This document shows, piece by piece, positions 1 to 41,269 of a stretch of DNA of 41,269 nt (positions within the stretch are counted from its first letter, which is position 1; each line of letters starts with the position of its first letter). The DNA is taken from NCBI GenBank assembly GCA_002256025.1, contig NKIB01014709.1, positions 1 to 41,269 of the forward strand, in the 5' to 3' direction. The position numbers were made by a program, and so were the translations under genes. Under the pieces are notes generated by a model that was not told where the DNA came from, searched no databases, and saw nothing but the letters and a program-made list of their open reading frames with translations. The stretch is from Asterionella formosa (lineage: Eukaryota).

Positions 1-1
1 A

Positions 2-376
2 GGGATATGGAGTGAGCCGGGCAAGTTCGGCTTGAAGATGGGCCACCCCCGAGCTGTGGGAGTGGGAGGAAGGGCCGGAAAGGGCAGACCAGGCAGAGGC
101 ATGGTCAGAAAGGTGTAGATAGGATGCTGGGGAAGCCGAAGGCAGAGCCCGGGGTGAAATATGGGGTGGTGGGTAGGGACTCATAGAATACGGGGCTGAA
201 TAGCGAAGAGGAGGTGCAGACGTGCGGGGGTCCATAGCGAACTCGGATGATGAGGGCGGGACAAAATGCGGAAGTTGAGCATTAGTGGAGAACTGGTGAT
301 GGCAGGTAGGGTTAGGGTTCTGGTTAGGGTTCTGGTTAGGGCGAAATGCTTGAATTAAAGAGACAGATGCCCGCAT
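2..376 (-). CDS. Partial Pro/Ser-rich ORF running off the left edge; possibly the N-terminus of a retroelement gag-like protein
   Basis: Open frame from ATG at 376 (MRASVSLIQAFRPNQNPNQNPNPT...MDPRTSAPPLRY...AHLQAELARLTPYP) with no stop before position 1. GC-rich relative to the flank. No recognisable domain. Confidence 0.35.
   Translation of the reverse strand, partial: MRASVSLIQAFRPNQNPNQNPNPTCHHQFSTNAQLPHFVPPSSSEFAMDPRTSAPPLRYSAPYSMSPYPPPHISPRALPSASPASYLHLSDHASAWSALSGPSSHSHSSGVAHLQAELARLTPYP
310..341. repeat. 12-bp tandem repeat GGTTAGGGTTCT x2.7
   Basis: ggttagggttct ggttagggttct ggttaggg; encodes PNQN repeats on the minus strand. Confidence 0.8.
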
Positions 377-439
377 AGAAAAATCTTTCTGTTAAGATGA
401 CCGTTCTCAATTCACATTTGAACAATACTGTTCTATTCA

Positions 440-1040
440 CATTACATCCAACATTGAGATGGAAGAATTAAATGTGGGAGGAGACGGCTTCATTCATTTT
501 AGAAAATTCCTAGATGGCATCAAACACCCAAACATGCAGGGCCTAAAGTTTCTTATCATGGACAATGACAAGAAAGAAGCAGATCTACAATCTGCAGTTA
601 TTAAAATGAAGGATTTGTGGAATCAATCAAAACCTGCAGCATAAAAGGCACACCAATAGAAGCCAAGATGAGCGAACTATTGGTAATACAAACATATGCA
701 ACCACTGTGGCAGAGGGCGGGAATGGGTCAGCAGAGGCCGTCACAACAACAGGGGAGGGAGATACCAACACAATCATGCTGGCAGGGGACACGGTCGCTA
801 TGCCAGGACGACAGGCTGACAAGGCTGCGGTCGAGAACAAAATTCCGACTATATCCCACAAGAGGTTCTGAATTCCCTGACTCCCCGCCCAACAATGGCG
901 GTACATGTTACAGGGTTGAGAAGCATTATGTCAAGCTGAAACCACAACTTCGCCAGGACACCAAAATGAGCGAACGGTGGGGGCGGGCACCACCAATACA
1001 GAAACGGCATCCATGGTTAGTGGTACTTCTCAGAACACAC
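440..1040 (+). pseudogene. Degraded gag fragment of a diatom Copia-type LTR retrotransposon
   Basis: RKFLDGIK segment, then an Arg/Gly-rich tract (GRGR...RGRHNNRGGRY...GRGHGR) and DYIPQEVLNSLTP, broken by stops and frameshifts. Truncated at the TIR element starting at 1043. Confidence 0.5.
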
Positions 1041-1042
1041 TA

Positions 1043-2958
1043 CCAGTTATAAATGGCTTTGAGCCACGTTATTATATCGTTTTCCGACTAATTCTAGAAT
1101 TATGCTAAAATCGATCCCCTCTTTTGCCCTTTGGCACGAAATTAGATAGTTCATTAAGCTACATGTGAATTGAATCAGATTTTTACTTGAACGCATATTT
1201 ACTGAGATCCATCCGTTTTAAAAGTGACAAAAACGGCCAAAGTGGCTCAAAGCCATTGATTACAATTTTAACATACATGTAGATACTTTTATAGGCGACG
1301 GTTGGAAATTATTACATCGCTTGCATTTTTTTCGCAGCCAGTAGCTGCATCTTTTCTCTACTGGTGGTGTCGTTCCAATTTTATCTTGTTGGTTCCATCA
1401 AAGACTCGTTGCATTTTTTTGCAGTAGTACTAGTCATAGTCATTGCATCGTTCTTCGACTGGTTGGTGGTCCTCCCATCATATCTTGTCATGTAATCATA
1501 GAAGTGACCAAAAGGTGAGAAAGTGGTGCTGTCACAGTTGCAACTGGTACTGCAGCGTTGCCATGCATCATGATGGTGCCATGGTATCTGGAAAGGAGAA
1601 GTTTCTTTGTCATTGTTAATGGAAGTTCGTCTGCTCGCTTGTACCACAATGCCATTGTTTTCGTTTGCGCCACTGTCCACTTTGCTGACTGTTTGGTTAG
1701 TGTTCTGATTGCATAAACCTCGTTTGCAAGTGCTGCGTGTGCACCTATTTTCCTATTCTCTTGCTCACTCTGTACTTCTTCCGCATGCCTCTTCCTTTTC
1801 AGCTAGTCATCGACCACTTCAGGATCCAGCAAGGAAGAACTGCCCACACCAAATGAATACCGGCTGTGTATCGTTTCTTCCTTGTAATTGCCCTTAGTGC
1901 TGATTCTTTTCCTTGGCTGGCAAGTTTTTCCAGATTTATTCCATTTCTAGAATCCCCATGATTGCGATACTGTACAACCTAATCAACTAGGGTTTGAGTG
2001 ATACCTTGGCACAAGTTTAGTCCAGATGGGGGAATGAAAGAGACTGGTTGATTATTGTTTGCTTCTCCTTGCAGATTCAATACTTGTCAGTTGAATTTCC
2101 GCATGGAGCTGCAAGTTTTAGTTCAATGAACCCAACCTTATTCAGCAATAGCTGTTTGGTTTGTAGCGAAATGGGCAAAGGACTCATCCCAAGCCTCTGA
2201 AACCAGATCAGCAAACTCATCCTTTTCGACAGCAAATGCATCTTTCCTTTTGATTGAGTAAATCTCTATTGCATTTTGTGAGTTGGGGTGAATTTTTAGT
2301 CAGGTTTGAAATTGATGAGGTATGTCCTGCCAATGACTATGAATCATTTAGTGTCATAGTAGCAGGTAATTGTACTAGTGAATTATTTGCCTTTCCTGCC
2401 TGATTTAGCTTGTACAAATGGTACTGGAATATTGGTTTTGTTAGCCAAGCCAGTGTAGCCGCCTTTGATGCAACAAAATTTGATATTGCACCATATAGTA
2501 CTAGTTTGCCATTGTTATTTGCCTTTCAAGTTTCTAATTCCATAATTATATTTTCTTAAATAAGTGACACTACAATCTTATCCAAATAAGCAGATATCAC
2601 CTTGTACTTTCTGGGTGGTTGATGTATTTCACTTGCTGTTGGTTTTATTATCATTGTTGATGAGATGACTGCGATTTGCTTCATTTTTTGTTGTCGGAAG
2701 CAATTTCTGCCGTGAATCATGGTCTCTGACATGAAAATATGGCTCAATTTTTTGGCCTTCAATAAATATTGCATTCATTTACAAAGAGTGAATAATTGAT
2801 TCATTTATTGCCATAGTACATTGTCCATGGTGGTTCAACTCAACTAAATATATGATAGATATTCAGTTTTCTACATCTAATCTATGTATACATTGTGAAT
2901 AATATATCGTTAAGTGACTCAAAGCCATTCGAAGTGGCTCAAACCCATTTTTAACTGG
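1043..2958 (-). mobile_element. Decayed pogo-like (Tc1/mariner superfamily) DNA transposon
   Basis: TIRs CCAGTTATAAATGGCTTTGAGCCAC (1043) and GTGGCTCAAACCCATTTTTAACTGG (ends 2958). Flanked by TA on the left and TG on the right (probably a mutated TA). Extra copies of the TIR core near 1241-1257 and 2914-2929. Confidence 0.75.
1400..2774 (-). pseudogene. Transposase remnant (pogo/DDE_1-like C-terminal region)
   Basis: The minus strand at ~2095-2220 reads approximately LVSEAWDESFAHFATNQTAIAE*GW.LN*NLQLHAEIQ, resembling the post-catalytic segment of pogo-like transposases as I recall it. Many stops; boundaries approximate. Confidence 0.5.
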
Positions 2959-2970
2959 TGCTGCCTGGTA

Positions 2971-3713
2971 CCAGTCAAAAACTGCTTAAGACCACTATAA
3001 CGGGGTAATCTTACATTTTGTACTACAAACTTTTTCAATTTTAGCAATACGACAATATTTACTATGAACAAGTCATTTGTTTTACGCATCTACATATAGG
3101 ATGTCTTAACGCCCGATCGATGTTGTGTTCCAGTTGGTGAGAAAAACGACTTCGAAAATGTTGAGTGGACAGTGGCGCAAACAAAAACAATCGTGTTGTG
3201 GTACATACAAATTGGCGATGCACCATACCTTACCTGCAACAAAACAACTACTGCTTACTGATACAATGAGAGGTGGCGATGCATCAGTCCCAGTTAGCAT
3301 AGCAATACTGCCACCATCGGCCTCAGCTGAAGAGGATGATGAGGATGAAGTTGTGATTATGGAAGAGTGATATATGTGTTGTTTGCACAATAAATCGATG
3401 TCAGTTGACACAAGAAATTGGAGAAAGTATGGAAAACGAGGTAATATTTTCTAACCGTTTACCATTAAAAATATATATATACATGAAGAAAAATATATGA
3501 ATGGCTTAAGACCACTAAAATGCAAAATGAACGACTTAAAAAGTTTGATATTGCAAGATAAATCCTTCCAATTGTGAAAATGATTCATTTATCTAGTACT
3601 TGCATGCATTAGTTGACCTCTTTTCAAAGGGTTTTAAATGGGGTCGGCTGAACATTTTTCTAATTTTAGTCCAAAAATGGGGTAATATAGTGGTCTAAGC
3701 AGTTTTTGACTGG
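2971..3713. mobile_element. Non-autonomous pogo/Tc1-mariner-type element (MITE-like, 743 bp)
   Basis: TIRs CCAGTCAAAAACTGCTTAAGACCACTATA and TATAGTGGTCTAAGCAGTTTTTGACTGG. TA target duplication at 2969-2970 and 3714-3715. Internal copy of the TIR core near 3505. Confidence 0.85.
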
Positions 3714-3864
3714 TACCGGCACACTCGTGATGGGCTTGTCAAATACCGGTGTATAGTATCAACCTGGTTTCATATGTAGCCGTGCATAGAAATGGCTGGT
3801 GCATGTTACTCCGACTATAACCCTAACCCCATATCCATCTGTATCGATACACAGGATCGCTCAC

Positions 3865-4024
3865 CAGGTATGGTACCAGGTACCTGGTACCAATATCTTA
3901 GCTTCAACATGTAGTGGTACCCGGTAGTCTACCAGGTACCAGGTACCAGGAATACCAATATTTTTTAGCTGTAACATAGACTCAAGACCGTATATTGTAC
4001 CAGGTACGAGGTACCTCGTACCAT
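3865..4024. repeat. Cluster of GGTACC / CCAGGTA palindromic micro-repeats
   Basis: ggtaccaggtacctggtacc, taccaggtaccaggtaccagg and gtaccaggtacgaggtacctcgtacc lie within 160 bp. Confidence 0.7.
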
Positions 4025-4067
4025 GTTTACACACATGAACTCATTCCATAAGCGGCCTCGGATCGAA

Positions 4068-4312
4068 CCGTTCTCCTTGCTACCTATTGTACATAGAGCT
4101 ATTTAATTAATACAAAGGAACTTCTATATGATTGGTCGCTTATGGTTCGCTTCGCAAATAAATGTTTCATACCGTATATAGAGGAATGGTACCATTACCC
4201 TTTACCATGTTGCTGATTGACCCATTCTCCATGCTACATATTATACATAGATCTACTTAATTAATACAAGGGAACTTCTATGTGATTGGTCGCTTATGGT
4301 TCGCTTCGCAAA
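4068..4312 (+). promoter_or_regulatory. Duplicated ~90-bp upstream block (period 154 bp) 5' of the micro-exon gene; putative promoter
   Basis: 4068-4158 and 4222-4312 share TTAATTAATACAA.GGAACTTCTAT.TGATTGGTCGCTTATGGTTCGCTTCGCAAA, including ATTGG (inverted CCAAT). The second copy ends ~120 bp upstream of the ATG at 4434. Promoter function is inferred. Confidence 0.5.
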
Positions 4313-4433
4313 CTACTTAATGTTTAACAGTAGAAAATTTTCTCGCGAAAAACAATAAAAGGAAGAAACAAAAGTTCATAAAACTAAACATATAAACATA
4401 GAAAATCTATATACGCATTTCTCACTCACCAAC

Positions 4434-6790
4434 ATGAAAGCCATTCGTTCCCTTTTCTTGCTTGCTGTGGTCATCCAATCGACTTTGGCATACTCCACCA
4501 TGAACTCAGAGGTACGTTGAAAACATCTGCATTGAATTAACTGTGATAGTGAGTGAGAAGTGCAAGGAGAATCAAACTGGTCCTTTTTGTTTCTGTGAAA
4601 TAAAATTCTTATTTTCTTTTTGATTCTGTCTTGCTTCTCCTTCATCTTAACACTGGCAGGAAACCAGATTCCTGAAAGTCTCAAAGGTAAGTTTTACTTG
4701 CTACAGGTTGTAGAACTCAATCAACTACAACGCCACACAAACAAGAAAAATGGTAACTTACTTATATCATCAACTAATGTTTGCAAATTGATTACTGCAC
4801 TATAGGCTCCCAAGGTATGTGTTTTAGAATAAAAATACCTTGTTTTTGTGATTCGATTCTCGCAAGCTCCTCAAGAAAATGGTAGCTACATGCACTTCTG
4901 TGTTGTAAATTGAGTCTATTGTTGAGACTTATCATGTTGATTCTTTGCCAACAGGATTCAAAGGCAACAAAGGCCCCCAAGGCTACCAAGGTATGTAGCT
5001 ACTTGAAGTGTGGTTAAATCACCTTTCTTGTTGTGTGTGCAGCAATATTAATACAAAAACAATGGAAAATACATTGTGTGCTTCATTTGAAAGCTTGTAA
5101 GCTTGTGAAGTAACAATAAACTGGTAGTGGCATGTGTTTCTGTTATGTCAATTGATTCTGTTCTGACTAACCTTTTTCTGGTTCCAATGTATTTGCTACT
5201 TTCTCTTGACAGAAGCCTAAAGGCACTAGAGAACTCAACAGCAGTGTATGTATTTACTAAACCGTGTTAACATGTTCTGTGGAATAATTCAAACTTTTGA
5301 GTTTGCAAACAGGTACACTGCATGCTATTGTCTTACATCAACTAACATTTGTAATTTGATTCTTTGGCTACAGAGTGGTTCCATGGTATGTATTTGCAGT
5401 AGTAAAGCACCTTGCTTCACATGTTTGAAGCATTTAAGAAAGAACATGGAGTTTGTTGCTTGAAAAAACGGGAACTCGTAACTACATTCACTACAACTGC
5501 AATGTGTTTTGATTTTGTTGTGACTAACATTAATCATGTTGATTCATTCCCATTAGGCTACAAGGACTCTCAAGGCTCCCACGGTATGTACTTGAAGTGT
5601 TGAAGCACTTTCTTATTTGTTGTGTGTTCGCAGCATTATGAAAACAAATCATGGAGTGTGATACTTGCAAGAACATCAAGCAGACTGGTAGCTAGAAGTT
5701 TCTGTAATCAAGTTTATTGATCATGTGGTGACTTACATTAATCATGTTGATTCCTTCCCATCAGGCTACAAAGGCTCCCAAGGCTCCAAAGGTATGTACT
5801 TAAAGTGGTGAAGCACTTCTTACTTGTTGTGTGTTTGCAGCATTATAAAAACAAATCATCGAGTTTGATACTTGCAAGCACATCAAGCAGACTGGTAGCT
5901 AGGTCCTGTAGTAATCACGATGTTTATTGATTATGTGGTGACTAACATTAATCATGTTGATTCATTCACATCAGGTTACAAAGATTCCCAAGGCTCCAAC
6001 GAGGGTATGTACTTGAAGTGGTGAAGCATTTTCTTACTTGTTGTGTGTTTCTGGAATTATAAAAACAAACCAAGGAATGTGATACTTGCAAGCACATCAA
6101 GCAGAGGACTGGTAGCTAGGTCCTGTAATTATGTTTTTTGATTATGTGGTGGCTAACATTAATCACATTCATTCATTTTCATCAGGCTACAAAGGCTCCC
6201 AAGGTTCCAACGAGGGTATGTACTTGAAGTGGTGAAGCACTTTCCTACTTCTTGTTGTGTGTTTCTGGTATTATAAAAACAAACCAAGGAATGTGATACT
6301 TGCAAGCACATCAAGCAGACTGGTAGCTAGGTCCTGTAATTATGTTTTTTGATCATGTGGTGACTAACATTAATCATGTTGATTCATTCCCATCAGGCTA
6401 CAAAGGCTCCCAAGGCTCAACAGGTATGTACTTGAAGTGTTGAAGCACTTTCTTACTTGTTGTGTGTTTGCAGAATTGTAAAAGCAAATCGTGGAGAGTA
6501 TTGTTCTCAGGCTTGCCAAGCAAACTGTTGGCATGTGCTGTACTAGCTAGCTACTATGGTTTTTTATTCTTTTGTGACTAACATTAATCATCTTGATTTT
6601 TTAGCCTACCATGGTAGGTGCTTGTAGCGGCGGAGCACCATGATTGATTTGGTTCAGCATCATGAAAATAAATTATGGCGAACTGTCTTTGGTCCCAAGC
6701 TAATCAAAACTGACTACCGGTATGCAAGACTATGATTCCTACTTTGTGTGACTAACATCTCCTATTTCGCTTCTTCTTCATTAGCTCTAA
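4434..6790 (+). CDS. Micro-exon gene encoding a ~116-aa secreted silaffin-like (RXL/KXXK) Lys-Ala-Pro-Thr-rich protein
   Basis: Exons 4434-4511, 4660-4686, 4806-4814, 4955-4990, 5213-5245, 5374-5385, 5557-5583, 5765-5791, 5975-6004, 6186-6215, 6397-6423, 6605-6613, 6785-6790. All have GTA(T/A/C/G)GT donors and YAG acceptors; most introns have a CTAAC-like branch point. Spliced product: MKAIRSLFLLAVVIQSTLAYSTMNSE|ETRFLKVSK|APK|DSKATKAPKATK|KPKGTRELNSS|SGSM|ATRTLKAPT|ATKAPKAPK|VTKIPKAPTR|ATKAPKVPTR|ATKAPKAQQ|PTM|L*. Confidence 0.85.
5505..6604 (+). repeat. Tandem repeat of a ~210-bp intron+micro-exon unit (about 5 copies)
   Basis: The unit GTGACTAACATTAATCATGTTGATTCATTCCCATCAG-[27/30-nt exon]-GTATGTACTTGAAGTG... 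recurs with exon starts at 5557, 5765, 5975, 6186 and 6397 (spacing 208-211). Confidence 0.9.
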
Positions 6791-7204
6791 AGCATCAGAC
6801 ATTGCAGGAACTTGGGTTATGCAAATTAAAAAATCGCCCTCTTTCAAGTAAGCTCCATCACTTTCCAAAAAGTGCTTTGTAGCAATATCAATCGAACCAA
6901 ATGGTTGATGTTGTTTGGTTCTAAAAGTGGTAGTACTTTAGCCACATAAAGATCTATAGCACTTTCTGCACGCTGCCAAACTGTCGATTATTTAGTTTGT
7001 AAGAAGTAGAATAGCTGACAAGCTTGGGGATAAAAAGGTTGGTTGTCCCATGACAATTCTCGAAACATAATAATAGCAGTGGTCATAATCCATATTGATT
7101 ACAGTTTTCTTGATGGGTAAGAAAGAAAGCATCAAATCCAATTATCATGATACTTTCTTCTCTTCGCCGAGATTCATTGGCCTATATATATATAATGTAG
7201 TGAG

Positions 7205-7449
7205 TGCTAGGAAATATGGACGTACAAGATACAGACAGTGAGTGGGTCAAAGTACAAGGAAAGAAAAAGAAAGAAGCCACGTCAACAGTGAAGGTTACGT
7301 GGACAGATGAGTAGGTATATATACATAATAGTTAACATGAGTTCTGCTCATTCTTTACTAATTATCGGGTTTACATCAAGAAAGCCTCCCTCTGTCCATT
7401 GTTGCCTTACAGACACAATAGAATACAGTCCGAACATGTGGATTAAACA
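7205..7449 (+). repeat. 5' LTR of the Copia element
   Basis: TGCTAGGAAATATGG...GTGGATTAAACA; matches 20115-20237 plus 26280-26413. Confidence 0.92.
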
Positions 7450-7476
7450 TAATCAGTAAAGAAAAAGGCGAATAAA

Positions 7477-10400
7477 ATGGGAGGCGGCAATACAGCAGCC
7501 AATGATGGTGGCAGCGGTGATGCTACACCAAAAGACAAGAAGGAAAGTGTTGCTGGCAAGAAGCAGCCGATGATGGTGGTGGCAGTGATGCCACACCAAA
7601 AGACAAGAAGGAAAGTGTTGGTGGCAAGAAGCTACCATATTGATACAGAAACCAGAAGACTGCTGTTCCACAGCAGCCCAAGTTTGAAGGGAAATGCGAT
7701 GAGCTGAAAGGTCATGTCTATGATATCTCAGATGCAAGACAGGCAGACTTGTTTGTGATGACAACAAAGGAGGTGGCTGAGTTTGTGGGGCAGACCTACA
7801 AGTATGGCGGCGACATATGATTGGCAATAGAAAACATTCAGGTGCCCAACATTGCTGAGCCATATGACCCACCAGCAGGCGCATCCAGGACTCGAAAGAA
7901 TACATTTTTTGCATTACAGTGTCCAAAAATGCATAAACCGTCAGTCAGGGGAGTTCGTGATAATTTCAACGATTCGAAGTTTTTATTCGCGTAAAGAACA
8001 AGCAGTCTTTTGTTGAATGGCTGAAAGCATTTCTATAGTAAACTGTTAAATGACCTTATCAAGATTCCGTAGAAATATGGACCACGATAATTAGTGCTTA
8101 CATAAAACTCAATACAAAATTGACGTAGAGGTATTTCTTGCATCTTGAAATGTTGTACCCTCTCCGAGAATACTGTCGCTCAAGTTTTCTCCTCTATTTC
8201 TACAAAACATAGAAAACCTTATCTAGTCAAAGTTATCAAGCTAATCACCGCGGACTCAACACTGTCTCGTTTTGCGTCATATCTTCAAAACTGAGCAAAT
8301 GACGACCAGAAACAACTTCCAGCGCCGATTTCAACTTTTTGTTGTCAATACTAGTGCAAAAAAATTTGATTATTGAACGATAATCTCTTCTATGCTAGTC
8401 TATATACACGAGCGAAATAGGAATTGTTCATTGTCAATATTCGTGAAGATATTCAACTCCATAATTTCGTCATGGTCAAGATGGAGTTGCTGTCTCACTC
8501 ATCAACCCCATGATACCACAGGCAGCTTTACAAACACACATGCAAGTACTGGTAGTACATAACCAGTAGTATGTATGCCAAGCATATATAATAGTATATA
8601 ATGCTATATATACGGAATGCACAAAGTATAAACAAGGTCTGTTGCATGTATGATGTGTTCCATGTCGAAAACATAAGTACATCTGATACATTCTGCATCC
8701 GATTTCTTGACAAAATGTACAGTAGTGCAAATTTATTTTTATTTTTCGATTTTCAATATACTTACAAGTAAAAAGAATCATTGAACACTTAGTTAGGAAA
8801 ATTTATTATCATTGATAAAAATTATCATAATCCCGAGTTCCCCCGGCAAACTCATTATGCATTTTCGGACACATTTATGCAAAAAGTGTAATGGACCTCC
8901 AGGACTCAGGAGCGCATTTGGGAAAAGCAGGTAGATGAATATGTTAAGCGAACAACCTACTTAATCGAGAATATTAAGACCCTATATGATTCACTAGTCT
9001 GGGGCCAAGGCCTTGCAAAATTTTGATGAGATGTCGACCAATGGTGATGGTCTTGCATTGCTCAAAGCAATCAAAAACACTGCTTTCAACTTTCATAGTC
9101 AAAAGTACCTTCCGCATTCACTTTATGAATCGACTTGGCATTTCTACATGACAATACAAGGAAAGTATATGACAACCCAGGCTTCTCTTGAACAGTTCCA
9201 AAACATGATAGATGACATTGGGCATACAGGAGGAATGGTGGGTCATCAACCAGGAATCGAAAGAGCCATAATGACAGAGAGGAGCATTGATCCAACAAAC
9301 ACCACAACAGCCGTGTAACAAATGGAAATTGAGAAGGAGGCCCAAAACCGCTATTTGGCTGTTACCTTCATGCTTGGTTCAGATAGGGATAGGTTTGGTT
9401 GCCTGATCGAGAACTTGGAGAATGACTTGTATCTCCAAGGCCAAAATAATTACCCAACATTCATCACTGCAGCCTATAATCTGCTTACTAATTGGAAACA
9501 AGACCCCTGCAACCTCATATGTACAAGTGGACCGGTCAAAGATGGAGCTTCGTTCACCAATGTAGACGGTGAACATGGAGAACAAGATATTCCACTCGAA
9601 AACAGTGGACTCACTAAATCTGGACGAAATAAATTGGCACACATCACATGCCACAAATGTGGCAAACAGGGACATTTTGCTGACAAATGCGAAGAGGAGT
9701 GTCAAACTGGTTCCATGCTTTTGACGGCAGGTATAGAGAATGGAGAGTTCAATCATGAGGAGCACTTCCAATTCCTGCAGCACACCAAAGAAGTATCATT
9801 GAAGCTAGATGAGAGCGGAAAAATCCCAAAGAGCTCGATCTTGTTAGACAATCAGTCTACTGTTGATGTCTTCTATAATGCAAATCTACTCAGGAATATC
9901 AGAAAAGGTGAAAAACACATGGATATTCACTGCAATGCAGGTTTTACAAGCACTAACTTGGTTGGTGACTTGCCAGGATATGGGACAGTGTGGTACCATC
10001 CAAATGGGATTGCCAACATCTTGTTCTTGCTTGGCAAAAATGCAGAAACTTGGGTACCAAATTAAATATGATAGCAAGGATGGAAATGAGTTCATCATTT
10101 ACAGAGCAGAAGGAACCATGAGAGTGTTTAAAAGTGTTTAAAAAATCAGATCGTGGTCTATACTTAATGGACAGCAAGATGGCCAGCACTACTACAGAGG
10201 TCACACTGGTTAATACGGTAGATGATAACCATTCTAACTACACCAACCGTGACTACTCTCATGCAGTATGGGCTCGTCAATTACAAAAGATAATAAGAAG
10301 GCCAAGTACTTGTACATTTACTAAAATTGAGGAAAACAATTTACTACCAAAGTGCCCAGTGATGCAAAGGGACATCCCAATGGCAGAGGATATGGTCCTG

Positions 10401-11036
10401 ATGTGGGATCACTAAAAGGGAAAACCACTCGACGCGGCACTGATCATGTGGCAATCAATTTAATTGAAATCCCAGCCAGCATAATAATCACTATAAAAAC
10501 ATCATCTTGGGAGGTGACATCATGTTTGTGAACAAAATACCTTTCTTTGTGACCTTTTCCTGTCATGTCAAATTTGGGACAGCAGAAATGCTGCAAAATC
10601 AACAAAGCAAGACAATACTAAGGGCAATTAAGCAAGTTAAAAGCGTCTATATGATGAAGAGGGGATTTAAGATCTCAACATTGTTAATGAATGAACAATT
10701 TGAATCAATCAGAGGTGACCTAGCAGAAATGCAAATCAAGCTCAATACTGTTTCCAATGATGAACACGTTCCAGAAGTGGAAAGATACATTCGGACCATC
10801 AAAGAGCGCGCACGTTGTGTATATAACAAATTGCCGTTTCGGCGAATTCCAGCAAGGATGATAATTCAAATGGTCTATTCCAGTCGTGTGTTCTGGCTTA
10901 ACAGTTTCCCAGCAGAAGATGGAATATCTCCCAAACTCCTAAGCCCTCATGCCATTGTGATTGGAACACTCATCGATTACAATAAGCACTGCAAACTTGA
11001 GTTCGGTACATATTTGCAAGTGTATGAAGAGCATGA
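7477..11036 (+). pseudogene. Copia gag-protease-integrase pseudogene (interrupted at 7894-8897)
   Basis: Gag motifs (FEGKCDELKGHVYD, IWEKQVDEYVKR, QGQNNYP), Zn knuckle CHKCGKQGHFADKC, aspartic protease ILLDNQST, integrase DIMFVN...HVPEVERYIRTIKER...HCKLEFG. Multiple stops and frameshifts. Confidence 0.9.
7894..8897. mobile_element. Non-autonomous Mutator/MULE-like element (1004 bp) inserted in gag
   Basis: Exact 10-bp TSD TCCAGGACTC at 7884-7893 and 8898-8907. Imperfect ~43-bp TIRs sharing TACA.TTTTTGCAT.A..GTGTCC.AAAATGCATAA, with G...C termini. The gag sequence resumes after it. Confidence 0.85.
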
Positions 11037-11981
11037 CAACTGCATGCACACAATGTATATCAACTGATCAACAACATTACTCATCAACATCATAAACCTT
11101 CTCATATTATTTTCAATTCTCGTGATTGCTCGATGTAAATTATTACTACAACACATCCTAAAATCAGCTCAACTCTAGGCTATCATTTAAATTGTTTCAT
11201 CGTAAATCTATTGTAAACATCATCATAATTTTAATCACAATCATTGTTCAAAATAGATTGAAATAGATCATAATTTAACTATCAATTTTAGCAATGCTAT
11301 CTCTTATTCTTCATGCCAGCGACCCAACGTTTCTCTCTCTACTTGGCTCAATGTATATTGTTCCTGTCTCACCCTTTTCTTCCTTTTTTCTGAATCTTGT
11401 GCCAAGCAATGCCTTACTAATGTTGCGTCTCTCTCCCTGTTGTTAGTGTCATTCTAGACTCGCCGACTATTCTGTTGTTTGATCGGTTTTATTGTCCTAC
11501 GCAGTTACAGTAACAATGAGAAGGAACGACTTGTTAGCTAGACATGTTACACTGACACAACATCACGCCATTCCATCATACCACAGCCAAATCAAAGCAA
11601 GTGATGCATAAGTCTGTAATAGTAAATTGTCAGTAAATTCTTGAATAAGTAAGTTTCAGGTTTCCAATGTTGTCGAATAAAACTTACCGATTCATTTTCG
11701 TTAGCTTAACTTTGAAAGAAGGTAAAGTGGCGTGTCCGCCAGTTATGTTCCATCAGAAGTGAATAATTCCAATAACAAGAGCACTTACCAATTTTGTTTT
11801 GTTTTACATTGGTGCTCCAGAACAAGCAAAACGAGCTGTTGAATCAACTTAAAAAAAAGGAAATGTGCATTTATTTTTAAATTTGTTGTTGTCCTGCCTC
11901 CCAACGATTTTCATCCAAGTACCACATTGATGGCTTCATTACCTTAAACATACTCCATCCTTCGAAGGCGCAATGTATCGA

Positions 11982-12177
11982 AGCCACAATGTATTTCGTT
12001 ATTGCGTATACTTTCCTTGTCATATGCTTCATATGCTTTACTATGATATTTCTTTTCATGAAGCAGGCATTGTTTATTAACAGCCACAATGTTTTTCGTT
12101 ATTGCGTAAACTTTCCTTTTTTGTCATGTGCTTTACTGCGATATTTCTTTTCATGAAGCAGGCATTGTTTGTTAACA
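11982..12177. repeat. Tandem duplication, ~100 bp x2
   Basis: AGCCACAATGT.TTTCGTTATTGCGTA.ACTTTCCTT...ATATTTCTTTTCATGAAGCAGGCATTGTTT.TTAAC occurs twice in tandem. Confidence 0.85.
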
Positions 12178-12654
12178 TGACAGAACGATTTCAAATATAT
12201 TTGCCATGTATATAGTTAAAAAATTTGTAAATATATAAAGTGTTGTACATTTATAAAAATCAAAGGCACTCTCAATATGGAACATCTGGTATTGTTGAGA
12301 TGATCATATTTGCATATAGATAATTCGAAAATATTCAATGCACAATATGTCCATTGTTTTCCTCGACTTTGTGTACCGGTACTTTTCTTTGAAATTTGTT
12401 TGCATCAATATTTTCTACGTCCGTTGGAACTAATTATTTAGACCATTCAATTGGTGTACAAAGTCATAACCCATTTGTATAATTATTTATATGTGAGGAT
12501 TTTGGTTGCAAATTATTTAAGCCTCTTTTTTGGGCGGGAGTTCTTCATGTGTACCGGTACATCATATGACAATAATATTTTATCATATATGTACCACAGA
12601 GTACCAGTAGCAGGTACGAAGTGAAATACTGGGGGTACCAGGTCAGAATACCGG

Positions 12655-12999
12655 GTAGTAAGCGAGCAACAGAACACCATATGTTCATGACTGTTGCTAC
12701 TGCAGTGGGACAGTAAATCATCATAGTTTTAGGATTGTATGATCATAAAATTGAAAAAGAATAGTCGGAGTAGTAAGCGAGCAACAGAGCACCATATGTT
12801 CATGACTGCTGCTACTGCTGCTACTGCAGCGGGACATTAAATCATCATATTTTTAGGATTGTATGATCATAAAATTGAAAAAGAATAGTCGGAGTAGTAA
12901 GCAAGCAACAGAACACCATATGTTCATGACTGTTGCTACTACAGTGGGACAGTAAAGCATCATAGTTTCAGGATCATATAATCATATAATTGAAAAGAA
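12655..12999. repeat. Tandem repeat, 115-124 bp x3
   Basis: The unit GTAGTAAGCGAGCAACAGAACACCATATGTTCATGACTG...AATTGAAAAAGAATAGTCGGA starts at 12655, 12770 and 12894. Confidence 0.9.
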
Positions 13000-13198
13000 G
13001 ATATGCTATTACTTAAACTCGGTTATGATTTTGTATATGATAATGTAAATAGCACTGTTGATTTTATGGTATCATATCTAGACAGCGTAAAATATTATAT
13101 GTAGTGGCTGATGATTCATTTCATTGTAGCTAGCAACACCTGATTTTAAGATCATGGAACTTTAAGGAAGACAACGAAAACAGTTATCTAGTAGTACA

Positions 13199-14622
13199 AT
13201 GTCTTCAAAAAACCATAAAGAGGTTCATGGAAACAAGCGACATGTGGCAAATACTGCCGGTATGGAACAAAGAAGCAAGTACCAAAATGAGTTAACAAAG
13301 AAAAAGCGAATAGGTGTTTACCCAAAGGAACCCAATCGGCGACCGACGGAGAGTTAGTGGGGGTACTACCCCTTTGTCGATGGGGACACCATCAGCTACT
13401 AGTACAATGGCTCCCGTAATTGATACTGACAGCGATAATGACGTTTCTTTTTCAGTTGTTGATACAAGAAAAATGGCTCCTGTCGATGATACCATTAATA
13501 ACTCCCGGATGCAGATGGATGACATGGAACCATATCATAAATTTTCTAATCGCACGGACCAAACTGAGGGAGAAACATTTTGCACATGCCAAAGGATTTT
13601 ATCAATTGATCAATGAACTCAATCACTAAAAAGGTCGTAATTCGGTTCAAAACTCGTCCATATGAGGTTATCAAGACTCTATTATTTCAGCAGCCTTATC
13701 AGAACGTCGTTCCCACTTAGCTAAAATTGAACCATCAATTTTCACAAAGGTTGTGAATTTTAGTTGCTTTCAAAACCAAGAAGTTTTGCTGTGAAGCAAC
13801 ATGTTAGTTTGATGTTATAGTTCGTGAATTTCAGGTACTATAAAACAGAATATCAATCAAATGTTCTTTTTTCTGGTCCCAAAAGAGAATCAAACATCCC
13901 GCCCTATCTGGTCCAAGTAGTATGAAAGGCATTTCCAATCACAAACAGGATTGGTTTGCCCAATGTTTACCTGCCTAACTCGGCTATACACAGTGAAACC
14001 GGAGTTAGGCAAAGAAGTGGAAAGTGACCCAGAGCTTGCCGATTTCATATGGAATGGTTCTGATGCGCTACTTCCAATGAATCAGACCATTGAACGTACC
14101 AACAAGGCATGTTTAGATTACATCAAATCAACATTTGGTGGCATGTGCATTAAAAAGTTGAGAAAATGTCAGAATGTATTGAATAATCAATTTAAAGGAA
14201 TCTTTGAATGGTTTGACTGGGTCAAAGTGAACTGGGAGAAGGGAGATGGATCAAGTTCCTACACAGTTCCTGCAAAACTACTTATTTGGGGAAATCTTAT
14301 TTTCTCCAACTCAATAACCATTCTCTTAGCGTGTATTCGTTCCTTGAAAAGTTCAACTGAAATGAAAATTCATAAACGTATGTTTTTTGCAAGAGGAGAC
14401 ACCTTATGCAATGATACAACTGAATTGAGCGTTGTTGAATTTCATAACATACTTTCGGCAGCATTTGTTGTTCCCGCTTTGAAACCACAGGAATCAAGGA
14501 AATCTCTGAAACCGCAAGACGTTTTCGAACAGATACGGAAAGATAATTTTTATGTTGCCATGCCTCCACGTAATTTATGAAAATCAATTGGGTGGGACCA
14601 AAAACTAACAAGCGAACGTTGA
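13199..14622 (+). pseudogene. Element A gene with a Plavaka-transposase-like C-terminal domain (disrupted)
   Basis: WFDWVKVNWE...VPAKLLIWG...HKRMFFA...LSVVEFHNILSAAFVVPAL...PPRNL*KSIGW is collinear with 21463-22389; the TGA at 14578 replaces the paralog's Trp. The 5' part is fragmented and its start is approximate. Confidence 0.65.
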
Positions 14623-14740
14623 TAAATATATAAAAATAATATAAATGATAATGGTAACAATTTAGTTTCGCACACTAAATTGGTTATCATGAGGTTTTCA
14701 CAAACTACAATTTCCTAAGAAATGATTATCCAATGGTCCA

Positions 14741-16908
14741 TTATTTGTTCTTTTTCACTCCCAAAGAACCTAAGATGGTCCTCCTTCTAGTTTCGTCCGA
14801 AATTTTGCTTCTCCACTTTTCAACTGCAGTTCGATATGAGTCTGCAAACTTCTTCAAGTTGATTCCAGAAGGTCTATCATCAGATACAAAATTTTCTTTC
14901 ATTTTTTTGTCAATTTTGATGCATCCAGAAATTTGGCCAAGAGGTGCATGATTATACCATTTGAAGGGAGCAAGTTTGTCATTACTTTGTTGTATCATGG
15001 ATTTTACGTAGACAACTTCATCCTTCTTGAAAGAAGAGTTGCAAGAAACTCGTCCAAATATTTCGTTCAACATTTTTAAATCTAAATAGTAGCTCAAAAA
15101 TTTGTCGATACAAAATTGAAGAACAGTTATTTCCAACTGAAACATATCCTCACAAGAATTTGTTGTTGTCACTTGAGGCCAAACTGTTCCAAGATGAAAG
15201 TATGTTGACTTGGTTGGTGGGTCAGATGTAATGGATAAGAAATCGTCTGTTCGATCTGTTGCTGCCACCTGACGTTTAAAAGCTTTCCAGGACTCAGTCT
15301 CCAAACGAAAATGCGCCCGTTTGCCAAGAAATTTGGTTTTACCATTCCTTTCTAATTGCAATAGAGTTTCCAACACTTTCACAATTGTAAAAGGTCCACA
15401 TGACCATCCACTGTCATCTTATGGTTGAAATAACATGGAATCATGGTGTTCAGTGGCCATACTGATCTGCAATGGTGCTTTGGTGCCAGCATAGAAAGAT
15501 TCCGAGAACCCAATTTCTTCAGGTATATGGAATTCTTGTGGAAGATATCCTGTATTGGTGCATAACAATTCCAATTCTTTTCTGCATCCGGGGATGATGC
15601 AGTACTTACGGGCAAGGTGAAATACTTGATCATAATGTTCATCCAAACTTGCATCTTTTCCTGGATCACGGACTTGACATAATCCATCATTTAAAGAAAA
15701 AGATAATTTTCCTCCTCATCTGATCTTTTGAATTACACAATTAGCACATAGTTACTTTCGCCATGAAGTGGATGACAATCACCTTGGTATATATATGGAT
15801 TGTTATTACCCTTTTCTGGGTTCTCATCCAGATCAAAAATAACCTTTACATCACTTGGATGAAGTTCATGAATTATATAATGTATCATAGAGGTAATTGT
15901 TTCAAGGTCCCAATATGCAAGATCTTTAAAATCTGAAAATGATTTTTTGATACCTTTCACTCCATAAAATACAGAGGCGTAATTGCATATATCTTGCGGG
16001 GTATGAGTGTACAAATCTTTCCACAATTTTAGTTGTCCATGCGATTTCGGCAAACTCAAGGAAAATGCCGTTTGCTTTGGCATAATAACTCTACACATTT
16101 CACATGCCCAGCGACTCTTCACAAAAGTAGCTGCCTCCGGGATTGTTTTCAATGATTTTAGAAAGAAATTCTTTTTCTTCCATGTATGATTTGGAAAAAG
16201 ATTCAATTTTGTGTTTCTGACTTCGTTCCTGACTCAGTATATCAACTGCCTTAGCCAGTATGGTCATCACATGCAACTCTGTCTGCATTGATCTTCTTGA
16301 ATTCGAGGTCTTGATCTAGCTCAGACTTTTTCTTGAATATCTGTTCTTTTAGAAATTTAATAGTTTCTCTGCTTTTATGATGTTCATCTTGATGTTCTGG
16401 ACGGATAGTGAGATATGTTTCTTGGTTTTGCAACTTTTCAACCATTTCTACTTCTGAAGTGTTGTCTGCCACATTTCCGCCGATACTTTCATTCATCGCA
16501 TGAATTTGTTCATCAAATGAATGAGAATCACTGAGTTCTTCTTCATTATCAGCGATTTCAGGAGAATGGGGAACAAATACGACACTGGATGGAACTGTGA
16601 CTCTGTAGGAATAGGGTCTTCATCCGCGAAGAACAACTGTTTGGGTTTCCTTGGCTCTTCGAAAGCAAACTTTCCTTCTTTTCAATCTCTGCCACTATTG
16701 TATCGGCATACTTCATTATTTTTTCTGGATTATTATGAATCTGTTCAAATTCATCTAATCTTTGAGTGTATTCAAAGGAATCTTCGATTGATTTCATAAG
16801 TTTCTTCATCTTCTTTTCCGAAAACTTAAAGTTGTGTAGTGTAAACAATGGAAGTAAGTCACGTTTCTTGTTTGACTGATTCTTTGCATGAAATCCATGA
16901 AATGCCAT
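14741..16908 (-). pseudogene. Element A Ulp1/SENP-like (C48) cysteine protease pseudogene
   Basis: Fragments LAYWDLETITSMIHYIIHELHPS and LFQP*DDSGWSCGPFTIVKVLETLLQL...FLGKR align with 22616-24199. Several stops and frameshifts. Confidence 0.75.
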
Positions 16909-17532
16909 TTCGAAAGCAAGTTAAAACAGTGGAAGGGAAACGCGGAGCTTTTCGCGAAGCTTTTTGCGGCGCTTGTGCAGGTGGAACTGGTGTGATGGTA
17001 ACGGAGTGTAGCAATTGTTGAACAGAGCAGAGTGTAATATGCATGTTCCGCCAGCATAGTGTTTACACAATACACATGCCGGATCCTATCCACTGTATAA
17101 TACTATCATATTAACTATTGGCTTTCACTGTATACATTATAAGTCTAATTTATATATTAAGTAATCTACTTTATGATTTATTTATTTATTTATTTTCTGT
17201 GATGTATCGATAACACTTGCATACATATTTTATCGTATTTTATTGTTATTGTATTATTTTAACATGATCATATTTAGATCAAAATTATATCATAAACATT
17301 TTAAGAAATCATCATAGTTCTATGATCAATGCATCATAGCTATGTGATATACTTTATTCAATATTACATATCATACTTTGGTGATGTATGCATCGATGTA
17401 ACCCTATCGTGATATCACATTATCATCTTATCAATCATGATGAGATGATTGGGAACTGTAGTATTCTGCATCATACTACGGAGTATGATATTATAACACG
17501 CACTTTAGTAGCTAAGTCACTCCTGTAATGTA

Positions 17533-17990
17533 CACAAGTCGACAGTGCACATACACACACGCTAATCAGGTTTGAGGCAACGAACAGTGGTTCCAACGAG
17601 CAAATGACGATACCACGGGTACCAATTTTTCCAGCGGCAAACCGCAATATGAAGGACACTTGTCCCTCTATTGATGAGGATGACACGGACACCGACTTTT
17701 CCAGGAGCAAACAAGAGAACCACTTGTCACTCTATTGATGGTAACAAAGATGCGGACAAGTTCAACAGTGAATACAAGAACAACATACCAATGAAAACAA
17801 GTCGGCAGTGTGTTTACACACACGCCAAGCAGGTTTGAGGCAACAGACAGTTCCAACAAGCAAATGACGATACAGATATCAAATATTTCCTACAAGCAAA
17901 CAACAATGAAGAGAGCCACTTGCTTTCGCTCTCTTGATGGTATCAAAGAAGATGCGGACAAGTTCAATAGTAAATACAAGTACAGCATGC
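17533..17990 (+). repeat. Imperfect ~265-bp internal duplication in element A
   Basis: ACAAGTCG.CAGTG...CAGGTTTGAGGCAAC...GCAAATGACGATAC near 17534 and 17797; AAAGA...TGCGGACAAGTTCAA..GT.AATACAAG near 17746 and 17945. Confidence 0.7.
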
Positions 17991-18689
17991 CAAATGCAGA
18001 AACGAGCGACATCAAAAAGAAATCGTAATCAGAATCATTCTATAACTACTATAGCTATGTGGACAGTAGTCTGTTACATTTTCGTATCTCCTTCTATGCT
18101 GGATCTCAATAGTAGATGTAGTATCATGTGAGAATTGAAAATGTCAGCGAGAACAAGTAGAATGTGTTTGTTTACAGGTTGATTGGCAAGATTGTAATGC
18201 TGGTGGTTGACGAAACGGATAAACGGATTTGAAATGTGTGCTGTGTGCGGAACCATTACAAGTTCGCATGATTTTTTCTCTGTAAACTCTTAATTGAATG
18301 AATATGAACAAAGGTTCAATGTACATGATGATTACTCAAAAATATAATGATCACTTGACCAACAATTGAAGACGTCATTATCGCAAACAATCATTCCACT
18401 TGTCATTGCTAGTATTTCGTTGTTGTTGCAAAAATCAGAGTGATGACGGATGGAAATGACGAGCCAAATTACATTACTTCAGCTGGTACATTATCCTACC
18501 AAGAAATTCGAATACAGGAATCTAATAGAAACAATAGATATAAAAATTAATATATGTAGTCAAAAGGGTTACTATTTAAATTAAAAGGGCATTTATCAAC
18601 ATTATTAGATGATATAACGAAAAATTATGATCAGATGATCATAATCCTATGATGCATCATGGAAATATAATAGTTTTTATTTGCAGACG

Positions 18690-20224
18690 ATGGGGATGTG
18701 CCAACGGCCGAAAGCAGAGAGCATATACAAACAAGGAAGAGGCAAGTTCACCAACTGTGGCTATCGAATCAGTACTGTTATCTTGTGTAATCGATGCAAT
18801 GGAAGGTCGTGATGTTGCCACAATTGACATACCCGGGGCATTCATGCAGGAGGATATGGAGGATGTTGTTAACATGAAGTTGGAAAGGAAAATGGCCAAA
18901 CTTCTTGTGTGAATAGATCCCAGATTATACCGCAAACATGTGCAGATGCAAGGGGGTGAGCAGGTCTTATATGTGGAAATAAAGAAATCATTGTACGGAA
19001 CTCTCAAGGCAGCGCTGTTATTTTGGAAGAAACATACAACAAAATTGAAACAATGGGGATTTGAGGTGAATCCATACGATTGGTGTGTAATGAACAAAAA
19101 AACTATTGATCGGGCCCAATGCACAATATTATGGCATGTGGATGATCTAAAGATATCTCATGTCAAGCCAAATGTAGTTACCAAGGTAATCAAACAGTTG
19201 GAGGCAGAATTTGGCATTGAGGCACCCCTTACAAAGACACGTGGAAAAGTTCATGAATACCTAGGCATGATTCTTGATTTTACTACAATAGGAAAAGTCA
19301 TGGTGTCAATAAAGGATTTTATTGAACGGATGTTAAACGAGCTGCCAACAGACATGGATGGGGAAGCTGTGACTGCAGCAGCAAATCATCTCTTCAAAGT
19401 GAACGAAACAGACCCAATCAAGTTGAAAGAAGAAAAATCCGCAATGTTTCATCATAACATGGCCAAACTGTTGTTTTTATGTAAGCGTGCCCGTCCGGAT
19501 ATTCAGACCGCGGTGGTTTTTCTATGTACACGTGTTAAGGCTCCCGACACAGATGATTACAAAAAATTGACTCGGGTAATGAGGTATTTACGAGGAACTG
19601 TGAATATGCCACTGACACTGTAGGCAGAGAGTATGTAAATAGTCAAGTGGTGGGTCGACGCTTCATTTGCTGTTCCGGAGCTGTGATGACCCTAGAAAAA
19701 GGAGGAATATATGGCACATCAACCAGGCAAAGAGTTAACACAAGAAGTTCCACAGAAGATGAGCTTGTAGGAGTCAACGATGCAATGCCACAGATATTGT
19801 GGACACGATATTTTTTCGAGGCTCAAGGATACGATGTTAAAGATTCAATTTTCTTTCAGGATAATCAGAGTGCAATATTGTTGGAAAAGAATCGCAAGGC
19901 ATCGAGCAGCAAAAGAACTCGCCACATTAACATCAGATATTTCTTTGTTACTGATCATATTGAGGCAAAGAGGTGCCAGTTCAATACTGCCCTACACAAG
20001 AGATGGTTGCAGATTTGTTTACAAAGCCACTACAGGGTGTCCTTTTCCAGAAATTTAGAAATGAGATTATGAATATTGATCCAGCAACTGTTAGCTTCCA
20101 GGATCACAGGAGTGTGTTAGGAAATATGGATGTACAAGATACAGACGGTGAGTGGGTCAAAATACAAGGAAAGAAAAAGAAAGAAGCCACGTCAACAGTG
20201 AAGGGTACGTGGACGGATAAGTAG
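18690..20224 (+). pseudogene. Copia reverse transcriptase-RNase H pseudogene
   Basis: GCANGRKQR, DIPGAFMQ, KSLYGTLKAALLFW, LWHVDDLKISH, RARPDIQTAV, SSTEDELV, QDNQSAI, KRTRHINIRYFF, ADLFTKPLQG, and DHRSVL running into the 3' LTR. Contains stops and frameshifts. Confidence 0.95.
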
Positions 20225-20237
20225 GTATATATACATA
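20115..20237 (+). repeat. 3' LTR, left part
   Basis: TGTTAGGAAATATGG...TATATACATA matches 7205-7327; preceded by CACAGGAGTG (PPT position). Confidence 0.92.
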
Positions 20238-21462
20238 CGACTGTAAATAAAAAACCGTTAGGCCTAACAGTTTCGCTGTAAGACCCACTGCCCCAAAAAT
20301 TCTCAGTATGATGTACCATTTTTTGATTGATCATACAAAAAAACTGATTGATCATACAGAAATACTGATTGATTAATATTGGTGCATTGATCCTACGTAT
20401 GCTTAGCATAGATCACATGCATATTATGTGATATCTAATAGATTGCATTTGTAACATTATTATCGAAGCACATTCAGTATACACTCATCATGCATATATA
20501 TATATCAATGAGTTTCAAATCAATAGATCATACAATATGCTTATGATCAATTCAGCACTCTCACTCTTATTATCAATGAACGTTTTGGTGTTAGATCTAA
20601 AGATAGTGATCGTGAGATCAAATCAGTGATTCATTTGATCTAACCTTTGGAATGCTAATATCAAATAGAATTTTTAGCTTTCGATCTAACGTTCATGACT
20701 ACTGATCTAACTAATTTCTCTCATTAATCAAACCTATTATCATGTTCGATCAATGATGAACACAAATCGAATTAAAAGGATTGTTATTTAATACTCAAAT
20801 ATTCTACTTCTGGTCACCCATACTTTCCACTGTACATCCTCTATCAGAACGAGCACACAGTAGTCTTCAACACCTTAATTTTCACTTCCGGTAGCTATGT
20901 TTAGATCATTGCCTCTTTAAAATGAAATGAGAGAGTAAACGAAATTGATGATGCTTTATTCGAACCTCTACCATTGCGAATGGCAGCAAGTCACATTCTC
21001 CAATGTTCTTGTACAACTTTCCTGTAAGAGATAATAACAACAAAGTTAGCAAAACTGTTGCATCAAGTAAGCAAGGCAGCCATCTAAATGAAGATATGTG
21101 CAACGAAACGATCACATGAACAATCCATCACTCCAATTTCCGTATGAGCAGGCAATGTGTATATTACTTACCTGTGCTCTCATGGTTGATTGTTGCTTCC
21201 ATTAAGAATGGTAGCAAGCCACATTCTCCAAGGTTCCTGTATGATTTTGAGGAGATAATATCAATGTTAGCAAAAGTGTTGCAACGATTAAAGCATCTCC
21301 AGCCACACATGTGCCACGAACTGATGACATAAACAATCTATATAACTTCACGTTCCAATCGACATAACGAGCATCAAATGAGAGTATAGTAACTTACCTA
21401 TGCTCTCAATGTTGATTGATGGGTGACAGAGTAGCACGTTGTTAACCCTCACATCTGCATAT

Positions 21463-22389
21463 ATGGAAGGGAAAGATGATATTAATGTCGAAATCCTAAT
21501 TAATGGACACAGACACTACAAAGCCTCTGCAGCATTGTGCACAAACATTTTAAGTGCGGTTTCTTACCTCGTAATTAGGTTGATTTCTATCGTTCGTCCT
21601 GAGGAAGATAATATCCAGCCACCATCATACTTTGATCATGTAATGAATTGGGCTTTCAAGGCTCATGATGATGGCTATTTCCAGAAAAAGCAATGTGCAC
21701 CATCCCATCAGAAATTAAAAAACTCAGATGGGACAGTATACAACCGCTTGTTTCACCCAGACAACGAACATGGTAAACCTGCCATTCAGAACCTTGTAAA
21801 TTATGCCGTACAGCGGTGCAAGGACAAAAATTCTACTGGAACTACGTCTGTAGAGATAGATCGGATCAATTTCTATTATCATGTTACTATAATCTCCAAA
21901 GATGACGGTACGAAAACAATTTTAAGATGTAATCCAAAATGGAACAAACAGGACAAGAGTCTTCATCAATCAAATTATTGGTTTGATTGGGTTGAAGTAA
22001 ATTGGGAAAGTCGAAATGGGAAAAATTACGGTGTACCAGCAAAATTACTTTTATGGGGTTACGTCGTTTATTCAGATGGAACTGAAACACTCCTTGCATC
22101 TATACGTTCTTTGAGGAGTACCACTGTCATGCCAGCCCATCATCGCATGTTTTTTGCTACAGGTGATTACATTTGTGATGAGAAGACTGGATTAAGCGTT
22201 GTTGAGCATAACAACATTCTTTCCACAGCATTTGTAGTCCCAGCTTTAGCACCAGCTACAATCAGTAAATGTAAGAGTACACGAGAAACCGTTGAAGCCA
22301 TGGAAAAGACTGATTATTATATTTCATTACCACCACGAAATCAGTGGAAATTGATTGGTTGGGATATTCCTTTAAGTACAGAGAAGTAG
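21463..22389 (+). CDS. Element B protein with a Plavaka-transposase-like C-terminal domain (no catalytic core seen)
   Basis: Intact ~308-aa ORF from the first ATG. ILRCNPKW...YWFDWVEVNW...PAKLLLWG...AFVVPAL...PPRNQW resembles the C-terminal region of Plavaka-type transposases as I recall it; not database-checked. Confidence 0.6.
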   Translation: MEGKDDINVEILINGHRHYKASAALCTNILSAVSYLVIRLISIVRPEEDNIQPPSYFDHVMNWAFKAHDDGYFQKKQCAPSHQKLKNSDGTVYNRLFHPDNEHGKPAIQNLVNYAVQRCKDKNSTGTTSVEIDRINFYYHVTIISKDDGTKTILRCNPKWNKQDKSLHQSNYWFDWVEVNWESRNGKNYGVPAKLLLWGYVVYSDGTETLLASIRSLRSTTVMPAHHRMFFATGDYICDEKTGLSVVEHNNILSTAFVVPALAPATISKCKSTRETVEAMEKTDYYISLPPRNQWKLIGWDIPLSTEK

Positions 22390-22615
22390 CACTAGCTAAT
22401 CGTCACAATACAAATTATTACGAATATACTTCAACATTTAAAAACTGCCTCCGAATTCATAGTTTACTTATCTTTATGATTTTCTTTTCTTGAGAACCTG
22501 ACGATGAAAATGAACTGTCATCATCCACTGATTCTTCCGAAGATTTTCAAGAAACTCTTGAAATCTTTGTATAGTATATCATGCTGGCTGTCATTCAGGA
22601 GAACAGTATACCTGC

Positions 22616-24836
22616 TCACTTTCTGCATGCCCTCAGCAACAACGAAAAAGCACGTTCGTATTCGTTTTCAAATTTCAAGGTTTCTTTACTATTACCATGC
22701 CAATGGTAAGATTCTACGGGATGATGAACCATTTTACTAAGATACATCAGTTCAGTTGTAGTTAACATCGGAGATAAATCGAATTCAGGATTGAACTCCA
22801 TTGCTGCAACTTTGTCACAACATGAACCCACAATGGTGTTGAGAACATATACAATAACTGCATCTTCAACGTCATTTTCTGGATTACCAGGATATGACCA
22901 TCCATTTTGATTTTCACCCTTAAATTTCATTTTCATAAATGTATCGCAACTATCCTTTGTTAAACGTGACTCACTTCGTTTCCCCATAAAATTAGTTTCT
23001 CCATTGTATCGTAGTTGTAGTAGTAATTCCATCAACTTCACAGTTGTAAAGGGACCACATGACCATCCACCATCCTTGGTTAGTTGGAAAATCTTTGAAT
23101 CTGAATGTTTTGCTATAAAACATTTCAGAGGGCCTTTCCCACGGAAACCACCGCCCACCTTAAATTGAGGTTCCACGTTGGTGTAACCTCCGATTTTTGG
23201 TATCTCACTGAATGTTTTCAGAAAACTCTCTCGACATTCTGATCGAGCCTTCTTCATGCCAGATTTCCATTTTTCGAACTCGGTTTTGAATTTGACAATA
23301 GCTTTAGAGGGAATAATTTCTTTGTTAATATCTACACCAGGGCAAATACGATATTTGCGTGCAATCTCGTGAATGCATTTCAAATGACTTTTCAAACTAG
23401 CTCCATGTTCAGGATCACGTACTTCAACGTTGCCTTCGTTTAGATAAAAACAATATAGAACATAATGTTGATGATGTCGTGTTTGTAAATAAATCAAAAT
23501 AGGGAATTCAGGTTGGAGATAAAAACTGTTAGATGGATGAGGACGTTCAGTATTCCAGTCATTTCTGTCATGAGATTCAACAATTACATGAATGTTTGAG
23601 GGATGCAGTTCATGAACAATGACCTTCACAATGGCGGTCACAATTTCAATATCCCAATATGCACAATTGGACAGTTCAATACGATTGTCCCTGTACTGCT
23701 TCTCTGACAATTTAAGGGAATACTCATTCCTGCAATATTGACTTACTTCTGAGGGGTAGCAAGAGTATGTATTGTAGTAAAGCTTATGTGACTCCGGACC
23801 CAACATAAGTGGGAACCGGAAAGGTGTATCAAATACTTGGCAATTCACGCAGAATGGGCAGGACATGCTTTCCACAAAAAAAGAGGGTGAAACACTATAT
23901 AGGTGATCATTGAAACATTCCAATTCGTTGCCATATCCCGAAACAGCAGCTGCAACCTTTCCCTTTATCGATTTTATCGATACAAGTAATTGATATGTTT
24001 CTTCACTTCTCCTTGCTCTTTTGCATAAATATTTATGAATTCCTTCATCAAATAATTTCAATAATGATTTATCATTACAGGATAAATCACTTATCTCCTT
24101 GACCTGCTCAATTACTGTCCCAGTGACTGCAACAGTTTCGGAAATCTTTGGTAAGTAGTCATGAATTACATACAGACTGGCGACCATGTCCTGTTTCAAA
24201 ATTTACAACTCTTTACTAGATAAATGGGACAAATCACTTTCCTCCTCGACCTTTTTTTTTAACTTTCCAAATCACTCCTACAATTTCGGAACTCTTTGGT
24301 GACAAGTCATGGACTGCTTCTTCCAGATTGGCAACCATGTCTGGAGTTGCCTTTAATTTACATTTTGCTTTTGCTTTGGAAGGGGGAGATTTCATATCAA
24401 GTCTATCAGATTCGATAGACTCAATTAGACGCTCTAAGGAAGTAGAAACAAGATCTATCACGGGCATATAAGCAACACAATCTTTACTTCTTGGAATGGT
24501 ACTATTTGGAGAAGATGAACTGGCATCAACTATTTCGTTTTCACTCGCCTGTGTCAATGCATAAACAGAGAAGAAACGACGTTGGTGATCTTTATTTGGA
24601 ATGACAGGTATTACTAATTCCATCAGCTCGTCAGGAAAAAAAGTTTCCCAATTTTGTCGATGCTTCTCAAATGTGGCCGTAATGGTGCACAGAAGCTTGT
24701 TGCTCTTTTCTTCTGTATTAATACCAGCACCAAAAATATTAGTAAAGATACAGGGATCATTTGAAACGCCCCAATAGCGGAGAAGTTTATCAACATCATT
24801 GGACTCATTTCGACAACCATTGTTGCTGTACAACAT
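22616..24836 (-). CDS. Element B Ulp1/SENP-like (C48) cysteine protease; 527-codon intact 3' part, disrupted 5' junction
   Basis: YWDIEIVTAIV, QHYVLYCFYLNEGNVEVRDP (His, Asp) and IFQLTKDGGWSCGPF (Gln, Cys) are in Ulp1 order. The upstream ORF 24234-24836 joins only via a frameshift near the A9 run (~24252-24260) plus a TAA at ~24203. Confidence 0.72.
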
Positions 24837-26279
24837 TGGAATCAGCTATTGATTGAATAATGGTTCTGGTACCCTCATAAATATTTTACACTTCTTCGGA
24901 GTGGCAAGAACATATGTGTGGGACAAGCTACACTACGTAGATATAAGCTATATAAATATAGCGGTCACTTTGTGGAAAGTAGTATATGTGTGGCAATGGG
25001 GTTAGGCTGTCTTATATATTGCCTCTGATGTCGCCGATAAAGATAGTAAAATGTTATTAAGCAAAGTTACGATTGTTATTTCGAACCCCCTGCTATTCAA
25101 GGTTCATGTGATGCTACTATTTCCTGAATGAAATGAAGCTACTTCCTGATCAGTGATGTTGCGGCTCTAATTCTGCAGCATACAAACATGCTTGCCAATA
25201 GCTAGTCAATGAGAATGGAAGACCCATGGCTAATTAAGGCCATGAGCAACAAACTGCACCGCCATCTGGTCCATCTTCTCTTTGATCCACATCTCATCTT
25301 GAAGAACAGATTCGAAATACGGATCGATGTTCGCAATGGGCGAAATATGATCAAAAGGTACTATCTTCTTGATTTCGGTTGGAATTGGAATCGGGTATGG
25401 CCTTGCTTCAATGCATTGTTCTCCAATTCTGTCGTATAAATTGACCAAAGCTTTTGATTTCGAGTAACAAACAAACAATCAAACTTCGCCAGCATAATTC
25501 CCCATCAATATCGAGACCATATCATTTGTTATAAGACTGAGATCATCGCCGTCCCCGCAAGAAGGTAGCTCGTAAGGGATTCAACGAACGCACATGGCTT
25601 GTAAGAATTTCGATTACTGATATGCGAATGGAGAGATAATGACGAATACTACCGATACAAGAATTGGATCAAAGCATGTACCAGTAGAGCATTCAAATCG
25701 GAACGGCAACAAGGAAAGCACCGTTGTTGCACAGAATTCATTCTAATAGCATCATCGGGTAAAAGGTTTACATACACGTAAGGTGATCTGTGTCAAGTCA
25801 TAAGCTTTGCTAAAACAATAATTAATCAAAGAGCAACATCTATTGATCAATCAAACAACGTATCAATATATCAAAGCATTTGGTTAGCAGATTAAATTTG
25901 ATAACTAATATATATGCCTTCTATCTATGCGTAACTTGACGTGTGTAAAAAAGTAATCTGACAAACAAATTTGATTGACCACACCAACAGGATCATTGAT
26001 ACATCAAAATTATCATCTACATAACACAACATTTGATCAATATATCAAGAATTTGGATTAACCGATCAGATTTGGTAACTAATATATACAATTCTTTTAT
26101 ACGCATAACCTAACATGTGTATGCTGGTAACCTAACGTACAAATTTGATTGATCATACAGATACAGCCGTTGATATATCAAAATTATCATCAACATATCA
26201 AAATATTTGAATAATCAATCAATTTTTTAACGTATGCTGAGTAAAACGTTAGATCTAATGGAAAATCTATTCAAAGACG

Positions 26280-26413
26280 TAGTTAACATGAGTTCTGCTC
26301 ATTCTTTACTAATTATCGGGTTTACATTGATAAAGCCTCCCCTGTAGACTATCTTCTGTCCATTGTTGCCTTATAGACACAATAAAATACAGTCCGAACT
26401 TGTGGATTAAACA
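26280..26413 (+). repeat. 3' LTR, right part
   Basis: TAGTTAACATGAGTTCTGCTC...GTGGATTAAACA matches 7329-7449 apart from a 13-bp indel. Confidence 0.92.
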
Positions 26414-26999
26414 GCGAGCAACATTAGCCAATCAAATTAGCAATCACAATCGATGCTATGCTGAATGCTCTGGAAATTTTAGAAGCAGTCTGTTGGTACA
26501 GTTATTTCAAGAACAACAAACATTTTATGATGCCAATACTGGAATTAGGTTGCTTGTTCACAGTGACATTTCGATCCAAAGACGAATTTCTAGAAGAAGA
26601 ATCGGCAAAAAAATGGATGGCTTAGTTTTCGGAATGCTGATGCTCTTTGGGAGAATGTACGAGTCTTGCCTGGGGGAGAAATAGTCACTATTGATGGCAA
26701 TCACTTGGGTCATACCAACTTACCAGATGAACATGGGAATCGATAATGTAACAATCTAGTCTGTGTGGCTCGAAATCCTTCCGTGGATTGTGCAGAGGGA
26801 GCGAGACTGTCTGGAAGGTCCGGTAATCAGCGCACATAGCGTGCAGGTTGCTCGTTTTCTGTTCATCGATTCACGTACAAGAAAAAGGAAGGGGTATACC
26901 CCAAAAATTGCCCTAAATTTTGCGCCACTCCGATATTCTTTAAATAGTTGTTTACATAGATGTTAAGCCGTTACTTGTTGCTTTTATTGTCAAAATGAA

Positions 27000-27495
27000 C
27001 TTGAAGTCAGCAGTCAGCGATTTTTTCAAATTTTCAGCAAATCAAGTCAGCAGTCAGTAGTTAGCAAGTTGAAGTCAGCATTTTTACGATAGTACCAGTA
27101 CATTGTGGTAGCAATATCACGAAGTAGATAGCAATGAATTTTCTTAGGCATCAATGTCGATTTCACAGTTTATTATCATGTGTGGAGTACCAGGTACCAC
27201 CAGGTACGTCTATATTACTCCCGATAGTATAGTATGAATGTAGAAGGCATTGCTTTTAGTATCCCAACAACAAAAAGATGATGCGTTTCCATCATTATTC
27301 TAATATGAAAAGTAGTAATGATTTGTACACCGGTAATGGTAGTCAGACAAAGTAGCTTGTTTGATGTCAGCATGTTGAAGTTAGCAGTCAGCAAATGAAG
27401 TCAGCAGTCAGCGAATATTTCAAATTTTCAGCAAATCAAGTCAGCAGTTAGCGACAAGAAGTCTGCAGTCAGCAAGTTGAAGTTGGTAGTCAGCG
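27000..27495. repeat. Two clusters of (A)GTCAGC heptamer-like repeats, including a ~55-bp direct repeat
   Basis: GAAGTCAGCAGTCAGCGA.T.TTTCAAATTTTCAGCAAATCAAGTCAGCAGT at ~27003 and ~27397, with further AGTCAGC/AGTTAGC units. Probably the remnant of a small transposon. Confidence 0.7.
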
Positions 27496-27916
27496 ATTCT
27501 GCGGTGAAAGGTGGCAGCGCTTTTCCGTTTGAAAGTTTGTAAAGGTTACAGGTAATCTAAATAAATTGAAATAATTTGAGATTTTCATCATTTCGGAATT
27601 GGTGAGCCGGACAGACTTCCAATGAAGTAGGTTGAAACCACTACGTGGAATTTTTAGTATATAGTGTGCACAATTCGCTGATTACTGGACCTTCCTGGAC
27701 ATTGCAGATTAAACAAGTACAAAGACAACCCCCCCCCCTCCCCCCATTAGTTAGGTGAACTGTTAGAAAAACTACCAGTAGTATTACATAATATTGTTAC
27801 ATAGAATTACATTGGTATATCTAGTCATGCATGATGTTCCTACATACAAAGAAGAAGGAAGCAGAGGAGATACATCTCACCCCTATTCCAATCTCATCTT
27901 ATTGATATTTGATTCT

Positions 27917-28936
27917 TCAAACGTTCGATTTCTTTGTTGATATTTGATTCTTCAAACGTTCGATTTCTTTGTTCACTTTTGTTTTCATCATGGGTTGGTA
28001 CACGGCCCATTGTTGCAAGGCTTCCATAGCACCTTTTGAGTTTCCCAAAGTTTCCTCCACATCCGCCAAAGTCCTCCATGCCGTGGTATGACGAGGATGA
28101 AGGAATGTGGCACGACAGGCGTCTTCCTTGGCAGCAATAGCAGCCGCCGCTGCATTGTCACGACGAGACAACAATAATGTGGATCGAAGCACCAACGCGT
28201 GAGCCATGGCATGAGAACTACTAAAGTCCGAATGTTTCGACAGTGCAGTAATGACAGAGGTCAAACATAGTTCCTGTTCTTGTGAGGTAGCTGCTGTGTG
28301 TTCATGTAGGTGTATGTGTGTTAGTGTAGTAGATCCAGAGTTCCCTTAATCATTCCGCACATCCTAAGATGCTCCAGTAAGCAAACTCCCTTGACATTAG
28401 TCTTGGCTCCAAATAGCACCAAAATAGAGAAATGGAGTTGTTCTCTTTGGCGACTCTAATAATGAAAGCCGTTTTAACATAGTGCACGCTTTGTGATGGA
28501 CAGTCCGACAACACGTACCTCGTAATGCCCGTTCCATCACATTACTGGCGGCCAATAGAGTGGGATGGACGGTCATGTTGAGACCTTTCAAGGCAATGGC
28601 CGCCGCATCTGCAGTTTCCAAATGACCAAGTATGGTAGACTGAGTTAGTTGGTGCTGTACTACTTGAATGTTTGGGCCTTGGCCACACTGGCCCAAACAA
28701 CCCGACGATTCTACTGCTACGTCAGAGTCGGCATCGACCGTGCAAAGCAAGTGGTCCAGCGTTTGGACCAAATTGGCTGATTTGGAAGTGAAGCGTTGAC
28801 AGCAATCCTTATTCTGACACACAGATAATGTTGTCGTCAACGCCGTAGTGGACAATGGGGGAGCAAATGTAACGATGAACAGTACTAACAGGATGAGACT
28901 CGTCATCGAACTATGATCACTGATGATGATGGGCAT
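27917..28936 (-). CDS. Thioredoxin-like [2Fe-2S] ferredoxin domain + TPR-like protein with an N-terminal signal peptide (possibly plastid-targeted); 2 exons
   Basis: Exon 1 28936 (or 28906)-28519, phase-1 GT-AG intron 28518-28294, exon 2 28293-27917. Motifs VCQNKDCC...SSGCLGQCGQGPNI and a TPR-like AWRTLADVEETLGNSKGAMEAL. Confidence 0.8.
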
Positions 28937-30715
28937 GATTTTTTTGTATGAGAATCTCTTCTCACACGCACCACTCGTTCTTCGAACGCCGAGCAACATA
29001 CCGGTAATTGCTTAAGATATATAATACAGTAGTTTCATACAGCATGCATACGCACCGGTACTAGGATACGGGTATGTCAAAATACAAATGCTAGTGTACT
29101 ACGACGGTACGTAGTTCCTAGGTTTTGAGAGGGTGAGACTGAGAACAGGCAGGTCTAAGGCCTTCTGGGCCACAGTGGCTGTGACTTCACAATCCTCCAC
29201 AATTGTTGCTTTCATTATTAGCATATTATAAAGTTTAACTTATGTTTGTGTATTTATACATTCAAATAAGAAATATTGTTTGATTCATGCAAACACTGAT
29301 GCCTTTGTATTGATATTCTTATGCACAGTGTAAAATCATAATATATCATGTTGGTACCATCATTTCCCTCATTTAGAAAGACAGGTGCCAATATGGCAAT
29401 CTCAATGCCTCCTCCATCACTGTTATGTGAATCCTATTCTTCCCATTCTTGGAGAGTCCCAAACAATCCAATATTATACTTTGCCAAGAACACATTTGAA
29501 GCAGGGATTACCACCATCTGTTGATCCTGGAGGGAAGTAACTGGCTTCATCTTCCAAACTCATGAATAATTTGTCTAATGGTCGATTTATAAAATTCCAA
29601 ACACCAGGGCTGGCAACCATGCCAGGAGGTGCTTTATGGACTGACCTCCTGTTAGGACCAACTGAGTACTAGACTTCTCATGCTTTGTTTGATAAGAAGT
29701 GAAGTTAAATTTTATATTTTGACAAACAAGCAACAAAACTACAATTAGTCAGAAGGGTACCTCGCTTGATTCAAAATGGTAAACTGACAATCTAAACACT
29801 CCTGCCACTTCTATTCTTTGCAATCATTATGAAATGGTTTGTAGAGCAAGCAATAGTAGATCACACCAGCAGTAGAATAGATTTATGCCAACAACAACAA
29901 GGGTTCACTGTTGGAGAATTAACATGCTCTTATAGCATTGACAGTTTGATTTTCTATTGAATTATTTCCTTTCTTTCTTGACAGAGATGATATTGGCAAT
30001 GTGATGGAGATTTTCCTCCAAAAATTGCATTCAGCTCATCCTATGCAACAATTGTAGTTTTTACCAATGCATATTCAGGTTCTTGGGAAGGGCATGTATG
30101 ATGTCAGGAGGAAAAGCACGGCCTTGACAGCTCATGTTCCTCCAGTTTGTGTCAATTGATGATGATAAATCACCATGCTGATTGGAAGGGCATAAAATAG
30201 AAGAATAATTATTTGTATATATCAAATTTTTATATCCACTGTCACACTGTTAGTTACCATGTTAAAATATTTTTTAATCCAGAAGAATTCTGCAGATTCT
30301 AGCAATAATATATAGAATCTACGTAATTTCATTCTCAGAATACGGTAAACCGTTGGGACTATGTAGTACTAAACTACTATTGTATTAATTTATATCTGAT
30401 GCCAGTATTAAGTATGATGCTTAATTATAAACCTGTATATATATATATAATTATGCATGAAATTATTCTAGATATATTCTGACATCTCGTCCGTCTGCTG
30501 CATTGATCATTTGTCAAAAAGGCAACAAATGATGCTAGTGTTGTCGTTCATCTAGACCAACTCTTGCCTGCATGTATATAAGTAATCAAAAGTGCAGCAT
30601 CGTACCACATTTCCCATCAAGAAGGCAGCCATCATCAAGCAATAACGAGATAAAATCAATCGCTTGGAAACACTTCTAAAGTTCTGGTTCCCCCAACAAA
30701 CACAATCACATTCCA

Positions 30716-32293
30716 ATGTTTCCTCCTTGCCTCCTTCGTCCTCGACTACTTCCTCGTCACGTTGCTTTCTTTTCAACAATAGGAGGAGAAAGGATGAGAA
30801 TCGCCATTTGTGGAGGTGGTGCTGCTGGATTAAGTACGGCATTGCACCTGGCAGAATTGGTCGACCGAGGGCTTGTGGCTGGACCCATTGATGTGTTCGA
30901 TGCGAATCTATCCTCCACTCCCCGGGCCGTTGGGGTGGGCCTTTGGAGTACTGCCATTCTTCCCTTTCAGAATTCATGGAGAGCTTCGCACCAATTGGTG
31001 TGGGAAGATCTCATGCACCATGGCAAGTGGGTCAAGGACGTTGGATATCGGACACCATATGGGACGTGGTTGGCAGTATCGCAATTGCCTACAGAAGTAT
31101 CTGCTATGAAGGACAGTATGCCAGCTTTGTTGTTTTTAAGAGAGCAAGATATGCTCCATTCGCTTCGCAAGGCAGTTCACTTAGAAGAAATGAAAGGGAC
31201 CATACAAATCCATCAAGGGAAGCAGTCGACCGTGACTGGGATTGATGAATACTTTGTGCCACCCTTTTCAGCAAAGTTGAAATTAAGGAATGGCACTTGC
31301 ACTGAACGAGATTATCATTTAATTGTTGCCGCAGACGGGATGAATTCAGTGTTACGACAACGCTATGGAGGACATCGGATATTGAGACGATTGATTGGAA
31401 CGACTGCGTTGGGAAGTCCCTTCGATGCGAAACAAGAACGATACGAAGGACCTGCCAATGAAGCTTCTTGGGAGGAACAAGAACAAACTGAAGCCAATGC
31501 CATTGAAGATCGAGGATATACCGTATTTAGAGGAAATGCCGACATTTCCAGTCAAGATGCTGGGATGGACGGTATCAGTTTCCAAACCTGGGGCGAAGGA
31601 AACTCCATGCGATTTGCGACAGTCCCACTCTCTTATCCTGGTGGACCCTCAGGACGTGGGGAACAACAAGTTTGGTTCATAACAACCTCTGATAAAAATG
31701 TTACCAATGAGACTGATCCAATGGTCCGAAAAGAAAAACTTTTAAAAGCATTTGACAAATGGCATGATCCCATTCAAACACTGATCGAGGCCACGCCTGC
31801 GACGGAAATTCTCGTAGAACGCGCCATGGCCCATCGACATTCGGTAGGGCCCGTGTTGAATCTGAATCGGGTACTCCGACAAGTTTACAAAACATCTCCT
31901 CCGTCGTCGGGGCCAGGCCCTGCGGTGGTATTCATTGGAGACTCCTTCATGACAGTAGACCCAATTTTGGCACAGGGATTTACTATGGCTATGGAAGGCA
32001 GTGCAGCACTAGCTCCATCTGTCGAAGCCAGTATTTTGCAATTTCAAGATACTGGACTTGCCTTTGATCCGTACGAACTCAGAAACCAATTACAACAACG
32101 ACACGACGAGCGAAATGGACGATTATTACATCTATTGCAGGCCACAGAAATTGTGCAAGCCTTGGGACAGCCTCAAGGTGGATTGGTAGGAAGTCTATCT
32201 CGATATGTGGTTCGACCGCTAATGCAGCTTGCACCTGATTTTATCAAGCGTCCTATATTCAATGCTATGCTTACGTATTCACTGAAAAAGTGA
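30716..32293 (+). CDS. FAD-dependent monooxygenase (FAD_binding_3 / aromatic hydroxylase-like family)
   Basis: Intact 525-aa ORF with RIAICGGGAAGL (Rossmann fold), LIVAADGMNS (DG motif) and FIGDSFMTVDPILAQG (GD motif). The Arg-rich N-terminus resembles a mitochondrial presequence. Confidence 0.92.
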   Translation: MFPPCLLRPRLLPRHVAFFSTIGGERMRIAICGGGAAGLSTALHLAELVDRGLVAGPIDVFDANLSSTPRAVGVGLWSTAILPFQNSWRASHQLVWEDLMHHGKWVKDVGYRTPYGTWLAVSQLPTEVSAMKDSMPALLFLREQDMLHSLRKAVHLEEMKGTIQIHQGKQSTVTGIDEYFVPPFSAKLKLRNGTCTERDYHLIVAADGMNSVLRQRYGGHRILRRLIGTTALGSPFDAKQERYEGPANEASWEEQEQTEANAIEDRGYTVFRGNADISSQDAGMDGISFQTWGEGNSMRFATVPLSYPGGPSGRGEQQVWFITTSDKNVTNETDPMVRKEKLLKAFDKWHDPIQTLIEATPATEILVERAMAHRHSVGPVLNLNRVLRQVYKTSPPSSGPGPAVVFIGDSFMTVDPILAQGFTMAMEGSAALAPSVEASILQFQDTGLAFDPYELRNQLQQRHDERNGRLLHLLQATEIVQALGQPQGGLVGSLSRYVVRPLMQLAPDFIKRPIFNAMLTYSLKK

Positions 32294-32550
32294 GATATGA
32301 TATTAACAAGTAGAACCACATCAATTGTTAACACCGGGTCTTAAAATTTCGAGCATCTCCATCGGATTCGCCCAAAGTTGAATTTTTTGTTTTATAGTTC
32401 TAAAATCCAATGGACCCAATACATCCACGTAGCGTTGACAGGTGCCTGCAGAACTGTATGTTCGAAGGTGTGCAATCCTCGCTTCAACCATTGGCGACCA
32501 CCATGTCGATATCGAAGTATGGTTGACTCTTGTCAAGGAGTGACATGAGG

Positions 32551-35005
32551 CTATTTTGACATTGATATGCTTGCTGTCCCGTCATTGCCTTGGTAACCTG
32601 GAGGAACGACTTCAATGTGGCTTGGCAAGCCCGTCTCCGAGAACCATACTGCCCGAAATGTGTCATAATCTGCTGTGTGCCTCATCATTTGCCCAATGAC
32701 ACAGCAAGAACACCAGATGGAAACCAACAAATCTTCGCAACCTTCCAAATTTTCTTCAGGTATTTCGTAAGCTTTGCGGATTGATAGTCGTGTCCGGATT
32801 ATCAAATTGACACAGAAAAAGAGAACAGGAGTACTAAAAAGCAAAAATATAACTGCGGCAAATACCTTGACTGGAATTTTTGGTGTTTGAGCCACTATAG
32901 TAATGAGTAATACGTTCAAGGCGATGAAACATAATGATAGCACCAATACAGTCTGAACTTTCATTCTCGATCGAATTGACTGTTTTCGAACACCAATGAC
33001 TGGTAGACGCATTCGAGCCATCACTTGTGTGAGCGCAACTACAAAACGAAAGGTTAGACGTGGATGAACTTGGAGGTGATGCAGCACGCAATGAGGATAA
33101 GGTCAACGTACTTGGAGCAAAAATGAAGCTTGTCCACAAAGCTGGGTGGTCAATGCCGTGGCGAAAACAATCAAAGAGTCCATCTCGCCAGTGATGATGA
33201 GGAATTCCTGTTTCTTGGTACTTTGTCGCTCTCCAGTCCGTCACTGTAGATTCAAATACTTCACCTTTACTGACACCTCCTTTTGGGACCGTAGCAGTAA
33301 AAGCCCTACCTTCGACTTCGGCTTCAAATTGATAGTCCTCTGGAAAGCTACCAGGTGATAACACTTTCATTGATGTGGGATTCTGTGACCATTCTGATCC
33401 TACAATTGACTTTTCTTTCATTCTCCCTAGTGCATATTCTTTTGAAAGCATATTTTCTTCCGATATTATTACCTGCATTTCCCCAAGTGCATTTTGTTTT
33501 GAAAGAATGTCTTCCCCCCTTATTGCCTGTATTGTTTTTTCGCTTTGCTTTGAAGGCTCAACAGCCATAATCTCGTCATTACTTCGCACACTACCGCTGT
33601 CGCCATCTTCCATGAGTTTGTAATCACACAAGATGGTAGGAGGAATTTCCCTTGCCTCGATAAAAATAGGCCTGACCGGCAGTTCGTCTCGTTGATTGAA
33701 ATCATGAGGTATAGGGCTCTTGGATCGAGATATTTTTTTACTAAAAGTCTCGTTGAAATGCTTGTTTCGAGATGGAGATGAACTCCTCCTTTCAGGGGCG
33801 CGGAGCAGGGGTGCGAGCGGTTTCTTTCCAATTCTCTTCCCTTGTCGTGTACTATCAGCACTCATTGTAAGTGAGCTGACGGACGAAGCAGCCGTAAGAT
33901 TTTCCAACTCCAGCTTTAGACTATCCAAAATGAACCTGTACCTCACTCGGTTCTCTGGGTCGGTGGATTGTGACAACAAAATGGTCGCTCTGTCGATCTC
34001 TTCCATTATAATTTGCCTTGTTTTGGACTCAGCTTGTAATGCGTGCAATATTTTCAATTTACGTTCATGTTGCTTGGGTTTTGGTGGTATCAACTCAAAA
34101 ATTTCTGAATTCTCCGTCCTTCTCGGACTTTTTGGTATTTGTACAATCAACTTCGTCATGGTTTCTTTGGCACTGTGTTTGTTGTCAGGACCCTTTTTCA
34201 GTATTGGAGTTGGTTTCAGATAGTCTGGGCTCTTCCTGGATGGACTTTTACTTCCTCGCCTGGAGCTTTTAGATCTACGGGATCGCCTTGACGGAGGAGT
34301 ATACTCACAAAATCTTCGATCCAAGCTGCTGTCTCGAGTGATAGGGCTGTCTCTAATGGAGATTATGTCACGATTTTTGGAGCGAACTTCTGGGTCCCTC
34401 TCAACAGAATTCTTCTCTAAATGAAAGTTTTGGTGAACAACTGGTTTATGTGTATTTTCTTGAATAGAACTTGGCTTCGATAGATCAGTTGGAATCCGTT
34501 CGAATTGACCACGTTGTGCAGTTGGATGTGGATACGTAATGTATCCATTGATGTGATGGTTTTCATCACCTTTATAGCCTTCCGAAATCTCTACCTTGGT
34601 TTTGAATGGAGACGAATGCAGACATCGTTGCTGAATGGGAATTTTTGAAATAAGCAACGAATCTCCAAATGCATTTCTTAGCCTTCGTAACAAACCATCT
34701 TGTGTCGACTCTCCTGGATTCGCAAAGGTTGCTAGCGATTTGATTTTCTTTTGATAAGCTTCCGAAAAAATGAGCCGCTCCTCTGCTGTCATAACCGTCT
34801 CCAAGACGCGCTCCCCCTGCTGTCTCGAATCATTCTGTTCTGATAGCAGTTTGTAGGCAAGTCTTGTAAAGGCCTCTTCGTCCTGTAGCAGGGGATTATT
34901 CGGTTGGTGTAATGCCATTGTTTGAAAATTTGTCATGTAGTGTTCAGTTCCATTTTGAGATTCATCACGGTACGGTGAATAGCTGAGGTAGCCGTAGTTG
35001 GCCAT
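32551..35005 (-). CDS. PLAC8-domain membrane protein with a long low-complexity N-terminus (~793 aa, 2 exons)
   Basis: Exon 1 35005-33112, 73-nt GT-AG intron 33111-33039 with CTAAC, exon 2 33038-32551. Motifs WRDGLFDCF, two hydrophobic helices, and IRKAYEIPE...GCEDLLVSIWCSCCVIGQMMRHTADY. Confidence 0.88.
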
Positions 35006-35571
35006 GGTCCGATGGCTTAGGTTTGGATTCCGGAATCGTGCCGTTGACGATGTTTTTCCTCCGACGCTTCTCCTAATATGCTTTGATCGTTTTTCTTCTT
35101 GTCGAACAAATTATATAGGCCATAATGCTGAATTTAATTTTTTATCTTTTGATGTGCTTAATATGTATTTATCTATCAGCACTGATAAAGTAAAAATACC
35201 GGTAATGCGTAATATAGTACGGGTATATAGGCAGATCATAAAAATACTATCCAAACTAATAGTATCATCATGGAATATACCATAATATTACTTGTTGAAT
35301 ATATGCATTGATCCTAGACCGTTACCACACACGAGGACAGAATTGTGGTCAATAAAATGTCATTGTAATATATACGTGGTGGAATATCAATCATTGCATG
35401 GATTGCATGTGATGGGCATCCTCACAATTTGGCGATTTTGTGGCGAGATGTCACGTGTTGGTAGCAAAACCAAGCTGATGTTGGTATATTCTGTACCCTC
35501 TGCTATTATACAACATCACCTACATTTGATATGATAGATATGATAAACACAGAAGGAAAACAAAAACCACA

Positions 35572-38500
35572 ATGAACATGTCGCGACAAAAATGGGGTAA
35601 CGATTTGCAACAGCCACTGCATCGCTGTGGCGCTTTATCACCCCTTTCGCATGAGAGCAATGCGTCATCAGGATACTGTCCACCTAACGAGACGATCAAT
35701 GCATTCTCGGGAGCAAGCTCGTTCTCAAAGAGAAGCGATTTGATGCACGACGACGACATTTTTATGAGCAAAATGAAGTCACTGATAAATCTGCATGAAT
35801 CCACGAATCTTAGAGTCGAAGACGCCATCGAAAGCTCCTTTCCTTCGCCAGGAGAACAAAAGCTTTTCCATGATGTGCTTCAGTTCCGAATGGCAAATCT
35901 CCCCATGTTCCCTGAGGCCGGAGAAACGGCAATGAACCAAATGGTCCGGGAGATAAACCAGAGGTTTGGGAGGGCTTTGCGAAATGTGTCAACAAGAAAA
36001 CAATCAAGTAGCTATACCCTGCCACCAATTGTAATTCATCCACTGTCAGCAGTCGATGGGAGATCACCATCAGGGAGTCATACCGGTTTTAGCTCACCTC
36101 CTCGAGACCAATCAGCATTGCCTCATTCGCCTCAGTCTACCACGACATATTACTCTCAAATGCACTCGTCGCAATCACAACTGGACAATGGGATGCAACG
36201 TGCGATGCCACTAATGAATCCGATAGCAATGTCTCCCATGACATATTATCAGGGCCACGTTAATACTCATGGATCCCAGGTATCGCCTACTAATCCTTCG
36301 GAAGCCCCTTTGCAAGCAGCCCAAAACAGTTCATCCTCGCCAGTACGGGTGGCAGCGAATCCATCGTCACCGACAGGGTTTCTGAATCAAGCAATGTCGC
36401 AACACCAGTTGGATCGCACTATGCAAAATCAGCAAGTTCCAATTCTGGGCCGTCTTGAAGAATCACATGATGATAGCCTGCATGTAGCACCGCATCAACA
36501 AGTGCAGTCGAAGGTTCGATATGGCGAGGCACGTGATAATCTGCAGGCAAAATCTCTGGAAGCACAGCCTCAGGTTCGTCAAGCAGAATCACAGACTAAT
36601 AGTGTGCCATCACATCAGCAACAGCAGATGAAATGGACAGCCCCCCAATTATTGAGCCAACCCAATATCCCTCGACAGCTAACGCAAAATGACATTAACC
36701 GGCAGTCCGCTGTACCAGGAAGACTTCCAAACGGTCAAGGAACGTCTAAGGTTGTGAAACAAAAGACACAAGGTATTATGGAAAGTCAATCACAATATCA
36801 ACCTTTTGTAGAAACACCCCAAATACATAGGATGATTCCAGGACAAAGGACGCCAAGAGAAAACTATCAATACCAACCTCCTCAGCTCACTGCAAAAGCA
36901 ATGCCAAAAATAGATATAGATTGGAACATACCAGTAATGGCAGAAGAAATGACAATCGAAGCCTTTGTTGACAACTCGCCCAAGAAACAAGTGAACATTC
37001 GAGAGAAGACGATACGAAGAGAGCGGGTGTCTTCTTCAACAAACAACCCATCATCTCCCTTGTCTGTTGCAAGTGATCCAACTGCTGTGATGTCAAATCG
37101 TGGTAGACTTACTAATTCTTTTGATTCAACTGAAAACATGAATGAAAATGACAGGAAAGTAGAAAAGAAGTCGAAACAAAAAACCAGAACAAGGAATTCC
37201 AATCCGAATGAGGTAGCTGCAACAGCTTTTTCCGCGGCATGTGCTGAATCCCCTAATATGTCATCAACTTCACCTCTCATTTTTGATTCAATACAAGTCA
37301 AAGCCATTGGGGGAAACTACAAACTCGACATCTCAAGGAACAAGAGTGTCCTTCTTTTCAATGAAGCCGAAACACTGCAGAAACATGCAATTCTGCGAAA
37401 AACACTCATGGACGAAGTTGATCGAGTTAATCAGAGGCTGGCAACTGCTACTATGGAAGGGGAAAAGAATGCATACCTAGCATATCTTGATGAGCTACAG
37501 CTAGAACTAGAAAAATGGAATAAAGCAGCACATTTTGGTTCTGATAACATGAATGTGGTGGCTTGTAGTAACGAGCAACATAAAGACCTGAGGGCATCGC
37601 CAGTCGACAAGGTTCAAGACTCTACTGGTACTTCATTTGAGACAGACAAGTTTACTATTGAAACCATGGAACTATGTGACCTCTATAAAGGTGATGAAAG
37701 AAATACTGATGACAGTACTAAGACAAGGGTTCATTCCAAAAAGGCAAATGTACAAGAAGCCAAACATGACGATGGGATTCCAAGTGACATTAGGAGGCAA
37801 TGGAGAATTGTTGACATTGAGGCACCAAATACTCTTCCAGGAGGCTTCAAGTTTGAAGCAAGGCTTGATGATGAAGTCTTCATTGCGACAGTACCTAGGG
37901 GTGGAGTAAAGAAGGGAGAAATATTTGCAACAAGAATGGGAGATATCTATGGAAGCAATGATGATGCAGCAGATCGAACTCGTGTGTACAAGGACATGGA
38001 TGCACCACCCACAAGGTGGAGAGATGACCTATTTGATTGCTTCCGACATGGCTTGCACCATCCAATGCTATGCAACACAATATTTTGCCCTATGATTGCA
38101 CTACATCAGATATTGTCACGAGTCCAAATGGATGGTACTGGATACCGTATAGTCACAATCAAATCAAGAACCCGTGTCTTCTTTGTGGTCTGGCTGGTCT
38201 TTCTTTTGATTCTGATTCATGTCATTTACGTGGCGTTTTTCATTGTGGGTTCACCAGACGAAGAAAGTATACTCATAGCTACCATTCCTTTGATCGGCAT
38301 GGACTGTTTTTTGCTCCTCTATGGTGTCTACATGGTAGCAAAGACAAGGAGACAGGTTCGGAGTGAATATGATATTCCAGAATTACGTTGCAAAGGATAC
38401 GAGGACTGCTGCATGGCAGTGTTTTGTACTTGTTGTACCATTGCTCAAATGGGACGGCATACAGCAGACTATGAAACCTACCGAGCTTACTGCTGCTCGG

Positions 38501-38589
38501 ATACAGGGCTTGCAAATCATATCGAAATTAAGCTTCCTGTGGAATCTCTCCTGGACCGGAGTGACATTGAACGTGTTTCATCAACATAA
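35572..38589 (+). CDS. PLAC8-domain membrane protein with a long Gln/Ser/Pro-rich N-terminus (1005 aa)
   Basis: Intact ORF with WRDDLFDCF...FCPMIALHQ, two TM helices and VRSEYDIPE...GYEDCCMAVFCTCCTIAQMGRHTADY. Confidence 0.9.
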   Translation: MNMSRQKWGNDLQQPLHRCGALSPLSHESNASSGYCPPNETINAFSGASSFSKRSDLMHDDDIFMSKMKSLINLHESTNLRVEDAIESSFPSPGEQKLFHDVLQFRMANLPMFPEAGETAMNQMVREINQRFGRALRNVSTRKQSSSYTLPPIVIHPLSAVDGRSPSGSHTGFSSPPRDQSALPHSPQSTTTYYSQMHSSQSQLDNGMQRAMPLMNPIAMSPMTYYQGHVNTHGSQVSPTNPSEAPLQAAQNSSSSPVRVAANPSSPTGFLNQAMSQHQLDRTMQNQQVPILGRLEESHDDSLHVAPHQQVQSKVRYGEARDNLQAKSLEAQPQVRQAESQTNSVPSHQQQQMKWTAPQLLSQPNIPRQLTQNDINRQSAVPGRLPNGQGTSKVVKQKTQGIMESQSQYQPFVETPQIHRMIPGQRTPRENYQYQPPQLTAKAMPKIDIDWNIPVMAEEMTIEAFVDNSPKKQVNIREKTIRRERVSSSTNNPSSPLSVASDPTAVMSNRGRLTNSFDSTENMNENDRKVEKKSKQKTRTRNSNPNEVAATAFSAACAESPNMSSTSPLIFDSIQVKAIGGNYKLDISRNKSVLLFNEAETLQKHAILRKTLMDEVDRVNQRLATATMEGEKNAYLAYLDELQLELEKWNKAAHFGSDNMNVVACSNEQHKDLRASPVDKVQDSTGTSFETDKFTIETMELCDLYKGDERNTDDSTKTRVHSKKANVQEAKHDDGIPSDIRRQWRIVDIEAPNTLPGGFKFEARLDDEVFIATVPRGGVKKGEIFATRMGDIYGSNDDAADRTRVYKDMDAPPTRWRDDLFDCFRHGLHHPMLCNTIFCPMIALHQILSRVQMDGTGYRIVTIKSRTRVFFVVWLVFLLILIHVIYVAFFIVGSPDEESILIATIPLIGMDCFLLLYGVYMVAKTRRQVRSEYDIPELRCKGYEDCCMAVFCTCCTIAQMGRHTADYETYRAYCCSDTGLANHIEIKLPVESLLDRSDIERVSST

Positions 38590-38639
38590 TGATGTCCTTA
38601 GAATCCAAAAACACCCATGCAGTAATATATGAAAATGAT

Positions 38640-39330
38640 AGACATAATACAGAGGTATTATTAAGAATCACATTGTCAATGGAGGATTCTTTTCTTTGCA
38701 TTTCATTAGCATACTGGTAGTTATCAATGCAGGACTTGGGATGAATAACTGGGAATGCATGGTATAGGAGTACCGGATCCACATATTGCAGCAAAAACGA
38801 TATTTTTAGCTTCATTTTCACGTCTCCCTTAGATAGTCTGGTGATCAAAATATTTAGCTGATGTATCATGAGTGAAGATGACTGATTTGATGCTTGCTTT
38901 CTGGAAATGAGAAGTGTGAGAATATTCAGAATGAAAAATATGGAACTGTTTGAGCACAGTAGGTTGCTTACAAACAAAAGAATTCTATTCAAAGTGAGGC
39001 TGGTGGGCTTAGAGGTGCACTAATCACTGGCATGGTTCGCTATATTGACAACTCCAAATCACATGGAGAATCTGGTTGCGAAGTCTTTTGCTAGGAATGT
39101 TGAGTTGGGGATTTACAGGTACACTTGTGGACTCAAATTTTCCCTTATGATGGATAGAAAAGGATCCAGGAGTTTCTGAAACTAATTGGAACAGCTCCTA
39201 CTTCACACCATTACTGGGTAACAAGAAGAGATCAATTCATGGCACAGAGTTATAATTATTAACAGAATTATTGGCAACTAACATGGCTGAAGGAGCATAT
39301 ATAGTCTACAATGAACCAATCTTTCATAAA
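38640..39330 (+). pseudogene. Possible heavily decayed non-LTR retrotransposon fragment (region C-terminal to RT)
   Basis: Broken GLG/GGL-type segments and a later W-I...FL pattern recall LINE ORF2 post-RT sequence. CpG-poor, no intact frame. Confidence 0.3.
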
Positions 39331-39544
39331 CCACGATGGTTTGTTCATACTCCATATCAGGTACCCATACCATGCCAGTTATTTATATATATACCACTCA
39401 AAATTGCTTAGTTAGTTCCTGTTAAATTGTCTAGTTGAAATATCACAGATCTTACTTTTAAGATCTCTAAAGCTGAAAACGTATTTTCACTTTACACTTT
39501 GTAATATTGTGAGCTTTCTGTTAATAGTCTATCTAGTCTTTTTC

Positions 39545-39743
39545 TTGCTGAAGGCAATACACGCCCGAGGTGGTCTCTTGCCTGCGAGTATACATGTGTT
39601 CGAGGCTGGGTGGCGCGAGTAGGTTGACCGTACGAGAGGCGCCCCCGGCGCTGCGAGAAGGTCACCCTACGAGTGCCATCCCAGTCGAGTACACATGTAT
39701 ACGAGAAGGCAAGTAGCCACCGAGAAGGGTATTGTTGAGGCAA
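39545..39743 (+). other. ~200-nt imperfect hairpin with periodic tandem G.A mismatches; candidate structured ncRNA or ssDNA element
   Basis: The arms pair around a CCC loop (39644-39646). Ten CGAG tetramers (39566, 39585, 39601, 39616, 39633 / 39654, 39670, 39686, 39702, 39721) face each other pairwise. Several G.T/U pairs occur on the + strand. Confidence 0.8.
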
Positions 39744-41269
39744 TTCCCGCTCTAGCTATCGTCGCGTCATTCGCTTACCTACTGCCCACAAATTTAGCAT
39801 AAATGTCAATTTTAGCCTACTATTGCCCATCATATAAAATATAATTCGTATATTTCCTATATTCACCTCGAAAATTGCCAAAGGTCCGATATTGCCCATC
39901 ATTAAAATATACATATGTTCGCATTTTGGCAAGACAACAGACGCCAATTGCCCCTCGGTTTTCCAGCCCTGGGATTGCCGAAATCGGCAAGGGGTCTACT
40001 TAAGGAAACCATTTTATATACTATACAGTTTTTAATAATTTATATCTAGAATTCACCTCGTTTTTGTTCGTCTCCTGAAAAGTGGACTCCGGCAATTCAC
40101 CTTTCACCATGCCAATCGTCGTCCATCATGACCGGTTTGGAGCGAAATCAGTTCCGCGATGACGCCAGTAGCGATTCTTTGCCTAAAGGATGCGGTTGAT
40201 TGTTGGATTGCTTGTCTTCTCGAGGCATTCATGTAGTCGCATCGTCCATTTTTCGTCGGACGAACGATGATATCGATACATCTGATGTTGGTGGCAAGTT
40301 TTTGCTCCGGTCATGTATGTAATGATGCTTGACTGATATTCTACCGGTTACCGGCAGTCATCTAGTCTACATACGTACGTGGTACTAAAAACAACCATGC
40401 ATGGTTTAAGCTATGCTTTAACGCTTACTTTGAACACGTAATAATATTCTCTCTGTAGACTCGGTATTATTTTTACGAGACCTGAAATGTTGAATTATAT
40501 CGTTCACATATTCATAGATTTTACGTACCGTATGCCCGATTTCGTCCTCACAAATATAGTTCTCACTCTATCTTGCCTGCCTTTGCTCTATTCGGGCTTG
40601 CAATAGGCAACGTTCGTCTTTCTTTGATCCCATCGTCTGCTGCTTGTTATGCTAGTTGAAGCGGATCGGTGAGTACAACAGTGAAATACTGAATGTGGAT
40701 TGTAGATTGTATTTATCGACTTTCCGATTTGATTGCTTCCGTGGTTTGTTTTGATCGCTTCCATCGTTGTTTGTCATTACGCACTGTCGTTTTGTTTCGA
40801 TTGTACATATCTACATAAGAACCAATGCATTTATAAATGACTACTCATTGAAGATGTGGTATTGTGCCGTTGTTGATTTGTATAGTCATTGACAATGATG
40901 TCAATATTGCCGCCAAGCAATGCTTTTCTTGTACTAACGCGCTTTGCTACATTTCTACTGCGAGTTCGTATCAGAAGCTACATGAATAATCAGCTAGAGA
41001 GAGTCAATAGTGCTGGAGCAGCGCGGCGATCATGCTTGCTCAGAATGGAATGATCGGGGTTGCCTGTTTGGTGGGCGGAACGAGAGGAATGACTGTGGCG
41101 GAAATACTGCTACTGGCTGGTGTCAGGCTACTACAGCGATGCGCATGGTTGCAGCAACCAGACTATTCAGGTATACATTGGGTTGAGCTCTTTTTCTTCT
41201 TCTTTCGGTCTTCGATTGTATGGCGATGGAAAGTCAATGTTGCCTGGTGTGTAAGTACTACAATGATTC

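Follow-up and report, generated by a model that had tools for sequence, protein, structure and literature searches.

The gene described here lies on the plus strand of the window, by which we mean the whole 41,269-nt stretch of Asterionella formosa DNA that was analyzed. Its coding sequence of 351 nt is distributed over 13 exons between positions 4434 and 6790 and encodes a 116-amino acid prepropeptide. The 11 internal exons measure 9-36 nt each; all are multiples of 3 and in phase 0, and together they account for 267 of the 351 coding nucleotides (76%). A 13-exon model had been proposed in the first-pass annotation; every one of its exons was recovered with unchanged borders, and RNA contigs join them as predicted.

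The RNA data consist of contigs from four metatranscriptome runs (X1, X2, X4 and X5) of two studies, all of them mixed-community RNA. The 5′ UTR extends over at least 4356..4433, since an X1 contig (record 1) is colinear with the window over 4356-4509; translation of the upstream frame shows a TAA at 4356-4358, in frame with the gene, and no ATG between it and position 4434. Exon 1 (4434..4511; 78 nt, 26 codons) encodes a signal peptide-like sequence, and is joined in all four runs (4511/4660) to exon 2 (4660..4686; 27 nt), which contains the first RXL motif (R-F-L). Exon 3 (4806..4814; 9 nt, A-P-K) follows, with the letters CTCCCA between joint ends 4687 and 4953, again in four runs out of four. 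Exon 4 (4955..4990; 36 nt) encodes a run of KXXK motifs and is connected by a 4990/5213 joint, present in every run, to exon 5 (5213..5245; 33 nt) with the second RXL motif (R-E-L). Exon 6 is 12 nt long (5374..5385; S-G-S-M), and the joint that leads from exon 5 past it, from 5245 to 5556, was found in all four runs, with AGTGGTTCCAT between the two ends in X1 and X4. Exon 7 (5557..5583; 27 nt) bears the third RXL motif (R-T-L) and opens a tandem array; its joint to exon 8 (5765..5791; 27 nt, A-T-K-A-P-K-A-P-K) is likewise common to the four runs. The reference form of the joint between exons 8 and 9 occurs in X1, X4 and X5, as does the joint 6004/6186 between exon 9 (5975..6004) and exon 10 (6186..6215), each of 30 nt. 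An X5 contig (record 28) leaves the reference at 6214 with 49 further letters. From the end of exon 11 (6397..6423; 27 nt), contigs of X1, X2 and X5 continue to the last exon, passing through exon 12 (6605..6613; 9 nt, P-T-M), with CCTACCATGCC between 6423 and 6787 in an X1 contig. The coding part of exon 13 (6785..6790) is CTC TAA, a single codon and the stop, and contigs covering 6787-6900, 6871-6980 and 6828-6977 define a 3′ UTR at 6791..6980.

GT..AG joints at the predicted borders are thus found in contigs of all four runs and both studies, and among the joints listed they cover 11 of the 12 introns, the exception being intron 10 (6216-6396). The smallest exons, E3, E6 and E12 (9, 12 and 9 nt), are each placed between their neighbours, and exons 1 through 7 are present on single contigs in X1 (record 1, 301 nt) and in X4 (record 17, 230 nt, depth 1655). 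The joint between exons 8 and 9 also exists in a variant form, with AC for GT at 5975-5976, in X1, X2 and X4; the two expressed variants have depths of 89 vs. 77 in X1 and 827 vs. 767 in X4. A second expressed variant, T>C at 6786, replaces Leu by Pro in exon 13. Contigs that retain introns were seen at lower depth (128 for X4 5585-5784, compared to 790-1655 for spliced contigs, and 101 for X4 6425-6798), it being understood that contig depths are not a basis for ranking genes or exons. Spliced transcripts joining the predicted exons do therefore exist, and the data confirm a genuine, expressed and spliced 13-exon nuclear gene with phase-0 micro-exons in a freshwater diatom.

The splice signals are uniform. 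All 12 introns (119-222 nt) begin with GT and end with YAG; 11 of the donors read GTA[ACT]GT and one reads GTAGGT. A YTRAY motif, mostly ACTAAC, is present in each intron 7-50 nt from its 3′ end (mostly 18-33 nt), and each contains between two and six in-frame stops. On the plus strand, 9 of the 19 GTATGT copies of the window fall inside the 5.7% of its length occupied by the gene (binomial 3.5e-7). The GC content is 0.507 in the exons vs. 0.357 in the introns, and codon use is biased, with Lys encoded by AAG 17 times vs. 3 times by AAA, and Ala by GCT in 14 cases of 18. The chance that all 11 internal exons would be multiples of 3 is (1/3)^11 = 5.7e-6, or (1/3)^7 = 4.6e-4 if five duplicated exons are counted once. 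A search of both strands for YAG + 6-60 nt + GTA[ACT]GT revealed no second micro-exon cluster in the window outside the gene; the candidates found there showed no phase bias (33 on the plus strand, split 13/8/12 by length modulo 3, and 31 on the minus strand, split 11/10/10). The gene is invisible to ORF listing, because no ORF of at least 40 amino acids in the region shares its frame. The earlier expectation that gene predictors would miss it thus stands as far as ORF lists are concerned and is probably correct for the predictors themselves. The other genes in the window are long uninterrupted ORFs. One of them, a neighbouring ORF of 525 amino acids, supports the placement of the gene in a diatom: the organisms named among the matches listed for it are all diatoms, the best being Fragilaria crotonensis at 58%. 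A look-alike search with this ORF gave mixed taxa and was uninformative for taxonomy.

Metagenome DNA was searched with a single 22-letter degenerate pattern, which matched one contig (L001). This contig, an orthologue from a relative, is 79% identical to the window over 1.2 kb and shares its 3′ neighbour sequence. Its exons are in phase 0 and measure 18, 18, 27 and 9 nt, plus a one-codon last exon that reads CCA TAA where the window has CTC TAA; the 9-nt exon, at 669-677, is the counterpart of exon 12. Two exonic indels distinguish the sequences, both of 12 nt, compared to 14 outside the exons, of which 6 are multiples of 3. Exons (66/78) and introns (587/694) are equally alike at 84.6%, so that conservation at the nucleotide level does not point to purifying selection on the exons.

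This equal conservation, together with the existence of intron-containing RNA contigs, is what one might expect if the transcript were spliced but non-coding, as in genes that host small RNAs in their introns, or if the chain of exons had arisen by chance. We consider either to be extremely improbable. The frame is open across 13 exons, behind a signal peptide-like start and with a codon bias and a step in GC content, and the exon-length differences in the orthologue are in frame. A chance pattern is excluded because the RNA joints match the predicted borders, and no Rfam family, and hence no known intronic small RNA, matched positions 4200-7100 on either strand at E<=1.

Some of the internal exons are not independent of one another. 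Tandem Repeats Finder (TRF) detected an array at 5502..6488 on the plus strand with a period of 211 bp (4.7 copies, 86% matches), each unit corresponding to an exon plus an intron. Exons 7-11 belong to this cassette, in agreement with the earlier remark that five exons are mutual duplicates. In pairwise comparison, the units from intron 7/exon 8 to intron 10/exon 11 are 84-92% identical over about 206-217 nt, and a weaker kinship extends to I3E4, I6E7 and I11E12. The gene has grown through tandem duplication of exon-plus-intron cassettes of ~210 bp, and any cassette copy number keeps the frame because both cassette borders fall between codons.

The first-pass annotation had further proposed a combinatorial system of exon skipping, similar to that of the micro-exon genes (MEGs) of schistosomes. 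This is not demonstrated by the RNA data: the best-covered contigs hold every exon from E1 to E7 and keep the expected succession in E8-E9-E10 and E11-E12-E13. No exon is missing from the main transcript, and the full-length form dominates. Regulated skipping of symmetric micro-exons, yielding peptides with a varying number of KXXK modules, nevertheless merits consideration, since with all 11 internal exons in phase 0-0 any subset could be dropped in frame. Two candidate skipping joints were found, 5582->6396 (E7->E11) and 4687->6184 (E3->E10-like). In the first case, the long E1-E7 contig of X4 stops exactly where E8 and E11 diverge, 22 letters in, and joints 5582->5764 and 5582->6396 are both listed; the 22 letters are identical in the two exons, however, and E7->E11 is indistinguishable from E7->E8. 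In the second, a contig of X2 (a poly-A library) joins E2-E3, with CTCCCA between the joint ends, immediately to an exon whose beginning resembles that of E8, E10 or E11. Its depth is 12.2 vs. 11.7 for the E2-E3-E4 contig, and both contigs have a 21-letter side, as would be expected if a k=31 graph branched there. Yet this joint was seen in just one of the four runs, on a 21-letter side. Moreover, two variants are expressed at about equal depth (5975-5976) in this mixed-community RNA, cassette lengths differ in the related taxon, and identical joints would result from alleles or strains that carry fewer cassettes. It should be noted that contigs lose rare variants and cannot count isoforms. 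On balance, we think regulated skipping unlikely.

The predicted product looks like a secreted, lysine-rich protein. The exon 1 peptide has a basic n-region (K2, R5) and a 9-residue hydrophobic core (Kyte-Doolittle 9-residue maximum 3.12), followed by T-L-A ahead of a likely signal-peptide cut, which we place by hand after residue 19 (A19). The 97 residues beyond this point have a pI of 11.1 and include 19 Lys, 12 Pro and 15 Thr, with abundant A-P and T-P dipeptides. Three RXL sites are present, at R29 (R-F-L), R56 and R68, the first about 10 residues past the putative cut. A lysine spacing of 3 is dominant, resulting in 13 overlapping KXXK motifs in which X is A, P, T, V, I, S or D. Fourteen-residue windows containing 5-6 Lys start at residues 31-44 and 76-77 (spanning 31-57 and 76-90). 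The signal peptide-like N-terminus, RXL sites, KXXK motifs and lysine clusters bear out the earlier suggestion of a secreted or biomineral-type product at the level of sequence motifs.

We compared these features with those described for silica-associated proteins of diatoms. RXL is presented as a general processing site of the precursors and KXXK as a motif that is probably recognised when lysines are modified, and phosphoserines are said to matter for targeting (PMC4557024). A pentalysine cluster, defined as five non-consecutive Lys in 12-14 residues, is required for silica targeting (PMC5501833, PMC9650480). The diatom product possesses such clusters, and it combines a putative ER signal peptide, as judged by hand, with a downstream RXL. 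Its KXXK motifs conform to the general form (PMC4557024) and depart from that of the published screen, where X = S or G (PMC5501833). With 8 Ser in the 97 residues after the signal peptide, it also falls short of the high serine content of silaffins. Being serine-poor and having KXXK spacers that depart from S/G, the product would lack the zwitterionic nature, rich in phosphoserine, that is typical of classical silaffins. These hallmarks thus make the product look silaffin-like but serine-poor.

Relatives of known function may exist, as the protein searches covered exon 1 alone. A 30-aa query for this exon found 0 matches at E<=0.001 among 1.84 billion representatives (of 15 billion predicted proteins), a search with little power given so short a query. 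A 40-aa query consisting of 14 codons of 5′ UTR and exon 1 also had no match among longer proteins, which for a query of this length is weak evidence of absence.

The best explanation overall, and one that we hold to be somewhat more probable than all others combined, is a cassette-built micro-exon gene for RXL-processed, polycationic, silica-associated peptides. A pre-mRNA of ~2.6 kb (at least 4356-6980) sheds 12 short introns with near-consensus signals (GTAYGT donors, ACTAAC-like branch sites and YAG acceptors), to give an mRNA of ~0.6 kb with a 351-nt reading frame. The spliceosome probably pairs sites across the introns (intron definition), because these are short and their splice signals strong, in which case the 9-nt exons would pose no problem. 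According to the proposed model, the 116-aa product would enter the ER by means of its N-terminal signal peptide, probably cleaved after residue 19. Subsequent cleavage at the three RXL sites, as in silaffin, cingulin and frustulin precursors, would free two polycationic Lys/Ala/Pro/Thr peptides that span about residues 32-58 and 71-116. The KXXK-spaced lysines may then be modified, the pentalysine-type clusters may target the peptides to the silica deposition vesicle, and the peptides may be built into the silica wall or help to pattern it. It is sequence motifs that suggest this silica function.

A secreted product with no part in silica formation is the main functional alternative: an extracellular, polycationic and disordered Pro/Thr-rich protein, for instance a glycosylated constituent of the cell surface or of mucilage, or the precursor of a cationic antimicrobial peptide. 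The low serine content, the lack of S/G-type KXXK spacers and the abundance of A-P and T-P dipeptides would fit such a role, PT repeats and hydroxylated prolines are described as general in diatom wall proteins (PMC5501833), and the link of the product to silica comes solely from its motifs. Nonetheless, a putative signal peptide, an RXL site some 10 residues on, KXXK periodicity and pentalysine-type clusters co-occur here, and this is the combination used to recognise diatom silica-associated proteins. We therefore regard a non-silica role as rather unlikely. Even less likely, in our opinion, is a bipartite N-terminal signal for targeting to the plastid (or the periplastidial compartment), which would make the product a basic, disordered plastid protein. 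Cutting after residue 19 would leave Tyr at +1, and ASAFind takes F, W, Y or L at this position as potentially plastid-targeted (PMC4329603); in addition, a hand count on the E1-E3 peptides shows the 20 residues past the putative cut to be hydroxyl-rich and net positive. These same 20 residues, however, include the acidic residues E and D, the Pro at +3 of the ASAFAP pattern is absent, and a plastid destination would leave the RXL motifs and the lysine clusters unexplained.

Returning to the silica-associated reading, the product resembles the silaffins (Sil1p/natSil-1A of Cylindrotheca fusiformis, tpSil3 of Thalassiosira pseudonana and KXXK-motif proteins) in its putative ER signal peptide and early RXL, in having further RXL sites that close repeat units, in its KXXK spacing and pentalysine-type clusters, and in repeats that would give several short cationic peptides per precursor. 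It differs in being serine-poor, so that little phosphorylation is expected, in having A/P/T between its lysines rather than S/G, and in its length of only 116 aa. The repeats of sil1 lie in one exon. In the text consulted, we found no description of a silaffin gene split into micro-exons, and the word 'intron' does not occur in what was consulted of PMC4557024 and PMC5501833.

The architecture of the gene recalls that of the schistosome MEGs, in which coding sequence resides mostly in tiny symmetrical exons, with a longer signal-peptide exon ahead of them and a final exon behind (PMC4350168, 10.1101/2023.06.21.545858). Most of the diatom coding sequence, as noted above, is likewise in very small symmetrical exons. 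MEG products are described as small, secreted and disordered, and the diatom product is secreted-looking as judged by hand. MEGs are reported to be restricted to platyhelminths (PMC4350168), hard to annotate automatically and spread by duplication (PMC4350168, 10.1101/2023.06.21.545858); 35 genes give at least 87 proteins through alternative splicing and have introns of up to 5 kb (10.1101/2023.06.21.545858). The diatom gene departs from this pattern in its far shorter introns, in a transcript that is mainly full-length where splice-generated protein diversity is documented in schistosomes, and in exons that for the most part repeat a single cassette in tandem. We class it as MEG-like in architecture rather than as a member of the MEGs. 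Any likeness is convergent, because MEGs are described as platyhelminth-restricted (PMC4350168), and we claim no homology.

Another parallel is offered by the fibrillar collagen genes, in which a repetitive structural protein is also assembled from many short symmetric exons. Their phase-0 exons of 54 bp (also 45 and 108 bp) each contain whole repeat units and are thought to have arisen by tandem exon duplication. These are animal genes, however, with larger exons, a Gly-X-Y repeat and no micro-exons of 9-12 nt.

In the literature searched, we found no description of micro-exon genes in diatoms. The locus provides a clean natural example of the growth of a protein repeat through tandem, symmetric exon-intron cassettes, and shows the faithful splicing of 9-nt exons among neighbours that are long uninterrupted ORFs. 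As a convergent algal case, it widens the picture of MEG-type architecture, so far described as flatworm-only (PMC4350168). More speculatively, the gene may represent a hidden class in diatoms, in which micro-exon genes assembled from cassettes would encode peptides that pattern silica, with one KXXK module per 9-36-nt phase-0 exon. In such a class, module number would be tuned both by unequal crossing-over between ~210-bp cassettes, which would make alleles and species differ, and by in-frame skipping, which would yield isoforms within a cell. We give this extension only a small chance of being correct; if true, the class would be a convergent counterpart of the schistosome MEGs, missed by gene predictors and consequently absent from current biosilica protein catalogues. 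Diatom silica-protein catalogues derive from predicted proteomes, and here a highly expressed gene with 76% of its frame in micro-exons goes unseen by ORF lists and probably by most gene predictors. Should further genes of this type exist, some of the lysine-rich peptides involved in shaping biosilica would have escaped notice.

The 13-exon micro-exon gene (4434-6790, plus strand) was rebuilt by a scripted walk from the ATG at 4434 that accepted only stop-free exons of the lengths proposed in the first-pass annotation, each preceded by AG and followed by a GTA[ATG]G[TG] donor. Given those lengths, a single walk recovered every exon on the plus strand where it had been placed: E1 at 4434-4511, E2 at 4660-4686, E3 at 4806-4814, E4 at 4955-4990, E5 at 5213-5245, E6 at 5374-5385, E7 at 5557-5583, E8 at 5765-5791, E9 at 5975-6004, E10 at 6186-6215, E11 at 6397-6423, E12 at 6605-6613, and E13 starting at 6785 with CTC TAA. 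The canonical splice signals that had been claimed were found in all 12 introns (GT...YAG), which are 119-222 nt long and contain 2-6 in-frame stops each. Every intron also carries a YTRAY motif (mostly ACTAAC) lying 7-50 nt, and in most cases 18-33 nt, from the 3' splice site, and the splice sites would probably be paired across introns. GC content is 0.507 in exons vs. 0.357 in introns. Upstream of the start, an in-frame TAA occupies 4356-4358, and the interval from there to 4434 is free of ATG. The region has no ORF of at least 40 aa in the gene's frame, accounting for the gene's reported absence from the ORF track. We are highly confident that the gene model is correct.

Five RNA runs, lake-water or freshwater metatranscriptomes from two studies, matched part of the stretch, and joints were read from four of them, with both studies represented. 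These data are assembled contigs, from which presence and joints can be read, but not abundance or strand. In all four runs, contigs joined E1 to E2 (4511/4660), E4 to E5 (4990/5213) and E7 to E8 (5583/5765), and carried the letters of the 9-nt exon E3 between 4687 and 4953 and those of the 12-nt exon E6 between 5245 and 5556. The E8 to E9 (5791/5975) and E9 to E10 (6004/6186) joints were present in three of the four, as were the letters of the 9-nt exon E12 between 6423 and 6787 or 6783; a variant form of the E8 to E9 joint was likewise seen in three. The sole joint absent among those listed was E10 to E11, where record 28 of run X5 departs from E10 at 6214 with 49 more letters. Single contigs span the 5' UTR or E1 to E7 (X1 record 1, 301 nt; X4 record 17, 230 nt). 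The spliced transcript predicted earlier is thus borne out by joints at the predicted borders in RNA contigs from two studies: the gene is transcribed, splicing takes out its twelve short introns with strong signals, and the 9- and 12-nt exons are included in spliced RNA. Contigs retaining introns were also present at lower depth; these are unspliced RNA or carried-over DNA. Contig coverage from 4356 to about 6980 puts the 5' UTR at 78 nt or more and the 3' UTR at about 190 nt.

The community RNA also contained an expressed variant with AC for GT in the first codon of exon 9 (5975-5976), the two forms having near-equal depth (89 vs. 77 in X1, 827 vs. 767 in X4), and a 6786 T>C variant with Pro instead of Leu as its last codon. 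Both are likely to reflect two alleles or strains. In X2, a poly-A run, summed contig depth was 2053 in the bin covering exon 8 (5752-5848) vs. at most 34 in its other bins; this peak may come from a paralogue, from a different transcript with many copies of the same KAPK-coding repeat, or from a repeat-collapsed contig.

Combinatorial exon skipping had also been proposed. The reading frame would indeed survive removal of any subset of internal exons, but such removal is not demonstrated by these data. An apparent E7 to E11 joint is based on 22 letters common to E8 and E11. In one of the four runs, a single contig leads from E3 straight into an exon of the E8/E10/E11 type, with a depth of 12.2 vs. 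11.7 for the normal path; such a contig requires that molecules carrying this junction be real. A lower cassette number in some alleles or strains would account for it equally well, since the RNA is a community mixture, exon 9 begins with two expressed variants of about the same depth, and cassette lengths differ in a relative.

The gene was built by cassette duplication. Tandem Repeats Finder reported a repeat at 5502-6488 with 4.7 copies of a 211-bp unit, corresponding to one exon plus one intron. Across 206-217 nt, the intron-exon units I7E8 to I10E11 show 84-92% similarity; I6E7, I11E12 and I3E4 are less closely related to them, and I2E3 and I5E6 have 3' intron ends in common. On the plus strand, 9 of the window's 19 GTATGT hexamers fall within the 5.7% occupied by the gene (binomial 3.5e-7). 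All 11 internal exons are divisible by three (probability 5.7e-6); the caution that five of them are duplicates was well founded, and counting these once gives 4.6e-4. Micro-exon-like candidates elsewhere in the window showed no phase bias.

The orthologous 3' part was found in one metagenome contig of a relative (L001, 2714 nt; 79% identity over 1.2 kb). Its exons measure 18, 18, 27 and 9 nt, followed by a last exon of one codon; all are phase 0, and the GTATGT and CAG splice signals are the same. The two exon indels are each of 12 nt, and 6 of 14 non-exon indels are multiples of three; identity is 84.6% in both exons and introns. Comparative support for the predicted coding sequence comes from frame-keeping indels, not from substitution rates.

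The other genes of the window are long single ORFs (1005, 723, 527 and 525 aa), making the 12-intron gene an outlier here. At E<=1e-20, 230 relatives were retrieved for the adjoining uninterrupted 525-aa ORF (30716-32293); all named organisms among the best 120 of these are diatoms, and among the matches listed the best named is Fragilaria crotonensis (58%), followed by Cylindrotheca, Nitzschia, Seminavis and Bacillariaceae. A PLAC8 domain occupies residues 816-963 of the 1005-aa ORF (35572-38589, plus strand) and recurs in a 178-aa ORF (32551-33087, minus strand), which overlaps the 723-aa ORF (32834-35005) at the 3' end of the latter. Two copies of a 98-nt direct repeat (4061-4158 and 4215-4312, 90% identical) lie 120-370 nt upstream of the ATG, presumably in the promoter region. 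Past the end of the RNA contigs at about 6980, the sequence up to 7193 aligns with about 1070-1279 of L001 and holds only short ORFs (42-46 aa); it could be a downstream element that has been conserved, or else a small gene not yet annotated. The alignment breaks at 7193, which L001 (1279-1282) connects straight to 26413, the window being about 19 kb longer there. Within this extra block, 124-nt direct repeats (7204-7327 and 20114-20237, 94% identical) flank 13 kb containing an RVT_2 reverse-transcriptase ORF (18940-19623); the arrangement resembles insertion of a Copia-type LTR retroelement immediately downstream of the gene. The extra block also holds further tandem repeats at 12655-12996 and 25862-26209 (periods about 124 and 174 nt).

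As in the MEGs of schistosomes, in the portions of that literature used here, tiny symmetrical exons hold most of the coding sequence; those MEGs also begin with a signal-peptide exon, for which exon 1 here, judged by hand, is a candidate. The same portions report MEGs as restricted to platyhelminths, with documented alternative splicing as their hallmark, and we would for these reasons call the gene MEG-like by convergence rather than a member. A literature search outside subscription journals and supplements found no prior account of a diatom micro-exon gene, and one may exist elsewhere.

Computed from the exon coordinates, the 351-nt coding sequence yields 116 aa. Residues 1-19 start basic and go on to a hydrophobic core of nine residues and T-L-A; among the other 97 (pI 11.1) are 19 Lys, 15 Ala, 15 Thr, 12 Pro and 8 Ser. 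A Tyr at +1 of the hand-placed signal-peptide cut makes plastid targeting a candidate reading of the N-terminus, and a non-silica extracellular role is another candidate for the product. The product has RXL sites at R29, R56 and R68, 13 KXXK motifs with lysines mostly spaced three residues apart, and 5-6 Lys per fourteen-residue window at residues 31-57 and 76-90. The parts of PMC4557024 used here describe RXL as a general endoprotease site freeing peptides from silaffin, frustulin, cingulin and silacidin precursors, and KXXK as the motif by which lysines are probably recognised for methylation and for the attachment of polyamines; those of PMC5501833 and PMC9650480 have pentalysine clusters (five lysines in 12-14 residues) mediating silica targeting. 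Four silaffin-like features are indicated (a putative signal peptide, placed by hand; RXL; KXXK spacing in the general form of PMC4557024 but not the strict S/G form of PMC5501833, X being A, P, T, V, I, S or D; and pentalysine clusters), whereas serine richness is lacking, and we regard a silaffin-like role as evenly poised. In such a role, the product would enter the ER and lose its signal peptide after residue 19, and cleavage after the three RXL sites would release a short Ser-rich spacer and two polycationic peptides, about 27 and 46 residues long; lysines would be modified and the peptides delivered to forming silica.

Follow-up and report, generated by a model that had tools for sequence, protein, structure and literature searches.

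Thirteen symmetric exons at positions 4434–6790 on the forward strand of the 41,269-nt stretch of DNA analysed here (the window) are spliced into an mRNA for a basic, low-complexity protein with a predicted length of 116 residues. We think it probable, though well short of assured, that this product is secreted as a small precursor serving the siliceous cell wall or the organic matrix of that wall, and that it works like a silaffin-type precursor. The preliminary description had made such a reading depend on a diatom host, and the host is indeed a diatom: its genome gives seven matches to silicon transporters over the Pfam cut-off, and a neighbouring gene for a FAD-dependent oxidoreductase (a flavoprotein; 30680–32293) is conserved across diatoms, with Fragilaria crotonensis as the nearest named relative listed (58%). 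The host is probably an araphid, freshwater pennate diatom.

Gene structure and spliced transcripts

All twelve introns are bounded by GT and AG and measure 119–222 nt, and all eleven internal exons are in phase 0 and comprise whole multiples of three nucleotides (9–36 nt). When both strands of the whole window were searched for short exons that are in phase 0 and have strict splice signals, six of the seven matches were exons of this gene. The preliminary description had placed the gene at 4660–6613, a span that holds the internal exons but leaves out the signal-peptide exon and the stop exon. Exon 1 (4434–4511) encodes a signal-peptide-like start of about 19 residues, with a hydropathy peak of 2.2–2.8, and a short pro-segment. 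In an alignment of this exon across five paralogs, 14 of the 26 columns are invariant and both the hydrophobic core and the small residues before residue 20 are kept. A Tyr at residue 20 is a ground for considering plastid targeting, which we regard as unlikely here: in the paralogs the corresponding residue is Asp and the pro-segment is acidic. Upstream of the start codon (4377–4426, forward strand), CATAAA(A/C), 50–63 nt before the ATG, and TTCTCA(C/T)T, 15–29 nt before it, are candidate promoter-proximal motifs, both being found 5′ of the ATG in all five gene models of the family. Farther 5′ of the gene lies an imperfect direct repeat of about 55 nt (4085–4170 and 4255–4312) with ATTGG in each copy, possibly a duplicated promoter element; ATTGG also occurs 89–149 nt before the ATG in four of five paralogs.

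The internal exons, all on the forward strand, begin with exon 2 (4660–4686, 27 nt), which carries the first RXL (RFL) and the first KXXK, and exon 3 (4806–4814, 9 nt), which adds three codons. Exon 4 (4955–4990, 36 nt) has three KXXK and forms the core of the first pentalysine cluster. The second RXL (REL) is in exon 5 (5213–5245, 33 nt), the counterpart of an RDL or RIL exon in the paralogs; it is followed by a Ser/Gly/Met spacer in exon 6 (5374–5385, 12 nt) and by the third RXL (RTL) in exon 7 (5557–5583, 27 nt). The second pentalysine cluster spans the junction between exon 8 (5765–5791) and exon 9 (5975–6004), and exons 10 (6186–6215) and 11 (6397–6423) contribute more KAPK repeats. After the 9-nt exon 12 (6605–6613), exon 13 (6785–6980) supplies one codon, the stop codon (6788–6790) and the 3′ UTR, RNA contigs extending to about position 6980.

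Part of the stretch is present in five of the six RNA runs listed, and four runs, all but X4 and X6, three from one study and one from another, were analysed as assembled contigs, not reads; the runs are lake or freshwater metatranscriptomes. Contig joints from the four runs and two studies back 11 of the 12 introns (1–9, 11 and 12), and the joint of exons 1 and 2 is present in all four runs. At the joints, the exons of 9 and 12 nt are visible as inserted letters, namely exon 3 at 4687–4953 (runs X1, X2 and X3), exon 6 at 5245–5556 (X1 and X2) and exon 12 at 6423–6787 (X1). No joint of exons 10 and 11 across intron 10 is among those listed for the four runs, and similar repeat ends may hide it. 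Contigs reading through introns 7, 9, 10, 11 and 12 are also present and are frequent in the 3′ repeats. Since contig depth is zero at 4100–4323 and 7012–7123, these introns are more probably retained or unspliced RNA than DNA. Retention of any of introns 7–11 would bring a stop three codons in. Intron retention is described as common in Phaeodactylum, where genes have on average 0.7 introns (PMC5859163). Amino-acid-changing variants in the RNA fall at the start of exon 9, whose first codon has two forms, at the end of exon 11, in exon 12 and in the last codon.

One contig of run X3 joins exon 3 to a repeat exon placed at exon 10, with a depth of 12.2 compared with 11.7 for the normal joint. 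Because exons 8, 10 and 11 are identical over their first 19–22 nt and the joint of exons 8 and 9 has a depth of 23.1 in the same run, skipping of exons 4–7 fits this contig best, contig depths being a poor measure. The form without these exons would lose both internal RXL and keep a pentalysine cluster. The preliminary description had proposed that skipping the RXL exons would change the peptide boundaries; the contig agrees with this in one of four runs, but a deletion allele would look alike and may fit the near 1:1 ratio as well as splicing does. No joint of exon 3 to a repeat exon was seen in the other three runs, and a pattern search of the genome revealed no second haplotype of the array in the assembly. 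A further joint, 5582–6396, was rejected as a skip of exons 8–10, as the X2 contig ends within the 22 nt common to exons 8 and 11.

The mature part of the product (97 residues after residue 19) contains 19 Lys, 15 Thr, 15 Ala, 12 Pro, 8 Ser and 4 acidic residues, with a single Tyr as its one Tyr/Trp aromatic and no Cys; Pro, Thr and Ser together make up 36%, and the net charge of the product is +20. It has 13 overlapping KXXK and two pentalysine clusters of the form K..K..K.{1,2}K..K, with five overlapping matches. The counts in the preliminary description (RFL, REL and RTL, 19 Lys, few acidic residues, many Thr and Ser, many KXXK) were all right. Its picture of one module per exon held for the RXL, each of which lies inside one exon, but not for 4 of the 13 KXXK or any of the five pentalysine matches, which cross exon junctions. 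Only 4 of the 19 Lys are exon-terminal, and the lysine periodicity was accordingly rejected as a splice-site artefact. In composition-preserving shuffles of the mature part, at least three RXL occurred with P=0.00025. At least 13 KXXK occurred in 0 of 20000 shuffles and any pentalysine cluster with P=0.027, and both of these figures overstate significance because the repeats are duplicates of each other.

The exon array and the paralogous genes

Exons 7–11 lie in a forward-strand tandem array (5502–6488) of intron-plus-exon cassettes of about 211 nt, present in 4.7 copies with 86% matches by Tandem Repeats Finder. Introns 7–11 are 72–92% alike, against a shuffled background with a mean of 50% and a maximum of 59%; intron 6 is 67–71% and intron 12 about 61% like them. 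Judged from these alignments, exons 7–11 are shown to have arisen by tandem duplication of an intron with its exon. Only phase-0, whole-codon cassettes could be copied in this way, so the symmetry of the exons is explained without alternative splicing. The RTL of exon 7 is in register with the KAP of the four other repeat exons, and three point changes separate the two; with KAP in four of the five copies, a gain of RXL from KAP in exon 7 would be a simpler reading than a loss elsewhere. The five repeat exons differ by nine distinct non-synonymous changes and one synonymous change, an excess that is not significant (P=0.18), and positive selection was rejected on this ground; the same counts give no sign of purifying selection on residue identity in the repeat exons.

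Pattern searches of the genome yielded complete models of four further genes, which lie on contigs C2129, C678, C12909 and C12336 and were all modelled from splice signals. Eight short contigs match C12909 or C2129 at 93–100% identity and have the look of alleles or of array pieces left unresolved, and two one-mismatch pattern matches (C6322 and C12837) were rejected as family members. First-exon protein identity within the family is 54–76%. All five models follow a common plan of a signal exon, an R-V/F-L exon, Lys/Pro/Thr exons, an internal-RXL exon, more Lys/Pro/Thr exons and a stop exon. The second exon carries an RXL in all five models, being RVL in the four paralogs, whose last exon is in each case predicted to be one codon plus stop, and whose internal exons are all in phase 0 (29 of 29). 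Each model has two or three RXL, and the pentalysine pattern is present in four of the five. Of the 15 Arg in the five mature regions, 12 belong to an RXL, and in 11 of these 12 cases the next residue is Lys, the paralogs being non-independent observations. A block of three to five exons recurs in C2129, C12909 and C678, and an RDL exon separates or follows its copies; the C12336 gene has only six, longer exons.

The flanks of the three closer paralogs, C678, C2129 and C12909 (loci L005, L014 and L016), are 70–82% identical for 0.7–1.4 kb or more past the gene, so that these three arose by segmental duplication. At C12336 (L020), a spliced gene for a secreted trypsin-like protease, recognized by eye and preceded by a PP2C-like phosphatase fragment, lies on the same strand about 3.5 kb past the paralog ATG; its position beside an RXL precursor may be due to chance.

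Relatives outside the genome were sought with a first-exon profile, a single paralog exon, patterns and DNA, as opposed to the spliced protein. The profile, built from five exons, gave no match among 4319 candidates, the longest paralog exon had none of seven matches confirmed and no usable Atlas match, and in metagenomes none of 97 pattern matches was confirmed and no DNA match was obtained, all of these being searches of weak power. With similarly weak queries, no look-alikes were found in the index of scanned genomes.

Proposed role and alternatives

If the product does act as a silica-associated precursor, the predicted N-terminus would route it to the ER, and a diatom RXL protease would remove the pro-segment and then cut twice more. 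Cutting after each RXL is predicted to give the pro-segment, a piece of 27 residues with the first cluster, one of 12 residues without Lys and one of 46 residues with the second cluster. The lysines may be methylated or polyaminated and Thr and Pro phosphorylated, glycosylated or hydroxylated, and the released peptides would bind silica or influence its deposition by polyamines. With all internal exons in phase 0, the gain, loss or skipping of a cassette leaves the frame intact, and the number and length of the peptides would thus vary between paralogs, possibly also between alleles or isoforms.

The motifs are evidence for this role. Silica-associated precursors are described as being generally processed at RXL, and modified lysines as standing in KXXK (PMC4557024); another source gives RXL as reported so far only from biosilica-associated proteins, with its role still to be proven (PMC5647440). 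The product has RXL after the signal-peptide-like start and between the repeats, as in silaffins, and its KXXK are clustered, with pentalysine patterns in both clusters. Among 92 proteins extracted from the silica of three centric diatoms, the pentalysine pattern is reported in 29%, compared with 1.5% of the background, and PKA.K, which occurs twice in the product, is enriched more than 20-fold, compared with only three-fold for plain K..K (10.1101/2021.09.18.460806); these motif statistics all derive from centric diatoms, and the present host is pennate. The silaffin-like character put forward in the preliminary description finds partial support in the signal-peptide-like start and in RXL, KXXK, pentalysine and PKA.K, but the product is rich in Thr, Pro and Ala, poor in Ser and falls outside two published screens. 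The Scheffel screen takes at least 18% Ser and at least 10% Lys per 100 residues together with a signal peptide (as quoted in PMC3478156), and the mature part has 8.2% Ser and 19.6% Lys; the Brembu screen takes repeated KXXK in which X is S or G (PMC5501833), and none of the 13 KXXK is of the form K[SG][SG]K. Such sequence screens predict function weakly, as only 11 of the 89 Scheffel genes are in the Tpsil3-like expression set (PMC3478156). The product is also not cingulin-like: in cingulins KXXK blocks are described as alternating with Trp- or Tyr-rich blocks (PMC4557024), and the mature part has one such residue.

Several known proteins resemble the product in part. Sil1p, the silaffin-1 precursor of Cylindrotheca fusiformis, has a signal peptide where the product has a signal-peptide-like start, and shares with it an RXL following this start, KXXK lysines and basic repeats separated by RXL, as well as the expected release of short cationic peptides, and the RDL between multi-exon units in three paralogs recalls the R1–R7 units of Sil1p (PMC4557024). 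Sil1p is described as having 265 residues, an N-terminal domain that is acidic and repeats that are rich in Ser and end in RRIL or RRNL (PMC4557024), whereas the product has 116 residues, no acidic domain, Thr, Pro and Ala between the lysines and mostly T-R-X-L-K sites; the likeness is one of motifs and layout, not of sequence homology. The product is more like the silaffin-like and soluble silicome proteins of Thalassiosira and Cyclotella that have PKA.K, pentalysine clusters and PT repeats; besides pentalysine and PKA.K, the likeness covers RXL, XPT/SX tetrapeptides (four here), low complexity and lineage-restricted sequence (10.1101/2021.09.18.460806; PMC5501833). The present gene differs from these in its pennate, probably araphid host and its symmetric micro-exons, as well as in the two screens mentioned above. 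AC3362 of the pennate diatom Amphora coffeaeformis is secreted, as the product is predicted to be, and likewise Lys-rich with a repetitive Pro/Lys/Thr-rich region, and is found in the silica-associated insoluble matrix; it is described as much longer, Tyr-rich (8%) and with KG repeats (PMC4220933), and the product, compared with it by description, has one Tyr and no KG repeats. We do not count the family among the silaffins sensu stricto.

In exon architecture the gene is closest to the micro-exon genes (MEGs) of Schistosoma mansoni, a multigene family described as having 10–20 very short exons, mostly multiples of three, a signal peptide, small secreted disordered products and transposons nearby (10.1101/2023.06.21.545858). 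The run of short symmetric internal exons encoding a small, putatively secreted protein corresponds to such genes in architecture only, and the likeness is one of analogy, not homology. MEGs are described as schistosome-specific, with introns reaching 5 kb and numerous isoforms verified as splice products (10.1101/2023.06.21.545858), whereas the present gene has introns of 119–222 nt, visible tandem exon copies, RXL and KXXK signals and a possible isoform seen in one contig. Diatoms are expected to have silaffin-like precursors, and schistosomes are known to have micro-exon families; the two combined were not found in the searches run. In the literature searched, which lay outside subscription journals, no description of micro-exon silaffin-like precursors was found, and no paper on spliced silaffin modules was among the matches listed.

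The likeliest alternative, although we consider it unlikely, is a secreted adhesive or mucilage glycoprotein of colony pads or extracellular matrix, in which the Pro/Thr repeats would be hydroxylated and O-glycosylated and Lys would bind acidic polysaccharide or the outer silica surface. The preliminary description had already allowed for an adhesive, PTS-rich regions mark diatom adhesive proteins, as would suit the Pro, Thr and Ser content of the mature chain, and a discussion of non-motile species takes in pads and the formation of chains (10.1101/2023.03.06.531300). The adhesives of that report, however, are modular and partly very large, with CAA, GDPH or Cys-rich domains; Lys is not among the main amino acids listed there for adhesive material, and neither RXL nor lysine is mentioned in the text (10.1101/2023.03.06.531300). 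Our product, like none of the adhesive trail proteins so described, is short and free of Cys, and its predicted pieces are under 50 residues; adhesive proteins with RXL were not found in the literature search. AC3362 itself, being Pro/Lys-rich, was chosen as an adhesion candidate and turned out to be a silica-associated matrix protein (PMC4220933).

We regard as improbable a precursor of variable cationic defence or interaction peptides of the MEG kind; RXL would then be no more than a signal for the maturation of secreted diatom proteins in general. The high net charge, the symmetric micro-exons, the predominance of amino-acid-changing differences among the repeat exons and the exonic RNA variants, and the lack of relatives found outside the genome with weak queries are all in keeping with it; the non-synonymous excess is not significant, however, and the pentalysine and PKA.K patterns match silica proteomes. 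Antimicrobial peptides of the amphipathic type carry hydrophobic residues, and the predicted pieces, unlike these, are almost devoid of them. It is highly improbable that the Lys triplets are a by-product of duplicated AAG|GT splice contexts in a gene that expanded recently, is under weak constraint and has no specific function: the gene does sit among retrotransposon remnants, non-synonymous divergence of the repeat exons (0.47 per site) is not below intron divergence (0.35 per site) and intron-retaining contigs are common in the 3′ repeats, but the internal exons of the five models are in frame and stop-free in 40 of 40 cases, and even the paralog with a first exon of only 54% identity has preserved the signal exon, the RXL positions and the promoter motifs.

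Returning to the silica-associated precursor, one extension of it is speculative and, in our estimate, unlikely to hold: that the family is a kit of exon cassettes, with cleavage sites and lysine repeats on separate micro-exons, in which the number and length of silica-directing peptides would be set by regulated skipping of exons 4–7, which carry both internal RXL, together with cassette gain and loss and the origin of new RXL from KAP by point changes. Were this so, a MEG-like system of micro-exon diversification would have been applied to biomineral patterning. Diatom silica-associated proteins have motifs in common and little sequence, and the family may display one route of origin in progress, through cassette duplication, a cleavage site in register with a lysine repeat and paralogs differing in the number of RXL-bounded units. 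Exons of 9–36 nt leave a gene with no long open frame, and annotation is likely to miss such genes; araphid pennates may therefore harbour a hidden class of candidate frustule proteins. The predicted peptides, of the Thr/Pro type, are short and lend themselves to direct tests of silica targeting and precipitation.

Other features of the window

Broken remnants resembling LTR retrotransposons lie at 7453–7950, 9319–11067 and 18913–20072; the first includes a 68-nt tandem repeat (7486–7632), and part of the last (18913–19623) gives a match to Pfam RVT_2 just below the cut-off. Two clusters of open reading frame fragments, at 13921–16920 and 21427–24845, are related, with 13921–14580 resembling 21427–22389 and both 14741–15418 and 15733–16233 resembling parts of 22616–24202. 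The three fragments scanned gave no Pfam match, and the clusters are probably copies of an uncharacterised mobile element.

Two long divergent open reading frames, at 32834–35110 on the reverse strand and 35530–38589 on the forward strand, have a similar C-terminal region, and the latter contains a PLAC8 domain (E=3e-13). The stretch 32551–33102 on the reverse strand resembles the end of the forward-strand frame, which suggests an inverted paralog pair. Near the start of the contig, a short telomere-like GGTTAGGGTTCT repeat is present in 2.7 copies at 310–353, and a repeat at 39419–39548 is found also near two of the paralogs (L016 and L005).

What the first reader, a model, noticed from the sequence alone, without database searches (positions are those of the whole stretch)
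39545..39743. ~200-nt hairpin with five evenly spaced CGAG/CGAG tandem G.A mismatches
Seen: the arms are complementary except that CGAG occurs in the same orientation on both arms and in register (39566/39721, 39585/39702, 39601/39686, 39616/39670, 39633/39654), giving C-G, G.A, A.G, G-C at 15-19 nt spacing. A sixth TGAA/TGAG pair lies near the base. Intervening stems all differ in sequence (e.g. TATACATGTGT/ACACATGTATA, GCTGGG-TGGCG/TGCCATCCCAGT), so this is neither a tandem repeat nor a simple inverted duplication. G.T/U wobbles make the fold specific to the + strand, and the island is GC- and CpG-rich in AT-rich DNA. Established: 5'-YGAR-3' tandem sheared G.A pairs are stable motifs in RNA and DNA and serve as protein-recognition sites. 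Inference: a selected structure, such as a rod-like ncRNA with repeated binding sites, a hairpin that avoids long perfect dsRNA, or an ssDNA origin/terminus of a mobile element or virus. I do not recognise it as a known family.
Basis: partly seen in the sequence, partly recalled or inferred. Interest (0 to 1): 0.88.

Follow-up and report, generated by a model that had tools for sequence, protein, structure and literature searches.

The report
Mismatch-studded hairpin capping a transposon end
The 190-base hairpin is real and forms the very first part of a roughly 2.1-kb, high-copy, non-coding jumping gene built like a Helitron2-type rolling-circle transposon, but its end hairpin is about ten times longer than usual and carries regularly spaced G-A mismatch blocks.

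Summary
Bases 39549-39739 fold into one long hairpin (RNA -114 kcal/mol, z -9.5). Ten CGAG words form five in-register CGAG/CGAG tandem G.A blocks, plus a sixth TGAA/TGAG block at the base.

It is not a free-standing RNA gene. It is the left terminus of a repeat that runs rightwards out of the window.
- Left end: 95 contig ends in four public runs, and three metagenome contigs, break at 39545-39548 into unlike flanks. All four sequenced junctions read TT(G/A)C before the element. Copies of the flanking repeat without the insertion exist.
- Right end: it lies about 371 nt beyond the window, at ...GGGAATTGC. It carries no hairpin: 20 of 25 contig-encoded ORFs run from it into unrelated sequence.
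- Inverted repeat: the last 24 nt are the inverse of 39740-39763, directly inside the hairpin.
- Joined ends: one contig joins right end to left end.

This architecture (terminal inverted repeat, subterminal partner, then a stem-loop, with site-specific insertion and joined ends) matches Helitron2/Helentron elements. The differences are a 191-nt stem-loop, a 24-nt repeat and a TTGC target. No transposase was found, so membership is inferred. I read the hairpin as a plus-strand ssDNA end-recognition and end-joining structure. An RNA role is neither shown nor excluded.

The parts
39545..39548 (+). TTGC: flanking target tetranucleotide directly 5' of the element. The same four letters end the element at its far (right) end, so the exact cut point is ambiguous by up to 4 nt.
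   Evidence: Left junctions read CTTGC (window), ATTGC (L001), ATTAC (L002) and ATTGC (L003) before TGAAGG. Contigs of the flanking repeat without the insertion run through ...TTGC and then into other sequence (loose ends at 39536 and 39548 in X7, X15, X18). The right end reads ...GGGAATTGC in L001 and '...SGNC' in 22 of the 25 ORFs that run past it.
39549..39739 (+). Terminal hairpin H (about 90-bp stem, CCC loop at 39644-39646), the first 191 nt of the element. It carries five CGAG/CGAG blocks (39566/39721, 39585/39702, 39601/39686, 39616/39670, 39633/39654) and one TGAA/TGAG block (39549/39736).
   Evidence: Folds. Pair table. Statistics. 186-188 of 191 nt are identical among the three copies.
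39740..39771 (+). Subterminal inverted repeat T. The core is 39740-39763, with weaker pairing to 39771. It is the inverse complement of the last 24-32 nt of the element (T').
   Evidence: Local alignment of L001's upstream part with 39740-39771: 24 nt with 2 mismatches, 32 nt with 5. 22 of the 25 ORFs that pass the right end read W (TGG) where L001 reads C (TGT). By my inference from those codons, this would reduce the mismatches to one G.T. The joined form folds as one continuous hairpin of about 240 nt (ssDNA -79.9 kcal/mol, z -9.3).
39549..41269 (+). The part of the mobile element that lies in the window (1,721 nt). It is non-coding and is cut off by the window end about 371 nt before its right terminus, for an inferred full length of about 2,092 nt.
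   Evidence: Summed contig depth in run X2 rises from 243-593 left of 39395 to 42,000-289,000 from 39528 to 40300. L001 and L003 match 39545-40284 and 39545-40247 at 94% and 90.5%. L001 links 41208-41269 through 371 nt to the right terminus. ORFs P0019, P0020 and P0021 confirm that link. No Pfam family reaches E 0.01 in 14 ORFs of the element.
39772..40100 (+). TTGCC/GGCAA-rich subterminal region. It holds two TATTGCCCATCAT copies 69 nt apart and a TTGCCGAAATCGGCAA mini-palindrome. These may be transposase-binding or pseudo-target sites.
   Evidence: Direct repeat D1. TTGCC occurs 11 times in the element (6.4 per kb) against 1.07 per kb in the rest of the window; ATTGCC lies at 39822, 39874, 39891, 39947, 39974 and 40906.
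39418..39548 (.). Left flank. It is itself part of another repeat ('R2') into which the element is inserted. R2 copies without the insertion serve as paralogous empty sites.
   Evidence: Depth in X2 is 18,000-66,000 at 39396-39527, against 243-593 further left. X7 contig 26 and X18 contig 9 cover 39418/39420 to 39536/39548 and then continue with sequence unlike the hairpin.

Best explanation
The hairpin is the terminal stem-loop of a non-autonomous, high-copy transposon of about 2.1 kb in a eukaryotic (probably algal) nuclear genome.

Layout of the element: [hairpin H, 191 nt] - [24-nt inverted repeat T] - about 1.85 kb of non-coding body - [T', the inverse of T, at the very right end]. It inserts directly 3' of TT(G/A)C, and its own right end is also TTGC. 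This is the Helitron2/Helentron (HLE2) layout. With the plus strand as reference it is the 'HLE2-reverse' form, with the stem-loop outside the left repeat.

Inferred mechanism: the element moves through a single-stranded plus-strand intermediate made by a HUH (Rep-helicase) transposase supplied in trans.
1. H snaps back as soon as the strand is displaced.
2. When the right end is displaced, T' pairs with T and stacks on H.
3. This places the right cleavage site (TTGC^) directly beside the 5' end, so the ends are joined precisely into a circle or tandem joint.

Inferred role of the CGAG blocks and the G.T wobbles: on the plus strand the CGAG blocks can form stable sheared G.A pairs, so that strand keeps a continuous rod. 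The minus strand gets C.T/T.C and C.A mismatches, and the duplex is not a perfect palindrome. They would therefore mark the active strand and give the enzyme regularly spaced landmarks, about 1.5 helical turns apart.

Shown: the hairpin, both element ends, the target word, the inverted repeat and a joined-end contig. Inferred: the enzyme class, the single-stranded intermediate and the role of the G.A blocks.
For: Left end: loose contig ends at 39544-39548 with heterogeneous upstream sequence (consensus agreement 0.36-0.68): 53 in X2, 30 in X15, 10 in X18 and 2 in X7. Four sequenced junctions have unlike flanks but a shared TT(G/A)C.

Insertion-free copies of the flanking repeat exist in 3 runs.

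Right end: of 29 contig ORFs that read through the right part, 25 run past '...SGNC' (= ...GGGAATTGC).
- 20 continue into sequence unlike the hairpin (two of them resemble each other).
- 3 continue into the inverse hairpin.
- 1 continues into the forward hairpin (this is L001's own ORF).
- 1 is unclear.

T/T' complementarity.

Joined ends: L001 has right end + hairpin + body in one contig. One contig each in X2 and X15 has a T'-like stretch joined to T without the hairpin (table 5c).

The joint folds as one 240-nt ssDNA hairpin. The right end alone does not fold (z -1.4).

Strand asymmetry: -114 against -97 kcal/mol; 7 G.U pairs; 10 CGAG against 0 CTCG. The majority letters in other copies (T at 39637, G at 39719) add two more G.T pairs.

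The terminus is better conserved than the body: H+T 217 of 223 nt between the window and L003, against 104 of 117 at 40131-40247.

No coding capacity.

Literature:
- Helitron2 has ATIRs of 8-15 bp, the 5' one 0-2 bp from the end and the 3' one directly upstream of the terminal hairpin; it inserts at a fixed T-rich word without TSD; the authors propose that ATIR pairing defines the end point (PMC3627910, passages).
- HLE2 and HLE2-reverse layouts (PMC11417382, sections 4 and 24).
- Joined ends in Fusarium Helitron2-like elements (PMC5148889, passages).
- CGAG blocks form G:C plus sheared G:A hairpins in DNA by NMR (PMC10085684, abstract only).
Against: - No Rep-helicase was seen. None lies in the window: 8 + 24 ORFs scanned by Pfam gave only PLAC8, a weak FAD-oxidoreductase match, thioredoxin-like and weak copia-type hits. 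No autonomous copy could be fetched.
- The hairpin is 191 nt. Described HLE2 families have 5-10 bp palindromes or a terminal segment of about 20-60 bp (PMC4067079, PMC3627910).
- The inverted repeat is 24 nt against 8-18 nt.
- The target is TTGC^(C/T), not T^T or TTTT^T. T^T fits only if the cut is placed 3 nt to the left, and 23 of 53 X2 contig ends stop matching one base short of that T.
- The identical TTGC on both sides could equally be a 4-bp duplication or a recombination core.
- The right junction of the window's own copy is outside the window.
- The right-end census rests on protein translations, not DNA.
- The DNA energy model gives only a 4 kcal/mol strand difference.
- No single-stranded or circular molecule was observed. 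L001 could be a genomic tandem.
Confidence: 0.5

Rival explanations
1. It is the same mobile element but with a different enzyme. One option is a circular intermediate integrated by a tyrosine recombinase (Crypton- or DIRS-like) at a TTGC core. The other is a Y1-HUH 'peel-and-paste' system like IS200/IS605. In either case the hairpin is a folded single-strand recombination site, analogous to integron attC or the IS608 ends. (These comparisons are recalled from the literature, not tested here.)
For: TTGC lies on both sides of the element, and the joint ...TTGC|TGAAGG occurs in L001. That fits recombination through a 4-nt core. It also fits insertion 3' of a fixed tetranucleotide (IS608 uses TTAC, and L002's flank is TTAC). 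The ends are asymmetric without terminal TIRs. GCAA, complementary to the target, lies at both feet of the hairpin (39554-39557 and 39740-39743). PMC3627910 (passage) notes that terminal hairpins (IS200/605) or short direct repeats (Crypton) are what matter for such elements.
Against: No recombinase or TnpA was seen. To my knowledge IS200/IS605 transposases are prokaryotic, and those elements carry hairpins at both ends; here the right end does not fold. Cryptons are not described with terminal hairpins or ATIRs. The terminal-TIR / subterminal-TIR / stem-loop order is specifically the Helitron2 layout (PMC3627910, PMC11417382).
Confidence: 0.2
2. The hairpin works mainly as RNA. It could be a structured cis-element or hairpin RNA in the element's transcript, whose G.A blocks break up perfect dsRNA to escape Dicer-type processing or bind a protein. 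Its terminal position would then be secondary.
For: The RNA fold is very stable and plus-strand-specific. Tandem G.A in a CGAG context is a stable RNA motif (established knowledge). Six metatranscriptome runs hold part of the stretch. The two that were laid carry the hairpin at summed depths of 2,450-7,700 (X15) and 115-2,500 (X18).
Against: The RNA runs are contigs only, with no strand, ends or level. In X15 the excess of element over flank is of the same order as in the DNA run X2, so carried-over DNA or read-through would suffice. Rfam has no match. The hairpin starts exactly at the integration boundary, so a transcript containing it must start in flanking DNA. Old copies lose CGAG through CpG decay without any sign of compensation (table 5c).
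Confidence: 0.1
3. It is a hairpin-ended linear replicon or integrated virus (parvovirus-like inverted terminal repeats, hairpin telomeres), or a cut-and-paste foldback or MITE element with the hairpin at both ends.
For: Three ORFs show the right end followed by the hairpin in inverse orientation (P0001, P0002, P0013). L001's T'-H-T arrangement resembles a single terminal repeat flanked on both sides. Deletions roughly centred on the hairpin apex, as expected of a palindrome, occur in X2 contigs (table 5).
Against: 20 of the 25 right ends run directly from T' into unrelated flank without any hairpin. The three inverse cases are explained by insertion into the TTGC^C site at the H/T border of a resident copy, or by inversion between T and T'. 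There are no TIRs at the extreme termini and no viral genes. Two viral-contig scans, one phage search and one plasmid search found nothing.
Confidence: 0.05
4. It is an LTR or another retroelement, with the hairpin lying in U3 or the 5' end.
For: The element starts with TG. A head-to-tail contig (L001) could be an internal-region/3'-LTR border. Copia-type remnants exist elsewhere in the window.
Against: The flanking word is fixed rather than a variable duplication. The right end is unique sequence with no repeat of the left end. No direct repeat of the terminus occurs in 39401-41269. There is no purine tract before the junction in L001, no poly(A), and no 5' truncation pattern.
Confidence: 0.03

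Closest known systems
Helitron2 / Helentron group (HLE2), including non-autonomous HINE/DINE-1 and the 'HLE2-reverse' FoHeli3-5 / proto-Helentron forms
   Same: One inverted repeat sits at the very terminus. Its partner is subterminal and is followed directly by a stem-loop that ends the element. The ends are asymmetric, the insertion word is fixed, the derivatives are high-copy and non-coding, and joined or tandem ends occur. The terminal region is better conserved than the body (PMC3627910, PMC4067079, PMC5148889, PMC11417382).
   Different: The stem-loop is 191 nt with a stem of about 90 bp, against palindromes of 5-10 bp or a terminal segment of 20-60 bp. The repeat is 24 nt against 8-18 nt. 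The target is TTGC^Y instead of T^T or TTTT^T/C. There are six regularly spaced tandem G.A blocks. No second small hairpin at the other end was seen. No Rep-helicase partner has been identified.
IS200/IS605 family ends (IS608, ISDra2)
   Same: A strand-specific imperfect hairpin lies at an element end. Insertion is directly 3' of a fixed tetranucleotide (TTAC for IS608) with no terminal inverted repeats. The right and left ends join. A short internal word is complementary to the cleavage word (GCAA against TTGC). These family features are recalled; a passage of PMC3627910 confirms that hairpins matter for IS200/605.
   Different: Those elements are prokaryotic, have hairpins of about 20-30 nt at both ends, and encode TnpA. 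Here the host is a eukaryote, there is one giant hairpin, and no protein is encoded.
CGAG-block DNA hairpins (AUTS2 promoter repeat)
   Same: CGAG opposite CGAG gives G:C plus sheared G:A pairs in thermally stable DNA hairpins (PMC10085684, abstract).
   Different: There the blocks are contiguous in a simple repeat of a human promoter. Here single blocks are set 15-19 bp apart between unique Watson-Crick stems at a transposon terminus.
Folded single-strand recombination sites (integron attC; parvovirus terminal hairpins with a mismatched bubble)
   Same: Imperfect palindromes whose unpaired or mismatched bases tell the enzyme which strand or orientation it holds (recalled knowledge, not tested here).
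   Different: The enzymes, hosts and sizes differ. A hairpin at both ends (the parvovirus layout) was tested here and not met.

Membership tests
Helitron2/Helentron (HLE2) | Rep (HUH, Y2) plus Pif1-like helicase transposase in autonomous members | not testable with these tools
   The element is non-coding. No such domain occurs in 32 window ORFs.
Helitron2/Helentron (HLE2) | Short asymmetric terminal inverted repeats: one at the terminus, the other subterminal | tested here: met
   T' forms the last 24 nt of the element and T lies at 39740-39763, 191 nt inside the other end. It is longer than the published 8-18 nt.
Helitron2/Helentron (HLE2) | Stem-loop between the subterminal repeat and the element end | tested here: met
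   H at 39549-39739 lies directly between the terminus and T. Its size is about ten times the published range.
Helitron2/Helentron (HLE2) | Insertion between T and T (or after TTTT) without target duplication | tested here: inconclusive
   The target is TT(G/A)C^Y. The shared TTGC lets the cut be drawn as T^TGC, but it could also be a 4-bp duplication. No DNA-level right junction was obtained.
Helitron2/Helentron (HLE2) | Joined ends or tandem copies from a circular or rolling-circle intermediate | tested here: met
   L001 has right end + left end in one contig. Hairpin-less T'-T joints occur in one contig each of X2 and X15. Whether these are circles or genomic tandems is not known.
IS200/IS605 | Imperfect subterminal hairpins at both ends and a Y1 TnpA | tested here: not met
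   The right-terminal 148 nt do not fold better than shuffles (z -1.4). No TnpA was seen.
Hairpin-ended replicons / foldback elements (hairpin in both terminal repeats) | The same palindrome at both ends | tested here: not met
   20 of 25 right ends pass from T' straight into unrelated sequence.
LTR retrotransposon | Long terminal direct repeats and a variable 4-6 bp duplication | tested here: not met
   There is no direct repeat of the terminus and the flanking word is fixed.
Any Rfam RNA family | Covariance-model score at or above the gathering threshold | tested here: not met
   0 matches in the whole window. In 39300-40100 at E up to 10 there is only snoZ40, 15.5 bits against a gathering score of 50, outside the hairpin.

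The most novel reading that the evidence does not exclude
The CGAG-block rod is a new kind of transposon end. It would be a long single-stranded DNA scaffold whose sheared G.A blocks, set every 1.5 helical turns, are the recognition marks for an oligomeric HUH (or other) transposase and define the active strand. The GCAA words at its two feet would select the TTGC target and the TTGC right-end cut by base pairing, a eukaryotic counterpart of the guide/cleavage-site logic of IS608. This would make target choice nucleic-acid-guided in a eukaryotic rolling-circle element, possibly one of a family distinct from described Helitron groups.
Probability: 0.15. Interest if true: 0.8.

Novelty: new variant of a known kind. 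Interest (0 to 1): 0.55.

Why it matters
Very little is known about how Helitron2/Helentron ends are recognised. The published models rest on tiny palindromes and short inverted repeats. This family exaggerates those features. It has a 90-bp stem built only for one strand. Its mismatches are all of the one type that keeps a helix stacked. Its inverted repeat would place the two cut sites side by side. That makes the single-strand, end-juxtaposition model directly testable with oligonucleotides and a cognate transposase.

It also offers a natural example of spaced CGAG blocks, so far studied as a human promoter repeat. The family appears recently active in aquatic protists: there are insertion-free paralogous sites, and terminal regions are 97-98% identical between copies.

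Practically, such elements break assemblies (the window ends inside one). A reader of the bare sequence could also mistake the hairpin for a non-coding RNA gene.

Tried and rejected
- Rfam at gathering score on the whole window, and at E up to 10 on 39300-40100: nothing relevant.
- tRNA/tmRNA scan: 0 genes.
- Own-genome search: no genome is held.
- Earlier-findings look-ups by place and by sequence: empty.
- Exact-word scans of viral contigs (two words) and genome contigs (one word): 0 hits.
- The single metagenome scan gave only three short contigs, too few for covariation statistics.
- blastn against the plasmid and phage collections: no match.
- Pfam on 14 ORFs of the element at E up to 1: only chance-level hits.
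- Protein search with the minus-strand ORF across the hairpin: only 2 hits. These were useful for architecture, not for covariation.
- Protein Atlas look-up of a neighbouring FAD-oxidoreductase ORF to place the host: mixed bacterial and eukaryotic clusters, not decisive.
- Expression: all four laid runs are contigs, so neither strand, ends nor level of any RNA can be read. Cover in RNA libraries is not counted as evidence of transcription.
- Uneven depth along the element and parts without cover in X18 and X7 were not interpreted.
- An extended sequence motif around CGAG was looked for by eye. The neighbours vary (CGAGTA x3, CGAGAA x3, CGAGG x2, CGAGAG, CGAGTG). A duplex-DNA protein-site reading was therefore judged less likely than the structural one.
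- I first read L001 and the inverse-hairpin ORFs as signs of a hairpin at both ends. The right-end census rejected that.
- Literature searches found no description of a transposon terminus with spaced CGAG or tandem G.A blocks, nor of Helitron ends in diatoms with long stem-loops. Subscription-journal papers and supplements (for example the terminal-sequence tables of PMC4067079 and PMC11417382) were not seen and could hold longer stem-loops.

Full report
**1. The observation.** Ten CGAG words lie at 39566, 39585, 39601, 39616, 39633 and 39654, 39670, 39686, 39702, 39721. In the minimum-free-energy fold every left-arm CGAG faces a right-arm CGAG. C and G close the block as C-G pairs, and the inner G and A face A and G. 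A sixth block, TGAA/TGAG, sits at the base.

As RNA the plus strand folds at -114.2 kcal/mol (z -9.5) and the minus strand at -97.2 (z -6.7). With DNA parameters the values are -57.3 and -53.1; that model has, as far as I know, no special term for tandem G.A. From the rest of the window 0.31 CGAG are expected in 195 nt, against 10 seen and 0 CTCG. None of 200,000 shuffles reached 10.

**2. Setting.** The window looks like eukaryotic nuclear DNA:
- no tRNA genes in 41 kb;
- CpG observed/expected 0.68;
- sparse ORFs, including two PLAC8-domain ORFs and weak copia-type remnants (RVT_2 2.9e-7, zinc knuckle 1.2e-3, both just under Pfam's cut-offs).

No genome is held for the window. The best-holding public run is labelled an algae metagenome. 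The host lineage was not resolved.

**3. The hairpin is the left end of a repeat.** Twenty of 24 listed public runs, from 15 studies, hold part of 39300-40000. I laid four of them, all as contigs.
- In the DNA run X2, summed contig depth is 243-593 at 39000-39395 and 42,000-289,000 from 39528 to 40300, with 2,213 contigs laid.
- Contigs lose their match to the window at 39544-39548, and the upstream parts disagree with each other (agreement 0.36-0.68): 53 in X2, 30 in X15, 10 in X18 and 2 in X7.
- The one metagenome scan gave three contigs. L001 and L003 match 39545-40284 and 39545-40247 at 94% and 90.5%, and L002 matches 39545-39612.
- The four left junctions have unrelated flanks that all end in TT(G/A)C before TGAAGG.

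The 130 nt left of the junction (39418-39548) are themselves a repeat, with X2 depth of 18,000-66,000. Copies of it in X7, X15 and X18 run through ...TTGC into other sequence without the element. These are paralogous empty sites that fix the boundary at 39548/39549, within the 4-nt ambiguity described in section 4.

**4. The right end.** The window ends inside the element. L001 carries window 41208-41269 (97%), then 371 further nt ending ...GGGAATTGC, followed at once by TGAAGG, the hairpin and the body. That gives a unit of 1,721 + 371 = 2,092 nt.

To learn what normally follows that end, I searched the protein collection with an ORF that reads through it. The 29 ORFs came from separate metagenome contigs.
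- 3 stop before the end.
- 1 stops at the end.
- 25 run past '...SGNC': 20 continue into sequence unlike the hairpin and unlike each other (except P0015 and P0017, which resemble each other); 3 continue into the hairpin in inverse orientation (P0001, P0002, P0013); 1 continues into the forward hairpin (P0024, L001's own ORF); 1 is unclear (P0014).

P0019, P0020 and P0021 confirm that the window's last 375 nt continue into this right part. So the right end is ...TTGC with no hairpin, and the element is asymmetric. The first codon after the end can begin with a pyrimidine in all 25, as in the empty site (TTGC^C). Because TTGC stands both before the left end and at the right end, the cut can be drawn anywhere within those four letters.

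**5. The inverted repeat and the joint.** The last 24 nt of the element are the inverse complement of 39740-39763, the stretch that directly follows the hairpin. There are 2 mismatches in L001, and weaker pairing extends to 32 nt. In 22 of the 25 ORFs the codon at one mismatch is W (TGG) where L001 has TGT. By my inference this turns that mismatch into a G.T pair on the plus strand.

As single-stranded DNA the L001 joint folds into one continuous hairpin of about 240 nt (-79.9 kcal/mol, z -9.3). The right end alone does not fold (z -1.4). One contig each in X2 and X15 carries a T'-like stretch joined to T with the hairpin missing (table 5c).

The three inverse-hairpin cases fit insertion of one copy into the TTGC^C word at the H/T border of another copy lying in the opposite direction, or inversion between T and T'. 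I could not tell which.

**6. What it resembles.** The order is: inverted repeat at one terminus, partner subterminal at the other, then a stem-loop that ends the element. Together with a fixed insertion word, many non-coding copies and joined ends, this is the published definition of Helitron2/Helentron elements.
- Bao and Jurka (PMC3627910, passages): ATIRs of 8-15 bp, the 3' one directly upstream of the terminal hairpin; insertion after TTTT without duplication; the suggestion that ATIR pairing sets the end point.
- Thomas et al. (PMC4067079, passages): subTIRs of 12-15 bp, palindromes of 5-10 bp, and the T^T target.
- Chellapan et al. (PMC5148889, passages): ATIRs and joined ends in Fusarium.
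- HELIANO (PMC11417382, sections 4 and 24): the HLE2 layout, and 'HLE2-reverse' with the stem-loop outside the left repeat.

The present family differs in scale and detail: a 191-nt stem-loop, a 24-nt repeat, a TTGC^Y target and the G.A blocks. No transposase was seen, so membership is inferred from architecture only.

**7. How it most likely works (inference).** Three features make the fold good on the plus strand and poorer on the minus strand:
- the 7 G.U/G.T pairs, plus two more in the majority sequence of other copies (39637 T and 39719 G; partners);
- only one C.A mismatch;
- the ten same-sense CGAG words.

NMR work shows that CGAG opposite CGAG forms G:C plus sheared G:A pairs in DNA hairpins (PMC10085684, abstract). 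I therefore read H as a plus-strand single-stranded DNA structure. It folds on displacement. T' then pairs with T and stacks on it, and the right-end TTGC cut site comes to lie beside the 5' end, giving the precise joint seen in L001.

The blocks would keep the rod continuous on one strand and spoil it on the other. They would make the duplex an imperfect palindrome and offer landmarks every 15-19 bp, about 1.5 turns. The palindrome is fragile all the same: X2 contigs show deletions roughly centred on the apex, for example 39590-39695 and 39594-39695 (table 5). GCAA, complementary to the target TTGC, lies at both feet of the hairpin. Whether it guides target choice is speculation.

**8. Conservation.** Among the window, L001 and L003 the hairpin is 186-188 of 191 identical and T is 31-32 of 32. 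In contrast 40131-40247 is 101-104 of 117. This is as expected if only copies with intact termini keep propagating.

Six hairpin sites vary.
- Three keep the pair through G.T or G-C changes (39670, 39685, 39719).
- One gains a G.T in the majority form (39637).
- Two break a pair (39577, 39609).
- There is no double compensatory change.

Decayed copies show CGAG changed to CAAG or TGAG, and other CpG losses (tables 3 and 5c). That fits neutral, methylation-type decay of dead copies. The data are too few for a covariation test.

**9. RNA.** Six RNA runs hold part of the stretch. In X15 the element-to-flank excess is similar to that in the DNA run X2, and contigs give no strand or ends. An RNA role is open but unsupported. 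Rfam has no match.

**10. Verdict.** The hairpin is real, non-random and selected. It is the terminal stem-loop of a high-copy non-autonomous transposon with Helitron2-like architecture, so it is a new variant of a known kind. The element boundaries and asymmetry are well supported (about 0.85 in my judgement). The enzyme class and the single-strand mechanism are inferred (about 0.5). The role of the G.A blocks is a hypothesis.

Noticed in passing
window 39418-39548: The element's left flank is itself a high-copy repeat (X2 depth 18,000-66,000). Copies without the insertion continue after TTGC with a short palindrome (GATTAC..GTAATC). One ORF hit (P0002) seems to show a diverged hairpin copy next to a similar flank, so the same site may be hit repeatedly, or the pair may have been copied together.
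   Followed up: partly
window 39772-40100: TTGCC/GGCAA words are six times enriched in the element. They include two TATTGCCCATCAT copies 69 nt apart and a TTGCCGAAATCGGCAA mini-palindrome. Since the insertion word is TTGC^C, these may be binding sites or self-targets. The window copy lacks a 12-nt stretch behind 39911 that L001, L003 and contigs in X7 and X18 carry.
   Followed up: partly
window 39583-39706 (tables 5 and 5c): Contigs in run X2 carry deletions roughly centred on the hairpin apex. Some copies have nearly every CpG of the hairpin changed to TpG or CpA. This suggests palindrome-driven deletion and methylation-type decay of old copies.
   Followed up: no
window 32551-33102 (-) and 35530-38589 (+): Two ORFs with PLAC8 domains lie 2.4 kb apart on opposite strands. 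The larger is a 1,005-aa intronless ORF with a long low-complexity N-terminal part.
   Followed up: no
window 9319-10065 (+) and 18913-19623 (+): Weak zinc-knuckle (E 1.2e-3) and copia-type reverse-transcriptase (RVT_2, E 2.9e-7) matches in broken frames, both just under Pfam's cut-offs. These are probably decayed LTR-retrotransposon remnants.
   Followed up: no
L002 and L003 left flanks; table 5c: GGTACC-rich simple repeats (CCAGGTACCTGGTACC-like) lie next to two other copies of the element, and inside a rearranged X2 contig.
   Followed up: no
L001 (protein P0024): The source's gene call for this contig reads the TGA at the element start as W. The ORF therefore runs from the right end through the joint into the hairpin. 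This is an annotation artefact, not evidence of a protein.
   Followed up: no
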